DNA of 64,000 bases from Planctomycetota bacterium (GCA_965223845.1 CBDCXR010000004.1:1536001-1600000); one strand, 5' to 3'; counted from the stretch's first letter, positions 1 to 64,000 are shown. The notes: a model not told the origin generated them from the letters alone. Made by a program: numbers and translations.

Positions 1-2
1 TG

Positions 3-44
3 GACACGGCCCCGTCGATCCGCGAGGATCGGCGGGGCCGTGTC
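3..44 (+). terminator. 19-bp GC-rich hairpin with GCGA (GNRA) loop, probable terminator/stabiliser of an upstream transcript
   Basis: gacacggccccgtcgatcc-gcga-ggatcggcggggccgtgtc pairs fully with one G-U; no clear U-tract. Confidence 0.45.
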
Positions 45-151
45 GCTAGTGGCTCCGGCCGATTCTCCCTCTGACTTGGGGGCGAAGTCGGCGAGGACCG
101 CATTCGAGCTGAACCCGACTCCCCGCGCAGGTCCCCAGAGATAGACTTCGC

Positions 152-742
152 ATGACGAGAAAGGTGTTTCTCATCGGATACCGCGCGACGGGAAAATCGA
201 CGTTCGGTCGCCGGCTCGCCGAGCGGCTCGGGGTGGAGTTTTGCGATACCGATCGGATCGTTGAGCGCGAGATCGGCGAGTCGATTCGTGAGTATTTCGC
301 CGCGCATGGAGAAGGCGCGTTCCGCGAGAGGGAGGCGGCCGTGCTGCGGCAGGTGTGCCGGAGAGACGAGACGGCGGTCGTCGCTACGGGCGGGGGAATC
401 GTCCTCGACCCCGAGAACGTCCGCGCGATGCGGGAGGCCGGTCGCGTGATCTGGCTCCGCGCGGATGCGGCAGCGATTCGGGAGCGGCTCCGGTCGGACG
501 CCGGATCGGCCAACACTCGACCGTCGCTCACCGGCGCCGGTGCGATCGAGGAGGTGGACGAGGTCCTCGCCGAGCGTACGCCGCTCTACGCCGAGAGTGC
601 GCACGAGGTGATCGACACCGAAGAGCGCGATGGGGACGCAATCGTCGACGAATTGGTGAGGCGGTGCTCGCGGAGTCCGGGAAGAGATCCCGGATTCTCC
701 AGCGATCCGTCCGATAGTAAGGACGTCGTCGACCCGAGTTAG
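152..742 (+). CDS. aroK: Shikimate kinase
   Basis: LIGYRATGKST P-loop, DTD, GEGAFREREA, VVATGGGIV, RPSL, R-x-PLY motifs. Confidence 0.93.
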   Translation: MTRKVFLIGYRATGKSTFGRRLAERLGVEFCDTDRIVEREIGESIREYFAAHGEGAFREREAAVLRQVCRRDETAVVATGGGIVLDPENVRAMREAGRVIWLRADAAAIRERLRSDAGSANTRPSLTGAGAIEEVDEVLAERTPLYAESAHEVIDTEERDGDAIVDELVRRCSRSPGRDPGFSSDPSDSKDVVDPS

Positions 743-838
743 ACTCGGGCCGGGACCGCCGGCGGAGGACGGGCTCAAGCCCGCGGGAGTCTCTCCTGGA
801 TCTGTCTTGCGCTGCGCCCGCTGGGAGAAGGAGTCGAG

Positions 839-1936
839 TTGGACGACGCAGTTCGCATCCTCGTCGCTGGAGTCGCGGTCGTCTTCGGAGCCGCCGTCGG
901 CAGCTTCCTCAACGTTTGCGTGTACCGGCTCCCGCGCGATGGCATGTCGCCGAATCGACCGCGCCGCTCGTTCTGCCCGCGCTGCGGGTTTTGGATCCCG
1001 TGGCGCGATAACCTGCCGATCGTGAGCTGGTTGGCTCTCGGCGGACGATGCCGGCGCTGTCGCGCCCCGATCTCCGTCCGCTACACGATTGTCGAAGCGC
1101 TCACGGCGGTGCTGTTCGCCGTGCTCGCCCTCAAGTTTCTCGCCGCCGAAAGTCCTCAGATCGGCCTCTTCGCGGTGCTCGTCGCACTCGTCTCGGCTCT
1201 CATCGTCGCGTCGTTTATCGATCTGGAGCTGCGGTTGCTTCCCGATCGCATCACGATCGGCGGAATGATGCTGAGCCCGTTCGTCGCGCTCGCGGTTCCC
1301 GAGATGCACGCGCGTCCCGTCGACGATACGGTCGCGTGGCTCCTTGTCGCGGCGCGACCGGGGGTCGAGGCGGCGAACGCGGCGCTTCCATCGCTCTCTG
1401 GGGTCGGGATCGCGCTGGTGGCGCTTCTGGCGACCGCTCTGGGCGCAGCCGGCGGACTCTACGGGTTCGCCGGCTACTGGCGCCTCGCGCACCGTGGGGT
1501 GCCGAAGCCGCTCCGCGACGGTGCGCTCGGGGCGGTGCTCGCGGGAGTCGCGTCGGGCACGGCGACCGTCGTTCTCTTTCGGCCGGAGCTCCTCCTCTCG
1601 CCGCGCGTCTACAGCTTGTGCGCCGCGGGGGCCGGAATGTTTGCCGGCGCGTCTCTCGTGCTCGGTGTGGGGGTGTTCGGCCGAGTCGTATTTCGGAAGC
1701 CGGCCATGGGCTTCGGAGACGTGAAGCTCATGGGGCTTCTCGGCGCCTTCACCGGCTGGTTCGGCGTCTTCATCGGTTTTTTTCTCGCGTGCTTCGTGGG
1801 GTCGATCGTCGGCGTCGCGATCCTCATCCGGCGACGCGATCACTACCTGCCGTTTGGGCCGTTTCTCGCTGCCGGTGCTCTCTTCTACATTCTCTGGCCG
1901 GATCTCGTGGCCCGAGTCCTCGACTGGTGGCTCTGA
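839..1936 (+). CDS. pilD: Prepilin peptidase/N-methyltransferase (A24A) with internal hydrophobic insertion
   Basis: GSFLNVCVYRLP, RSFCPRC...GRCRRC zinc motifs, FIDLE and MGFGDVKL catalytic Asp motifs, LPFGPFL; TTG start. Confidence 0.93.
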   Translation: MDDAVRILVAGVAVVFGAAVGSFLNVCVYRLPRDGMSPNRPRRSFCPRCGFWIPWRDNLPIVSWLALGGRCRRCRAPISVRYTIVEALTAVLFAVLALKFLAAESPQIGLFAVLVALVSALIVASFIDLELRLLPDRITIGGMMLSPFVALAVPEMHARPVDDTVAWLLVAARPGVEAANAALPSLSGVGIALVALLATALGAAGGLYGFAGYWRLAHRGVPKPLRDGALGAVLAGVASGTATVVLFRPELLLSPRVYSLCAAGAGMFAGASLVLGVGVFGRVVFRKPAMGFGDVKLMGLLGAFTGWFGVFIGFFLACFVGSIVGVAILIRRRDHYLPFGPFLAAGALFYILWPDLVARVLDWWL

Positions 1937-2045
1937 ATCCGCGCCGGGGCCAGTCTTCGACTTCGACCCGGCTGGAATCGGGTCCTCGGCCGCCGTTTCG
2001 CGCGGGGAGATCGAATGAGCAGGCCGGGAGGCTCGAGGTTGGCAC

Positions 2046-2074
2046 TTGCCACTCCGAGACCGCCTGGCTAAACT
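2046..2074 (+). promoter_or_regulatory. Putative sigma70 promoter TTGCCA-N17-TAAACT
   Basis: Near-consensus -35/-10 with 17-nt spacer in the pilD-ompA intergenic region. Confidence 0.5.
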
Positions 2075-2528
2075 CCAGACCCGTACATCCAGCCGAGCCG
2101 AGCGCGGACGTTCCTTTCGACCGAGCGGACGGGCGAACGCAGAGCCGGATGTGGAGTGAAGTGTCTCCCTGAGGCGCCACCGCTGCGACGAGGAGTCCGG
2201 CCGGACGGTTTCCGGTCGAGTCGCGGAGGCGAGAGCTTCGGGGGCGAGAACGGATTGGTGGTGTGACGTCGATCGTCCCGCGGTCCCTCCGATGTCGATG
2301 GGCGCCCTGGCCTCGTCCCGCGCGGCGAGCGGAGTGCTCCAGCGACGCGCCGAACTGGCGTGGCGGACGGCCGGAACGGAGCACGGCGCAGTTGCGTCGT
2401 CACGTCACCGTCGAACCCGTAGGTGCCGCCCCGGCGAGCGGTGCGGGATCCAGCTCGGACCGTGCCTTCGGCGATAGTTCAGGCGGAGTTGGCCTTCGGG
2501 CGAAATCGGGAGGAGAGGTAGAAGAGAG

Positions 2529-3230
2529 ATGAAGCGACAAAGACTTGGACTGTGTGTCCTCGCTTTCTTGTGGATGGCGTTCGGTTCTGGCTGCGCGATG
2601 AAGAGTCTGCGCGAGACGAACCAGCGTCTGCGGGAGTCGAACGACCGGTTGATCGCCGAGAACAACCGCCTCGAGGCGGACCTCGATGAGCTGCAGCGTT
2701 CCCTCGCTTTGGCGCCGCCGGTTCCTGAGACTCCGGCGCCCGATCTGAACGCCAACCCGGCGCCGGTGACGGAACCCGTGATTCGCGCCGGCGACGCAGA
2801 TCTCGTGATCGACTCGCTCGAGGAAGGAGTGAGCGTCTCGCGCACCGACGACGGGATCAAGATGACGCTCGAAGACCGCATCTTCTTCTCGCCCGGCCAG
2901 GCGAAGCTCTCGAGTCGTGGTCGGCAGATCCTCGCGCGCGTGGCACGAATGATCCGTCGCGAATACGCCGGTCACAACATCCGTGTCGAGGGGCACACGG
3001 ACGACACGCCCACGCGAAAGGTGAAGCATCTCTACCCGACGAACTGGGAGCTCTCGACCGCGCGCGCCTGCTCGGTGGTCCGAGAGTTGATCACTCACGG
3101 CGACGTCAATCCGTCGACGATTTTCCCGGTCGGTTACAGCTATTACCGGCCGCTCGCGTCCGGATCGTCGTCGCGAGCGCGGAGTCAGAACCGAAGGGTG
3201 GAGATTACCATTCTCGATCGCGCGGGCTGA
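2529..3230 (+). CDS. OmpA/MotB C-terminal-like peptidoglycan-binding lipoprotein with coiled coil
   Basis: Signal peptide with lipobox FGSGC, coiled coil, then IRVEGHTDD...NWELSTARA...NRRVEI OmpA-like motifs. Confidence 0.85.
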   Translation: MKRQRLGLCVLAFLWMAFGSGCAMKSLRETNQRLRESNDRLIAENNRLEADLDELQRSLALAPPVPETPAPDLNANPAPVTEPVIRAGDADLVIDSLEEGVSVSRTDDGIKMTLEDRIFFSPGQAKLSSRGRQILARVARMIRREYAGHNIRVEGHTDDTPTRKVKHLYPTNWELSTARACSVVRELITHGDVNPSTIFPVGYSYYRPLASGSSSRARSQNRRVEITILDRAG

Positions 3231-3687
3231 GCCGCACGAGACTCCGATTCGCGAGTGAGGCCGTCCGGTCCGTAGACCGGACGGCCTCGTTTCGATGGTA
3301 GCGAGTGGCCGAGGGGTCGGCAGCGCGCGCCGCATCCCGCTCCGTCACTGAACTCCCTTCCCGCCGCCGTACGGCCGATAGTCGCACGCGATTGTCCGGC
3401 GGCGTGACGGTAACGCACGCTTCGTGGGGCGATCGGCGCGTTCGTATGCGTCGGCGGAACTTCCGATGGTAGTCTTCCGACGACTCTCGAAGAGATGAGG
3501 GCGCTTCCGGCGCGGCCACAGCGCTCGGTTCGGTCGTTCGCGCCCGGTCCCTCGTCCTCCTCGGGGCTCTCTCCTCCGCATTCATTCAGTCTTTCCTTCC
3601 GATCTCCCTTCGGGCGGAACGCAGCACGGGGCGGCTGCGCGTCGCCGATTCCCGTATCGATTCAACTCTAACGAGGAGCGTGCGCGC

Positions 3688-4758
3688 ATGGTCTCCATCG
3701 AGGAACTGGTCCAGCAACTCGTCGAACGCGGTGGTTCGGACCTCCACATGTCGGCGGGTTCGCCGCCGATGATCCGCGTCAACGGGCGACTCGTGAGCAC
3801 GGAGCAGGAAGTGTTGTCGGCGGAGCTCGTTCAGAAGCTCGTCTACAGCATTCTCGACAATGAGCAGATCCTCCGCTTCGAGAAGGACCTCGAGCTCGAT
3901 ATGTCCTTCGGGATCGCGGGGCTCGGTCGTTTCCGAACGAACGTGTACTACCAGCGCGGCACGATCGGTGCGGTCATGCGAGCCGTGCCGTACGAGCTGA
4001 AGACTCTCGCGGATTTGGGTCTCCCCAGCAACGTCTGCGAAGACATCTGCGCGCGACCGAAGGGTCTGGTTCTCGTGACCGGCGCGACCGGAAGCGGAAA
4101 GTCGACGACGCTGGCCTCGATGATCGACCACATCAACCGGACGCGGAACGATCACATCGTCATCATCGAGGACCCGATCGAGTTCGTGCACCGCAACAAG
4201 GCGAGCCTCGTCCACCAGCGCGAAGTCGGGAGCGATACGAAGAACTTCGGCGAGGCGCTGCGTACCGTTCTGCGGCAGGACCCGGACGTCATCATGATTG
4301 GTGAGTTGCGGGACCAGGAGACGATCGCCGCCGCACTTACGATCGCGGAGACGGGGCACTTGACGTTCGCCACGCTTCACACCAACGACGTGGTGCAGAC
4401 CATCAACCGAATGGTCGACGTCTTCCCCGCGCACCAGCAGCAGCAGATCCGAACGCAGCTCTCGTTCACTCTCGAGGCCGTGTTCTGCCAGCGCCTCGTC
4501 CCGCGAGCGGACCACCGCGGTCGCGTACTCGCCGCCGAGATCATGATCGCCAACTCTGCGGTGCGGTCCCTCGTCCGCGAGGACAAGACGCACCAGCTCA
4601 TGTCCATCATTCAAACGGGAAGCCGACACGGCATGCGGTCGATGAATCAGACGCTGCACGACCTCTATCGTCAGCATCTCATTTCGTTCGACGACGCGGT
4701 CTCCAACTCTTCGGATCCGGATGATCTCCGGCGGCTGCTTCAGCGGCAGGGAATGTGA
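3688..4758 (+). CDS. pilT: Type IV pilus retraction ATPase
   Basis: GGSDLH, GRFRTN, GATGSGKST, IEDPIE, LRQDPD, AETGHL, TLHTN, AVRSLVRE (AIRNLIRE variant); AGGAG RBS. Confidence 0.95.
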   Translation: MVSIEELVQQLVERGGSDLHMSAGSPPMIRVNGRLVSTEQEVLSAELVQKLVYSILDNEQILRFEKDLELDMSFGIAGLGRFRTNVYYQRGTIGAVMRAVPYELKTLADLGLPSNVCEDICARPKGLVLVTGATGSGKSTTLASMIDHINRTRNDHIVIIEDPIEFVHRNKASLVHQREVGSDTKNFGEALRTVLRQDPDVIMIGELRDQETIAAALTIAETGHLTFATLHTNDVVQTINRMVDVFPAHQQQQIRTQLSFTLEAVFCQRLVPRADHRGRVLAAEIMIANSAVRSLVREDKTHQLMSIIQTGSRHGMRSMNQTLHDLYRQHLISFDDAVSNSSDPDDLRRLLQRQGM

Positions 4759-4773
4759 TCTCGCGGGAACACG

Positions 4774-6495
4774 ATGCCAGTTCGCAAGTTCGATAAAAGA
4801 CTCCGGTCGATCCTACAACGTCGAGAATTGGTGGGAGAGGAGACCCTCGCCGCCGCCCTAGAGAAGGTGCGCGAGTCCGAAAACTCTCTCACTCAGGTCC
4901 TCCTCGCGGACGAATCGATTTCGGAATCAGATCTCGTCACGGCGCTCAGCGAGGAGACGCATCTCCCGCCGATCAACGTGGCGAAGGTCCAGCCCGACGA
5001 GAAGCTGGCCGAGCTCCTCCCGGAGAATCTCGCCAACTACTACGGGGTGATTCCGGTCGCGAAGGTCGGAAGCGTCCTCACGCTCGCGGTCGCCAACCCG
5101 TTCGACATTCTTCAGCTCGACGACATCCAGATCGTCACCGGGTGCGAGGTTCGGGCCGTGCTTTCCACCGAGGTCGCCATTAAGTCTGCGATCCCCGAGC
5201 TCTACAACAAGGGGCAGAAGGCGGTCGACGACCTCCTCGACAACATCGGCGACACCGAAGTCGAGATGAAAGAGGAGGCGAAGGACGACGAGCGCGAGGA
5301 CATCAGCGCGGTCCGCGATGGCGACGCCCCGGTCGTCAAGCTCGTGAACCTCATCATCGTCGAAGCGATCAAGCGGAAGGCGAGCGACATCCACATCGAG
5401 CCGATGGAAAAGACGGTGCGGGTGCGCTATCGCGTGGACGGCGCCCTCATCGAAGCGATGTCACCGCCGAAGAAGATGATGAGCGCGATCGCGAGTCGCA
5501 TCAAAATCATCTCCGGTCTCGACATCGCAGAGAAGCGGAAGCCGCAGGACGGAAAATTCCAAATCCGGATGGACGGCCGGAAGATCGACTTTCGAACGTC
5601 GCTCCTCCCGGTCATCCACGGCGAGAAGGTCGTCCTTCGTATTCTCGATTCCGGCAACCTCAGCCTCAATCTCGATATCCTCGGGTTCGAGGAGAAGTCG
5701 CTCGGAGACATCCGGGAAGCTACCGCGCAGCCCTACGGCATGCTCCTCGTCACGGGACCGACCGGAAGCGGAAAATCGACGACGCTCTACTCATGCATCA
5801 GCGAAGTGCTGTGCGTTGAGGACAACATCATCACGGTCGAAGATCCGGTCGAGTACGAACTCGAGGGGGTGAATCAGGTCCAGGTCAGCGTGAAGCGTGG
5901 GCTGACGTTTGCGGCGGCTCTGCGCTCCATTCTGCGACAAGACCCGGACACGATTCTCATCGGAGAAATTCGCGACCTCGAGACGATCGAGATCGCCGTT
6001 AAAGCGGCGCTTACCGGTCACCTCGTGTTTTCGACGCTGCACACGAACGATGCGCCGTCGACGATCACTCGAATCGTCGACATGGGAATCGAACCCTTCC
6101 TCGTCGCGTCGTCCGTCGTTTGCGTCTGCGCGCAGCGGCTGGCAAAGAAACTCTGCGACGACTGCAAGCGCCCTGTGGAAGAGACTCCGCCGCTCGACGA
6201 TCTCTACGGGATGGGATTCCTCGAGCAGGATCTCGCGGGGGCCGAGATTCAGTTCTACGAGGCCGTCGGCTGCAACCGCTGCGCCGCCGGCTACAAGGGG
6301 CGGTTCGCGCTCCTCGAAACGATGCCGCTCAACGACGAGCTGCGTCGGGTGATCATTCGGGGTGGTACCGCACTCGACATCAAAGACAAAGCGCTCGAGC
6401 AGCACATGATCGGTCTTCGCCGAGTCGGGCTGCTCAACGCCTTACGTGGCAAGACATCGCTTCAAGAAGTGATTCGAGTAACCATGGGAGAATAG
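4774..6495 (+). CDS. pilB: Type IV pilus assembly ATPase (PilB/GspE family)
   Basis: ASDIHIEP, PQDG, GPTGSGKST, VEDPVEY, LRQDPD, TGHLVFSTLHTN, CDDC...CNRC zinc site; N-terminal MshEN-like domain. Confidence 0.95.
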   Translation: MPVRKFDKRLRSILQRRELVGEETLAAALEKVRESENSLTQVLLADESISESDLVTALSEETHLPPINVAKVQPDEKLAELLPENLANYYGVIPVAKVGSVLTLAVANPFDILQLDDIQIVTGCEVRAVLSTEVAIKSAIPELYNKGQKAVDDLLDNIGDTEVEMKEEAKDDEREDISAVRDGDAPVVKLVNLIIVEAIKRKASDIHIEPMEKTVRVRYRVDGALIEAMSPPKKMMSAIASRIKIISGLDIAEKRKPQDGKFQIRMDGRKIDFRTSLLPVIHGEKVVLRILDSGNLSLNLDILGFEEKSLGDIREATAQPYGMLLVTGPTGSGKSTTLYSCISEVLCVEDNIITVEDPVEYELEGVNQVQVSVKRGLTFAAALRSILRQDPDTILIGEIRDLETIEIAVKAALTGHLVFSTLHTNDAPSTITRIVDMGIEPFLVASSVVCVCAQRLAKKLCDDCKRPVEETPPLDDLYGMGFLEQDLAGAEIQFYEAVGCNRCAAGYKGRFALLETMPLNDELRRVIIRGGTALDIKDKALEQHMIGLRRVGLLNALRGKTSLQEVIRVTMGE

Positions 6496-6498
6496 TGG

Positions 6499-7746
6499 AT
6501 GGCCAGTTTCCAGTACACCGCGGTTCGACCCGGCGGCGAGCGAATCTCGGGAACGATCGACGCGCCGAATGAGACCGAGGCCGCGTCGGATCTGCGCCGT
6601 CAGGGCCTAGTCGTCGTCAAGATCACTCGGAGCGGAAAGGGCGCCAAGAAGGGCGGCGGTCGCAAAGCGAAGGCCGCGTCGACCGCCGGGGCGAACACCG
6701 CTCGCGTGCGGGTGAAGTCGGCCGAGATGGTCGTCTTCACGCGACAGCTCTCGACGATGATCAGCGCCGGTATCCCGCTCGTCGAATCGATCGATATCCT
6801 CGCGGAGCAAGCCGACAACGTCGGCTTCAAGGCCTGCCTCGAGGACGTAACCGAGCAGGTGCGCGCGGGAAAAGATCTGTCGCAGGCACTATCCCGTCAC
6901 CCGCGACTCTTTCCGAACATCTACGTCAATATGGTGAAGGCCGGTGAGGCGAGCGGTCAGCTCGACGTCGTTCTTCAGCGATTGGCGGAGTATTCCGAGG
7001 CGGCCGAAGCGCTCAAGTCCGAGATCAAGTCGGCGATGACGTATCCCATCGTCTCGCTCGTGCTCGTGCTTGGAATCAGCGTATTCCTCCTCGTCTTCAT
7101 CATTCCGAAATTCCAAGACATGTTCAGCTCGATGTCGGTCGAGCTGCCGGCGATCACAAAGGGGCTGCTCGCGCTCAGTCTCTTCCTCAAGTCGAACTTC
7201 CTCTTGATCCTGCTCGGGACCGCCGGCGCTGTCGCCGGCTTGGTGATGTACTTCAAGACGGAGAAAGGTGGGTACGTCGCAAACTGGCTCACCTTGAGGG
7301 CGCCGATCTTCGGTCCGCTCTTTTCGAAGGTTGCGATTTCGCGGTTCAGTCGGACGTTCTCGACTCTGATCCAAAGCGGCGTACCGATTCTCGGCGCTCT
7401 CGAGATCGTGGCAGAGACGTGCGGCAATCGCATTTTCGCCGACGCGATCAACAACGCCGCGGAGTCCGTGAAGCAGGGTGAGACTCTCGGCGACCCACTC
7501 GGCCAGAGCGGCGTCTTCCCGCCCATGGTCACGAAGATGGTATCGATCGGGGAGAAGACCGGTGCGCTCGAGCAGCTGCTCGAAAAGATCTCGGAGTTCT
7601 ACGATCAGCAGGTGAAGACGACGGTGGACGGACTGACGTCCCTGATCGAGCCGCTCATGATCGGAGTCATGGGATTCCTGGTCGGCGGCATGGTCCTCGC
7701 GATCTTCCTCCCGATCTTCAAGATGGTCGGCTCGCTCAGCGGCTGA
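6499..7746 (+). CDS. pilC: Type IV pilus platform protein (PilC/GspF)
   Basis: FTRQLSTMISAGIP, AGEASGQL, SAMTYP, IGEKTGAL, IEP, AIFLPIF; three TM segments. Confidence 0.95.
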   Translation: MASFQYTAVRPGGERISGTIDAPNETEAASDLRRQGLVVVKITRSGKGAKKGGGRKAKAASTAGANTARVRVKSAEMVVFTRQLSTMISAGIPLVESIDILAEQADNVGFKACLEDVTEQVRAGKDLSQALSRHPRLFPNIYVNMVKAGEASGQLDVVLQRLAEYSEAAEALKSEIKSAMTYPIVSLVLVLGISVFLLVFIIPKFQDMFSSMSVELPAITKGLLALSLFLKSNFLLILLGTAGAVAGLVMYFKTEKGGYVANWLTLRAPIFGPLFSKVAISRFSRTFSTLIQSGVPILGALEIVAETCGNRIFADAINNAAESVKQGETLGDPLGQSGVFPPMVTKMVSIGEKTGALEQLLEKISEFYDQQVKTTVDGLTSLIEPLMIGVMGFLVGGMVLAIFLPIFKMVGSLSG

Positions 7747-7806
7747 GACCGTTCGCGTCGCGTCGAGTTGGTTCCGCGGTACCGCCCGTCCCGTGGATCC
7801 AACTCG

Positions 7807-7833
7807 ACGCGCGGAGATCCGCGCGTTTAGTTT
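7807..7833 (+). terminator. Possible intrinsic terminator after pilC
   Basis: acgcgcgg-agat-ccgcgcgt followed by ttagttt; overlaps a longer upstream hairpin (7759-7811). Confidence 0.4.
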
Positions 7834-7909
7834 CCCGCTTCGCGTCGTTTGAGAAGGATGGCGTTCGAGCAGGCAGAGAGAAGCGGTGAGACGAAGCGCA
7901 TCTTTCTGA

Positions 7910-9652
7910 ATGAGGACGAGAGCGATGGCGCCAGCGAGCGGACGAGCGGACGAGTCGAGCGATTCGCCGACGAAGAACGCGCTGCGCCCACCGCGAGCCG
8001 CGGCGCCGACGGCGATGCGCTACCGGCTGCTGCGCTTTCTCATCGCCCTACTCGCGCTCGGCCTCGTCCCGTTTCGACCGGAGTCGAGTGCTTCGCCGTT
8101 CGTTCTCACGGCGGTCGCCGCAGCGTACGCACTGTTTGCGGTCGCGCGCCTCCTCGCGCCGCGGGCTCGCACGTCTCGTTTCGAGGTCGGAATCGACGTC
8201 GCCACGCAAGGCGCACTCGTGTGGATGAGCGGCGGAGTCCTGAGCGTGTACACGCCGATTCTGTTCGTGACGCTCGTCGCCGCGACCGAGTTCGTCTCGG
8301 CGCGCGAGTCATTCGCGCTTTCGACGATCACGGCGGTCGCGTTCTGCGCCCCGATACTCGTTGAGCTTTCGCTCGCGGCCTACGCCGAATCCGACGCCCG
8401 GCCCGAATCGCCCGAGGCCGACGGGCAGTTCGTCAGCTCCTATCTCCTCGCGAGCACGCTCGGGCTCTACGTTTGCGCGTCGCTCGGCTCTCGTCTCTCG
8501 CAAGGTCGAAGACGCGACACGGAGCTCCATCGCGAAATCCTCGAAGCGATGGGGCAGGGCGTGATCGCGGTCGACTCGCGCGGAGCCATTCTCCAGATCA
8601 ACCGCGAAGCACGCCGGATCTGCGGTGTCGGGGAGAGTGCGACGGAGAGCGTCGGCCGGTCGCTCGACTCCGTCCTCACTGGAGAGAGCGGCCGTGCGGT
8701 CGCAAGCGTCATCGACCGGGACGACGCGACGGACCATCGCCTTCTTCTCGCGGCTCCGGGCGAGACCCCGGTGCCGACTCGAGTGTCGATCTCTCGCATC
8801 GCGAGTCCCCGCGCAAAGGCGGCAACTCGGATCGCTGTCCTTTCCAACTTGAGCCTCGAGCACCACATGGCGGATGCGGAGGCGCGGATCGAGGAACTCG
8901 AGCGCCTCCACGTGATGGCGCTCGGCATCGCTCACGAGATCCGCAATCCTCTCGCCTCGGTGCGCGGCTGCGTGCAGGAGCTCGAGCGGCGTCAACTGAC
9001 CGAGGAGCACGCGTCTCGACTTCGGTCGATCATCTCGCGCGAATCGGATCGGCTCAACGAGACCCTGGAATCCTTTTTGCAGTACGCGCGCCCCGGTGAA
9101 ATCACTCAGACGGACGTCGACCTCGGCGAGATCGTGGAGGAAGCGAGTGTGCTCATTCGCAACCGAGACGAGTTCGGAGCTCGTTCGCTCGACGTGCGCG
9201 TCGCCGAGGAGCCGAGTCGCGCAGCGATGCAGGTCCCTGGATCGCGCGATCAACTCATCCAGCTCCTTCTCAACCTGGGAATCAACGCCATCGAAGCGAC
9301 CGACGATCGGAGCGGTCGTCTCGAAATTGAGGTTCGTACGGCGAGCGGGACGCCGGACGAGGGGGATGGTGACCATCCGAAGGTTGTGGAGGTGAGTGTT
9401 TCCGACAACGGCCAAGGACTCTCGGCGGCCGAGCGCGAGAAGGTGTTCACTCCTTTCTACACGACTAAGGCGCGTGGAAGTGGACTCGGGCTCGCGATCG
9501 TCGAGCGCATCGTACGAAACCACGGTGCGACCATCGAAGTGTCGAGCGCGCTAGGCTCCGGGACGCGCTTCTGCGTGCGATTCCCGCGGAGTCGCGAGCG
9601 CCGCGAAAGCGATCCCCGCCCCGTACCGGTTGAGAGTGCGAGTCATGTCTGA
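7910..9652 (+). CDS. pilS: Membrane sensor histidine kinase, PilS-like (TM bundle, PAS, HisKA, HATPase)
   Basis: Multiple TM helices, PAS-like segment, IAHEIRNPL H-box, NLGINA N-box, DNGQG, GSGLGL; synteny pilC-pilS-pilR; start uncertain. Confidence 0.85.
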   Translation: MRTRAMAPASGRADESSDSPTKNALRPPRAAAPTAMRYRLLRFLIALLALGLVPFRPESSASPFVLTAVAAAYALFAVARLLAPRARTSRFEVGIDVATQGALVWMSGGVLSVYTPILFVTLVAATEFVSARESFALSTITAVAFCAPILVELSLAAYAESDARPESPEADGQFVSSYLLASTLGLYVCASLGSRLSQGRRRDTELHREILEAMGQGVIAVDSRGAILQINREARRICGVGESATESVGRSLDSVLTGESGRAVASVIDRDDATDHRLLLAAPGETPVPTRVSISRIASPRAKAATRIAVLSNLSLEHHMADAEARIEELERLHVMALGIAHEIRNPLASVRGCVQELERRQLTEEHASRLRSIISRESDRLNETLESFLQYARPGEITQTDVDLGEIVEEASVLIRNRDEFGARSLDVRVAEEPSRAAMQVPGSRDQLIQLLLNLGINAIEATDDRSGRLEIEVRTASGTPDEGDGDHPKVVEVSVSDNGQGLSAAEREKVFTPFYTTKARGSGLGLAIVERIVRNHGATIEVSSALGSGTRFCVRFPRSRERRESDPRPVPVESASHV

Positions 9653-11030
9653 GAAAAAGAGCACTGTTCTCATCGTCGACGACGAGCCGAGCCTGCGCGA
9701 GCTCCTCAGCGTCGTGCTCGAAGTCGAAGGGTACGAGGTGCAGTGTGCTTCGAACGGAGTCGAGGCGCTCGCCGTGTTCGATCGGTGTGACGGCGAGATC
9801 GAGGTCGTCATTCAGGACGTCCGCATGCCCGGGATGAGCGGTCTCGATCTACTGAAGCACTGGAAGCGGCGAGCGCCCCAGCTTCCCGTCATCGTCGTCA
9901 CGGCGTTTTCGACTTGGGACGACGCCGTCGAAGCGATGCGTCTCGGAGCGTACAACTATCTTCGCAAGCCGTTCGATACCGACATGATTCGGAAGGTCGT
10001 TCGAGGAGCCGTGCTCCGCACGTCCCGACGGAGCGATGCTTCCGCTGGTTGCTACCGCGACATCATCGGCAATCACCGCTCCCTCCAAGACGTGCTCGAG
10101 ATGGTGAGCCGCGTCGCCCGCACGGAGAGTACGGTGTTGATCCAAGGCGAGAGCGGTACGGGAAAGGAGATGATCGCGCGTACGATTCATCTTCAGTCGG
10201 CTCGCCACGACCGACCGTTTCTCCCCGTCAACTGCAGTGCGTTCGCGGAATCCCTCCTCGAGAGCGAGCTGTTCGGCCACGTTCGCGGCGCGTTCACGGG
10301 CGCACTCGAGGACCAAGACGGCGTATTCGCCGCCGCGGAGGGAGGGACGATCTTCCTCGACGAGATCGGAGACACCAGCCTCTCCACTCAGGTGAAGCTT
10401 CTTCGCGTTCTCGAAGAACGGTGCATCAGTCCGGTCGGCAGCTCGCGGATCGTTCCGATCGACGTCCGCGTCGTCGCCGCGACCAATCGCGACCTCGTGC
10501 GTGAAACTGCCGTGGGAACGTTTCGAGAAGATCTCTACTATCGACTCAACGTGATCCCTCTCCACATGCCTCCCCTCCGCGAGCGGAAAGACGACATCCC
10601 GTTTCTCGTCGGTCATTTCCTCGCGAAGTACTCCGAGCGAATGGGGAAAAACGTCACCCGAATCTCCGACGATGGGCTTCGGGCGCTCGCGCGCTACGAT
10701 TGGCCGGGCAATGTGCGGGAGCTCGAAAACATCGTCCAGCGGCACGTCGCGCTGGCCGACGGCGAAGAGATCGAAACGGTCGAGCTGCCCGGCTCGAGCT
10801 CGACCGCGCATGCCGAGGCACCGATCGTCACTCCCGACAACGTGGTTCTTCCGCGGGAAGGATTCGACCTTCAGCAGAGGCTGGACGACATCGAGCGGCG
10901 GTACATCGATCAAGCTCTCGAGCAGTCGGGCGGCCAAATGACGAAGGCCGCGCGCCTCCTCGGGATGAGTTACCGGTCGATGCGCTACCGCGTGAAGAAG
11001 CTCGGCCTCCGCGAGACGCGCGAGGCGTAA
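9645..11030 (+). CDS. pilR: Sigma54-dependent response regulator, PilR/NtrC family
   Basis: VDDE/QDVRMP receiver, [29 protein letters not shown]-terminal HTH; ATG at 9645 overlaps the pilS stop. Confidence 0.88.
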
Positions 11031-11178
11031 TCCGACCGCGTTTGCCGTCGCGAGCTCGGCGACCCGTGGGGCCGAGGTCCGAGAACTCTCTCGGGCGATT
11101 CCGGGCGCTCACGTCCATCCGCCGGGACGTCCGAGATGATGGAAGCGTTACAAGAACCAAGCTCGGGAACGCTTCCGT

Positions 11179-13248
11179 ATGCCATCGACGACGATGATCG
11201 CCGACGCACCTTCGCAAGAAACGGGCGTCGGCCCGGAGAACCTCACCGGTCGGAGCCCGCGGGTACGGTATGCCTGCGCACTCGCCGCCTGGTGCGCGCT
11301 CGTACTCGCTCTCTTCGCCGTCGAGCACAGAGCACTCTTCGGGCTTGCCATCGCGAGGACCGTGACCCTCGCGTGGGCCGTGATCTGTGGCTACGCCATT
11401 TGGTTCACCGGTTTTCGTCTGCTCCGTCGAGCGATCGGCGCCGGGACGGACGCGATCTCGAGCGGATGCGAGCGGACCGCCTACGAACTCGGACTCGGCG
11501 CCCTCATCGCCATGCTGAGCGTGACGGCGCTCGGATTCCTCGGCGCCCTTCGCCCCGTCGTCGCTTACGGATTGCTGGGAGTGCTTCTCGCCGGGAATCA
11601 CCTCGCATTTTGGCGAGACCTTCGCGGTCGCTGGACGGGTCGCTCGAACCCGCGGCCGTCCGATCGATACTTCCTTGCGCTCACGCTCGTCGGCGGCGCC
11701 TTAGCTCTCGTCTCCGGCCTCGCGCCTCCCGTGTCGCAGGACGCGCTCGTCTACCACTTGGCGATTCCGGCCCGCTACATCGACGCCGGAGGAATCGTTC
11801 CCGTCCCGGGAAACTTCTTCGCCCAGTTTCCTCAATACGTCGAGCTGCTCTTTACCTGGGCACTCCTTCTCGACGGCCCCGAGCTCGCGAAACTGGTTCA
11901 CTGGGGATTTGGCGTCGCCTCGTCGATCGCGCTCGCAGGACTCGTGCGAGCACTCGACCCACGTGCGTCACGCAGTCTTGCCGTGGCTCTCTTCGCCACT
12001 CTTCCCACGGTGATGCTCGTCGCGGGGTGGGCTTACGTCGATCTCGCGATCGTCCACTTCTCACTCCTCACGCTCCTCTGCCTCTTGCGCTGGTTCGAGT
12101 TTGACACGATCCGGTGGGGAGTGCTCGGTGCGATCTTTGCCGGAGCCGCCGCGGGGACGAAGTACACGGGCGGACTCAACGGCTTGATCGTCGTCGGCGC
12201 GGCGATCGCCATCGCGCGATCGCGCAGTTACTCGGGGAGGAGCTTCCTCCGGACCGTATTCATCCTCGCCGGTGTGGTCGCCCTCGTCGCCGCTCCGTGG
12301 TGGTTGAAGAACATCGCCTACACGGGGAATCCCCTCTATCCCTTCGCGTTCGGTCTCTTCGGTGGAGAGGGCTGGGATGCGGAGCGGCAGGCGATCTTGA
12401 GCGGATCTCTCCGCGAGTGGGGTGGGGACCGGGGCATCTTCGCGACGATCGCGCTCCCGTGGCGAGTGACGATGGACGGACGGTTCTTCGATCCGGTCCA
12501 CTTCGACGGCGTCATCGGTGCGGGATTCCTGCTCGCCGTTCCCGCGTTGGCGCTCACTCTCCGGCGGGGGAGTGGATGCGGGATCGTCTGGACGTTCGTT
12601 GCCGTTCATGTGCTCCTCTGGATTCTCACGACGCGTCAGGTGCGCTTTCTCCTTCCGGCTCTCGCGGTTTTGAGTGCACTCACCGCCTGTGGGATTCAGC
12701 GCATGCAGACGGGAGACCGACTCCTTCGCGGTGCCGTGGTTGCCGCCGTTGCGCTCAACGTCGGCATGGCGCTCTTTCACTTCGCGGGTCACCGTCCACT
12801 GGGTGTGGTGCTCGGTCTCGAGTCGCGCGACGCCTATCTCGAGCGTGAGGTCCCCGGCGGTGACTACTCGATGTTTCGCTTCATCGCCGACGAACTTCCC
12901 GAGGATGCGTACCTCCTCTTCGGTTCACTGGGAAACCCTGGCTTTCTCTGCGAGCGGAGGTACTACGCGGACGCGTTCATCGAGAATCACACCCTGAAGG
13001 AGCTCCTCACGCGCGGGGCGACGCCGAGCGGCGTCGCCGGAGAGTTCCGCGCGCGCGGGTTTACTCACTTCGTGTTTCGCTTCGACTGCGTGTTCGACGC
13101 GACCAGGCGAAAGAGCGATCTCACTCTCGCGCAGCAGCAGCTTCTGGCGACGTTCCTCAATCGCTACGGCTCCGAGCTCTACCGGAAGGCAGGAACTCTG
13201 CTCTACGCCGTCGATTCGAGCGCGGACGCAGCTCGAGAATCCGGGTGA
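11179..13248 (+). CDS. Multi-pass membrane glycosyltransferase, GT-C fold (ArnT/GT39/DUF1420-like)
   Basis: Many TM helices; DALVYHLAIP, YVD, GTKYTG, PWWLKN...TGNPLYPF, RFLLP motifs; C-terminal soluble domain. Confidence 0.7.
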   Translation: MPSTTMIADAPSQETGVGPENLTGRSPRVRYACALAAWCALVLALFAVEHRALFGLAIARTVTLAWAVICGYAIWFTGFRLLRRAIGAGTDAISSGCERTAYELGLGALIAMLSVTALGFLGALRPVVAYGLLGVLLAGNHLAFWRDLRGRWTGRSNPRPSDRYFLALTLVGGALALVSGLAPPVSQDALVYHLAIPARYIDAGGIVPVPGNFFAQFPQYVELLFTWALLLDGPELAKLVHWGFGVASSIALAGLVRALDPRASRSLAVALFATLPTVMLVAGWAYVDLAIVHFSLLTLLCLLRWFEFDTIRWGVLGAIFAGAAAGTKYTGGLNGLIVVGAAIAIARSRSYSGRSFLRTVFILAGVVALVAAPWWLKNIAYTGNPLYPFAFGLFGGEGWDAERQAILSGSLREWGGDRGIFATIALPWRVTMDGRFFDPVHFDGVIGAGFLLAVPALALTLRRGSGCGIVWTFVAVHVLLWILTTRQVRFLLPALAVLSALTACGIQRMQTGDRLLRGAVVAAVALNVGMALFHFAGHRPLGVVLGLESRDAYLEREVPGGDYSMFRFIADELPEDAYLLFGSLGNPGFLCERRYYADAFIENHTLKELLTRGATPSGVAGEFRARGFTHFVFRFDCVFDATRRKSDLTLAQQQLLATFLNRYGSELYRKAGTLLYAVDSSADAARESG

Positions 13249-13302
13249 CCGATCGCCGCCGCCGTGGCGCTCGATTCGGCCGCCAGACGAAGCGCGGCGT
13301 CG

Positions 13303-14418
13303 TCAAGACCGGCCCCCGAACCCGTCCGCGGCGGAACCGTGCCGCTCCGCCAGACGCCGAAGCGCGCGCTGCGCGGTCTCGTTGAGAACCGAATCGTCTC
13401 GAACGTCCGCCTTCCGGGCTCGGGCCTCGAGCATCGTTCCTTGGGCGAGCGTGCCAACGTTCCCGATCGCCACCATCACATTGCGCAGGAACCCGCGGAA
13501 CTTCGCGCGACGAACGGCGCTCCGGGGAAAACGCGCTCGAAAGCCCTCTTCGTCGAGTGCTAAGAGATCGCTCAGCTGCGGGCGAAGGTTGTCTCGTCGC
13601 GGGGCGAGCTCGTCGTCGCCGCGAAGCTCGTCTCGCCGGTTGTGGGGACAGACCTCCTGACAGATGTCGCAGCCGAACACCATGTCCGCGACATCCGGCT
13701 CGAGCGAGGGCGGGATTTCTCCGCGAAGCTCGATCGTGAGGTACGAGATGCAGCGGCGTGCATCCAGTCGGTAGGGTTCGACGATCGCATCCGTCGGGCA
13801 CGCATCGATGCAGAGTCGGCAGGTTCCGCAGTGATCGGCGGCAGGGCGGTCCGGCTCCACTTCGAGATCGGTCAGCACCGCGGCGAGAAAGGAAAACGAT
13901 CCGAACTGAGGATGGATCGAGCAGGTGTTCTTTCCCAGCCACCCGATCCCTGCGGCCGCGGCCCAGTCTCGTTCGAGAACTGGGCCGGTGTCGACGTAGT
14001 AGCGAAAGCGTGCGGAGTAACGCTCGTGCAGAGCTTCGCAGGCCGCGCGGAGTCGGCGCTCGACAACGCGGTGGTAGTCGGTTCCGCGCGCGTACGCCGC
14101 GATGTGCGCGGTTCCGTCCGCGAGCGCGTCGATCGAGTAAGGCGAGTCGTCCCGGTACTCGATCGCGAGGGCGATCACCGTTCTCGCTCCTTCGAGCACT
14201 TCCCTCGGGTCCGTTCTCCGCGTTGTCCGGCGTTCGAGATACGCCATCGTCCCCGCGAAACCGTCGCTCACCCAGCGGCGGAATTCCTTCGCGTGAGGTG
14301 CGACTCGAGCGTGAGCGAATCCCACGCGATCGAAACCCGCCGCACGAACCAGCGAGCGCAGTGCCTCGCGGGCTGAGCCTCCGAGCGGTTCGCGTTGATC
14401 CGGCACCTGAGGAGTCAT
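13303..14418 (-). CDS. queG: Epoxyqueuosine reductase
   Basis: YARGTDYH, VDTGPVLER, GWLGKN, CGTCRLCIDACPT, CISYLTIE, GCDICQEVCP 2x[4Fe-4S] motifs. Confidence 0.95.
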   Translation of the reverse strand: MTPQVPDQREPLGGSAREALRSLVRAAGFDRVGFAHARVAPHAKEFRRWVSDGFAGTMAYLERRTTRRTDPREVLEGARTVIALAIEYRDDSPYSIDALADGTAHIAAYARGTDYHRVVERRLRAACEALHERYSARFRYYVDTGPVLERDWAAAAGIGWLGKNTCSIHPQFGSFSFLAAVLTDLEVEPDRPAADHCGTCRLCIDACPTDAIVEPYRLDARRCISYLTIELRGEIPPSLEPDVADMVFGCDICQEVCPHNRRDELRGDDELAPRRDNLRPQLSDLLALDEEGFRARFPRSAVRRAKFRGFLRNVMVAIGNVGTLAQGTMLEARARKADVRDDSVLNETAQRALRRLAERHGSAADGFGGRS

Positions 14419-14471
14419 TCGTGGAAGCGTCGTACGGCTCGGGGACGCGGCGCGGGAGCACGCCTCGGACG

Positions 14472-14500
14472 TTGCGGGGTAGCGCGAAGACGCCTATCTT
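14472..14500 (+). promoter_or_regulatory. Putative sigma70 promoter TTGCGG-N17-TATCTT upstream of acyP
   Basis: Spacing of 17 nt in the queG/acyP divergent region. Confidence 0.35.
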
Positions 14501-14595
14501 GTCAGAAGACGACTCGCGCCGAAACGTCTCGGCGATGATCGTCGATTCGATGGCCGCGAGCGAGCACTCCGAGGGAGGGAGCGATCGACGGAGTC

Positions 14596-14892
14596 ATGTC
14601 GATTGAATCTACCGAGCCCGCTCGAGTTCGACTGCTCGTCTCCGGACGAGTCCAGGGAGTCTGTTTTCGCGCGTACACCGTTGAGGAAGCGCGCGATCTG
14701 GAGCTATCGGGCTGGGTGCGGAACCTCGCCGACGGGCGCGTCGAGATCGAAGCGCAAGGCCCGCGCGAAGATGTCGAGCGTCTGGTCGCCTGGGCCAACC
14801 GAGGGTCCCCCTACGCCACGGTGACCGGAGTCGCCAGCGAGTGGATCGCCGCCGTATCGGGCGGTGAGTCCGGATTTCGGGTTCGGCGGTGA
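14596..14892 (+). CDS. acyP: Acylphosphatase
   Basis: VSGRVQGVCFR and GWVRNLADGRVE signatures. Confidence 0.93.
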   Translation: MSIESTEPARVRLLVSGRVQGVCFRAYTVEEARDLELSGWVRNLADGRVEIEAQGPREDVERLVAWANRGSPYATVTGVASEWIAAVSGGESGFRVRR

Positions 14893-16055
14893 GTGAGTCG
14901 CCTCGCGAGAGTCCCGCGCCAGTGGAGAGCGTGAGCGCGGCGATGTCTTCCCGGACATCGTTCTTCCGCGGACGAATCTGGATGTTCGTCCTCGCCGGCG
15001 GGGCCGTACTCGCAGTGCTCTTGTGGTGGTTTCTTCCGCTCGATCGACTCACGATCGAGACGTGGTATTCGCGGGGAGCCTATCGCCGAATCGCTGCGAT
15101 TCTCGTCCCGCTCACCGACCTCGCGCCGTTCTCGCTCAGCGTCTGGGGCAGCGCGGTCGGTGCGGCGGGATGTCTCGTTCTCTGGTGGCGGGCGTGGCGG
15201 CGCGGCCGCCGCCGTGGAGTCCGCTGGTACGCTCTCCGCTGGGGCGCGCTCCGCTGTACCCTTCTCGCGCTAGTCGTCTACGTGCTCTTTGTCGCGCTTT
15301 GGGGGGCGGGATACCGTCGCGTTCCTCTCGCCGATCGTCTTGGCCTCGACGAAGCATCGGTGAGTGACGACGAGTGGCGCGACTGCGCGTCGGGATTGCT
15401 CGGTGTGATCGCCGCCACCGAGACCGCTCCCCGAGACGTCGATGTCGCTCTCGCGTCGTTCCGCGCGTCTCTCGCTGCGACGATCGCGACTTGGGACGGC
15501 GTGCCGGTGACCCTTCCCGCGCGAATCAAATCGCCGCCGCGCGGGTCACTCCTCACATTCGGCTCGGCGGGTGTCACGTCGCCGTTCACGCTCGAAGCGC
15601 ACGTCGACCGCGCTCTCCCCGACGCCGCGTTCGTGCGCGTCGCGGCCCACGAGCTCGCTCACGTGGCGGGACTCTGCGGTGAGGCCGAGGCCGATCTCGC
15701 CGCAGCGCTGAGCGGACTCAAGGCGGAGCACGCGTTCGTGCGCTACGCAATCGCGCTCGATCTCTTTCGATCGGTGGTGCGGCGCCTTCCCGCAACCGAA
15801 CAGAGCGCTTGGGTCGAGCGTCTCCCCGAGCGGGCACGGGCCGATCTCCGTGCAGAGCGGGATGCCTACTTGAGGTATCGCTCGGACGCGTTGTCGAAGG
15901 TTCAGTCTCGGGTATACGATACGTACCTGCGGTCGCAGGGCGTCGAAGACGGGCTGGCGAACTACGCGCTCGCGGCCGACCTCTTCGCGCTCAGCCGCCG
16001 CCGGGGCCTCGTGGAGTTCGCGACACCCGCGGCGGAGAAGGGCGCGGGCGAGTGA
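14889..16055 (+). CDS. DUF3810-like membrane-anchored putative zinc metallopeptidase
   Basis: E-x-WYSRG-x-Y, three TM helices, WG-x-x-Y-R, PFTLEA, HELAH (HExxH) plus EAEAD, YDxYL...GLxNY. Confidence 0.75.
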   Translation: MSESPRESPAPVESVSAAMSSRTSFFRGRIWMFVLAGGAVLAVLLWWFLPLDRLTIETWYSRGAYRRIAAILVPLTDLAPFSLSVWGSAVGAAGCLVLWWRAWRRGRRRGVRWYALRWGALRCTLLALVVYVLFVALWGAGYRRVPLADRLGLDEASVSDDEWRDCASGLLGVIAATETAPRDVDVALASFRASLAATIATWDGVPVTLPARIKSPPRGSLLTFGSAGVTSPFTLEAHVDRALPDAAFVRVAAHELAHVAGLCGEAEADLAAALSGLKAEHAFVRYAIALDLFRSVVRRLPATEQSAWVERLPERARADLRAERDAYLRYRSDALSKVQSRVYDTYLRSQGVEDGLANYALAADLFALSRRRGLVEFATPAAEKGAGE

Positions 16056-16168
16056 GCCGCGTCCGAAGGATCGCGCATCGGGCCGTTTCTGTCCGCGCAG
16101 CGGGGGAGTAGGATAGCGCTGCGACGACCGTCTTCCGACTCTGCACTCCAATGTTTCGAGGACTGCCG

Positions 16169-16537
16169 ATGGATTCCGCCGCCGATACCCTCGCCGAAGG
16201 TTTTCTCGTCGCTCAGTTGAGCGAGCTCGCCCCGGTCGACTGCCCGTGTGGCACGTCGCGCCGCGCGTTCGGCGTCCCGGGGAACGACGTGGCAACGATT
16301 CACGAGGTCGAGATCTCAAAGGACAGCCGCGTTCACTATCACAAGCGGCTGACGGAGATCTACTACGTGCTCGAGGGTGAAGGGCACATCGAACTCAACG
16401 GCGACCGCGTCGAGGCGCGCCCGGGGACCGCGGTATTGATCCGTCCCGGTACGCGGCACCGTGCGGTCGGTGCACTTCGCGTCTTGGTGATTCCGATTCC
16501 CGCCTTCGACCCTGCCGACGAGTGGTTCGACGACTGA
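16169..16537 (+). CDS. Cupin domain protein
   Basis: CPCG motif, HYHKRLTEIYYVLEG and PGTRH cupin metal motifs; alternative start 16151. Confidence 0.85.
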   Translation: MDSAADTLAEGFLVAQLSELAPVDCPCGTSRRAFGVPGNDVATIHEVEISKDSRVHYHKRLTEIYYVLEGEGHIELNGDRVEARPGTAVLIRPGTRHRAVGALRVLVIPIPAFDPADEWFDD

Positions 16538-16555
16538 GGTCGAATCCGGACGCGA

Positions 16556-17686
16556 CTACGCGAGTCCGAGCTCGTGCCCGGAGAGTCGCTCGTAGCCGTC
16601 TGCGGTAATGAGATAATCGTGTTCGACGCGGATCCCGCCCGTCGGCGCGTCGTAGAGACCCGGCTCGAGCGTGATCACCATGCCCGCGCGGAGCTCGGCG
16701 TCACTCCGTGGCACGATCTCCGGGGCCTCGGGGTGCCCGAGGCCGATCGCGTGACCGGCGTGATGGACGAGCTTCCGTCCCGGCATCGCCGCTTCGAACG
16801 CGGCGTCGACCGCCTCGTATACGTCGCGCACCGGCCGGCCCGGGCCGAGTGTCGACTCGGCCGCCTCGAGACCACTTCGGACCGCGGCGAACAGATCGTT
16901 CTGTTCGGCCGACGGCGCGCCGCCGACCACGAGCGAGTTGGTTATGTCTCCGCGGTAACCCTCGACGTACGGAAAGAGATCGAGGATGACCAGCTCGCCG
17001 TTCTGCATCACGCGCTCCGTCGGCGCGCCGCCCCCTTTGGCGGCACGGTCACCCGATGCGATATCGCACATCATGACGAAGGGCGCGCCCGCGGTGAGCG
17101 TCGCACGCTGAACGAGCTGGCTGTAGTACTCGAGCTCCGTCATCCCCGGACGTAGGAACTCGCGCGAGGCGGCGTGCATCGTCTCCGCCGTTCGGATCCC
17201 TCGCCCGATCGCTCGGAGCTCGTCCCCGTCCTTCACCTGCCGGAACTCACGTAAATCGGCGTCGACGTCCCGAACCTGCTTCACGGTGCGACCGATCGAG
17301 GCGGGGACGGAATGGACCTCCGCGGCGAGCGTCTCGACTCGATCGCGCGCGATTCGATCGATGACGCGCTGCGCCGTCACGGCCGATCGAGGCTTCGCCG
17401 GTCCAACGCAATCGTACCAATCGTCGGCCTCTACGTGCTCGACGGCTCCTTCGTCCGTCTCCCGGATCGCGTCCGCGAGCCAGTTATCGATGTAGAGCGT
17501 GCTCTCGCCGGCTTTGTCGACATAGAGAAAGCTCGTGCTGCTCAGGTTGAGGCTGTTCGGTCGCGGGAAGAAGTTCGCGAGATAGAGGAGGTGCTCGGGT
17601 CGGTGAATGACGAGAGCGTCCGCCTCACCCCGGATGCGTTCGAGGAGCCGCGCGAGCCGCTGCTGGCAGCCGTCGGGAGTCAGCAT
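16556..17686 (-). CDS. Xaa-Pro aminopeptidase (M24B) family protein
   Basis: Creatinase-like N-terminus, R-x-VK...E, D...GDIT, GHAIG, TLEPG, RVEH metal ligands. Confidence 0.88.
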   Translation of the reverse strand: MLTPDGCQQRLARLLERIRGEADALVIHRPEHLLYLANFFPRPNSLNLSSTSFLYVDKAGESTLYIDNWLADAIRETDEGAVEHVEADDWYDCVGPAKPRSAVTAQRVIDRIARDRVETLAAEVHSVPASIGRTVKQVRDVDADLREFRQVKDGDELRAIGRGIRTAETMHAASREFLRPGMTELEYYSQLVQRATLTAGAPFVMMCDIASGDRAAKGGGAPTERVMQNGELVILDLFPYVEGYRGDITNSLVVGGAPSAEQNDLFAAVRSGLEAAESTLGPGRPVRDVYEAVDAAFEAAMPGRKLVHHAGHAIGLGHPEAPEIVPRSDAELRAGMVITLEPGLYDAPTGGIRVEHDYLITADGYERLSGHELGLA

Positions 17687-17689
17687 CGC

Positions 17690-18160
17690 TCAGCCATCCT
17701 TCTTCACTTGAACTATGGCCTCGATCTCGGTCGGGATCTGACCGGGGAGTGAGCCCGCGCCGACGGCGGAGCGCGACGCGCGGCCGGCATCCTCTCCGAA
17801 GACTTCGACAAAGAGGTCGGAGCAGCCGTTGATGACCTTCGGGTGGTCGCTGAACTCGGGCGTGGCGTTCACCAGCCCGAGCACCTTGACGACACGCGCG
17901 ACGCGGTCGAGCGAGCCGAGCGACTTGCGCAGGGTCGCGAGGATCCCGAGTCCGGTCTGGCGAGCCGACTGGTAGCCTTGCTCCACTGTCAGCTCCGCAC
18001 CCAGCTTTCCTGCCGCCGGGAGGCCGTCTTTCGGCGCCGGACCGTGACCGGAAATGAAGAGAAGATCGCCGACCGGGAGCGAGGTCACGTAGTTGGCGAC
18101 GGGGACGGGAGCCTCGGGAAGCGTGATCCCGAGCTCCGTGAGGCGCTGCTCAGCCGACAT
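17690..18160 (-). CDS. Rid/YjgF family protein (RidA-like)
   Basis: PVANYV, ISGHGP, GKLG, VINGCSDL, RSAVG, EIEA; ATG at 18160 after GGAG. Confidence 0.88.
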   Translation of the reverse strand: MSAEQRLTELGITLPEAPVPVANYVTSLPVGDLLFISGHGPAPKDGLPAAGKLGAELTVEQGYQSARQTGLGILATLRKSLGSLDRVARVVKVLGLVNATPEFSDHPKVINGCSDLFVEVFGEDAGRASRSAVGAGSLPGQIPTEIEAIVQVKKDG

Positions 18161-18341
18161 AGAAGTTTCTCCGGACGAGTCGATCGGAGGGAGAACGGTT
18201 CCACTGCGCGGAGAGCGCGCGAGCGAATCGCCGGCGAAGGGAACGGAATCGGCGAGGATTCGCGTTCCCGCACTCGCCCGAGAGGACCGCTTCCGGCCGA
18301 ATCGAGTTTTTGGTACAGGCTCCGAGAAATGACGGCCAGCT

Positions 18342-18370
18342 ATGGTACATATGGCGAGGTCGTGGTTCAA
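18342..18370 (-). promoter_or_regulatory. Putative sigma70 promoter TTGAAC-N17-TACCAT for the Rid-M24 pair
   Basis: Minus strand reads ttgaac-cacgacctcgccatatg-taccat. Confidence 0.45.
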
Positions 18371-18447
18371 TCCGAGCGCCGTTTCCCGGCGTCGCGCGGA
18401 AGTGGAGGGCCCCGTCTCGATCTTGCGCGCGGAGGCGAGACAGATTC

Positions 18448-18726
18448 ATGATTCAGCTTGTTTGGCTCATCGTCGTCGCCGGCCTGGCGTATCTGGCGTT
18501 TCTCGCCCGCGAGGTGTTGCCCTACGCGGTTGGGGGGGCGATCGCGCTCGTTGCGATCGGCTGGATCGTCGTCTCCGCGATGTGGCCGTCGAAGCCGGAC
18601 CGCCGCTGTCCGACCTGCGGGGAGTCGGGTCTCGTGAAGATCCGTCGCGGAGAGCCGGGCGTGGTCTGCGAGCAGTGCGGTTTTCGCGACGAGTCCATGC
18701 ACGTCGCTTATCTCGATGACTGGTGA
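18448..18726 (+). CDS. Small two-TM membrane protein with C-terminal zinc ribbon
   Basis: Two hydrophobic helices then CPTC...CEQC; GGAGG upstream. Confidence 0.7.
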   Translation: MIQLVWLIVVAGLAYLAFLAREVLPYAVGGAIALVAIGWIVVSAMWPSKPDRRCPTCGESGLVKIRRGEPGVVCEQCGFRDESMHVAYLDDW

Positions 18727-18741
18727 GGAGTTCGATCGACC

Positions 18742-19143
18742 GTGGAACCGAGCTGGATCATTCTTCAGGTTCTGAACACCGCGATGCTGTTCGTGATCGC
18801 ATACGGGATCGCCCAGCGCCGTCGGCCTCGCGTTCACATGCCGGTCATGGGCGGCGCCTTTCTGGGTGACGTCATCCTCGTCGGGCTCATCGAGTCGCGC
18901 GCGCGGGGGGATGGAAAAGGAGCCGTCGAACAGGGCGTCGACGCGTTCTCGGAAGGGGGTGAGTGGATCGAGCAGTTTCATATCATCGTCTCCGTCCTCT
19001 GCATCCTCGGGTACGTCGTCGCTCTCGTCACCGGTCTCCGTTTGCAGCGCTCGGGGCGTGGCCGAAAGCTCCACCGCTGGAACGCCGGTATCTTCATCGT
19101 GACGCGGCTGAGCAGCTACGTGACGTCGTACTGGATGGGCTGA
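18742..19143 (+). CDS. DUF420-like four-TM membrane protein
   Basis: Four TM helices with His residues (RVHMPVM, FHIIVS, KLHRW); GAGGAG RBS. Confidence 0.65.
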   Translation: MEPSWIILQVLNTAMLFVIAYGIAQRRRPRVHMPVMGGAFLGDVILVGLIESRARGDGKGAVEQGVDAFSEGGEWIEQFHIIVSVLCILGYVVALVTGLRLQRSGRGRKLHRWNAGIFIVTRLSSYVTSYWMG

Positions 19144-19215
19144 GCGGTTGCGGGAGACTGCGGTTCGTCCGTCGGCACTGCGACGTGGAGCTCGGTAGCT
19201 CGAGTGCGTCGACGG

Positions 19216-20136
19216 TCAGAAACGCGGCTGGATGAACCGTCTCGATTCGAGCCACGCCTGGGCGACGAGCGCGATCTTCTCGCGACGGGGAAGGGAAGGT
19301 CGGCGCGAGAACACGTCGAACTCCGCCCGCTCGATGCGATCGAGAATGCGGGAGTAGAACCGCATGAGGAGGACGGGGCAGTAGCGTGAATCCGGGTGGA
19401 TTTCCGGGTAGAGCGGCTCGGCCCGACGAAAGAGCTCGCGCGTTCGGTCGACCTCGAACTTCATGAGGGCGCGGAACTCGGGAGTGAGCTTCGACGAGAA
19501 GAGATCGTCCTCGGAGCAGCCGAACCGGCGGAGGTCCTCGGCGGGAAGATAGATGCGTCCTCGCGTGCAATCCTCGGCTACGTCGCGGAGGATGTTCGTG
19601 AGCTGCATCGCGAGTCCGAGCGCGACCGCCGCATCTCGACAGTCCTCGTACGCAGCGTCTCGTCGGGCGAGCCCGAAGATGCGCACGCAGATGAGGCCGA
19701 CGACGGACGCCGCGCGGTAGCAGTACCCTTCCAGCTCGGTGAAGGTTGCGTAGCGCTTTTTCTCGAGATCCATCTCCATCCCGAGGAGAAGCTCCTCGAA
19801 GAGGACGGTGGGAATCTCGTACCGGCGAATGGTATCGGCGAGCGCAGCGCGGAGGGGATCGTCGGTGACCGCCGCGGAATCGAGGAGTTGTCGCAACCCG
19901 TTCAGGTCGGCGCGGGCCTCCGTGGGAGTCCCGCCGCGCTCTTCGACCGCGTCGACGGCATCGTCGGCTCGGCGACTGAACGCGTACACCGCGAATACAC
20001 TCCGGCGACGCTCGGGAGGGAGGAAGCCGAAGGTGTAGTAGAAGTTCTTGGCTTCAGCCTTGGTGATCCTTGCGGCGTACGCGTAGGAGTCGGTCAGCGA
20101 TCGTTCGTCCCGAACTTCCGTCGATAGAGGAACCAT
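19216..20136 (-). CDS. Phytoene/presqualene diphosphate synthase (HpnD/CrtB family)
   Basis: AKNFYY, YAFSRRADDAVD, GMEMD, YCYRAASVVG, QLTNILRDVAED, GRIYLP. Confidence 0.9.
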   Translation of the reverse strand: MVPLSTEVRDERSLTDSYAYAARITKAEAKNFYYTFGFLPPERRRSVFAVYAFSRRADDAVDAVEERGGTPTEARADLNGLRQLLDSAAVTDDPLRAALADTIRRYEIPTVLFEELLLGMEMDLEKKRYATFTELEGYCYRAASVVGLICVRIFGLARRDAAYEDCRDAAVALGLAMQLTNILRDVAEDCTRGRIYLPAEDLRRFGCSEDDLFSSKLTPEFRALMKFEVDRTRELFRRAEPLYPEIHPDSRYCPVLLMRFYSRILDRIERAEFDVFSRRPSLPRREKIALVAQAWLESRRFIQPRF

Positions 20137-20462
20137 AATCTCGAGCGCGCGTACAACGTGAGGAACCGTTACCGCGACGGTGAGTTCCGTCTGGCGAGTC
20201 CTAGAGCTCGAGTGAGAGCGGCGACACCGACCAGCTTCGGTGCCGCAACTTGGACTCGCGGTGACAGCGTCTCGCTTCCGATAACGGTTTGCAACGGCTT
20301 TATCTCACTTCGGCTTTCTTCTAAGCTCCAGGTGTCGCCCGTGACGAAGCTCCGTCGAGATCGCCCGCCGAAGCCGTCGATCGAGGCACACCGGGAAAAC
20401 CGTCTACCCGAGTGTCTCGCTCAACTCGACCGCACTCGTCCCGCGCACAGGGTGTTCACGGC

Positions 20463-21212
20463 ATGACTCGGTTTTTCTCCGCGCTCGGCGACTTCGGAAT
20501 CTACGCGAATCGAATCCTACGCCGGATTCTGCGGCCGGAGTTTCGCGCCGATGCCCTCGTCTATCAGATGCATCGCATCGGGGTCGAGTCCCTCTCCGTG
20601 GTCAATCTCTGCGCGTTTTTCATCGGGCTCGTGCTCGTCATCCAAACCGGCGCGCTCCTCGCGAAGTTCGGCGCGAAGGGGGAGGTGAGCACGATTCTCA
20701 GTGCGTCCTTTGTGCGCGAGATCGGTCCGGTGTTCGCCGCGATCATGTTCGCGGGACGCATCGGGACCGGCATCGCCGCGGAGATCGGTTCGATGGTCGT
20801 GACGGAACAGATCGATGCCTACCGCGCCTTCGGAGTCGACCCGCACGCTCGATTGGCCGCGCCGCGTGTGGCGGCGACCGCGCTCATGCTTCCAGCCCTC
20901 ACGGTGTGTGCGTGCGTCGTGGGAATCTTCAGCGGCTACCTGGTCGTCGTCTTTCAGATGGGGTACTCCCGCGAGACCTACGTTCATTCGGTGCTCCGTG
21001 CGCTCGGACAGCTCGATATCATCGCCTGCGTGACGAAGGCCGGCGTGTTCGGCCTGCTGATCGGCCTCTTGTCGACGTACACCGGATTTCGGACGAAGCG
21101 GGCAACGGAGGCCGTCGGCGAGTCGGCGACGACCACGATGGTGCGGTGTGTCCTCGGGATCCTCGTTCTCGATCTCATGCTCACTCAGTTCTTTCTCGGC
21201 CTCGGAGCTTGA
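20463..21212 (+). CDS. mlaE: MlaE-family ABC permease
   Basis: IGVESL, VREIGPV, GRIG...AEIGSMVVTEQIDA, VG.S.T.TMV. Confidence 0.92.
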   Translation: MTRFFSALGDFGIYANRILRRILRPEFRADALVYQMHRIGVESLSVVNLCAFFIGLVLVIQTGALLAKFGAKGEVSTILSASFVREIGPVFAAIMFAGRIGTGIAAEIGSMVVTEQIDAYRAFGVDPHARLAAPRVAATALMLPALTVCACVVGIFSGYLVVVFQMGYSRETYVHSVLRALGQLDIIACVTKAGVFGLLIGLLSTYTGFRTKRATEAVGESATTTMVRCVLGILVLDLMLTQFFLGLGA

Positions 21213-21218
21213 TCGTCC

Positions 21219-22031
21219 GTGAACGTCTCCGATTCCGCGCCGGCCTCGCCTGTAGTCGAAGTGCTGCGCATCGCGGGTGTGTCGAAATCTCTCGGGGGAC
21301 AGCCCGTGCTCACCGGAGTCGACCTCTGCGTCCGCGAGGGGGACAACCTCGCGATCCTCGGTCGGAGCGGGAGCGGGAAGAGCGTCCTCCTCCGATTGAT
21401 CGCCGGTCTACTCGTGCCGGACGAAGGAGAGATCTATCTTTGGGGTCAACCGACGAGCGGGCTCAGCGAGGACGAGTGGCGGCCGCTGCGCCGCCGGATG
21501 GGGGTCGTGTTTCAGTCCGGCGCTCTCTTCGATTCGATGTCGGTCTTCGACAACGTCGCGTTCCCGCTCCGCGAACGCGGCGACCTCGCCGAGGACGATG
21601 TGCGCGTTCGCGTGCTCGAACGTCTCGCGTGGGTCGATCTGGCGGAGAGCGCCGACAAGCCCCCGAGCGAGCTCTCCGGGGGAATGCGCCGGCGTGTCGC
21701 CCTCGCGCGTACGCTCGCCGACGGACCGGAGTTCGTCCTCTACGACGAGCCGACGACGGGGCTCGACCCGCTCACGGGACGCAGCATTTCCCTCCTTATG
21801 CAGAAGTTGGACAAAAAACTGGAGTCGACGTCCATCATCGTGACACACGATCTTCAGTCCGCAGAGCTCGTGGCGACCCGCTGGGCGTACCTCGCCGACG
21901 GACGGATTGCCGCGGAAGGGACGCGAACCGAGCTCCTTCGAAGCGGGGGGGGAGTCGCCGATTTCATCCGCGCCTACGGATGGGTGCGGGAGTTGCAGGA
22001 TTCGGGTGTCGACGAGGCACGAGACGCATGA
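21219..22031 (+). CDS. mlaF: MlaF-family ABC ATPase
   Basis: GRSGSGKS, FQSGALFDSM, LSGGM, YDEPTTGLDP, VTHD. Confidence 0.92.
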   Translation: MNVSDSAPASPVVEVLRIAGVSKSLGGQPVLTGVDLCVREGDNLAILGRSGSGKSVLLRLIAGLLVPDEGEIYLWGQPTSGLSEDEWRPLRRRMGVVFQSGALFDSMSVFDNVAFPLRERGDLAEDDVRVRVLERLAWVDLAESADKPPSELSGGMRRRVALARTLADGPEFVLYDEPTTGLDPLTGRSISLLMQKLDKKLESTSIIVTHDLQSAELVATRWAYLADGRIAAEGTRTELLRSGGGVADFIRAYGWVRELQDSGVDEARDA

Positions 22032-23353
22032 GACAGTCCTGGGCAAAAGAGTTCAGCGTCGGATTCGTCCTGTTCGTGGCGACGATTGTCGTCATGGTCG
22101 GGCTGTTTCTCGTCGGGAATGCCGGTGGTCCACTTTCGCGCCACGCCGAATATCGCGTCCTCGTCCCGACGGTCCTCGGGATTCGCGAGGGATCGACGGT
22201 CTACCTCTCCGGAGTCCCCGTCGGTCAAGTCGAGCGCATCGATTTCTCGTCGGATCCGGGAATCCCGAAGGTCGAGGTCACGCTCGCCGTCGTGTACCGC
22301 CACTCCCTCCGCATCGGTCCCGATTCGACGGCGTGGATCAAGAACGAGGGTCTCCTCGGCGACGCTGCCTTCCACGTGAGCCTGAGCGCCGAGGGCGAGC
22401 GACTCCGAGCCGGAAGCGAGATCCCGTACCGTCCGCGCGCGATGCTCGACGACTTCGCGGGCGAAGGATCGACGGAGACCGCAGCGTCGATCATGGAGAC
22501 CGCGATCGCGATTCTGAACGACGTTCAGAAGGGCGAAGGGACGCTCGGGCAGCTTCTCAAGAACCCCGAGCTCTACGACAACCTGAGCACGTTCACCGCG
22601 GCGATGCAGACCGCGACGAAACGCGTGGAGACACTCAGCTCGGACCTCGGCGAGATCATCACCGCGATCAAGGAGAGCCGAGGCGTCGTCGGAAAGGCGA
22701 TTTTCTCCGAGCAGTACGCTCAGCGGGTGGGCGATGGCCTGGCGCATATCGAGAAGGTCGCGGGTCGAGTCGATCGCATCCTCGCCGACGTCGAAGACGG
22801 GGAGGAGTCGATCGGACGGGTCGTGCTCGGAGCCGCGCTCCACGCCTCGGTTCAGCGCTTGATCGACCACGTCGACGCGGTCGCGGCTGACGTCCACGAA
22901 TCCCTCCGCGGTGAGAGCATCGTCGCCGATCTCGTCCGCGACGCGGAGCTCGCCGCCAACTTCAAAACGCTCGTCGCTCGACTCGAATCGTCGTCCGGTT
23001 CGCTCGAACGGATCCTGGGCTCGATCGAAGCCGGCGAGGGATCGCTCGGCATGCTCTACCGCGATCCCTCGATCGCGGGCAGTCTGCGCGACCTCTTCCT
23101 CGGAGTCGAAGACGCGGGCTACGTGCTCAATCTCGTGCGGAACGCGGAGCGGGCCGGTCGCGAACGCTATCTCGAGGCCGCTGGCCTCGACGAGGCCGAG
23201 CGACGGGAACTCCAGCGCTTGCGCGTACTGTCTGGCGTTGGTACGAGCTCGGAGGACGGCCCCGAATCGGCGAACGACCGTGACGGCGACATTCGACCCG
23301 CGGCTCACCGCGAAGGCGATCCGGACGGCGAAGCCGGGTCGAACGAGGAGTGA
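22028..23353 (+). CDS. mlaD: MCE/MlaD protein with long helical extension (~441 aa)
   Basis: N-terminal TM (VGFVLFV), MCE domain (GS.VYLSGVPVG.V...GLLGD), repeated G-x-G-[TS]-[LI]-G helical units; ATG overlaps the mlaF stop. Confidence 0.88.
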   Translation: MRQSWAKEFSVGFVLFVATIVVMVGLFLVGNAGGPLSRHAEYRVLVPTVLGIREGSTVYLSGVPVGQVERIDFSSDPGIPKVEVTLAVVYRHSLRIGPDSTAWIKNEGLLGDAAFHVSLSAEGERLRAGSEIPYRPRAMLDDFAGEGSTETAASIMETAIAILNDVQKGEGTLGQLLKNPELYDNLSTFTAAMQTATKRVETLSSDLGEIITAIKESRGVVGKAIFSEQYAQRVGDGLAHIEKVAGRVDRILADVEDGEESIGRVVLGAALHASVQRLIDHVDAVAADVHESLRGESIVADLVRDAELAANFKTLVARLESSSGSLERILGSIEAGEGSLGMLYRDPSIAGSLRDLFLGVEDAGYVLNLVRNAERAGRERYLEAAGLDEAERRELQRLRVLSGVGTSSEDGPESANDRDGDIRPAAHREGDPDGEAGSNEE

Positions 23354-23426
23354 CCCGAAGGGTACGCGGTCTTCGTAGGGAGGAGCGACCGTGTCGAGGA
23401 CGATGGACCGAGGGAGCGAGCAGACC

Positions 23427-24059
23427 ATGGCGCAGGTAGGACTCTCGAGGCAGACCCGGAACCGGATTCGTCGCGGCGGGCCCGGATCGGTCGCGGCGAT
23501 CGCGGTCTCCCTCGCCGCGGCGTCCTGCGCCGCCCTGACGTCGTCGGAAATGGAGTACGTTGCGAACGACGATGTGCTCGCGCTCGCGGCGGACGCGCTG
23601 GGCTACCACGTCGACCCCCGTCGCTTCGTGCTCACCGAGCTCGACATCCGGAGTGACAGCGCCGTCTTTCAGTACCGCGGAGTCGAGTACTCGGGCGATC
23701 GGGCCTGGGTGGTTCGCTTCTCGGAGAAGTCGACGGAGCGAGACGCGATCGCGATGACCGATCCCTACGCTCTCCTCGAAGTGATCGCCGCGGGACGACG
23801 GGGGTTTCGCGTCGTCGAAGAGTCCGCGGGAGAAGACGATCTTGTTCGCTACATCCGCTATGAGTTTGACTCGATCGTCGAAGACGACGGGGCTGAGTCG
23901 CTGAACGGCCGAGGCCTCGTCGCAGTATTGCGACACGTCGACAATTCCCGTGAATCGCCGCTCGTCTTTCACATCAAGCTCGACAATCACGGCGATCGCG
24001 ACGAGCTGACGGCCGAAGCTCTCGAGCCGTTTCTCCGCGCCGCCTCCGGCCTCGAGTGA
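23427..24059 (+). CDS. Hypothetical lipoprotein, last gene of the mla operon
   Basis: Basic N-region, hydrophobic stretch, AAASC lipobox; start could be 23391 or 23403. Confidence 0.6.
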   Translation: MAQVGLSRQTRNRIRRGGPGSVAAIAVSLAAASCAALTSSEMEYVANDDVLALAADALGYHVDPRRFVLTELDIRSDSAVFQYRGVEYSGDRAWVVRFSEKSTERDAIAMTDPYALLEVIAAGRRGFRVVEESAGEDDLVRYIRYEFDSIVEDDGAESLNGRGLVAVLRHVDNSRESPLVFHIKLDNHGDRDELTAEALEPFLRAASGLE

Positions 24060-24093
24060 GCGCGCTCGAAATCGTTCGGACGCCGGATTCGCG

Positions 24094-24123
24094 TTGACGT
24101 CCGCCGCCGAGTTCTTTTAAGGT
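24094..24123 (+). promoter_or_regulatory. Putative sigma70 promoter TTGACG-N18-TAAGGT upstream of dacB
   Basis: Near-consensus hexamers with 18-nt spacer. Confidence 0.35.
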
Positions 24124-24155
24124 CTCCGCCCGAATCGCGAGCGGGGGGAGCGAGA

Positions 24156-25784
24156 ATGAGACGGCGCGTAGTGAAGAAGCGGCGAGACGGACGCGAGGAC
24201 GGCCGCGGGCGTGGGATGGCGGCGGCGAGACCGAGCCCTCGGCCTACGCCGCACGCCGGAGTCGTCGCCGGCTTCGCGCTCGTCGTCGCGCTCCTCAGCG
24301 CCGGAGATCGTATCGCGGCCGGATCGGACGCGGATCGACTCGAGCGCGATCTCCGCTGGATCGCGACCGGCCAGTTCGGCTACGGCGCCGACGACATCGG
24401 AATCGTCGTGCTCGACGAGAGCGGCGCAGTTCGCGCGAGCGTGGGAGGCGAGACCCCGCTCAAGCCGGCGAGCACCCTCAAAATCCTCACGACCGCCGCG
24501 GGGCTCTATCTGCTCGGCCCGGAGTACGAGTACCGAACCGCGCTGCTCTCTACCGCGCCGATCGCCGAGGGTCGGATCACCGGAGACTTGATTCTTCGCG
24601 GGACGGGCGACCCGAACATCTCCGGCCGATTCTACGACGGCGATGTCACTCACCTCCTCAAGCGGTGGGCCCGAGACCTTCGCGGCGCAGGGCTCGTCGA
24701 AGTGAGCGGCGATCTCGTCGTCGACGACTCGCTCTTCGACGACGAGCGGTTCCTTCCCGGGTGGAATCCAGCGGACGCGGGGCGATGGTTCAGCGCGCAG
24801 ATCAGTCCCCTCTCGCTGAACGACAACTGCGTCGACGTCTACATCGTCCCGGCAGCGCGACCGGGTGTTTCCGCCTCCGTGCGCATCGTCCCGCAGTCGT
24901 CGGCGATTCAGAGCTCCGGACGGATTCGGACGGTGGGGGGCTCCGTGCGTGCGGCGGTGCTCCACCGTAGGCCGGGGACGAGCGAGATCGCCGCGAGCGG
25001 GCGGGTCGGTGTGCGAGTCAAGAACTACTACGATCACGTCACGATCGAGGACCCGGCCATGTTCTTCGGAACCACCCTCCGGGACGTCCTCCGGCGACAT
25101 GGAGTCCATCTGCGAGGCCGAGTCCGGCGGGCGCGGGGCACGGAGCGTCGCTACGCCCCGGGTTGGCATACCGAGAACGGCGACGCGGCGCCGCCGCCGA
25201 TCAGCGCTCCGGGCGAGGTCGTCCTCATCACTCACGCATCGCCGCTTCGACTGGACCTGCCGGTGATCAACAAGAACAGTCAGAACCTTCACGCCGAGAT
25301 CCTTCTCAAGACGCTCGGTGCGGTCCTTTTCGGTGACGGCAGCGTCGAGGGAGGCGAGCGCGCGATCCGTCGGTACCTCTCCGAGCGCGGCATCGCGAAC
25401 GATGGTCTCGCGGTGCGCGACGGATCCGGTCTCTCGCACGAAAGTCGGGTCTCCGCGCTCACGCTCGCGCGTGCTCTCTCGGCCGCGCTTCGAGGGAAGC
25501 ACGGGACGCTCTACCGCCGATCGCTGGCCGTGGCGGGCGTCGACGGCACGCTCGACGACCGGTTTCGCCGCTATCCGGAGCTGCGAAAGCGGGTCGCCGG
25601 GAAGACGGGGAGCATCCGGGGCGTGTCCAACCTCGCGGGCTGCGTCGACGCGGCCGGCCGCACGTGGACGTTCGTCGTCCTCGTCAACGGCCGTCCGAAA
25701 CGCGCGAAATCGCCTCGGGATCTGCACGAGCGCATCGTCGACGAGACGGCTCGGGCGATGCGCCGTCTCGGGGACCCGCGGTAA
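24156..25784 (+). CDS. dacB: D-alanyl-D-alanine carboxypeptidase/endopeptidase (PBP4, S13)
   Basis: PASTLK (SxxK), G.GDP, NKNSQNLHAE (SxN), DGSGLS, AGVDGTL, KTG; start may be 24216. Confidence 0.92.
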   Translation: MRRRVVKKRRDGREDGRGRGMAAARPSPRPTPHAGVVAGFALVVALLSAGDRIAAGSDADRLERDLRWIATGQFGYGADDIGIVVLDESGAVRASVGGETPLKPASTLKILTTAAGLYLLGPEYEYRTALLSTAPIAEGRITGDLILRGTGDPNISGRFYDGDVTHLLKRWARDLRGAGLVEVSGDLVVDDSLFDDERFLPGWNPADAGRWFSAQISPLSLNDNCVDVYIVPAARPGVSASVRIVPQSSAIQSSGRIRTVGGSVRAAVLHRRPGTSEIAASGRVGVRVKNYYDHVTIEDPAMFFGTTLRDVLRRHGVHLRGRVRRARGTERRYAPGWHTENGDAAPPPISAPGEVVLITHASPLRLDLPVINKNSQNLHAEILLKTLGAVLFGDGSVEGGERAIRRYLSERGIANDGLAVRDGSGLSHESRVSALTLARALSAALRGKHGTLYRRSLAVAGVDGTLDDRFRRYPELRKRVAGKTGSIRGVSNLAGCVDAAGRTWTFVVLVNGRPKRAKSPRDLHERIVDETARAMRRLGDPR

Positions 25785-25932
25785 CGCCCACGGCGCACGT
25801 TGCTCGCGGGCGGTCCGTTTCCCGGCTCCCGGCCGGGAGGCCCCGCGAGCGGGTTCAACCCCCGGAACGGCCGGAAGTTCGGGCGTCGAGCGCCGGCGGA
25901 ATCGGGAGGAATCGGCTCTGGTGCGTCCGCCC

Positions 25933-25952
25933 AAGCGGTGTTAACATCGCTT
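25933..25952. promoter_or_regulatory. 20-bp near-perfect palindrome, putative operator
   Basis: AAGCGGTGTTAACATCGCTT, one mismatched pair, in an AT-richer patch upstream of the FHA-EBP gene. Confidence 0.5.
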
Positions 25953-26183
25953 TACAAATCTGGGTGGAATGTTCAGCGCCTCTTACAACGGCGTGCCGGG
26001 TCGCCCCGAGCTGGGAGCGGCTGGAGACGAGGATTCTCGCCGATAGACGCTGAGTTCACCGCCCGGATTGACGTCTGAGATGGGGCGAGGCGCGGTAGGC
26101 GCCGGTGGGGAGGTGACGATTCACCTCGACGATCGCTCTCGCGCGCCGCGAGGGTGCGGCACCGATTCGAGATTCGTACGTCC

Positions 26184-28271
26184 ATGCGTAGATCCGCCGC
26201 GAAGCCGTCCGCGACTCTCATCATTCAGGAGAACGGTTCGGAACGAACCGTCGAGCTGAACGACCGAAGTACGACGGTCGGTCGGTCGCACGAAAACGCG
26301 ATCGAAATCGACGACATCAATTCTTCGCGGAAGCACTGCCGCATCGAGCGAAAGAACGGCGGCTTCGAGATCGTCGATCTGAAGAGTCGCAACGGCACGC
26401 TCGTCAACGGAATCCTCGTCCTTCGCAAGGAGCTCCGCCCGGGCGACTGCATCGAGATCGGGAAGACGAGGATGTTCTTCGAGTACGTCTCGTCGGATTA
26501 CGCGCAGGAGACGATCGACGTCACGACGGATCGATTCCTCGAGCCGCTTTCCGGTATGGAGGAAGAGGGGCAGCTCGAGGTGCTGAAGAGCGAGCGAGAG
26601 ATATTCCTGAAGCTCCTCGAGGTGAGTCGCACGCTCAATTCGAAGATCGTGCTCAAGGACCTTCTCAATCGCATCATCGATACAGTGATCGAGGTCTCGG
26701 GAGCGGAGCGCGGATTCCTTCTCCTCGAAGAGAACGCCGAACTCGCGGTCAAGTGCGCTCGCAACATGGACCGCGAGCACATCCGCGAGAAAGACGTGAG
26801 CGCGATCATGTCCATCGCCGGCAACGTGCGCGACTCCGGCTCTCCGCTCATCAGCGACGACGTAGGGAAGGACAAGCGCTTTCGCGCGCTGCAAAAGGGC
26901 GAGCTTCACTCGATGCTCTGCGTGCCGGTCATCACGGACGACCGGTGCCTCGGTGCGATCTACCTCGAGCACCGCTACGAGACGGGAGTCTTCCGTCCGA
27001 GCCACCTGCGCTGGCTCGAGATTCTCGCGAATAACGTCTCGGTCGCGATTCGGAATGCGCAGATGTTCGAGGACCTGAGGTCTCGCTCGCGCGAGCTCGA
27101 GGAAGCGCAGGTGCGCATGGAGCGGATGAACCTCGACCTCGAAGAGAAGGTGCTCTCGAAGAGCCTCCAGCTCGAGGAGGTGATCAAGCTCATTCCCCGC
27201 GAGAGTCCGCGGAACTTCAAGTACGACTACACGTCGATCGTCACGCGCAGCCCGAAGATGTACGAGATCTTCGCGCTCCTCGACAAAGTGACCGAGTCGA
27301 ATGTGTCCGTCCTGATCCTCGGCGAGAGTGGGACCGGGAAGGAGCTGATCGCGCGGGCGATTCACAACAACGGTCCGCGCGCCGATCAAGAGTTCGTCAC
27401 GGAAAACTGCGCGGCGATTCCGGTGAACCTCCTCGAGAGCGAGTTCTTCGGGTACGTCCGCGGAGCGTTCACGGGAGCAACGCGCGACAAGCGCGGACTC
27501 TTCGAGGTCGCCGATGGGGGCACGCTCTTCCTCGACGAGATCGCCGACATGCCGGTCGCGATGCAGACGAAGCTCCTCCGGGCACTTCAGGAAGGCGAGA
27601 TCCGCCGGGTCGGCGGGAAGGACATCCGCAAGGTCAACGTCCGGATCATTTCGGCGACGAATAAGAACATCTACGATCTCGTGCGCCAGAACGAGTTTCG
27701 CGAGGACCTCCTCTACCGCATCAACGTGATCACTCTCAATCTGCCGCCCCTCCGGGAGCGACGAGAGGACATTCCGCTGCTGATCGATTTTTTCCTCGAT
27801 CGAATCGCCCGGCGAACCGGACAGCCGAAGCAGCTCCAGCGCGAGACGTTTCACCTCCTCTATCAGTACGACTGGCCGGGGAACATCCGCGAGCTCGAGA
27901 ACGAGATCGAGCGTCTCGCGGCGCTGAGCGGGGACACGATCGATCCCTATCTCCTCAGTCCGAACATCCAGAACCGCGGACAGGGACGGGCGGTCGCGGC
28001 CTCGGGGAAGAATTTGAAAGAGATCGTGACGCGAACCGTGGAAGACGTCGAGCAGCACGTGATCCAGTCGACGCTTCTCGAGACGTCGTGGAAGAAGACG
28101 CACGCGGCCGAGATTCTCGGGATCTCGCGCCCGACGCTCGACGCCAAGATCGAGAAGTACGGACTCACTCGGGACGACACCCCGGGGACTTCGGGCGCGG
28201 ACACTCAGGTTCGAACGAGACCGAAGAAAGGAGGCGCGAGCGGAGCGTCTGTCGCTCCCACGAAGAGTTGA
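26184..28271 (+). CDS. FHA-GAF-AAA+-HTH sigma54 enhancer-binding protein
   Basis: FHA (VGRS...SSRKH...SRNGT), GAF (GAERGFLLL...SMLCVP...LGAIYL), coiled coil, [30 protein letters not shown] (AAEILGISRPTL). Confidence 0.92.
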   Translation: MRRSAAKPSATLIIQENGSERTVELNDRSTTVGRSHENAIEIDDINSSRKHCRIERKNGGFEIVDLKSRNGTLVNGILVLRKELRPGDCIEIGKTRMFFEYVSSDYAQETIDVTTDRFLEPLSGMEEEGQLEVLKSEREIFLKLLEVSRTLNSKIVLKDLLNRIIDTVIEVSGAERGFLLLEENAELAVKCARNMDREHIREKDVSAIMSIAGNVRDSGSPLISDDVGKDKRFRALQKGELHSMLCVPVITDDRCLGAIYLEHRYETGVFRPSHLRWLEILANNVSVAIRNAQMFEDLRSRSRELEEAQVRMERMNLDLEEKVLSKSLQLEEVIKLIPRESPRNFKYDYTSIVTRSPKMYEIFALLDKVTESNVSVLILGESGTGKELIARAIHNNGPRADQEFVTENCAAIPVNLLESEFFGYVRGAFTGATRDKRGLFEVADGGTLFLDEIADMPVAMQTKLLRALQEGEIRRVGGKDIRKVNVRIISATNKNIYDLVRQNEFREDLLYRINVITLNLPPLRERREDIPLLIDFFLDRIARRTGQPKQLQRETFHLLYQYDWPGNIRELENEIERLAALSGDTIDPYLLSPNIQNRGQGRAVAASGKNLKEIVTRTVEDVEQHVIQSTLLETSWKKTHAAEILGISRPTLDAKIEKYGLTRDDTPGTSGADTQVRTRPKKGGASGASVAPTKS

Positions 28272-28429
28272 TTCCCTCCTCGAGGATTCGCGGCGGATTC
28301 CGCTCGCCGCGGACGTGACGTGCCGGTCCTCGCCGCACGGCTGATCTTCCTCCCGGCGCGGATTCTTCGCGTCGTCTGTTCCACCGATCCTACGATCCCG
28401 AATTCTCTGCCGTTCAATTCCCTGATCCC

Positions 28430-31051
28430 ATGAGCGCCACCTTCTGGATTCACGTCGAGGAAAACGGAACTCGCCGGAGCGTCGAGCTCACGAGCGAAGT
28501 CACCGTGGGGAGGGGATCCACGAACACGATCGCGGTGGCCGATCCGCGCTCCTCGCGAAACCACTGTCGAGTGCTGGCGACGCCGCAGGGCGTCGTTCTC
28601 GAGGACCTCGGCAGTCGGAACGGCACGGTGTTCAAAGGAACAACGGTCAAGAAGACCCTGCTCAAGCTCGGCGACGAGTTCCGCATCGGACAGGCGTGCT
28701 TCACCCTTCGAGACGCCCCGGTCTCCGAAGCAGAAGGCGAGGGCGAGTTCGCCGAGACGGGCGAAGACGTCGACTCGGAGCCCTCTTCGGTCGACTCGAG
28801 CGCGAGCCACGTCGAGACGATCGTCGAGCCCTCTCGTCTCGTGCTCCCTCTCGACGTCGAGCACGAAAACGGGCGCGTCGAGTCGATCGACGTCCGGGAG
28901 GTCCCCTTCACGATCGGACGGCGCTCGAGCAACGACCTCGTGATCGAGGACGCGCGCTCTTCGGGTCAGCACGCCCGGATCACCCGCGACGGTGCGCGTT
29001 GGATTCTCGAGGATCTCGAAAGTCGAAACGGCACGATCGTCGGCGACCGACGCGTGCGGCGGGTGGCGCTCGTACCGGGACTCACCGTGACGATCGGGTC
29101 GACGAAGCTCCGCGTCGGAGGAGCGGCTCCGGAGGTCGCGAGCGCCGACGACGACGAGGCCGAATGGGCTGACGACGCGGTCGCCGCACCTGGCAGATTC
29201 GATGCGGGCGACTTCGCCGGTCGCGGAGCAGCCGAGCATCCGCTCGCCGTCGTCGGCATCGTCGCGGTGCTCGGTGCGATCTCGTTTTTCGGCATCGATC
29301 TCGCCCGTCGAGTTCTCGTCGAGCCGACCTTCGACCCCGTCGAAGCCGGAAACCTTCTCGGCACCGCATGGTCGTTCGAGGCGATCCAAGGCGAAGGCGA
29401 GGACGCCGTGCCCGCCGGGTGGACTCGGCAGTCTCCGACGGGCAGCTTTGGCTCGACGACCGATCTCGCGCAGCATCCGGGCCGACGGGCGCTCGTCGTC
29501 ACGGGGGCGGGGGACGCGGGCACCGCGGTCGAGATCGTGCGGGACGAAGCCGTACCCGTGTCGGCCGGCACCGCGTACCGACTCGAGTCATTCGTCGGGA
29601 ATCGCGGACCCTTCGCGGCTGGCGTCATCGTCCACTGGCTGCGAACTCGCGGCGGGACTCTCGTCGAGTTTGATCGTGCTTACTCGGAGGTCGCGCGGGA
29701 ACGCGGTGAGACACTGAGCATCGATCAAGTCGTGCTCGCTCCTCCGGGCGCCGAAGAAGCTCGCATCGGCTGCTTCGTCTGGGGTGGCGGTACGGCGGTG
29801 TTCGACCGCGTCTCCTTCCGAAGTGTCGAGGCGAGCGATGACGAGGCGAAACCGCAGAGTCTCGTCCGTTCGTTCACGGTAGGAAGCGATCGCTCTCGCA
29901 TCACCTTCTCCCTCACGCCGAACGGTCGCTTCTCGCTTCGGCGCGGAGCTCAGTCGGCGGTGTCGTCGGGCCGGGTCGGACTGGCGCCCGAACGAGACCC
30001 CGCCGGTGTCGGGACCGCGATGACCGGGATGCGCATCACCCGGGAAGACGCGACCGGCCTCGCGTTCGTCGCGCAGGTCCCGGATGTCGTCAAGCGGCGA
30101 TGGGTGACGGTCGAATCTTCGATCTTTCGCGGGCCGGAGCATCTCACGCTCACGATTCGCCGAGTCGTCGACGCGGGTGACGATGACCCGGGTGACCTCG
30201 TCGCCTATCTTCAGTTGCCGTCGACGGACCTCGAAGTTCGACTTCCGGACGCAGGAATCGACGTGACGAGCGGAGCGAACGACCTCGATCGTCTGCTTCC
30301 GGACGATGCGCAACCGGAACTCATCGTCGGACGCCGGAGCCGTCAGGTTGCGCTCGGATTTGCGCCGCCGTCCCCGCTCGCCATCGCGCCGCACGCCTTC
30401 CGCACCCGAGCGAACGGCGAGCCCGTGCGCACGTGGGTGGTGCGAAGCGCGGATCCCACGGAGTTCGTCCTCTCCGTCTCGATCGCGTCGCGGCTGGAGA
30501 GCTCGGCGACGCTCGGTCTCGTCCGAAACGCCGAAACAAAGTATCAGGGCGGAGACGTCGGCGGCGCGATTGCGCTTCTCGGTCGCATCGCCGAGCTCTA
30601 CCCCGAGCAGGAAGACGAGATCGCGCTCGCGAGTGAGCGTGTGGCTACGTGGCGCGAGGAAGCCGACGCCCGAGTGGAGTCGATTGCGGCGGATCTCGCC
30701 GCTCTCCGGGCGGCGCCGGCGCCGATCCTCTATCGACTCATCGAGAAGCGTTCCCTCGCCGCGGAGACCAGCTACAAAGGGCTCGCTGCGGGGCGGCGGG
30801 CGCGGGAGATCCGGGACGAGTCCGAGTCGCTTTGGAGGTCTCTCCAGGAGGAGAGAGCCGAAAGCGAGCTCGGCGAGTACTACGAGCGTGGGCGCGCGCT
30901 CTTCGGGGATGAGCGACTCGGTTTGGCGCGACTCTATCTAGAGTGGGTCATCGAGGCGGAGAGGGAGTCCGACCTCGCCCGGCAGGCGACCACGATTCTC
31001 GAGAGCATCGACAAGCGACGCGCGCGGCAGCGCGCGTCCCACCTGAGGTAA
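28430..31051 (+). CDS. Bitopic membrane protein: two cytoplasmic FHA domains, TM, CBM4/9-like beta sandwich, C-terminal TPR-like helices
   Basis: FHA1 VGRG...SSRNH...SRNGT and FHA2 IGRR...SSGQH...SRNGT with acidic linkers; TM LAVVGIVAVLGAISFFG; NLL...SFE...PAGW...GRRAL...AVFDRV pattern. Confidence 0.8.
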   Translation: MSATFWIHVEENGTRRSVELTSEVTVGRGSTNTIAVADPRSSRNHCRVLATPQGVVLEDLGSRNGTVFKGTTVKKTLLKLGDEFRIGQACFTLRDAPVSEAEGEGEFAETGEDVDSEPSSVDSSASHVETIVEPSRLVLPLDVEHENGRVESIDVREVPFTIGRRSSNDLVIEDARSSGQHARITRDGARWILEDLESRNGTIVGDRRVRRVALVPGLTVTIGSTKLRVGGAAPEVASADDDEAEWADDAVAAPGRFDAGDFAGRGAAEHPLAVVGIVAVLGAISFFGIDLARRVLVEPTFDPVEAGNLLGTAWSFEAIQGEGEDAVPAGWTRQSPTGSFGSTTDLAQHPGRRALVVTGAGDAGTAVEIVRDEAVPVSAGTAYRLESFVGNRGPFAAGVIVHWLRTRGGTLVEFDRAYSEVARERGETLSIDQVVLAPPGAEEARIGCFVWGGGTAVFDRVSFRSVEASDDEAKPQSLVRSFTVGSDRSRITFSLTPNGRFSLRRGAQSAVSSGRVGLAPERDPAGVGTAMTGMRITREDATGLAFVAQVPDVVKRRWVTVESSIFRGPEHLTLTIRRVVDAGDDDPGDLVAYLQLPSTDLEVRLPDAGIDVTSGANDLDRLLPDDAQPELIVGRRSRQVALGFAPPSPLAIAPHAFRTRANGEPVRTWVVRSADPTEFVLSVSIASRLESSATLGLVRNAETKYQGGDVGGAIALLGRIAELYPEQEDEIALASERVATWREEADARVESIAADLAALRAAPAPILYRLIEKRSLAAETSYKGLAAGRRAREIRDESESLWRSLQEERAESELGEYYERGRALFGDERLGLARLYLEWVIEAERESDLARQATTILESIDKRRARQRASHLR

Positions 31052-31056
31052 CGATC

Positions 31057-32712
31057 GTGTTTGGGCCGAAGAGCGGCGTCGGTATCGATCTCGGAGCGCA
31101 GCGAATCCTCGTCTGCGAAACTTTCGCGGATGCGGATGGCGTCCGCATCGCGAGCGCGGTCGCTCTCGATCGGCGGCGCCTCGGGCTCGGCGCAGATGCC
31201 CGCACCGTCGCGAAGGCCGTTGCGAACGCGATGAAGGAAGCTGGCATGAGCACGCGCGGAGTCGTGCTCGGTGTCGGTCAGCAGGACTGCATGCTCCGCT
31301 ACGCGCAGGTCGCACCCGTCGCCTCGTGGCGACTCGACCTCATCATGAAATACGAGGTCACCGAAGTCGCCGAACGGATGGATGAACCCGTCGCGAGCGA
31401 CTTTCGCGTGCTCTCGCTCCCGCGCGAGCCGGGTGAAGATCAGACGGTTCTGCTCGCCCTCACCAAGGAGGCGTTTCTCACCGAGTGGCTCGAAGCATTT
31501 CGCGCGGAGGGGATTGCGATCGAGAAGGCCTATCCGCAGCCGCTCGCGCTGTTCGCCGCGTACGACGCACTCGGACCGGAGATCGACCTCGAGTCGGAAG
31601 ACGACGATGTGACTCTCGTCGCCGATCTCGGCAAGCGCAGCGTCAACTTCGCGATTCTGCTCAATGGAAGACTCGCGTTCGCTCGCAACTCGAGTCTCGG
31701 GGGTGATACCTTCACCGAATCGCTCGCGAAGTCGATGGGGATCAGTCTCGAAGACGCCGAGCGGCTCAAGATCAAGCGCGGCGGCCTCGAGGCGAAGCAG
31801 GGAATACTCGACGACACGGTCGCGCCGCTCCGCGCCACCGGCGGTCAGCTCCTCACGCTGATCCAGTCCACCGTGCGATTGGCGTCGACGCAGATCAATT
31901 TGACGCTCCCGCCGCTCACGCGCGTCGTGACCCTCGGCGGCGGGTTCGGCCTTCGCGGTCTGGATCAGTTTCTCGCGCAGGGTCTTCGCTGCGCGGTCGA
32001 GCCTTTCCGTCCCGCCGGACTCTCGGTCGAGGCCGACGCCGAAGCGGCGATCTCCGGTCGCCCCGCCGACACCGCGACGGCCGTTGGACTGGGACTCACT
32101 CACTTGCGTCAGGCCGCAGGTGCCGAGGGGATCGAGGCGATCTCGATTCTTCCGGGCGAGTACGTTGAGAAGCGGACGTTCCGCGAGCGTACGGTGTTTC
32201 TCTACGCAGCGGGAGCGATCCTCGTCTTGGTTCTCCTCGCCCGCCTTCTGCTCGGGGTCGTGCGGACGAGTGAGGCGAACTCCGTGTTCGCTCACAACCA
32301 GTCCACGCTCACGGAGCTCCAGAGCATGCAGGCGGAGTACGCGGCGAACCGAACCGCCGAAGAAGCGTCTCGCAGTCGAATGAATCGTCTCCTAGCGGAG
32401 GCCGAGCAATCTGCGTTTCAGGCGCTCCTCCTCGATTTTTTCGGGGCGCGGCTCCGACCGGAGCTGCAGCTCCAGCGCGCGTGGCTGGAGCCCGAGGAGT
32501 CCTCGGAAGGGCAGATCGACTACGTCTTTCACGTCGAAGGTCGGGCGAACAACGAAAAGCGGCGCGCGTCGAGCTGGATCCGCGAGATGTTGAGCGACCT
32601 CGAGAGCGAGGAGACCGTTCGCTCGGCCGCGCTCATCGAATCGGCGCCTGAGAAGGGTGGCAGCTGGTACAACTTCTCGGTCGCGATCCGACCGAACTAC
32701 ATCCAGTACTGA
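31057..32712 (+). CDS. pilM: PilM-PilN fusion (actin-like domain, ISILP motif, TM, coiled coil, ferredoxin-like domain)
   Basis: GVGIDLG, ADLG...N, SLGGDTFT, LGGG, TAVGLGL, then AISILP (PilN INLLP-like) and a TM; GTG start just after the upstream stop. Confidence 0.85.
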   Translation: MFGPKSGVGIDLGAQRILVCETFADADGVRIASAVALDRRRLGLGADARTVAKAVANAMKEAGMSTRGVVLGVGQQDCMLRYAQVAPVASWRLDLIMKYEVTEVAERMDEPVASDFRVLSLPREPGEDQTVLLALTKEAFLTEWLEAFRAEGIAIEKAYPQPLALFAAYDALGPEIDLESEDDDVTLVADLGKRSVNFAILLNGRLAFARNSSLGGDTFTESLAKSMGISLEDAERLKIKRGGLEAKQGILDDTVAPLRATGGQLLTLIQSTVRLASTQINLTLPPLTRVVTLGGGFGLRGLDQFLAQGLRCAVEPFRPAGLSVEADAEAAISGRPADTATAVGLGLTHLRQAAGAEGIEAISILPGEYVEKRTFRERTVFLYAAGAILVLVLLARLLLGVVRTSEANSVFAHNQSTLTELQSMQAEYAANRTAEEASRSRMNRLLAEAEQSAFQALLLDFFGARLRPELQLQRAWLEPEESSEGQIDYVFHVEGRANNEKRRASSWIREMLSDLESEETVRSAALIESAPEKGGSWYNFSVAIRPNYIQY

Positions 32713-32714
32713 CG

Positions 32715-33533
32715 ATGAACGAGAGCAAGATCAAGAGGATCTGGGAGGAGAACAAGCGCTTCTTCCTCGTCGCAGGCGCAGGTCTGGCGGTGTTTCTCGG
32801 ATTGAACGCGTGGATCTCTTCCTACCTCGCGGGCGCGGACGCCACGCTGCGAAAGGCGAGCGAGCTCGCCGAGCAGAGCCGAAAGCTCAAGCAAGAGCTA
32901 AAGGGCGGTTACTGGGAGGTGCGCGGGCGCATCGACGACTACGCCGAGCTGGAGAAGCGTCTCCTTGGGGATCTCGCGGTGGCGCCGCTTTCCGAGGCGA
33001 GTCGACTCGACCAGAACGCGCTTCTCGTCGAGTTCAACGAGTCCATCGAAAAGGTCTGGGAAGACGCGCTCAAGATCGCGAATCGCCAAGGGGTCGAGCT
33101 GCCCGAGCGATTGAGCCCGGACGATTTTGGCTACGAGCCGTCGGACGACCTCACGGCGTTTCAACGGTACTACAAATACCTCGCGATCATTCGTCGGGCG
33201 ATGAATGCGATCCTCGAAGCGGACGTGCGTGAGCTCGGTCAGCCGGAGCTCATCGCCGAAGACGTTCATGCCATCGAAAATAATCCGGAGCGAGGTCTTC
33301 TTCTCCGTGTCGTTCGCTTCAGCACGCTCGCGTCGTACGACACGTACGTACGGCTCCTCAAGTCTGTGCAAACGCCGGGAGATTTTCTTCAGGTGCAGAT
33401 CCTGAGTCTCGCCGTCCCCAAGGGGGGAGACGGCAGCCTCCTTCGCGCCGACATGATCTTCGGCACCTGTGAGCTGACGACTGTCGAGCCGCGCGCGAGG
33501 GCCGGTACGCGCGTTCAATTCACTGGCGACTGA
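32715..33533 (+). CDS. PilO/Amuc_1100-like alignment-complex protein
   Basis: Single N-terminal TM, coiled coil, A...GVELP...FGY...L segment, C-terminal ferredoxin-like beta pattern; follows pilMN. Confidence 0.65.
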   Translation: MNESKIKRIWEENKRFFLVAGAGLAVFLGLNAWISSYLAGADATLRKASELAEQSRKLKQELKGGYWEVRGRIDDYAELEKRLLGDLAVAPLSEASRLDQNALLVEFNESIEKVWEDALKIANRQGVELPERLSPDDFGYEPSDDLTAFQRYYKYLAIIRRAMNAILEADVRELGQPELIAEDVHAIENNPERGLLLRVVRFSTLASYDTYVRLLKSVQTPGDFLQVQILSLAVPKGGDGSLLRADMIFGTCELTTVEPRARAGTRVQFTGD

Positions 33534-33551
33534 GGTCGCGGAATCCTTCCC

Positions 33552-33923
33552 ATGAAGCTCAATCGTGAAGTTTGCGCCCTGATCCTAGCGCTCGCGATTC
33601 TGGCGATCGGCCTCCGCGAGATCGTCCCGGGGTTCTTCGCCCCGGCCGGGTCTGTGCAGCTCGTCGACGCGTCGATCCCGAAGGCACGGCGCGACGTCGT
33701 CCCGCGATCGATCCGTTCGCACGTCCGGGACGTCGAGCTCGCTCGCGATCCCTTCACGTTCAGCGAGGGGTGGCAGCGACTCGACGCCTTGCCACTCGAC
33801 CCGCCTCCCCTCCCGCCGGCGCCGCGTCCCTTGCCGCTCTTTTACGGTGCCGAGCGCGCGAGTGAGCGTCACGTCGAGTTCGCCGAACGTCGGATGATTC
33901 CGAAGCGGAAGGAGACCCCGTGA
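33552..33923 (+). CDS. Small membrane-anchored Pro-rich protein at the PilP/GspC position
   Basis: N-terminal TM, RDPF motif (PilP-like), PPPLPPAP; overlaps the next start (GTGA). Confidence 0.55.
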   Translation: MKLNREVCALILALAILAIGLREIVPGFFAPAGSVQLVDASIPKARRDVVPRSIRSHVRDVELARDPFTFSEGWQRLDALPLDPPPLPPAPRPLPLFYGAERASERHVEFAERRMIPKRKETP

Positions 33924-36385
33924 AGCTTCGAAGCGGCCGAGTTTGGTTGGGCGTCTGCGGACTCGTGACCGTTACCGGTCTCGCGCCGTTCCTCCGCGCG
34001 GACGTCGACGACGAGATTCGCCTGTTCGACACGCTCTTTCTCTCCGGTGGTCGCAAGATCGAGGGCACGATTCTGAGCGCCGGGGATCTCGAGACGGCAG
34101 AGAAGATTCTCGTCCAGACACGCTCGGGGCGCGGGCAGTTCGAGCTGGCGACGAAAGACATCGAGCGCATCGTCCGCCGCCGTACGGTGGAAGAGGTCTA
34201 CAAATCGAAGCAGGAGCGCGTTGCCGCCATCGGCGACGAGAGCGAGCGGGCGAACGCCTACGCCGAGCTCGCGCGTTGGTGCAGGGCACCGCGCATCGAG
34301 CTGGATGGTCAGCCGCCTCGGGCGGAGAAGGCGCTCGAGCATTTTCTCGCGGCGCTCGAGATCGATCCGACGCAGCGAGATCTCTACGCCTTCGTACTCG
34401 ACGAGCTTTCCGCCACGGGGAGCCTCGACGAAGCGAGCGCCGAGCGCATCGAAACTGAGTTGCTCGTGGCGGAGCTTGCGCAGCGCGGAGGACTCGATCT
34501 TCCGGAAGTCGTCTTTCGCCGCGGGTACATCATCGCGACTCACGGGCAATCCAAGAACAAAGCCGTCGCCGACTTCCGGCGAGTTCTCGCGAGCGACTAC
34601 GACAATCGCGCCCACCGCCGGACGGCCCGGAAGCTCCTCAGCGAGGCGCTCGTCGAAGCGGGAGATCGAGCTGGAGCGCGGCGGGTGTTCGAAGAGATCC
34701 TCGTCGAGCCGGCGACGGACCCGAGCAACTTCGAGGCGCTCTACGAGCTCGGGCGACTCAGTGCCGGTGACGCCGACCCCGCCGTGAGAGGGCGGGCGAA
34801 AGCTCTTCTCGAGCAGGCGCGCGCGATCCAGCCCGAGTTCGCGCCGATCTACGAGCTCCTCGGCGCGCTCGAGTTTGAATCCGGGAACCACCGCGACGCG
34901 ATGAAGCACCTCAAGGAGGCGATCGCAAAGGATCCGAGCCGCATCGGACCGCAGGTCAACCTCGCCGTCGTTCAAGCGGCCGGCGGCCTCCGATCGACGG
35001 CGACGAAATCGCTCGCGATGATCCTCGGGCAGTCGGCGGGAGCGGATCGCGCTGCGGCGCACGCCGCGCTCGGACGCATCAAGGAAGACGCCGGTGACCT
35101 CGCCGGTGCGATCACCGAGTATCGCGCGGCGGTCGCAGCCGATGAGTCGTTCGTCGACGCGCAGCTCGCACTCGGCGCGGCGCTCGCGCGTGCGGGTGAA
35201 GCCGACGAAGCTCGCCTTGTCGCGAGCGCACTTCTCACGGCGAACCGAGACGATCCCGGAGTCTTCGTCGCGGGAACTCGGATTCTTGCCGAAGCCGAGC
35301 TCGCGGCCGGACAGATCAGCACTGCCACGGCGCATCTCGAGCGTGCGCTCGCGCTCCGACCCGAGGACGCGCATTTGCGCGAGCGTCTCGGTCTCGTTCT
35401 CATCCGGCAGGGGAATCTGGACGAAGCCTACCGTCACCTCGGCGCGCTCGGTTCACTCGAGGAGCGTCCGTCTGCGCAGGCCGCACTCGGGTACTACCAC
35501 TACTCGCGGGGTGAGCTGGCGGAGGCGGCGATCCAGTTCAAGCTCGTCGAGAAGCTGACCCGCGCACAGAAAGCGAGCGACAAAAAAGACCGCGCGCGGA
35601 TGGCGCTGTTCGCGTACGCCCAGGCGAGTCTAGCGCAGCTGCGCGATCTCGCGGAGCTCGAGATTTGGCGGGCGGAGTTCGCGGGCGATGACGCACCGCG
35701 GGTGGATGGATGGACGGAAGTCGAGCGCTTCGGCATCGCGATTTCGCGCGCTGGCGGGCGGATGCTCTTCGCGGGAACTCAACGCGAAGAGGCGGACGGC
35801 GTCACGCTCGCCCAGCTCGATCGCACCGCCGAAAGCGCGTCATTTGATCGCGTGTCGATGCGCGGCGCGGTTCACAGCGGGCGCGTTCGCTTCGGTCTTC
35901 GGATGGAAGGCGAGACGCAGCGCGGTGCCTCGACGGGGATTCTCGTCCACCGCGACTTCGACGGAACCGTGCGGATTCTCGTGAAGGGCACGCGAGGGTC
36001 GTGGAAACCTCTCGAGCCGACCGAGCCGGAAGAGGAAGACGGCAAGGACGAAAGTAGCACGCGCCGGCGCACATCCCGCCGCGCTCTCGTCTACCCGGGG
36101 ACCGTTTCCTGGCCGAACGACTCCGCCTCCCGCCGGCTCGAGATTCGCCGGAGTCCGGAGCCGAAGCTCGGAACTTCCTCACGCGCGACCAAGGACACAT
36201 TCGACGTCGTGCTCGACGGTGAGAACGTCGCGAGCTTCGTTCCCGTGAGCGGCCTCTCACGCGCGAAGCTCCGATTCTCGATCTCGGCGCAGACCGACGC
36301 GGAGGGGAACGAATTCTCCGTTTCCGTCGACGAATTCCATCTCTACCGAAAGCAGCCACGGGCAAAGCGGCGTTCGCGCTATTAG
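33920..36385 (+). CDS. Exported TPR-repeat protein with N-terminal small beta domain and C-terminal beta sandwich
   Basis: Signal peptide, DTLFLSGGRKIEG...IERI domain, many TPR-like repeats (ALEIDP, AIAKDP, ALALRPED), beta-rich C-terminus. Confidence 0.78.
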   Translation: MKLRSGRVWLGVCGLVTVTGLAPFLRADVDDEIRLFDTLFLSGGRKIEGTILSAGDLETAEKILVQTRSGRGQFELATKDIERIVRRRTVEEVYKSKQERVAAIGDESERANAYAELARWCRAPRIELDGQPPRAEKALEHFLAALEIDPTQRDLYAFVLDELSATGSLDEASAERIETELLVAELAQRGGLDLPEVVFRRGYIIATHGQSKNKAVADFRRVLASDYDNRAHRRTARKLLSEALVEAGDRAGARRVFEEILVEPATDPSNFEALYELGRLSAGDADPAVRGRAKALLEQARAIQPEFAPIYELLGALEFESGNHRDAMKHLKEAIAKDPSRIGPQVNLAVVQAAGGLRSTATKSLAMILGQSAGADRAAAHAALGRIKEDAGDLAGAITEYRAAVAADESFVDAQLALGAALARAGEADEARLVASALLTANRDDPGVFVAGTRILAEAELAAGQISTATAHLERALALRPEDAHLRERLGLVLIRQGNLDEAYRHLGALGSLEERPSAQAALGYYHYSRGELAEAAIQFKLVEKLTRAQKASDKKDRARMALFAYAQASLAQLRDLAELEIWRAEFAGDDAPRVDGWTEVERFGIAISRAGGRMLFAGTQREEADGVTLAQLDRTAESASFDRVSMRGAVHSGRVRFGLRMEGETQRGASTGILVHRDFDGTVRILVKGTRGSWKPLEPTEPEEEDGKDESSTRRRTSRRALVYPGTVSWPNDSASRRLEIRRSPEPKLGTSSRATKDTFDVVLDGENVASFVPVSGLSRAKLRFSISAQTDAEGNEFSVSVDEFHLYRKQPRAKRRSRY

Positions 36386-36437
36386 AACGAAGGGATACGG
36401 GGAGGCTGTCCGAACCTGAGCGAGGCGCTGAGCTTCG

Positions 36438-37175
36438 ATGATGAGAACAACTGCTCTGTTTGCCGTTCGACATCAAGACGAGATCCCGCGGGTGGAAGCG
36501 GGATCGATCGCGCGACGGAGGCGTCGTGGAGATCGGTCTCGACGAGTGGCGGGTTTCACTTTGATCGAGATGCTAGTCGTCATCAGCATCATCTCGATCC
36601 TCATGGGGGTCGCGCTCGTGGGAATCAACTCCGCGCGGGAGGCCGGTGACTCGAGCGCCGTCGAGACCGACCTACAGTTCCTTCGCTCCGCGATCGAGAA
36701 ATTCAGCGTTGCGATGGGTGACTATCCGCCGACACGGCTGAGCGATCTCGATCCCAAGCTGAAGGGAAATCCCCTCAACGAAGGCAACGAGAGCCTCTTC
36801 GCGTGCCTCTTGTCGCGACGCGGCGGCGGTCCGCACGCCGAGCTCGCAGAGGACCGTTGGGAGAATCTCGACGGTGACTCGCTCACGACGGAACAGCTCG
36901 GCATCGTCAAGAAGGAGCTCGACTGGATTCGCGGGAACGGCAATCTACTCGAGTACTGCGATCTCTGGGGACAACCCTATATCTACTTTCACCACCGCGA
37001 CTACGGCACGGCTCGGCGCGTGCGTCTTGCGGACGGTTCGGAGGTCGAGGTCGCCGCGCAGAAGAATGCGCAGACAGGAACATATTTCGCACCGACGACG
37101 TTTCAGCTTTGGTCGATCGGACCGAACGGAATCAACGAAAACGGCGGAGGCGACGATCTCGTCTCGTGGCGATGA
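36438..37175 (+). CDS. GspG-like (pseudo)pilin
   Basis: G|FTLIEMLVVISIISIL, GDYPP, DLWGQPYIY...FQLWSIGPNG...DDLVSW T2SSG-type C-terminus; start uncertain. Confidence 0.88.
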   Translation: MMRTTALFAVRHQDEIPRVEAGSIARRRRRGDRSRRVAGFTLIEMLVVISIISILMGVALVGINSAREAGDSSAVETDLQFLRSAIEKFSVAMGDYPPTRLSDLDPKLKGNPLNEGNESLFACLLSRRGGGPHAELAEDRWENLDGDSLTTEQLGIVKKELDWIRGNGNLLEYCDLWGQPYIYFHHRDYGTARRVRLADGSEVEVAAQKNAQTGTYFAPTTFQLWSIGPNGINENGGGDDLVSWR

Positions 37176-37302
37176 CGGCCTCCCCAGCGGGCGTCGTCTA
37201 CTCGCCGTGCGTCGGAAGTCGGATCGCACCGCAATTCCCCGAGGGAGGGCGAGCCTCCGGCACGCTGACGAACAACCCGATGGGAGCGGGAGCGAGGATG
37301 GA

Positions 37303-38685
37303 ATGAGGCGGATCGACATCCGGACGCGAGCTCGGTCGAACCCCGAAGGGGGAACGCGCCACCGCCGCCATCGTGCGCGAGCGTTCGGCGCGGCGGCGGC
37401 GCTTCGACGACGATCCGTCGGATTCACGCTCGCCGAGCTCCTCACGGTCATCGGCATCGTCGCGATCATCGGCACCCTCGGAACGGGAGCGTTCCACGTT
37501 GCTCGCCGGAGCTACGCGCTCAACGCGACGGCAGGAGAGCTGCAGGCCGTATTGCGAGCGGCGCGAAACTCCGCGCTTCATGCGGGCAGCCCGGCGTTCG
37601 TCGTCGTAGACCCGGTCGAGAGAAGCGCGCGCGCCTACGTGTACGACCCGGTCGGTGAGTGGAGCTTCGACGAAACTCCGAACTCGTTCTCGGTTCGGCG
37701 CGAGAAGGAAGTTCGGACGAGCGCCGTATCGGGAAAGGTCGGACGGGGTCGATCGTTCGCGGGCGGTGGCCATATCGATTGCGGGAACTTACCGCAGTTT
37801 CAGCTTCGTGACTCGATTCTCATCGAGGCGTGGATCCGCCACCGCGAGTTCCGAACGATTCCCCCCGACCGCCGGGTGAAGGATCGACGCCGCCGCCTCG
37901 AGAGGCGACGAACGCCGGCGCGCGCGGCGCCCGACGCGTCCTTCGCGATCGTCGAGAAGGCCGGTGCCTACTCGCTTGCGCTTTCGAAGAAAGGGCGATT
38001 GCGCGGCTCGATCGGAAACTACACGGTCGAGACGACGGACGCCGTCGTTCCTCCCGGTCGCTGGATCTTCGTGAGCCTTAGGTACGACGGCGAGGAGATC
38101 GACCTTCGCTCCGAGGGCGTTCCGCGCCGTACGCGGCCGTTCGCGGGAGCTGCCGGACTAACGGGCCTCGGATCGATCGCCGGTGCGCGCTCCGAAGCGT
38201 CGAGCTCAACGCAGCCGGCTCGCGCGAGTGCGAAGTCGAAAGTCCCCAGCTTCGCCCCCGTCACGAGCGCTCCGCTGACGATTTCTTCGGCCACCTCTCC
38301 GTTCAACGGCGAAATCGACGAAGTGCGCGTGGCTGGATCTGTCGAGCCGGTCGAGTTCACGTGGTCGGATGGCGAGCTCATCCTCGGGTGGAAGAAGGTG
38401 ATTCGGTTCGATCGGCGCGGCCACCTCGACGGGCGGAGTCACGACGGCGAGGTGCGGCTTGTTCTCGTCGAGCTGCCCGACTTCGCATCACGCGGCACAA
38501 GCACGTCGGTGGTCGACTTCGGGGGAACGTTCGACGATTGGCGCGCACGATGGAAGGAGCCGCCGCCGGACCTCACCGAAGAAAACGAGGAGAGGAAGTT
38601 GCTCGCGGTGTACGCGAGCGCGCGGAAGATCGCGATCTCGATCGGACGGCTGGGCACGATTCGCTGGGAGGAGCTCGAGCCATGA
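37303..38685 (+). CDS. GspH/FimU-like minor pilin with inserted LamG/ConA-like domain
   Basis: G|FTLAELLTVIG, L...LRAARNSA; LamG motifs (GEWSFDE, GKVGRG, ILIEAWI, GRWIFV.LRYDG, FNGEIDEVRV); IRFDRRG and ISIGRLGTI GspH-type C-terminus. Confidence 0.82.
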   Translation: MRRIDIRTRARSNPEGGTRHRRHRARAFGAAAALRRRSVGFTLAELLTVIGIVAIIGTLGTGAFHVARRSYALNATAGELQAVLRAARNSALHAGSPAFVVVDPVERSARAYVYDPVGEWSFDETPNSFSVRREKEVRTSAVSGKVGRGRSFAGGGHIDCGNLPQFQLRDSILIEAWIRHREFRTIPPDRRVKDRRRRLERRRTPARAAPDASFAIVEKAGAYSLALSKKGRLRGSIGNYTVETTDAVVPPGRWIFVSLRYDGEEIDLRSEGVPRRTRPFAGAAGLTGLGSIAGARSEASSSTQPARASAKSKVPSFAPVTSAPLTISSATSPFNGEIDEVRVAGSVEPVEFTWSDGELILGWKKVIRFDRRGHLDGRSHDGEVRLVLVELPDFASRGTSTSVVDFGGTFDDWRARWKEPPPDLTEENEERKLLAVYASARKIAISIGRLGTIRWEELEP

Positions 38686-41600
38686 ACCGTGCGTGCTGCG
38701 AGGAACGACAAGTCTCGCCGGCGGAACGAGAGAGCTTCGACGCGCGCGGCGTAGCGCTCATCATGGTCCTTCTCGTCCTCACGACACTCGCCTTGCTCGG
38801 CGTTCCCTTCGTCGTTTCGATGACCCTTCAAGACCGTGAGAGCCATCACTTCGCGGGACGAGTGAGCGCGCGGCTCGCGGCCGAGGCGGCGAGGAATCAC
38901 GCGATCGCAAAGCTGCAGAACACTGTCTACTCGGTGGAATGGGAGCGAGAAGCGAACGCGCTCGAGCCCGAGCGCCCGAAGGGCAGTCGAAAGCGCGGCA
39001 CGACGGTCGGCCGGCGCCGGTTCGGAGCGGAGTCGAAGCTCGGCTCGCTCGATCGAGTGCGGAGAAACGTCGTCCGCGGCGATCTCGGGGAAACGAAGCG
39101 CCGGCTGAGCGACGGCCTCCGCCGCGCCGCGAGACTGCGGGGCGACGACGAGACCAACGAGAACCCGAACGCGCTCCCCGAATACATGCGGCTCTCCGAG
39201 AAGGGGCCGTCGGAGCGCGAGGTCGACTCGTCATCGGAGATCGAAACCGAACTGCCGGAGAAGATCCCGCTCCCGGCGCGAGCCGAGAGCACCAAGGGAC
39301 CTGCGGCAAAAAAACCTGCGAGTACTCGCACGACCGTCGGCCCGAGTCCGGCGGCGACCGTTAGCCTGCGCGGAGGCGTGTACGCCGACGCACGCGTGAC
39401 GGACGAACAAGGGAAGATCAATGTCAACACGGCGCCGCCGCCGGTCATCGCCGGCGTACTCGGCGTCTCGGAGCTCGCGTACGAGCTCGGGCCGGAGGAG
39501 ACCCGCCTTTCGCTCGTCGACGCGAGTGAGTTCCGCGGCGACCACGACGCCAAATCGATCGACGGAGCCGTCGTCCTCTGGGATCCAGGGGGCGGTGGGA
39601 TGGAGGTCGTGACCTATCGGCGAAAGATCGGTACGCGACTCGAGGATTGCTTCCGCGGTGCGTTTTTCTCGCTTCCCTTCCGCCGGGGTCGGTTCCGTGA
39701 AGGCACGATGGTGTTCGACCTTCGCGGCTGGAAGATCGCGTACCACCGTCTCTGGGCGCGACGGGAGGGAGGCTTCCATCCGGGTGACCTCACGCGGTTT
39801 CGGACGCTCGAGGAGCTGCGCGACATCGCGAACTGGCAGGTCGCGTCGCTCTTCTTGGGTCGTTTCAGCGGTCGCGGTCTCACCGCCGCGTTTCTTCGCG
39901 AGAACGGCATCAACGTCAAGAAGGTGAGTGAGCTCGGACTCGACCCCTTTCTCTTCGTCGACGAGGTCGAGACGGACGATCGAGAACGCAAGGCACGGCT
40001 TCGGACGGCGGAGCGAGAGCTCAGGCGGCTTCGATTCTCGGCGAATCTGGTGAAGCGACTGAAGAAAGCTCGCGGCGGCGACGTCGTCGTCGAGCTCGCG
40101 GCGCGACTGACCGGCGCGACAAGTGAAGACGTGAAGACGCTCGAGAAGGCCGTTGAACAATCACTTGCCGGCGGGAAACGCCAAGTGCCGAAATTTCCGC
40201 GCGGCTACGTCCGACGCTGCCTCGAAGATCTCGCCGCCGCATACAACACCGAGGGCATCGAAACGCTCCTTCCCGGCGACGTCGAGCGGCTCCGTCCGTA
40301 CCTCACTTGCCACTCGTGGGTACCGGTCACGTGGTCCGAGGGACAAGCCCTCCTCAGTGACCTCGTCGCCGGCGGAGACCAGGACGCACGCCTTCCGCGT
40401 GCGAGCGAATTCAACGCCGGAACGATCGTTCGCATTCGCAGCCGGAAGGATCCGACTTACCTCGAGTTCAATGAAGTGAGCTCGAGTGGGCCGAATGGCA
40501 TCACCCTCGCGTTTCCGGTTCGTCGCACGCTGCGGGCGTACGACGCGTATCTGCAGGCGCTTCAGCGCCACCCGGTGAACGTAAACACGGCTTCTCGGCG
40601 CGTCCTTCGGGCTGCGCTCGCGGGGTTGAAAGGAGAAGACAAGAAGGCCCGCGTCACGCTCTACGAAGCCGACGGAATCGCCGGACGGATCGTCGGCGCG
40701 CGGCCGCTCGACGGTTTCGCCGCCCTCTATCGGCTTTTCGACGAGGCCGGGGAGAACGACGACGCGCTCGACGACGAGGATGTCAAAGTCCTCCTCACGA
40801 ACGCAGTCCAGCCAACGCACGCTTCGCTCCGGGCGTCCTCGATCGGGTTCACGTTTCGAACGGGGGACGTCTACTCGATCGACTCCCGGGCCGTGGTCCG
40901 CGCGCCGAGCGGACGATCGGTGGCTCAGGTTCAGTTCCGAGATCTGTGGGAGGCGTCCGCACCCGGCACTCGCTCGATCGGGCTCCTCACGCAGAGGGAT
41001 TTCAGCGAAGGAAGCTACCTCGTCGACCCGCTCCTCGGCGGGCGATTTCCCGATTTTCATCACCGGTTCCTCCTCGCGTTCAGCGGAACGAGAGGGCGGT
41101 GGCTCGATTCGCGTCCGCTGGTTCTTCACCGGGCGCCGCGGCACTTTGCCGCCGGGGACTTGGGTAGCCTGCGGCTTCTTCACTCAGAGAGTGTGGAGGG
41201 ACCGCCCGGGTTCGTCATCGATCGGATCCAGCACTTCCGGGACACCTACGACGGCCTCGAGCTCGAGGCGGGCGAGCCGTACGCGATCGCGTTCGGCGCC
41301 GGTACGAGCGATCTTTCGACCGTTCCCGCGGGGATCGAGTTTTGGCTCCGCATGTCCACCTACCCGACCGAGCGCTCCGTCGACGGTCACATGGTGCTCT
41401 TCTCGACGGGGGACGATCCCGAGCGGAACCGCATCGCCCTCCTCTACGATCAACGTCGCGGCGCGTTTCTTCTTCGAGTCTACGACGCTTCGCTTCCCGA
41501 CCCGTCGATGCGGAGTGTCCGCGACGGAGGACCGTACCTGGAGATCTCCGCGTTCCGGCCACTCGAACTCGAGACGTGGTACCAGATCCGCGCGGTCTGG

Positions 41601-44600
41601 GACGGGACCTACGGTGGTGGGTGTCAGCTTTTCATCGACGGAGTGCCCGCGGGCGAAAACAACCTCTCGGCCGAGCTGATCAGCGCGATCCCCGCGCCGG
41701 GCGAGCGCGACGCGCGGGCGACGTCGCTCGCGGTTCGCAACGGCGAGCGCTTTCCGCGCGAGGGGGCCGTCGTCCTCGGGGGCGAGATCTTCGAGTACGT
41801 ACGAAGCGGAAACTCGCTTCAGATTCGGCGCGAGCCGAAGTCTTCGTGGCAGCTCCAGCCCGACAAGCTGAACGACGCGATCCCCGCGCTCGGAAACCGG
41901 GCGCCGCGGCTCTGGTACCGCGATCTCGATGCGGTGAAGATCGGTCCCGGCGGCGGGCGAATTCCGGCGCCACCGGACGAAGACCGTCCGCGCGGGAGCG
42001 GGGGCACGGGCGGTAGCGGCGGGACCGGAGGACGGGGGAAGCGCGAGGGCGAGCCGTCCCTCACGGCGAAGGCACTCGGGCAGACGGTACCTCCCGGCGG
42101 AGGGGGAGCGGGACCCCGCGGTCCCGGAGGAACCGGGCCCGGCGGCGGCCTACCCGGCGGCGGGGGGCCGGGGGCCACACTTCCCCTCGATCGAGTCGAC
42201 GTCATGCGAGGTCCGTGGAACCGGCGCGGATCGACCGGTGCGGCGCACGGCGCCGGGACGCAGGTGTCCCTCCACGGTTACTCTCTCAAAATCCGGCGTA
42301 AGCTCCGCCGATCGAACGGCGAAGAAGCCCAGACGGACGGACTGGTCTGGGGGCGCGGAGGGCGTCAGCTCGGCGACCCGCTCCCCGCGTTCCATTTCCC
42401 TCCTGGCACGCACACGATCCTTCACTACGAGATCGGACCCGGTGAGGTGGGGCCGAGCCAAGAGCGATATCTGATTCCGCTCTTTCACCTCGACGACGCC
42501 GCGGGGTTTTGGGACGACTCGTTTCTCGGTGGATACGGCTCGAGCCACGCGATGGGCAATCTGAGCGTCGCGCTTCCGGGAGCGGCCGGGCGCGTCGCCT
42601 CGGACTACTACCAGAGCCGGGGAATCGTGCTCGTGTCGAACGTCCCGGAGTTCGAGTTCGAGATCGTGGGGAACGGCAGTGCGATCATGACTTGGAGCTC
42701 GAGCGGATCGTTCCCGCTCTTCTATGAGAAGGTGCCGCTTCCGCCTCAGTACGCACAGGCACTCGGCGCTGATCCGCAGGTGCAAGTGAACGGCTCCATC
42801 ATGGCGCTCAAGATCGTCGGCGGGTATGCGGGAAGTCAAGCCGACGGCACCGGCGCGACGGCGTACGACCGCATCCTCACGAAGACCTGGCAGGCGGTTC
42901 AGGAAGCGGAGAAGTTCCTCGCGCAGTTTCCCGGGCAGTCGGGAAAGCTGCGTTGGCGTTTCGGTTACCCCGTGGTCCAGCGGAGCCTGATGGCTGACGG
43001 CTCGATTTCCGACCGCTACCCGCCGACCGGGATCCTTGAGCTGCGCGGAACGCCTGCGCCGTGGGAAACGTGGCGACGGGGGTCAGCGGGGCAGTCGGTG
43101 TTCGGCCGGCACCCGGAAGATGTCGTCGAATGGATTCGGTACGTCGACATCACGCCGCATCCGAGCGGCGGAGAGCTCTTCGTCGGGCGTATTTCGCGCC
43201 GTAGCAACTTTCGCGGCTATCCCGAACGCGATCTCGAGCTGAAGCGGCAGCTCGATCACGAACGAAGCGAGCCGCTGCGACTCGTCATGGAGCTCTCCGA
43301 GGGCGGCGCCGGTTACGGCGACTACGTCACGATCGCGACGAACGATCCGCTCAAGTACGAACCGAAAATCTACCGCGTGTTCAAATCGTTCGAGCACACC
43401 GACGGCAGATTCTTCGTCTCGCTCTACGAGACGAACTCAGCCGGTCAAGACATTCCGTCCGCGATCCAGGCGTTTCGCTACGACTACACCGCCGAAGAGA
43501 ATCCGCGGCTGGTTAAGTTCCCTTCGTGGACCCTACCTCAGATCGGGACGGGGACACTCACGTTTTTCTCCGAAGGGCAGGCGGCTTCTTCGTCGATTCG
43601 TCGCCGAACGGGCAGCAGTGTCCGCAATCGTCGCCAGCGGCGGAGCGAGGACGAGCCGACGGGAATCACGATCGACGAGATCAAGCGTTACTACAATCCT
43701 AGCGTGCCGTCGAGCCAGGCCGGCGGTTCGAGCGTTCGTTTCGTCGTGGCGCCGCTTCCGCTCCGGCTGGAGCGATCCGGCAGCAACCGGGCGATGGTCT
43801 CGGGATCGATTCCCGCGGGAAAGGCGATCACTCCATCGAGTCCGCTCGAGGTGCTCGTTGTCTCGCGGAGCACGGGAGGCGTCGTTCTGTTCGCCCAAGG
43901 CCAGAAGGAGGGCCTCCTTCGCATCGGCGACGAGCTCTTCTACTGGGAAGATCCGCGCGGCGATGGCGGCGAAGGGACGACTCAGGGAGTCGGAGGGCAG
44001 GGAGGTCAAGGGGGCCAGGGCGGGCAGGCCGGAGGGGGACGACTCACCGGGATTCGTCGCCCGACGAGCAACCCGAATCAAAACCAGAATCAGCAGAACA
44101 CGATTCAGCTCTACCGGAACGAACGCGACCCGCTGGCGCGTATGCTCGTGATCCCGCGAGTCACGGCATCGGTGAGTGGTCACTTCGAGCCGGAGGGATT
44201 TGCGCGGATTCAAGGCAATGACGCGGAGATCTCGCGCTTTTACGAGACGTTCTACTACAACCGATTTGGTGGGGGGAGCTTTTCGAATTGCCTCGGCGGG
44301 CAGTTCAACACTCCGCTCCTTCTTCAGAGCTCGAAGCTCCATCGCGGCGCGCCCATCGTCAACGTCACGCGGCGGATCCGCCTCGTCGCGCGGAGTCTTC
44401 TCGGCACCGAGCGCCGCACGCACTCGCTCGGGGACGCGGTGTCCTTCGTCCCCTACGTCCGTGCGAGCCCGATCAGCGGCCCGATGACGCACGATGGAAT
44501 TCGACTGAAGCGCGCGGAGCTGTTTCCCTCCCCGGGCTACCTCATTCTCGATGGCGGGCACCCGACCGCGCCCTGGGAGATCGCGGCTCATCTCGGGGCG

Positions 44601-45167
44601 CGAGGCGAGGGAGTGCTCGCGCGACCGCGCAGCGAGACGGGTGAAGGGATCTTCCGCGCCGCCTTCGGTACGCCGCAGCGTCCCCTCTCCCGCGACCACA
44701 TCGCGATCGAGCTCCCCTTTCGCTATCCCGACCGCTACCAAGGTGGGATCGACAGCGAGGAGCTCGCGTACTTGCAGAAGAGTTACCGCATCCCGGGGGC
44801 GCGTTGGCGCGCGCTCGAATGGCGGGAGCGAGAAACGGACCTGCGCGACCGTCTCGTCGACCTCGTCGTCGTCGCTCGCTTCGACGGCGCGCCCGAGTGG
44901 GACGCGGAGATCACGAACGAACCGGGCGGACTCTATCTCTTCGAGGACAAGAGCCGGAGTCGCCGGGAAGACCCTCGCTTCGAGCTCGACCGCTTCGCCG
45001 ACGAGATGGAGATTCGCGTCTACTTCCGGTACCGCCCCGGGGCCTACCGCCGAGTGAACGAGGACGTGTGGTCGAACGATTGGAAACAGACTCCGATCCT
45101 CGATTTCCTCAAGATCGAGTACGAGAAGGCAGGAACGAATTTGCGCCATGAGATCCTTCCCTTCTGA
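38682..45167 (+). CDS. Giant (~2161 aa) GspK/PilX-like minor pilin with LamG and repeated beta modules
   Basis: RG|VALIMVLLVL (no Glu5, typical of K/PilX), ARLAAEAA..HA, DEQGKINVNTA and HPVNVNTAS GspK motifs, LamG (GIEFWLR...WYQIRAVWDG...LFIDG), Gly-rich linkers; ATG overlaps the upstream stop. Confidence 0.82.
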   Translation: MNRACCEERQVSPAERESFDARGVALIMVLLVLTTLALLGVPFVVSMTLQDRESHHFAGRVSARLAAEAARNHAIAKLQNTVYSVEWEREANALEPERPKGSRKRGTTVGRRRFGAESKLGSLDRVRRNVVRGDLGETKRRLSDGLRRAARLRGDDETNENPNALPEYMRLSEKGPSEREVDSSSEIETELPEKIPLPARAESTKGPAAKKPASTRTTVGPSPAATVSLRGGVYADARVTDEQGKINVNTAPPPVIAGVLGVSELAYELGPEETRLSLVDASEFRGDHDAKSIDGAVVLWDPGGGGMEVVTYRRKIGTRLEDCFRGAFFSLPFRRGRFREGTMVFDLRGWKIAYHRLWARREGGFHPGDLTRFRTLEELRDIANWQVASLFLGRFSGRGLTAAFLRENGINVKKVSELGLDPFLFVDEVETDDRERKARLRTAERELRRLRFSANLVKRLKKARGGDVVVELAARLTGATSEDVKTLEKAVEQSLAGGKRQVPKFPRGYVRRCLEDLAAAYNTEGIETLLPGDVERLRPYLTCHSWVPVTWSEGQALLSDLVAGGDQDARLPRASEFNAGTIVRIRSRKDPTYLEFNEVSSSGPNGITLAFPVRRTLRAYDAYLQALQRHPVNVNTASRRVLRAALAGLKGEDKKARVTLYEADGIAGRIVGARPLDGFAALYRLFDEAGENDDALDDEDVKVLLTNAVQPTHASLRASSIGFTFRTGDVYSIDSRAVVRAPSGRSVAQVQFRDLWEASAPGTRSIGLLTQRDFSEGSYLVDPLLGGRFPDFHHRFLLAFSGTRGRWLDSRPLVLHRAPRHFAAGDLGSLRLLHSESVEGPPGFVIDRIQHFRDTYDGLELEAGEPYAIAFGAGTSDLSTVPAGIEFWLRMSTYPTERSVDGHMVLFSTGDDPERNRIALLYDQRRGAFLLRVYDASLPDPSMRSVRDGGPYLEISAFRPLELETWYQIRAVWDGTYGGGCQLFIDGVPAGENNLSAELISAIPAPGERDARATSLAVRNGERFPREGAVVLGGEIFEYVRSGNSLQIRREPKSSWQLQPDKLNDAIPALGNRAPRLWYRDLDAVKIGPGGGRIPAPPDEDRPRGSGGTGGSGGTGGRGKREGEPSLTAKALGQTVPPGGGGAGPRGPGGTGPGGGLPGGGGPGATLPLDRVDVMRGPWNRRGSTGAAHGAGTQVSLHGYSLKIRRKLRRSNGEEAQTDGLVWGRGGRQLGDPLPAFHFPPGTHTILHYEIGPGEVGPSQERYLIPLFHLDDAAGFWDDSFLGGYGSSHAMGNLSVALPGAAGRVASDYYQSRGIVLVSNVPEFEFEIVGNGSAIMTWSSSGSFPLFYEKVPLPPQYAQALGADPQVQVNGSIMALKIVGGYAGSQADGTGATAYDRILTKTWQAVQEAEKFLAQFPGQSGKLRWRFGYPVVQRSLMADGSISDRYPPTGILELRGTPAPWETWRRGSAGQSVFGRHPEDVVEWIRYVDITPHPSGGELFVGRISRRSNFRGYPERDLELKRQLDHERSEPLRLVMELSEGGAGYGDYVTIATNDPLKYEPKIYRVFKSFEHTDGRFFVSLYETNSAGQDIPSAIQAFRYDYTAEENPRLVKFPSWTLPQIGTGTLTFFSEGQAASSSIRRRTGSSVRNRRQRRSEDEPTGITIDEIKRYYNPSVPSSQAGGSSVRFVVAPLPLRLERSGSNRAMVSGSIPAGKAITPSSPLEVLVVSRSTGGVVLFAQGQKEGLLRIGDELFYWEDPRGDGGEGTTQGVGGQGGQGGQGGQAGGGRLTGIRRPTSNPNQNQNQQNTIQLYRNERDPLARMLVIPRVTASVSGHFEPEGFARIQGNDAEISRFYETFYYNRFGGGSFSNCLGGQFNTPLLLQSSKLHRGAPIVNVTRRIRLVARSLLGTERRTHSLGDAVSFVPYVRASPISGPMTHDGIRLKRAELFPSPGYLILDGGHPTAPWEIAAHLGARGEGVLARPRSETGEGIFRAAFGTPQRPLSRDHIAIELPFRYPDRYQGGIDSEELAYLQKSYRIPGARWRALEWRERETDLRDRLVDLVVVARFDGAPEWDAEITNEPGGLYLFEDKSRSRREDPRFELDRFADEMEIRVYFRYRPGAYRRVNEDVWSNDWKQTPILDFLKIEYEKAGTNLRHEILPF

Positions 45168-46560
45168 CGCCGCCGCCGCGCGGCGGCGGAGGAGCGATCT
45201 CGGCGACCAGCGAAGCTTGGCGTGGTCGACTCCCGACGGCTCGACGTCGCAGCGGCTGCCTGGCTGCCGTTCGGCCGGTTACACGCTCATGGAGATCATC
45301 GTCGCGACGGGGCTCCTCGTCGCGCTCGGCGGGGGACTTGTGACTCTGCTCCGGGAGGGCGTGGGGATTTGGGAAACCGCGAGTGAGCGAGGCCGCGTGT
45401 ACGAGGAGGCGCGGGCGGTGCTCGACCTCATCACCGAGGACCTTCGGTCGACGGCGATTCGCGCGCACAGCTCGGCGGACGATTCGTGGATACGCTTCCT
45501 CGCGGATGCGGTTTCGCCCGAAACTCACGGCAAGCAGAAGTCGGAGTTCCGTGCCGTGCAGCGCCTTCGCTTCGTGCGGACGACAGGCGGTGAGATGGCC
45601 GACCCGATTCTCCGTCACGGAGGGAAGAAGCTCGCATCGCGCACTCCGCTTTACTACGACGGGTCGCCGCTCTCGGGGGCCGCGGAATCCGGACTTCTTC
45701 GTCCGGCGGCCGGGACGATGGAAGTTCTCTACATGCTCGATCCGCGTCAGGATTCACGCACTTTGTGGCGTGCGGTGCGAGCGCCGGTCGGAGGGGCGGA
45801 CTCTCTCTTCATCGACGCCAACGTCGCTCCCCCGCTAAAGGCCGTTACGCCGCCGAAGGCTCCGGCGAAACCCGCGGGCAGCGCAGCGACGAGCGCGACG
45901 GATCCCACGGCCAAGACGACGGCCCCGCCGCCCGCGCCGCCGCCGTTCTACTTGAGCCGCTTCGCGACGCCGGTCTCGGAACAGGTCCTCTATGTCGGCT
46001 TTCGTTTCTGGACTCGCAGCACGACGACGTGGGCGGAAACGGAGAGCACGAGCGCTCGAGCCGCGACCGTAGCCGTGGGGCCGAGCTGGTACTGGGACTC
46101 GACTCGCGCGCTTCTTCGACCGAAGTCGAGAACGCGAACGACGAGGACGGGATCCGTCGAGGACGCGAGCGACGACGTCTTTCCGGAGTTCGTCGAGGTC
46201 ACGCTCGCCCTCGAGCCGAAGGAAGAGGTGCTCGGCCCTCGGCTCACGGCGCCGATGACGGCACAAGATTCGACGATTCAGCTGTCGACGCCGCTCGATC
46301 TCCCGGAACGCGCCGGCGGAAACTACGTCCTCGTGGGGAACGAGTGGATCGCGGTCGAGCGCCTGTCGGGATCGACCCTCGCAGTGCGGAAAGGCGGACG
46401 CGGCGTGCGCGGCTCCACGCCATCGGCGCATTCGCGCGGGACCCGCGTCCGGAGCGGGATCGAGTTCCGGCGAGTGGTCGCCATTCCGAGCTACCGCACT
46501 GGGTCGGAGCCGCCGAAATCGACGCGACGCACGCTGCGAAAGCGAGGACGGGGACGATGA
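45148..46560 (+). CDS. GspJ/PilW-like minor pilin with inserted C-terminal beta module
   Basis: G|YTLMEIIVA, A..VLD.I.EDLRS, EVLY.L...LWRAV, FPEFVEVTL...FRRVVAIP. Confidence 0.8.
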   Translation: MRSFPSDAAAARRRRSDLGDQRSLAWSTPDGSTSQRLPGCRSAGYTLMEIIVATGLLVALGGGLVTLLREGVGIWETASERGRVYEEARAVLDLITEDLRSTAIRAHSSADDSWIRFLADAVSPETHGKQKSEFRAVQRLRFVRTTGGEMADPILRHGGKKLASRTPLYYDGSPLSGAAESGLLRPAAGTMEVLYMLDPRQDSRTLWRAVRAPVGGADSLFIDANVAPPLKAVTPPKAPAKPAGSAATSATDPTAKTTAPPPAPPPFYLSRFATPVSEQVLYVGFRFWTRSTTTWAETESTSARAATVAVGPSWYWDSTRALLRPKSRTRTTRTGSVEDASDDVFPEFVEVTLALEPKEEVLGPRLTAPMTAQDSTIQLSTPLDLPERAGGNYVLVGNEWIAVERLSGSTLAVRKGGRGVRGSTPSAHSRGTRVRSGIEFRRVVAIPSYRTGSEPPKSTRRTLRKRGRGR

Positions 46561-46994
46561 TCGCCGTGACGCGTCGATTCGGAGGTTTCACCGGGTCACA
46601 GGGCTTCTCGCTTCTCGAAGTGCTGATCGCCATGTTCGTGCTCTCGGTCGGAGCGGCGAGTGTGATCTCGCTCTTCGCCGCCGGCTCGTCGACGCACCGC
46701 CGCTCCGTCGATCGTACGCGCGCGGCACTCGTCGCGGAGCAGGTCATCGCCGAGGCTGCGATCGCCTATGTCCCGGGCCGCACGGCGGCCGAGATTCCGG
46801 GAGTCGTTCAAGGCCGGCTCCCCGCCGTGATCGACGGCTACCGATTCGACCTGACGGTAGCGCATCCCCAGGGAAAAGAGTGGCAGCCGTCCGAGCTCGT
46901 CGTCCACGTCGCCGTGCGCTGGCAGGAGAGTGGTCAAGCGCGAGCCGAGACGTTCACGACGATCCTCCTTCCGCGCGCGCCGGCGATTCGCTGA
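46557..46994 (+). CDS. GspI/PilV-like minor pilin
   Basis: G|FSLLEVLIAMFVLSVG, A.LVAEQVIAE, V.V.VRW; ATG overlaps the upstream stop. Confidence 0.85.
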   Translation: MIAVTRRFGGFTGSQGFSLLEVLIAMFVLSVGAASVISLFAAGSSTHRRSVDRTRAALVAEQVIAEAAIAYVPGRTAAEIPGVVQGRLPAVIDGYRFDLTVAHPQGKEWQPSELVVHVAVRWQESGQARAETFTTILLPRAPAIR

Positions 46995-47003
46995 GGGGAT
47001 CGA

Positions 47004-48158
47004 CTATCTCGTTCGAGCCTCGGGCATGGGGCCGGCGCGCGCCAGCACCATCTCGAGCCCCGCCTTGGGATCGCCTCCCCTCTTCATCCCGCGATCTGCG
47101 TCGTAGAGCGCTTCCAGAATCTGCGCGATTCGAGCGCCGGGAGTCGCGCGCAACTGACGCTCGAATCGCCCGAGAAACGGACGCTGGACGAGACCCTCCC
47201 GGAGCCAGTCGTCGGAGCTCGCACCGCGACGGTGCATCTCCTGCGCCCGGCGGAGGCCGCGGAGTCGGGGGACGATCGCTCCGATGAAGAGCTGCGCGAC
47301 TCCCATGGGATCCGTGGACTTCGCGCCGCGCGGACCGGACGAGTAACCGTGGGTGAACAGCCGCTCGGCTTCGGCGAGCGCCTCGCTTCTTCGTCCCTCG
47401 AGAAAGAGATCGATGAGGTGGAACACCGAGCTGTCGTGCGCGTCGGCGGTGATCGCGAGAATGTCCGCTTCCTTCACTTCTGGATCGCCCCGCGCCGTGG
47501 TCAGGGTAACGAACTTTTCGAGCTCTTCGTCGAGAACCGAGAGATCCGTGCCCGCTCGCTCGTGGAGCACGAACGCCGTTCGGAGGTCGAGCTCGAGGCC
47601 CCTCGACCGCGCTTCGGCAACGATCCAACGCGACAGCTCGCTGTCCCACGCTGGCGTCCGAGAGTCCCACGGCGGCGGCCGGTCGTAGGGCTGCGCGCAG
47701 TCGACGATCCAGCCGAAACGACCGATCGCCTTCGTGATCTTTCGCCTGCCGTCGAGCTTTCCCGCGACGAGGGCGACAAGATACCCGCCCGAGAAACCGG
47801 TCTCGAGGAAGGGCGAGAGGAGATCGCCGTGGGCGGAGAGAAACGCGCCGGCGTCTTCGAGAACGACGACACGGTAGGGCGAAAAAAAGGACGGCGTGCG
47901 CAGCTCGTCGAGGACCTGCGCCGGGGGAAGCGTCGAGAGCTCTCGGTCGTTCGCCGGCCCGCGAAACTGCGAGACGACCCGCTCGCTCGCATCGCCGAAT
48001 ACGGTCTCGGTGAATCGCGCGACCACTCTCTTCTTGAGAAACGCGCAGCCACCCGTTAGAGCGACCACCGGCGGGAGAGGGTTCCAGCGCTTCTTCGCCA
48101 TCAGCGCGGTGTACGCGATGCCAGCCGACTGCGCGCGGGAGGACGAGCGCTTCGCCAT
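47004..48158 (-). CDS. holA: DNA polymerase III delta subunit
   Basis: P.V.L.G...FL, L.TPSFFS.YRVVVL, GKLDGRRK, GTDL..L..ELEK, SVF.LID, L..AD..MK.G. Confidence 0.78.
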   Translation of the reverse strand: MAKRSSSRAQSAGIAYTALMAKKRWNPLPPVVALTGGCAFLKKRVVARFTETVFGDASERVVSQFRGPANDRELSTLPPAQVLDELRTPSFFSPYRVVVLEDAGAFLSAHGDLLSPFLETGFSGGYLVALVAGKLDGRRKITKAIGRFGWIVDCAQPYDRPPPWDSRTPAWDSELSRWIVAEARSRGLELDLRTAFVLHERAGTDLSVLDEELEKFVTLTTARGDPEVKEADILAITADAHDSSVFHLIDLFLEGRRSEALAEAERLFTHGYSSGPRGAKSTDPMGVAQLFIGAIVPRLRGLRRAQEMHRRGASSDDWLREGLVQRPFLGRFERQLRATPGARIAQILEALYDADRGMKRGGDPKAGLEMVLARAGPMPEARTR

Positions 48159-48275
48159 CGCCTTACCTCGAAACTGGCCCGGCCTGCCGTGGCCTCGGGC
48201 ACAGCCTCGTTCCTCGAGGTCGTCCCCGGCGACTCTCGCACTCTCGCGCCAGCTGAATCATGACCCGACTCGAGC

Positions 48276-48704
48276 TCACGCCCGGGCGTAGAGTTGATGG
48301 ACGACTTGGATGCACGTCTCGGCGATGAGCGTCAGGCCGAGCGACTCTGCACGCGCGATCGCCGCGGGTGACGACACTCCGAGTTGAAGCCACACCGGGC
48401 CGAGTCCGAGCTCCGCCGCCTCTTCGAGGAGTGCCGGAACAGCTTCGGGGCGGCGGAAGACGAGAACGAGGTCGATCTCGGCACGGACGTCATCCGGAAT
48501 ATCGCTCAGGGAATCGTAGCACGGGGCGTCGAGGACGCGGTCGAGCGACGGATGAACGCCGACGATGCGTTTTCCGGCCGACTGAAGGTAGGCGCTCACC
48601 CGATGGGAGTCACGCTCGGGTCGAGGGGAAATCCCCACGACCGCGATGGTCGTCGCTTCCGCCGCGATCGAACGGATCACCGCCGGATCTTCGATGAGAG
48701 GCAT
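48276..48704 (-). CDS. CoA-binding protein (YccU family)
   Basis: IAVVGISP.PERDS..V..YL, DLV.VFR, VWLQLG, CI. Confidence 0.88.
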   Translation of the reverse strand: MPLIEDPAVIRSIAAEATTIAVVGISPRPERDSHRVSAYLQSAGKRIVGVHPSLDRVLDAPCYDSLSDIPDDVRAEIDLVLVFRRPEAVPALLEEAAELGLGPVWLQLGVSSPAAIARAESLGLTLIAETCIQVVHQLYARA

Positions 48705-49235
48705 CTACTGAATCTCCTCGAGATAGCGCAGGACGAGATGCTCATCGTCGACCGTACGCAGGCGCTCCACCGCGTCGGGTTGGAGGAGGAACTTAGCGAG
48801 GCTCTTGTAGACTCGAAGGTAGGTGCGGTCGTCGTACGGAGGCGCGATCATCGCGAAAAAAAGATGGACGGGTTCGTCGTCGGGAGCGCCGAACGGGAGC
48901 CCTTCGGTCGATCGGGCGAAGGCCATCACGAACGACTTCGCTTGGAGCGTCCGCAGATGAGGGAGGGCGATTCCGCCCCCGAGCGCCGTCGGTGCTTTCT
49001 TCTCGCGATCGTAGAGCTCGCGGGTGAGCTTCCGCGGGTTGGCGACCGCCCCGGTTGCCTCGAACAGCGTCGTGAGCTCCGCGGCGACACTCTCACGGAT
49101 CCGATTGAGGTTCCGTTTGTCGGTCTCGTCGAAGTCGTCCGAATCGCCGTCGTTCGTGTTTCGGTCGCCCGGAATCGCTCGCGTTTCGAGCTCCAAACAT
49201 ACGGATTCCGGTCGCAGGAATCGCCGCAGCTTCAC
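48705..49235 (-). CDS. Stand-alone PTS EIIA (fructose/Ntr-type) domain protein
   Basis: DRE...PTALGGGIALPH, FARS..G..FGAPD..PVHLFF; GTG start inferred; the longer ORF runs antisense over the tRNA. Confidence 0.82.
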   Translation of the reverse strand: MKLRRFLRPESVCLELETRAIPGDRNTNDGDSDDFDETDKRNLNRIRESVAAELTTLFEATGAVANPRKLTRELYDREKKAPTALGGGIALPHLRTLQAKSFVMAFARSTEGLPFGAPDDEPVHLFFAMIAPPYDDRTYLRVYKSLAKFLLQPDAVERLRTVDDEHLVLRYLEEIQ

Positions 49236-49416
49236 GAAAGGATGTCCATCGTCACCAAGACTCTCGAACCGCCCCCCGAAGTGCGGGGACGGGGATCCGA
49301 CGTCCACCGCGGGAGACTCACCCCGGTGCCGGCGTATCCTATCCGACGACCCGGGGCGAAGAAAGAGAACGGGAGTCGGTCGCTGCCGTTCCGGTCGCGG
49401 CCTCGGTGGCCTCGCC

Positions 49417-49445
49417 TTGATCCCCATCGGCGCCGGTGCTATAAG
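49417..49445 (+). promoter_or_regulatory. Sigma70 promoter for the tRNA: TTGATC-N17-TATAAG with extended -10 TG and GC-rich discriminator
   Basis: ttgatc...ggtgc-tataag-ggccgg about 40 nt upstream of the tRNA. Confidence 0.65.
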
Positions 49446-49484
49446 GGCCGGATCCGGTGGAGGCCACGTCTCCGCCGATGCCGA

Positions 49485-49561
49485 GGCCCCGTAGCTCAGC
49501 TGAATAGAGCGTCTGCCTCCGAAGCAGAAGGTCGCAGGTTTGAATCCTGCCGGGGTCACCA
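49485..49561 (+). tRNA. tRNA-Arg (anticodon CCG)
   Basis: Cloverleaf: GGCCCCG/CGGGGTC acceptor, GCTC/GAGC D stem, TCTGC-CTCCGAA-GCAGA anticodon arm, GCAGG-TTTGAAT-CCTGC T arm, encoded CCA. Confidence 0.95.
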
Positions 49562-49567
49562 CCGGAG

Positions 49568-49600
49568 GGACTCGCGGCGTGCGCTCGCGAGTCCGTTTTT
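49568..49600 (+). terminator. Intrinsic terminator after the tRNA
   Basis: ggactcgcg...cgcgagtcc stem followed by gttttt. Confidence 0.75.
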
Positions 49601-49699
49601 GTATTCGCACCGACGCGTCGTGCGCCGAATCGGGGCGGTCGCGACGGCGACGACGGTGGCGGCGGGTCGACGCGCACGGATCCTTCGAGTACGGATCGC

Positions 49700-50587
49700 A
49701 TGATCGACACCTCTTGGAAGGACCGGGACGAGGTCCGCCTCTACTCGGGCTCGCGCCGTCTCGGGGACGCTCTTCTCGCGACGACGGTCGCGCGCGAGAT
49801 CAAGAAACTGCGACCCGACATTCGCGTCGTCGTCGAGAGTCACTGGCCGCAGATTTTCTTCAACAATCGCGACGTCGACGCGACCTTTCCCGCCGGCAAC
49901 AAGGCACAGCGGAGCGCGATCGTTCTCCGCTACGACGATCCTTGGCCGCCGACGGACACGCGCCACGTTCTCGAAATCCTCTGCGCGCGGCTCGGCATCG
50001 AAGACCCGGATCTTTCGCCGTACTACTATCCGTCGCCGGAGGAGCGAGCGAAGGCGCGCCTCATCCGGCCACCGAGCTCGCGTCCTTTGCTCGTCGTCCA
50101 TCCGTTCAGCGGATTCTTCGCCGCACGCTCCAAGCAGTGGGATTTTCGCCACTGGAAGCGATACCTCGAATCGCTACCGCCGGAAATCGAGACCGTGCGC
50201 TTCGGCGAAGTCGAAGATCCCGCGACACCGACCGAGCGTCCGAGCCACCGCGAGATCGTCGGTATGGACGTCCGACTCGCTGCAGCGATTTTGCAGAGTG
50301 CGGACGCGTTCGTCGGTCAGGATTCCGGCCTCGCTCACCTCGCAACCGCGCTCGGAGTCCCGAGCGTCGTTCTCTTCACCGGATACGTGTCGCCCGCGAT
50401 GTTCGGTTACGAGCAGAACGTCAATCTCGTTCCGGAGCTACCGTACGCGCCCTGCTGGGAGAAGGACGGCTGCCCGCCGTGTAAGGCCGAGATCTGCACG
50501 CGAGCGGTCCAGCCGGAAACCGTTCTCGAAAAAACGCTCGGCGTTCTAGAGCGCAGCTTGACGCGGTCGCGGAAGCGGCTGTGGTAG
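49700..50587 (+). CDS. Glycosyltransferase family 9 (heptosyltransferase-like)
   Basis: LGDALLAT, HPFSG...KQW, FVGQDSGLAHLATALGVPSVVLF, PC...C..C...C tail. Confidence 0.85.
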   Translation: MIDTSWKDRDEVRLYSGSRRLGDALLATTVAREIKKLRPDIRVVVESHWPQIFFNNRDVDATFPAGNKAQRSAIVLRYDDPWPPTDTRHVLEILCARLGIEDPDLSPYYYPSPEERAKARLIRPPSSRPLLVVHPFSGFFAARSKQWDFRHWKRYLESLPPEIETVRFGEVEDPATPTERPSHREIVGMDVRLAAAILQSADAFVGQDSGLAHLATALGVPSVVLFTGYVSPAMFGYEQNVNLVPELPYAPCWEKDGCPPCKAEICTRAVQPETVLEKTLGVLERSLTRSRKRLW

Positions 50588-50630
50588 TCGCCGGGCCCCT
50601 CTCGACGCGACGAAACTGAGTTCGTCGGCT

Positions 50631-51416
50631 TCAGCTCGAACTCGGGGAATCGGGAGATTTCGGGTCCGACGGTTCGTCGCCGACACGACGGAAATAGCAG
50701 ACGTGCGTCGCGCGTCGATTGCCGAAGCGACGCTTACCCGTCGAGACACTCGCGTTCCACGGTGGTCGATCCGCGTGCTGATCGACGAGCGGAACGACGA
50801 AGAACTCGACGTTCGGACGCGAGGAGACGCGCCACGGCTCGCCGACGAGCGCGTCGAGCCGCGCGAGGATCGCCCGTCGGCGGAGGAGATTCGCGGCCGG
50901 GTTGATCATCGAGGCGCTGCTCCGGACGTTGCGTCCGCGGGTGAGCGCGACGTCGCAGTGGTTCTCCGTGAGGAGACAGAATCCGGTCGGTGTGTCGCCC
51001 GAAAGCTGGTCGAGCATCCGGCCGAGCTGGAGGGCCGGGAATTGCTGCGCGTCGAAGTCTTCGAGAAAAAGCGCGAGGAGCCTCGCCTTCCCGGTGTCAT
51101 CTCGAAGGTGCTGGTCGAGCGCTGCCTGCTGGGCGGGCGAGAGGTTCGCGTCGACGAGCCAGGATTCGAACAGTTCCGGCGAGCGTTCGAGCTTCGCGAG
51201 TGCGAGCGCGCGTTCGATCGCCGGCGTGGCCAGGACGGCGAAGGAAACCACCGTGAGCAGCGCTCCGCCAAGAGCGGTGCCGAGAATCCAGCGACGCGTG
51301 TGCCGGTGCGCCGCGACGCCGCGGCGATGCTCCTCGGGTTCGACGGACGTCGCACTTCGCGCCCGCGGATCGTCGGCTTGGGTGCGTGGCGGAGGTGCGG
51401 GAGTCACGGGCGGCAC
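50631..51416 (-). CDS. Hypothetical single-pass membrane protein
   Basis: One hydrophobic helix (WILGTALGGALLTVVSFAVLA) followed by a non-low-complexity domain; fills the gap between flanking genes. Confidence 0.55.
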   Translation of the reverse strand: MPPVTPAPPPRTQADDPRARSATSVEPEEHRRGVAAHRHTRRWILGTALGGALLTVVSFAVLATPAIERALALAKLERSPELFESWLVDANLSPAQQAALDQHLRDDTGKARLLALFLEDFDAQQFPALQLGRMLDQLSGDTPTGFCLLTENHCDVALTRGRNVRSSASMINPAANLLRRRAILARLDALVGEPWRVSSRPNVEFFVVPLVDQHADRPPWNASVSTGKRRFGNRRATHVCYFRRVGDEPSDPKSPDSPSSS

Positions 51417-51432
51417 TCGAGTTAGCGATGGG

Positions 51433-53157
51433 TTAGCGGTCTCGGGTTCGACTGCCCGTACCTTCGGCTAGACGAACGCGGCCGGGGAGGGCGAGCGATC
51501 GACGCGACGGCGCGGAGAAGTCTTCGATCCGGCCCGACGGCCATTCGACCGTCACCCGAGTGAGGGGGGGTGCCGATGACGGGCGGCCGAGCCCGAAGCG
51601 CGCGACGAGCTCGGGCTGCGACGCGTAGCTCGATCCGCTGCGAAGAACCCGGGACTGTCGACGATCGCCGGCTTCGATGATAACACGCGCTCCGATCGCC
51701 GCTCGATTGGATGCGCCGGAACTGAGCAGCCCGAACGTGATTCTCGCCGCCGGAGGTGAGCGGTTCTCGATGATCTGCGGCGGCGCGTCCATGTTCGAGA
51801 CGACGATGTCCGGGTCGCCGTCGCCGTCGAGGTCGCCTGTCGCGGCGCCGCGCGACGACGCTTCGAGCGCGAGAGCGGCAACGCCCTCCGAGATCTCCCG
51901 GAACGAGCGTCCTTCGTCCTCGTTGAGGAAAAGCTGGTTTCTTTGACGGTAGCCCGGGCTGCCCCGCATCGCGTCGGCCTGCGGGGCCACGTGGCCGTTC
52001 GCGACGAAGAGGTCCTCGTCACCGTCGCCGTCGAAATCACAGAAGAGAGTTCCCCAGCCGAGGTAGCGGTAGCTCGCCGCGCCGAGTCGGGCCGGGAAGG
52101 TGCCTTCGACGTAATTGGTCCCGGACTCCGCGAGATAGAGCGTGTTCGTGTCATCTTCGAAGTTGGTGACGAAGATGTCCTCTCGGTCAAAGCGCCGCGG
52201 AGTCCCCGCCGCGAGTCCCATGCTTCCCTGCTCGACACCGTAGTCGTTGTACGCGAGCCCGAGAAAGAGTCCGCCGTCACGAAACCGCCTGCCGCGTTCG
52301 TTGACGAAACAGAAGTTCGCCATCGTGTCGTTCGCGACGAGGACGTCGGGCCAGCCGTCCGTGCCGACATCGATGACGAGCGTTCCGAGTCCGAAGGATG
52401 GCGTCACGGCTGAGAATCCCCATCTCTCCGTAACGTCCTCGAACCGGCCCTCGCCGAGATTGCGGTAGACGCGGTCGGGAGCGGGTCGGAGTCCGCCCGG
52501 GCCGCAAAAGATCGCCTCTCCCTTGTACACGCAGCGACCCGAGCGGCGGCTTCGGTCGCTGTCGCGCCCCGGGTGCAGGTCGACGTAGTTCGCCACGTAG
52601 AGATCGACGTAACCGTCGCGGTCGAAGTCGGCGAAGCTCGCACTCGTGCTCATCGCCCGGTCTTCGACTCCGCGGGGGCTCCGATCGAATGTGCCATCGC
52701 CGCGATTGCGATAAAGGACGTTCGGACCCCAGTTCGTCACGTAGAGATCGAGGTGCCCATCGTTGTCGACATCGGCGACGGCCGCCCCGCAGCCCCAACC
52801 GGCGCCGTCGGTCCCGCTCTGTCGGCTGACGTCCGTGAATCGCCAGTCGCCGTCGTTTCGGTAGAGCGCGTTCGTCGGAATCGATCGAGGATCGGACAGC
52901 GGACCGGATTCCGACCAGGAACGCGAGCCGCCGTTCACGAAGTAGATGTCGAGATCCCCGTCGGAATCGAAATCGAAGAGTGCGACACCGCTACCGTTCA
53001 CCTCGAAGATCCAGTCCTTTTCGAGCGAGCCGCACTCGTGGACGAACTGAATGCCCGTTCGATCGGGGGTCACGGTGACGAGCTCGATGTCGCCCGCGAT
53101 CGCGCGCGCTCCGCAACAAGCGACCAGAATGGCGATGGCCGTTGTCGTACTCTTCAC
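51433..53157 (-). CDS. CRTAC1-like FG-GAP repeat protein with ASPIC/UnbV domain
   Basis: Repeated DxDxDGxxDL motifs, LYRNxGDGTF, AIGARV...SYASQ...FGLG...VEWPSG; signal peptide from GTG 53157. Confidence 0.9.
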   Translation of the reverse strand: MKSTTTAIAILVACCGARAIAGDIELVTVTPDRTGIQFVHECGSLEKDWIFEVNGSGVALFDFDSDGDLDIYFVNGGSRSWSESGPLSDPRSIPTNALYRNDGDWRFTDVSRQSGTDGAGWGCGAAVADVDNDGHLDLYVTNWGPNVLYRNRGDGTFDRSPRGVEDRAMSTSASFADFDRDGYVDLYVANYVDLHPGRDSDRSRRSGRCVYKGEAIFCGPGGLRPAPDRVYRNLGEGRFEDVTERWGFSAVTPSFGLGTLVIDVGTDGWPDVLVANDTMANFCFVNERGRRFRDGGLFLGLAYNDYGVEQGSMGLAAGTPRRFDREDIFVTNFEDDTNTLYLAESGTNYVEGTFPARLGAASYRYLGWGTLFCDFDGDGDEDLFVANGHVAPQADAMRGSPGYRQRNQLFLNEDEGRSFREISEGVAALALEASSRGAATGDLDGDGDPDIVVSNMDAPPQIIENRSPPAARITFGLLSSGASNRAAIGARVIIEAGDRRQSRVLRSGSSYASQPELVARFGLGRPSSAPPLTRVTVEWPSGRIEDFSAPSRRSLALPGRVRLAEGTGSRTRDR

Positions 53158-53321
53158 ACGCCGAGTCCTTTCCCGATTCGACCCGGCCGCGCGCCGAGCC
53201 AGAGTTTCTCTTTCGTTCTCGCTCTCATGAGCATTGCTCCGATGCGCGAAACGTGGACCCATTCCGTGCACCGGGGCCACCGAAGGCAGCCATGCTGACC
53301 GAACGTTTTTGTGAAAGCGCG

Positions 53322-56300
53322 CTAGCAGCTCACGTAGCGATCACAACCGAGCGAGCTCTCCGGGTCTTCGTCGGGCCCGCATTCGAGGTGACCGGGTGTC
53401 ACCGGCGGATCGCCGTCTCCGAAGAGGAAGTTGAGCAGATAGATCGGGTCGGCGACGTTGAACGCGCTGTCTCCGTTCACGTCCATCGCCTCCGGGCAAA
53501 CCTGGAGCGGCGCGTCACCAAAGAGATGGTTCAGAGACCCGATCGCATCGGCGATGTTCGCAGATCCCGAGTCGTTCGGATCGCCTCGTCTGAAGCGGAG
53601 CTCGGTCTCTTCCGTCGTGCCGGACACGCGAACGTTCGTGATCGCCCACCAGCCGGCGGCCGGAGCGCTGCGATAGTGAAACGCGAAGGCGACGCCGTCC
53701 TGACCGTCCGCGGCGGGAACGGGAAGGGCGCGCGTGGCAAAGAAGGGCTCCTCCCGGCTGTCGAAAAGGCCACCGCCGGCGTAGGAGAAGAGCGGCCGGT
53801 CGAGGAAGGTCTCGCCGCCGTCGACGCTGAGAAGCACCCTCTCGACCGCGGCTTCGGAGGCGAGCACCTCGGAGTCGAAGTGGAGAGTCACGCCGACGAC
53901 GTCCGAGCAGTCGATCGCCGGAGTGATGAGAAACTCGTCGAAGGGGTTCAGCCCGTCGCACTCGGCGTCGACGAGCGCGAAGCTCTGTCCGATGCGATTG
54001 ATCCCCTGCTCGCTGATCCCTTCCGGAATCTGGCGAAAACAGAGATCTTCTGCGGCCCATCGACCGTCGTCGCCGTCGGCGTGGATCGACAACCACTCGT
54101 CCGGAACGCCGTCCTCGAACGTCTCGTTCGGGAGCACGTCTTCCTCTCCGCCCGGTGGACCGCGCGTCGACACGACGACGTTGTCGATCGCAATCCACCA
54201 GTCATCGTCCGGTTCGAACTGGCGGATGCGAACGAGAAACGGCCCTCCCGGCGCGAAGTCCGAAAGGTCGACGTGGAGGCGACCGAAGTACCCGTCGGTG
54301 TTCTCGTTCGACGGCTCGGGAACGGCTCCGCCGCGGGCGGGGGCTACGCGACGAAACGCGTTCTCCCACGTCTCCCCCGCGTCGGAGGAGACGTCGATAT
54401 CGAACACGACGAAGCCATTGTTGTTGAGCTGCGCCGAGCAGTCGAGCTGAAGCCACACCGAATCGACGCCGGTGGCATCGATCGACGGAGTCCAAAGATC
54501 GTGCGACATTCCGCTCCCGGTCGAGTCCGTGCCGCCCGACCAGTCCGAGTCAGAGATCATGAAGGCTCCTTGGCTCGGAGTGCCGTCGAGCACGGGGGGA
54601 TTTGCGCGTCCACCTGGATTCGTCACGGTCCAGCGGGATCCGGTTTCGTTCGGCTCGTTCACTTCGAGAACACGCCAGCCGGCCGCGGTGACGTCCTCGT
54701 CCGATTCGAAACAGTCGAAGTTCTCCGCGAAGAGAACTCCATCTCCCGGAACGGCGGCGAAGTATTCCAGCGCGGAGGTGCACGACGAGCCGCCGCTGAC
54801 GTCGACCTGATAGACGTATTGACCGCCGCGAGGCGAATCTTCGAAGCTCGAGGCTTCGAGCGGCAGGGTTGCGACGACCTCTCCGCCTCGCCGCACGCGC
54901 ACCGCCTCTCCGGCGAGGTTCGCTCCGGGTTCCCATTCGAGCCGAAGCGCGCCGCCCTGAACGCAGCCGCGAATCTCCGCCGGACAGACGAAAGCGGAGA
55001 CGGGAGGGGCTTCGCAAGTGAAGTCGACGGCTCCCCCGACGATCGTCTCGAGCGAGTAGGTGATCGTACTGCCGGGTGGTGGGGCCGCGTGAGTGAACGA
55101 CCGAACTTCCGCGGCGAGCTCTCCACTCAGATCGACGCCGTCCGCTAGGACGCGATAGGCCGCGTCGCCCGGAAGTCCCCGCCACGTCATCGAGATCGAA
55201 TTCGAGGTCGCGTCGTACGCCTCCACTTCGAACGCTTGAGAAGCGCAGGTTCGAGCATCGATCTCCCCGTCGGCGGAGATCACGACATCGTCGATCGCCA
55301 CCCACCCGGGAGTCGCGGACGGCGCGTACAAGAATCCGATCGAGACGGTCGACTGCCCTTCTGCCCCCTCGAGGCGAAATGCCCGTTCCGCGTAGAACGG
55401 ATCCTCGTCTCCCGCGCCGCCGTAGACGCTCGTGTCGAAGGAAAAAATGGGCTCCTCGAACGTGGCGCCGCCGTCGTAGCTGACGGCGACTTCGTACGTC
55501 GTCGGCGAGTCCGTGCCGCGGATTTCCTCCTTCCAGCTCACATAGACGGCAGTTGCGTTCGTTGCGTCAACGGCGGGAGAGATCAAACGATCATTCACGA
55601 TCGCCGTCGAGCAGGCGGGATCGATCAGAGCGAAGTCACCGTGGATCCGGTGCATGCGGCGGCCGTCGTCGCCGTCGGGGAACGTGCCACCGTTGAACGC
55701 GATGAGGTTCCGCGTGCAAGCGTCGTTCGAAGTCCAGGAGTTGTCTCCCTCGTTGCCCGGCTCCGAGACGATCGTCCAGGTGGAAGGGATGCCTCCCGTG
55801 AACGAGGCACTGAGAAGAGGGACCTCTCCGCCGAGCGGCGGCGGAACGTCGTCGACGAGAACGTTGTCCACCGCGATCCACCACTCGTCGTCCGGCTCGA
55901 ACTGCCGGATGCGAAAGCGGGCGTTTTCCGTATTCGCGGCCACGGACGAAAGGTCGACGTGGAGTCGCCCGTGAAACCCATTGCAGTTCTCGGTGCTCAC
56001 GGTCGGAGCGAACGCGGTCCGTGCCGGCGCCACCCGGCGAAAAAGATTCGTCCAAGTCTCGCCGTCGTCGCTCGAGGCGTCGATGTCAAATACGCCGAGT
56101 CCGTTGTTATTGAGGATGGCCGTGCAGTCGAAGTGGAGCCAGACGACATCGCTTCCGATGGTATCGAAGGGTGGGCTCCATAGGTCGTGCGACATTCCCG
56201 AGCCCTGCTCGTCGGCGCTCCCGGACGCGTCCGAATCGGAGATCATGAACTGCGAGAACTCCCCCGGGATTCCCGAAGCGTCGGGTGGATTCGGGCGAGC

Positions 56301-56504
56301 ACCGATGTTCGTGATGGTCCACTTCGATCCGGTCTCGAGAGGTTCGTTCTCTTCGACGAGCCTCCACTCGCCGATATCTTCGACTTCGAAGTCGTCGAGG
56401 TAGGACTCGAAGTCCTCCTCGAGGAAGATCGCTTGCGCGACGAGGGGACTAGACGATACGAACGTAGAGAAGAACACCACGAGGACTTGATCGATACGAC
56501 TCAT
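53322..56504 (-). CDS. Secreted acidic multidomain protein (duplicated MAM/cleaved-adhesin-like pairs, two Fn3/Ig-like domains, C-terminal dockerin-like domain)
   Basis: Signal peptide; internal duplication (FMISDSD...GSGMSHDLW.P and GRLHVDLS...RIRQFEPDD.WWIA.DNV both twice); FRRGDPNDSG..NIAD...DVNGD...VADPIYLL tail. Confidence 0.82.
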   Translation of the reverse strand: MSRIDQVLVVFFSTFVSSSPLVAQAIFLEEDFESYLDDFEVEDIGEWRLVEENEPLETGSKWTITNIGARPNPPDASGIPGEFSQFMISDSDASGSADEQGSGMSHDLWSPPFDTIGSDVVWLHFDCTAILNNNGLGVFDIDASSDDGETWTNLFRRVAPARTAFAPTVSTENCNGFHGRLHVDLSSVAANTENARFRIRQFEPDDEWWIAVDNVLVDDVPPPLGGEVPLLSASFTGGIPSTWTIVSEPGNEGDNSWTSNDACTRNLIAFNGGTFPDGDDGRRMHRIHGDFALIDPACSTAIVNDRLISPAVDATNATAVYVSWKEEIRGTDSPTTYEVAVSYDGGATFEEPIFSFDTSVYGGAGDEDPFYAERAFRLEGAEGQSTVSIGFLYAPSATPGWVAIDDVVISADGEIDARTCASQAFEVEAYDATSNSISMTWRGLPGDAAYRVLADGVDLSGELAAEVRSFTHAAPPPGSTITYSLETIVGGAVDFTCEAPPVSAFVCPAEIRGCVQGGALRLEWEPGANLAGEAVRVRRGGEVVATLPLEASSFEDSPRGGQYVYQVDVSGGSSCTSALEYFAAVPGDGVLFAENFDCFESDEDVTAAGWRVLEVNEPNETGSRWTVTNPGGRANPPVLDGTPSQGAFMISDSDWSGGTDSTGSGMSHDLWTPSIDATGVDSVWLQLDCSAQLNNNGFVVFDIDVSSDAGETWENAFRRVAPARGGAVPEPSNENTDGYFGRLHVDLSDFAPGGPFLVRIRQFEPDDDWWIAIDNVVVSTRGPPGGEEDVLPNETFEDGVPDEWLSIHADGDDGRWAAEDLCFRQIPEGISEQGINRIGQSFALVDAECDGLNPFDEFLITPAIDCSDVVGVTLHFDSEVLASEAAVERVLLSVDGGETFLDRPLFSYAGGGLFDSREEPFFATRALPVPAADGQDGVAFAFHYRSAPAAGWWAITNVRVSGTTEETELRFRRGDPNDSGSANIADAIGSLNHLFGDAPLQVCPEAMDVNGDSAFNVADPIYLLNFLFGDGDPPVTPGHLECGPDEDPESSLGCDRYVSC

Positions 56505-58056
56505 GGCCGCGCCCTCCATCCCAACTGAGTACCGAGCCGATCGTGCACTCCGTGCGGCAGCGCGAGCCGCCGGCTGGTCCGTACACCTGTTTCCAGGCTA
56601 CCTCGTGGGCGCACGGCGAGATCGGGAAATCTCTCCGCTCTCGGCCGCGGCGAGCTGGCGGGCGAGATTCGCGCGGGTCGGTGGCGCGGGACTTCTCGTA
56701 GCGGTCGTCGGCTCGAGCTGGAGCTTCGCATTCGGGAGTGGAGACCTCGGCGAGCGGGACGGCTCGGCGCGAGCGAGTGAACGACTGCGCGAGATCGATC
56801 GCGAGATCGGCCGCGCGCCGAGCGGGGACGGTCTACTCGAGCTCCGCACGGAGCGGGCACGGCTGCTCCTCGCGCTCGGTCGTTACCCAGAGGCGGAGCG
56901 AGACGCGCGCGCCCTGATCGCGAAGAGCGAGTCGCGCGTGCCTCTCCTCACGGCGAACCGCCTCACGCTCGCGGACGCCCTCCGGCGACAGGGCGACGCC
57001 GAGACGGCGTCGGGGATCCTCACCGCGCTTCTCGCGGAATCGCCGAGCGATGAAGCCAGGCGCCTCCTCGCGCGGATCTATCTGAGCGAGCGCCGGTACG
57101 CAGACGCAGGGGCCGTCGCCGATGAGATCGAGCACGCGCGGAACGACGATCCTCTCGTGCGTTTCGCGCGAGGGGCGCGCGCGGCGAAACACGGACCACC
57201 CGAGCTAGCCGTCGACGATCTTCGGGCTGCGGCACGGTCCCCGGAGTGGGAGCGCGCCGCGCGGTTCGAGCTCGCGCTCGCTTGGGGGCGCCTCGGACGC
57301 CCGGTCGACGCGCTCCGCGAGCTGGTCACGTTGGCGGAACGCGACCCGTTCGACCTCGAGGTCTGTTACCAAGTTTCGCGCCAACTCGTCCGCAGTCGGC
57401 GGGGCGGTTCGATCGAGAAAGCCGCACTCGTCACGCGGTACTTCGAGTTCCTGAAGGAAAGCGCCGGGCCGTCGTCGCGCGCCGAGCACCTCGCTCGAAG
57501 CGGAGATCGCGCCGGTGCACTCGCGGAGTCGGCGGCGGCGGCCGAGCGGAGCGGAGACACCGAGCGCGCCGTCCGATTCGCCGTGCGGGCTCTAAGCGCG
57601 GCCGGGACGGTCGAAGCGCGAACCGCGGCGGCGCTTCTCCTCGTTCGCTTCGATCTTCTCCACGTTGCTTCGACTCAGGGGGGCGCTGGGATCGACCGAG
57701 CGGTTGTCACCGGCGCCGTGGACCGAGCTCGGGCGCGCATCGCCTCGAGCACGCCGCCTCTCGCCGCACTGCGTCTCGCCGTAGCGAGTGCGAAGTGGGA
57801 ACGACTGGACTCGGCGATCGCACCATTCCTCGCGCCGAAGAGAATCGATCCCGGCAGCGCCGATCGCGCGGCGAAGATCCTCCTTGCTCGCGAGCCGAGG
57901 CACGCAGGGGCGCTCCGCCATCTCGCCGAGCGGACTCGAACTCCGGAACTCATCGTCCCGCACCTTCACTTCGTTCGGCGGCTCGCGGATGTCGACCGAT
58001 CGCCCGATCGGCTCCGCGAGCTCGATCGCGTGCGGGGCTGGTTTCTCGGCGATTGA
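56503..58056 (+). CDS. TPR-repeat protein
   Basis: Ala/Arg-rich helical repeats (LGRYPEAE, QGDAETA, LGRPVDAL) after a hydrophobic N-terminal segment; true start probably downstream. Confidence 0.6.
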   Translation: MAAPSIPTEYRADRALRAAARAAGWSVHLFPGYLVGARRDREISPLSAAASWRARFARVGGAGLLVAVVGSSWSFAFGSGDLGERDGSARASERLREIDREIGRAPSGDGLLELRTERARLLLALGRYPEAERDARALIAKSESRVPLLTANRLTLADALRRQGDAETASGILTALLAESPSDEARRLLARIYLSERRYADAGAVADEIEHARNDDPLVRFARGARAAKHGPPELAVDDLRAAARSPEWERAARFELALAWGRLGRPVDALRELVTLAERDPFDLEVCYQVSRQLVRSRRGGSIEKAALVTRYFEFLKESAGPSSRAEHLARSGDRAGALAESAAAAERSGDTERAVRFAVRALSAAGTVEARTAAALLLVRFDLLHVASTQGGAGIDRAVVTGAVDRARARIASSTPPLAALRLAVASAKWERLDSAIAPFLAPKRIDPGSADRAAKILLAREPRHAGALRHLAERTRTPELIVPHLHFVRRLADVDRSPDRLRELDRVRGWFLGD

Positions 58057-58095
58057 GGCCCTTCCGCGAAGGGATCAGGCTTGCGCGCGAAGGGG

Positions 58096-59325
58096 TCAGG
58101 CGTCCAGTGATTGCTTCAGAGTCGTCTCGATCGCGTCGAGAAACTCATCCGTCGTGACGAACGATTCGGCCGGGGGCCGCGTCGTCTTGTGAATCGCGAC
58201 GGCGAGATCCTTTGTCATCGTCCCGCTTTCGATCGTCGACACGCACGCCCGCTCGAGCGTCTTCGCAAACTCGCTGACGGCCGGCGTTCCGTCGAGTCGG
58301 CCGCGGTGCGCGAGGCCGCGAGTCCACGCGTAGATGCTCGCGACGGGGTTGGTGCTCGTCGGGTTCCCTTTCTGGTGCTCGCGATAGTGGCGCGTCACTG
58401 TTCCGTGCGCAGCCTCCGCCTCGATCGTCTCACCGTCGGGACACATGAGGACCGAAGTCATGAGACCGAGAGAGCCGAAGCCCTGCGCGACCGTGTCCGA
58501 CTGCACGTCGCCATCGTAGTTCTTGCACGCCCAGACGATGCCGCCGTCCCACTTGAGCACTTGTGCGACCATGTCGTCGATCAAGCGGTGCTCGTAAGTG
58601 ATCCCCGCCGCGGAGAACCGGTCGGCAAACTCGCGTTCGAACACCTCGGCGAAGATGTCGCGGAACCGGCCGTCGTAGGTTTTGAGGATCGTGTTCTTCG
58701 TGCTCAGGTAGACGGGGTAGCCTTCCTGAAGACCGTAGTTCATGCAGGACCGCGCAAAGTCCGCGATCGACGCGTCGGTGTTGTACATTCCGAGCGCGAC
58801 GCCGGGGCCGTCGAACTCGTGAATCGTCCAGTCGCTCGCGTCGCCGCCAGTCGGCTCGTACACGAGTCGCAGCTTCCCGGGGCCGGGTACGCGGATGTCG
58901 GTCGCGCGGTACTGATCCGCGTGCGCGTGACGGCCGACGACGATCGGCTTCTTCCACGCGGGGACGAGCCGCGGCACGTTCGTGCAGAGAATCGGCGCGC
59001 GAAACACCGTCCCCCCGAGAAAGTTTCGAATCGTGCCGTTCGGACTCCTCCACATCTTCTTCAGTCCGAATTCTTCGACCCGGTCTTCGTCCGGAGTGAT
59101 GGTGGCGCATTTCACGCCGACCTTGTGCTCGCGGATCGCCTTTGCGGCGTCGAGAGTGATCTCGTCCTCCGTCTCGTCCCGCTTCTGAATCGAGAGGTCG
59201 AAGTAGCGGAGATCGATCTCGAGAAACGGAAGGAGAAGCTTCGCTTTGATCTTCTCCCAGATGATGCGGGTCATCTCGTCGCCGTCGAGCTCGACGACAG
59301 GGCCCGAGACGCGGATTTTGCTCAT
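58096..59325 (-). CDS. icd: NADP-dependent isocitrate dehydrogenase (type II, eukaryote-like subfamily)
   Basis: [71 protein letters not shown]. Confidence 0.96.
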
Positions 59326-59394
59326 GTCGGTACTCTCTCCGGCGGCGCGGTGGAATCCGGTGAACAGCCCGGGCTCCGTCGACGAAAGCCCGCG

Positions 59395-59423
59395 ATTGTA
59401 GCGACGCCCTCGGAGAGGGGCAA
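59395..59423 (-). promoter_or_regulatory. Sigma70 promoter for icd: TTGCCC-N17-TACAAT
   Basis: Minus strand ttgccc-ctctccgagggcgtcgc-tacaat about 70 nt upstream of the icd ATG. Confidence 0.55.
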
Positions 59424-59621
59424 GCGGAGGGGGCGAGTGGAGCCCGAGAAGGCCCCGATTCGGGCCGCATGAGTCCCTGTCCGCGGGGATCACGGACGGT
59501 GAACGTGAGTCCATGAACGCCGCGTCGTCCCGAAGGGACGGTGGGGCTGAAGTCGACAGGAGCGCACGTGACCGCGACGCGAGTCGGAGGCTCTCGCGTC
59601 GCGGACACGGGGCGATCGACC

Positions 59622-62279
<2,658 letters not shown>

Positions 62280-62320
62280 GCCTTCACCTCCGTTGCGGGA
62301 TTCGGTTGGGAAGTAGAATC

Positions 62321-62335
62321 GCAATCTGCGTGCCA
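62321..62335 (-). promoter_or_regulatory. Sigma54 (-24/-12) promoter upstream of clpB
   Basis: Minus strand TGGCACGCAGATTGC matches TGGCACG-N4-TTGC, about 40 nt before the ATG, with an AT-rich tract upstream. Confidence 0.75.
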
Positions 62336-62557
62336 CGAGATCGGAAGCTATAAACCCCTTAAATTTAAGAAGATAGGTGAGTGGCGAGAAGAGTGGGGCT
62401 GCCGATGTGGCAGTTCTGGTTCGCGCGGAGAGCCTGGGCTTGAGGGTGGGAGCCATATTGGCAGTCGAGCGGCCGCACGCGGGGCAGGTGCGGAAGCCGG
62501 GGCCCGCGGTTGCGGCCGCCAACGGGTTGGGACCGATCGACGCCTCAGGGTCGTCGA

Positions 62558-63961
62558 TCAGAGCTCTTTGACCTCGGCGGCGAGGTTCGAGAGCGACGCC
62601 TTCGCGTCGCCGAAGAGCATGCGCGTATTCGGGTGGTAGAAGAGCTCGTTGTCGATCCCGGCGAACCCGGGGTTCATGCTGCGCTTCAGAACGACGATGC
62701 TCTTCGCCTCGTCGACGTTCAGGATCGGCATGCCGTAGATCGGGCTCGTCGGATTGTCGCGCGCCGCTGGATTGACCACGTCGTTGGCGCCGACGACGAT
62801 CACCACGTCCGCCGACGAGAACTCGGAGTTGATCGAGTCCATGTCGTAGAGCTGTTCGTACGGAACGTCCGCCTCGGCGAGAAGGACGTTCATGTGGCCC
62901 GGCATCCTTCCGGCGACCGGATGGATCGCGTACTTCACCTCGACGTCGCGTTCCTCGAGGAGGGTCGCGAGCTCGCGCACTTGTCGCTGCGCCTGCGCGA
63001 CGGCCAGCCCGTAGCCGGGAACGAAGACAACGAGCCGCGCGTATCCGATGAGGAGGGCGACATCGTCCGCCTGGACGTCGCGCACCGTGCGATCGCGATC
63101 GCCGTCGACCGCGCCGCCGGTCGCACCGGAACCGAACGCGCTGAAGAGGACGTTTCCGAGCGACCGATTCATCGCGCGGCACATGATCTGAGTGAGAATG
63201 AGTCCCGAAGCACCGACGAGCGCGCCGCAGATGACGAGTGCGCTGTTCGAGATGACGAACCCGGTAATCGCCGCTGCGACGCCGGAGAACGAATTGAGGA
63301 GGGAAATCACGACGGGCATGTCGGCGCCACCGATCGGAATGACGAAAAGAACGCCGAATACGAGAGACGCGATGAGGAGCAAGCTGAAGACGTCGCCCCG
63401 GGGAGCTGCACCCGAGAGGAACGCGATTCCTCCGATGACCGCGAGGAAGAGCGCGAAGTTTGCGAGTCGCTGAAAGGGGTACGTGATCGGACGGCCGGTC
63501 ATCAGCTCCTGGAGCTTCGCGAACGCGACCACGCTTCCCGAGAGGGTGATGCTCCCGACGACGGCTCCGAGCTGGATCGAGAGGCCGAGCGCGAGCTCGG
63601 GCTCCGCTTCGCGGGGGAGTTGGGCATACGTCGCCGCGGCAACGAGTGCCGAGGCACCGCCGCCGAAGCCGTTGAAGAGCGCGACCATCTGCGGCATGGC
63701 GGTCATCTGGACCTTCCGTGCCATCACGGCGCCGATGCCCGAGCCGACGACGACGCCGGCGAGGATCAGCCAGAGAGACTTCGCGGCGACGAGAGGTTCA
63801 CCGCTCTCCGAACGCGCCAGCAGCGTCGCGATGACTGCGACAAACATTCCGACCGCGGCGAGGAGATTCCCCCGGCGAGCGGTCTTCGGGGAGCCGAGAC
63901 GCTTCAGCGCCAGGATGAAGAGAACCGCAGCCGCGAGGTAGGAGAGTTGAATGAACGCCAC
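62558..63961 (-). CDS. pntB: NAD(P) transhydrogenase subunit beta
   Basis: MTAMPQMVALFNG.GG, IGGADMPVVISLLNS.SG, MCRAMNRS, PGYGLAVAQAQ, HPVAGRMPGHMNVLLAEA, GANDVVNP. Confidence 0.96.
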   Translation of the reverse strand: MAFIQLSYLAAAVLFILALKRLGSPKTARRGNLLAAVGMFVAVIATLLARSESGEPLVAAKSLWLILAGVVVGSGIGAVMARKVQMTAMPQMVALFNGFGGGASALVAAATYAQLPREAEPELALGLSIQLGAVVGSITLSGSVVAFAKLQELMTGRPITYPFQRLANFALFLAVIGGIAFLSGAAPRGDVFSLLLIASLVFGVLFVIPIGGADMPVVISLLNSFSGVAAAITGFVISNSALVICGALVGASGLILTQIMCRAMNRSLGNVLFSAFGSGATGGAVDGDRDRTVRDVQADDVALLIGYARLVVFVPGYGLAVAQAQRQVRELATLLEERDVEVKYAIHPVAGRMPGHMNVLLAEADVPYEQLYDMDSINSEFSSADVVIVVGANDVVNPAARDNPTSPIYGMPILNVDEAKSIVVLKRSMNPGFAGIDNELFYHPNTRMLFGDAKASLSNLAAEVKEL

Positions 63962-64000
63962 CGAAATCGTTTCCCTCGAGTGTCGTCGAGCCCCGACTCA

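Follow-up and report, generated by a model that had tools for sequence, protein, structure and literature searches.

A giant GspK/PilX-class minor pilin of Planctomycetota, probably a tip adhesin, with repeated modules shared with phage tail proteins

Main

One gene in the window, by which we mean the whole 64,000-nt stretch of planctomycete DNA that was analysed, is likely to encode a modular minor pilin of giant size, which belongs to the GspK/PilX class and serves a planctomycete type IV filament machine as its tip adhesin. The protein joins a GspK-like pilin fold to a LamG domain, seven copies of a small β-barrel module and a terminal β-sandwich (Table 1). Judged by sequence profiles, this module is the one found, frequently in extended tandem series, in the tail fibres and the baseplate wedge and hub proteins of phages and in the GTA megatron. 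About half of the Planctomycetota genomes sampled contain relatives, and the gene sits among minor-pilin genes in an operon that recurs across loci.

Table 1. Positions of the giant pilin gene, its domains and modules, and neighbouring genes in the window
Feature	Position (nt)	Strand	Details
A24 prepilin peptidase, PilT-like and PilB/GspE-like ATPases, PilC/GspF, sensor kinase, sigma-54 response regulator	1048..11030	+	
FHA protein, PilM-like protein, two ORFs in PilN/O position, TPR protein (Tgl/PilW-like)	28430..36385	+	upstream operon genes
GspG-like major (pseudo)pilin	36438..37175	+	Pfam N_methyl E 1.2e-8; NCBIfam GspG E 9.1e-11, below cut-off
GspH-like minor pilin with LamG-type domain	37303..38685	+	NCBIfam XpsH/GspH E 3.7e-6 to 1.5e-5
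Giant GspK/PilX-class minor pilin gene (probable)	38682..45167	+	2161 aa plus stop; one open frame
Prepilin-type leader and hydrophobic α1 helix	38682..38939	+	leader residues 1-23; helix to ~86; no Glu at +5
GspK-like pilin fold	38745..41129	+	residues 22-816
First motif, KINVNTA	39414..39434	+	residues 245-251
Module M1	39483..39731	+	residues 268-350; inserted in GspK fold
Second motif, PVNVNTA	40572..40592	+	residues 631-637
LamG/concanavalin-like domain	41130..41666	+	residues 817-995
Module M3	41715..42299	+	residues 1012-1058 and 1174-1206; split by Gly/Pro-rich insert
Gly/Pro-rich disordered insert splitting M3	41856-42200	+	residues 1059-1173; pLDDT <50
Module M3b	42561..42779	+	residues 1294-1366
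Module M4	42963..43289	+	residues 1428-1536
Module M6	43878..44459	+	residues 1733-1760 and 1893-1926; interrupted by Gly/Gln-rich stretch and M7
Module M7	44157..44321	+	residues 1826-1880; nested inside M6
Module M8	44487..44723	+	residues 1936-2014
C-terminal β-sandwich	44724..45164	+	residues 2015-2161
GspJ-position minor pilin	45148..46560	+	470 aa; N-terminus weakly matches Verru_Chthon cassette protein C
GspI/PilV-like minor pilin	46557..46994	+	NCBIfam gspI E 3e-7, PilV E 1e-6

Pilin gene and GspK-like fold

An earlier note, made from the sequence alone, had read a single pilin ORF of ~2160 aa at 38682-45167. A single open frame indeed spans 38361..45167 on the plus strand and encodes 2161 aa from the ATG at 38682, which shares the sequence ATGA with the stop of the upstream pilin gene. 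Cleavage is predicted at G23|V24 within ...DARG23|VALIMVLLVL..., so placed that the hydrophobic α1 helix follows and position +5 is Met and not Glu, the K-type N-terminus (G|VALIM, no Glu5) that the note had proposed. The family consensus in this region is rG(m/v)AL(l/i)MV, and the predicted structure has a helix at residues 13-79. The NCBIfam model T2SS_GspK (NF037980) matches residues 22-81 (E 1.6e-8) with 34.4 bits, under its cut-off of 130; with GspK models, four other family members score 25-43 bits. Weak GspK family matches are nevertheless consistent, being found in the giant pilin itself and in 4 of 5 other members scanned. Assignment to the GspK/PilX class also holds by position, the gene lying between GspH-like and GspJ/GspI-like pilin genes in the conserved operon.

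The pilin part has the three-dimensional GspK fold, a pilin sheet with an inserted α domain, and its closest solved folds are XcpX and GspK. Within residues 22-816 the fold holds several inserts: a disordered charged stretch (~97-231), module M1 and a helical domain. The two INVNTA motifs placed by the earlier note at ~39402 and ~40568 were found close by. Near the first, 13 sequences all share D241-K245, A251 and P252; at the second, the same 13 sequences keep R629, H630, P631, N633 and N635. Pfam T2SSK (PF03934) begins at the second motif, matching residues 632-650 with profile positions 1-19 (E 1.6e-4) at 22.4 bits, below the curated gathering score of 24.2.

By the Pfam match or LG fold that defines LamG (Laminin_G_3, PF13385), the giant pilin carries such a domain, assigned to a region that covers the ~41330-41655 originally suggested for it. 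At the other end of the protein, the C-terminal β-sandwich is the best conserved part of the family; ESM Atlas returned scores of 0.79-0.80 with this domain, under the lead threshold.

Seven homologous modules, two of them interrupted

The modules are ~60-80 aa in size and were compared by hhalign on sub-alignments built from 47 sequences. Of 21 module pairs, 19 match at 92-98% (E down to 2.5e-13), and the weakest are M3-M7 (63%) and M4-M7 (48%), whereas ten control segments of the giant pilin stay at or below 5% against everything. M3 matches M1, M3b, M4, M6 and M8 at 96-98%; M3b matches the other modules at 92-97%, M4 five modules at 92-97%, M6 the others at 94-97%, and M7 matches M1, M3b, M6 and M8 at 93-97%. 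A profile-profile comparison based on 47 sequences was needed for a clear signal: with a 13-sequence alignment, sliding-window HMMs run against sequences gave marginal results (best off-diagonal iE 0.0017). A candidate extra copy, M2 (residues 566-630), was rejected, as it reached at most 12% to the modules and at most 0.5% to phage copies.

The repeats are thus real, at the count of about seven that had been suggested, and the four copies located in the earlier note, together with the nested one, are M1, M3, M6, M7 and M8. Two arrangements described there are also borne out by comparison across the family. The copy said to be split by a Gly/Pro insert (~41670-42273) is M3, which is contiguous and 69-90 aa long in 16 of 25 diverse family members, making the insert lineage-specific. 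The copy said to enclose another (~43885-44450) is M6, with M7 inside it; M7 is absent (0-5 residues) in 10 of 25 diverse members, and there M6 measures 57-83 aa. Both the split of M3 and the nesting of M7 in M6 are real.

A module shared with phage tail, baseplate and GTA proteins

The module has the consensus FP..G......E.I.Y....G..L....RG..GT....H..G..V over ~60-70 aa, common to phage and GTA proteins and the giant pilin. A profile of phage copies was taken from proteins that bear independent phage-tail marks. Against these 22 copies, all seven positions of the giant pilin match at 94-98.5% (E 1.3e-7 to 2.3e-15, profile match), with 98.3% for M3, 97.8% for M3b, 95.7% for M4, 97.9% for M6 and 94.1% for M7, and the controls reach at most 0.5%. 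Among the homologues' copies (n=74), PHROG matches name virion structural protein (33/74), baseplate wedge subunit (22), tail protein (18) and tail fiber (17), and 5/74 match Pfam Rcc01698_C (PF23666), the C-terminal family of the GTA 'megatron'; Rcc01698 is the RcGTA megatron protein in the available text of PMC7296036. The phage and GTA association proposed in the earlier note therefore stands on these three results. The note's further suggestion, a pilus tip recruited from phage hardware, would imply one particular direction of transfer.

Library proteins matching the module profile at E<=1e-3 number 12,188. Among the top 150 matches, 119 are also hit by one or more of the family's profiles (for the N-terminus, K-motif, LamG or C-terminus); 31 are non-family, and all 8 of those scanned have PHROG tail or virion matches. 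Four of these 8 also carry phage domains outside the module: P0078 matches phrog_9851 (E 4.5e-90) and has a Peptidase_S74 chaperone, and others are P0153 (central tail fiber J), P0026 (tail spike) and P0038. A module-only protein matches 72 phage records, 65 of them from Synechococcus phages and annotated as baseplate wedge initiator or subunit.

The phage link is transitive, running through profiles and models, because the window's own copies have no direct PHROG or tblastn match. The whole giant pilin matches 0 PHROG families at E<=1, its seven copies give nothing meaningful at E<=10, a tblastn search of 50,697 phage records with the protein gives no match, and IMG/VR contigs scanned with the family alignment hold no relative. 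Against PDB sequences the whole-protein profile finds nothing meaningful; the best module match (E 0.14) is non-significant alone and was used because structure pointed to the same residues. On the matched residues, 479-560, the module would correspond to part of the JBD30 hub gp53. Foldseek with the C-half model returned no PDB match at E<=1e-3, phage tails heading the rows at probability 0.08 and TM <0.11. Against BFVD, the half-models gave 2 matches at E<=1e-3 (probability 0.11-0.20, TM <0.1). None of these PDB or BFVD rows was used. The BFVD matches were driven in part by Gly-rich 'collagen' proteins.

Family distribution and operon

Full-length homologues (n=12) measure 1955-2226 aa, and a search of genome contigs yielded 93 relatives. 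As a floor estimate, 146 or more of the 301 Planctomycetota genomes sampled, and 118 or more of 237 genera, contain relatives, which are annotated 'hypothetical protein' wherever any name is given. Of 48 loci examined, which came from closed genomes as well as many MAGs, 46 have uninterrupted frames, 1377-2235 aa long.

The operon order FHA-PilM-orf-TPR-G-H-K-J-I recurs across loci, and tblastn on 76 loci detects FHA in 41, PilM in 49, TPR in 41 and the GspI/PilV-like pilin in 45. The GspH-like pilin, whose start is uncertain (ATG 37303 or GTG 37207), matches Pfam Laminin_G_3 at E 6.4e-6, just under the gathering score. An eighth module copy lies in the GspJ-position pilin (nt 46255-46452); the A4 profile finds it at iE 1.9e-11 when all six frames of the window are scanned, and this match is kept in 38 of 41 loci. 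A complex prediction of the giant pilin (residues 20-820) with the I-like pilin scored 0.66, and a control in which chain 1 was exchanged came out nearly as high, at 0.64. The operon contains no secretin gene, and no gene of PilY1 type was seen there; elsewhere in the genome there are eight matches to secretins and eleven of GspE/PilT type.

Proposed function and alternatives

From homology we infer a location at the pilus tip, and the protein is probably a large adhesin at the end of the fibre. The A24 prepilin peptidase from the same window would cut it after Gly23, and the α1 helix would then hold it in the inner membrane. It would build a priming complex with the minor pilins of I-, J- and H-like type, the G-like major pilin would polymerise on that complex, and the giant pilin would therefore end as the fibre cap. 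Past the pilin fold lie ~1350 residues, comprising LamG, six modules and the terminal sandwich. These may then jut from the tip, along with M1 and the one module that the J-like pilin carries, to give an elongated, flexible adhesin of several domains. Its ligand is most likely a glycan, a suggestion based solely on fold resemblance (LamG and a CBM-like sandwich). A counterpoint to the cap reading is that a 230-kDa protein would have to pass an outer-membrane channel.

The protein might instead be the GspK of a true T2SS, its cap borne on a short pseudopilus and confined to the periplasm, which in planctomycetes is enlarged. There it would offer exoproteins a docking platform or work like the head of a piston, and it would not be an external adhesin. 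The family models of the five pilins do lean towards T2SS names (GspG, GspH/XpsH, GspI and GspK), as do the nearest solved folds, XcpX and GspK. We nonetheless regard this as unlikely: the assembly protein matches PilM_2, of T4P type, the TPR protein is similar to Tgl/PilW, the window has regulators like PilS/PilR and a retraction ATPase like PilT beside PilB/PilC and the only Peptidase_A24 match in the genome, no GspD, GspC or GspL-type gene was found in the operon, and tandem fibre-type modules with lectin-like domains suit a reach-out adhesin better. It is much less probable still that the protein tips a DNA-uptake or other non-adhesive pilus, like ComZ of Thermus, with extra domains that bind DNA or another non-glycan ligand; the ComZ match reflects only the common GspK-like fold, there is no β-solenoid, the operon has no competence genes, and the extra domains belong to lectin and phage-fibre types.

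The chance is negligible that the phage-like part is an artefact of this one genome, produced by chimeric assembly or by fusion of a pilin gene with the tail gene of a prophage. Unusual size and phage-type modules might suggest it, and nothing further does. The reading is already refuted by the architecture shared, uninterrupted, by MAGs and closed genomes alike, by the number of genomes with relatives, by the place of M1 inside the pilin fold, by the empty IMG/VR scan and by the surroundings of 46 loci, where flanks of at most 10 kb on each side (less at contig ends) show only the module match of the J-like pilin. The ORF, for which the earlier note had named a chimera as a risk, is genuine.

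Starting from the tip adhesin, a bolder and rather doubtful extension is that the K and J pilins together work as the cell's own equivalent of a phage adsorption device, mounted on a retractable fibre. It is similarly speculative that the tandem β-barrels, LamG and terminal jelly-roll would catch specific polysaccharides, or glycans on the surface of other cells, and that retraction would reel them in. If so, the giant pilin would be the ligand-binding end of planctomycete fibres, which have been linked to the binding of complex glycans and biopolymers (PMC11131199, available text), and specificity would evolve by module shuffling, as in phages.

These results define a large family that has so far been annotated only as hypothetical where named at all. 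They extend the modular-pilin idea seven-fold in scale and to the GspK/PilX cap, and add cellular pili to the structures built from a module that was hitherto labelled solely in GTA proteins and in tail and baseplate proteins of phages. The gene is a candidate for target binding by planctomycete fibres, and the nested and split copies offer a natural system for studying domain insertion and module exchange between phages and cell appendages.

Comparison with known systems

In the literature covered on Planctomycetota pili, GspK, minor and modular pilins, tail fibers and Verru_Chthon proteins, neither the family nor phage-tail modules in pilins are described; supplementary lists such as Dataset S1 of PMC8179133 may include related proteins. 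The established concept nearest to our protein is the modular pilin, in which binding modules are grafted onto a pilin and are probably tip-exposed (PMC8179133). PilB and PilC of Streptococcus sanguinis, CofB and ComZ likewise combine a pilin with grafted modules, including lectins of concanavalin/LamG type (Raynaud et al. 2021, PMC8179133), and the giant pilin fits the definition, a pilin module plus domains not specific to pilus biology, with LamG, modules and sandwich following residues 22-816. The survey's most extreme case, in its available text, has 860 residues, and an IPR012902 signature was required; that text mentions no phage-tail module, whereas here seven copies, nested or split in part, ride on a GspK-class carrier and one on its partner.

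GspK caps pseudopili together with GspI and GspJ, according to the same source (PMC8179133). Compared with GspK/XcpX of T2SS and PilX of T4aP, the giant pilin is about seven times longer, has the M1 barrel within its fold and a C-terminal extension of 1350 residues, and stays below the curated cut-offs of the GspK models NF037980 and PF03934. Verru_Chthon cassette protein A (TIGR02600, profile length 1296) is also long, with a GspK-like N-terminus, and stands beside the prepilin-type proteins C and D, to which the J-like and G-like pilins show weak N-terminal matches; it matches the giant pilin, however, over residues 23-81 only, at 18.8 bits against a cut-off of 332.3, and none of 5 other family members scanned.

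With phage and GTA proteins (phrog_4406, 2885, 708, 1101 and 11439; PF23666 Rcc01698_C; JBD30 hub gp53) the giant pilin has the module in common, but its carrier is a cellular pilin and not a virion, and other phage tail domains are absent. PilY1/PilC of T4aP, a large adhesin, non-repetitive plus modular, on the minor-pilin tip complex (PMC8179133, available text), is not itself a pilin and docks via its C-terminal β-propeller; in the giant pilin, by contrast, the putative adhesin is fused directly to a GspK/PilX pilin.

A giant pilin gene across Planctomycetota

The giant K-like pilin, a GspK/PilX-class protein, lies in one open frame on the + strand of the window (38361..45167), where its start ATG at 38682 shares ATGA with the stop of the preceding pilin gene, giving 2161 residues; G+C is uniform over the region, at 0.64-0.67. 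A word-indexed search returned 12 full-length homologues (1955-2226 aa, 35-48% identity), with "hypothetical protein" as their sole source name and two named organisms, both Planctomycetes/Planctomycetota MAGs. Scanning one genome per species gave 93 relatives, nearly all from Planctomycetota MAGs. Of 48 near-full-length loci examined, 46 have a frame unbroken over 1377-2235 codons, and one other has N. Across an even sample of the phylum, a match (E<=1e-10) is present in at least 146 of 301 genomes, or at least 118 of 237 genera, and no relative was found in IMG/VR viral contigs. These unbroken frames and this distribution rule out the assembly chimera that the earlier note had allowed for, and an artefactual gene is excluded.

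At the N-terminus, ...DARG23|VALIMVLLVLTTLALLGVPF, position +5 is Met, not Glu. The NCBIfam GspK model covers residues 22-81 (E 1.6e-8, far under its cut-off), and a Pfam T2SSK match at 632-650 (22.4 bits vs 24.2) begins precisely at the second of two NVNTA motifs, K245-INVNTA and P631-VNVNTA, both invariant or nearly so across the family. A LamG/LNS-type jelly roll spans residues 817-995, with PF13385 present in 5 of 13 homologues. Residues 97-231 (window 38970-39374), after the alpha1 helix and before the first NVNTA motif, form a highly charged, disordered insert rich in Arg, Lys and Glu, which most family members lack (alignment occupancy 0-0.2).

Features of the pilin operon and core-machinery loci (window nucleotides) and modules of the giant pilin (residues)
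Feature	Position	Remark
A24 prepilin peptidase, PilT-like and PilB-like (MshEN) ATPases, PilC, PAS sensor kinase and sigma-54 response regulator (PilS/PilR-like)	1048-11030	T4aP-type core set
Sigma-54 activator, FHA and GAF domains	26154-28271	upstream
FHA protein, 873 aa, two FHA domains	28430-31051	upstream
PilM_2-type protein		upstream of giant pilin
Two ORFs, PilN/O position	32715-33533, 33552-33923	no Pfam/NCBIfam match
Tgl/PilW-like TPR protein		upstream of giant pilin
GspG-like pilin		upstream of giant pilin
GspH-like pilin, LamG-type domain	37303-38685	Laminin_G_3 E 6.4e-6, just below gathering score
GspJ-position pilin, 470 residues	45148-46560	downstream of giant pilin
GspI/PilV-like pilin		after J-position pilin
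M1	268-350	mutual homology, hhalign
M3	1012-1058+1174-1206	mutual homology, hhalign
M3b	1294-1366	mutual homology, hhalign
M4	1428-1536	mutual homology, hhalign
M6	1733-1760+1893-1926	mutual homology, hhalign
M7	1826-1880	mutual homology, hhalign
M8	1936-2014	mutual homology, hhalign

Seven homologous modules

Because internal similarity was marginal with the first 13 sequences, we aligned the giant pilin with 46 locus-derived homologues, 47 sequences together, and compared sub-alignments of eight candidate copies and ten control segments, all pairs by hhalign. Seven copies are mutually homologous, with probabilities of 92-98% in 19 of 21 pairs (E down to 2.5e-13; weakest, M3-M7 at 63% and M4-M7 at 48%), and the controls reach <=5% against everything. 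The repeats proposed from sequence reading are thus real, and the proposed pattern equals the consensus of 74 compact copies, V.....FP...G......E.I.Y....G..L..G..RG..GT....H..G..V. The eighth candidate, M2 (566-630), failed the comparison with the modules and gave <=0.5% against phage copies.

Copies that had been read as split or nested proved to be real evolutionary states among 25 diverse family members. In 16 of these M3 runs unbroken over 69-90 residues, which makes the Gly/Pro-rich insert at 1059-1173, modelled at pLDDT <50, lineage-specific; M7 is absent from 10, and there M6 is compact, at 57-83 residues.

Relation to phage tail and baseplate proteins

No PHROG match was obtained with the whole giant pilin and no meaningful one with its seven copies scanned singly, and tblastn against 50,697 phage records found none. 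The phage link is strong at the profile level. Scanned one by one against PHROG and Pfam, the 74 copies from the giant pilin and its homologues matched phrog_4406 (virion structural protein; 33/74, best E 1e-11), phrog_2885 (baseplate wedge subunit; 22/74, best E 4.5e-12), phrog_1101 (tail protein; 18/74), phrog_11439 (tail fiber protein; 17/74) and phrog_708 (baseplate wedge subunit; 14/74). Five of the 74 also matched Pfam PF23666 Rcc01698_C (best E 7.2e-6); Rcc01698 is the baseplate protein called "megatron" in the Rhodobacter gene transfer agent, and its C-terminal part binds the tail fibre (PMC7296036).

A profile of the 74 copies matched 12,188 of 1.84 billion representative proteins at E<=1e-3 and 347 at E<=1e-30. 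Among the best 150 of the 12,188, 119 belong to the giant pilin family, as judged by HMMs that we built for the family's N-terminal, K-motif, LamG or C-terminal regions. Among the remaining 31 are giants, 3849-7980 residues long, that contain 10-29 copies; in P0016-P0025, P0146 and P0148 these are in tandem, without a pilin N-terminus, and the sole informative source name is a hypothetical protein of a Candidatus Firestonebacteria MAG. All eight non-family proteins scanned from the 31 match PHROG tail or virion families at E<=1e-5, and four also bear phage domains outside the module: P0078 (tail fiber phrog_9851, E 4.5e-90, with Peptidase_S74 and CBM_5_12), P0153 (central tail fiber J), P0026 (tail spike) and P0038 (virion structural phrog_1645). 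An alignment of 22 module copies, solely from these four and from P0085, whose phrog_1101 tail-protein match may fall on the module itself, matches all seven module positions at 94.1-98.5% (E 1.3e-7 to 2.3e-15), with the ten controls at <=0.5%. A module-only library protein matches 72 phage records; 65 belong to Synechococcus phages, which label the feature "baseplate wedge initiator/subunit", and two to Roseobacter phages. The PHROG, PF23666 and direct profile matches together bear out the earlier association of the module with phage tail, baseplate and gene transfer agent proteins.

Predicted structures of the best-modelled copies, M1 and M8 (separate jobs; pLDDT 71-90 and 57-84), both match the same set of phage chains. 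The best PDB match of the module profile is JBD30 residues 493-555 (E 0.14, full-length motif alignment), a stretch reached by structure search as well. Within its limits, the modelled structure agrees with the sequence link, and a small barrel that readily takes insertions would be in keeping with copies nested and inserted as they are here.

A probable pilus operon with a candidate tip

The gene order recurs in homologous loci: tblastn matched G in 60, H in 59, J in 49, I in 45, PilM in 49, FHA in 41 and TPR in 41 of 76 loci, many of which are truncated; the first PilN/O-position ORF was matched in 29 and the second in 10. The sigma-54 activator and FHA protein directly precede the pilus genes, syntenic in ~30-41 loci, an arrangement that hints at phospho-threonine-dependent control of the operon. 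The core set, which may serve the pilin operon, is encoded 17 kb upstream of it, and the peptidase of the set is the genome's sole A24 match. The operon contains no secretin gene; eight secretin matches lie elsewhere in the genome. At 59622-63182 (-) the window encodes a double AAA+ protein of ClpB type (1186 aa), in which ~390 extra N-terminal residues precede Clp_N.

Of 822 fragments from all six frames of the window, the module profile matched two, one in the giant gene and one in the gene of the J-like pilin. The J-like pilin bears one C-terminal copy (nt 46255-46452, iE 1.9e-11). Among 41 loci that extend far enough downstream, 38 retain this copy, and the presumed tip complex thus has the module on two of its subunits; no other gene with it was found in the flanks of 46 loci (<=10 kb each side, less at contig ends). 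The GspH-like pilin is enlarged, at ~430-460 aa. With a LamG-type domain on the H-like pilin and modules on K and J, extra domains are present on three or more of the four minor pilins.

By homology with GspK/PilX, the giant pilin would be cleaved after Gly23 and would join the I-, J- and H-like pilins in a complex that primes polymerisation of the G-like pilin, to end up at the fibre's far end. PMC8179133 describes GspK as a cap formed together with GspI and GspJ, and modular pilins as probably tip-exposed. The family names lean towards a periplasmic T2SS cap instead, a reading we consider unlikely given that PilM_2, the Tgl/PilW-like TPR protein, PilT and PilS/R favour a pilus; that the giant pilin is a ComZ-like DNA-binding tip is very unlikely.

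The earlier suggestion of recruitment from phage adsorption hardware presupposes one direction of transfer. The module is abundant in phage and in cellular proteins. Unrelated pilin-like proteins also bear it, namely P0110 (1218 aa; classical prepilin N-terminus with Glu5, seven copies) and P0029 (1091 aa; pseudopilin-like N-terminus, 6 copies), so its use on pilins is wider than the GspK-like family. The giant pilin family is phylum-wide and unannotated, and its member here is a concrete candidate for the end by which planctomycete fibres bind. In the literature searched, we found no description of this family or of phage-tail modules in pilins. Modular pilins are already known, and NCBIfam TIGR02600 describes an uncharacterised long GspK-like family, outside which the giant pilin falls (18.8 bits vs 332.3).
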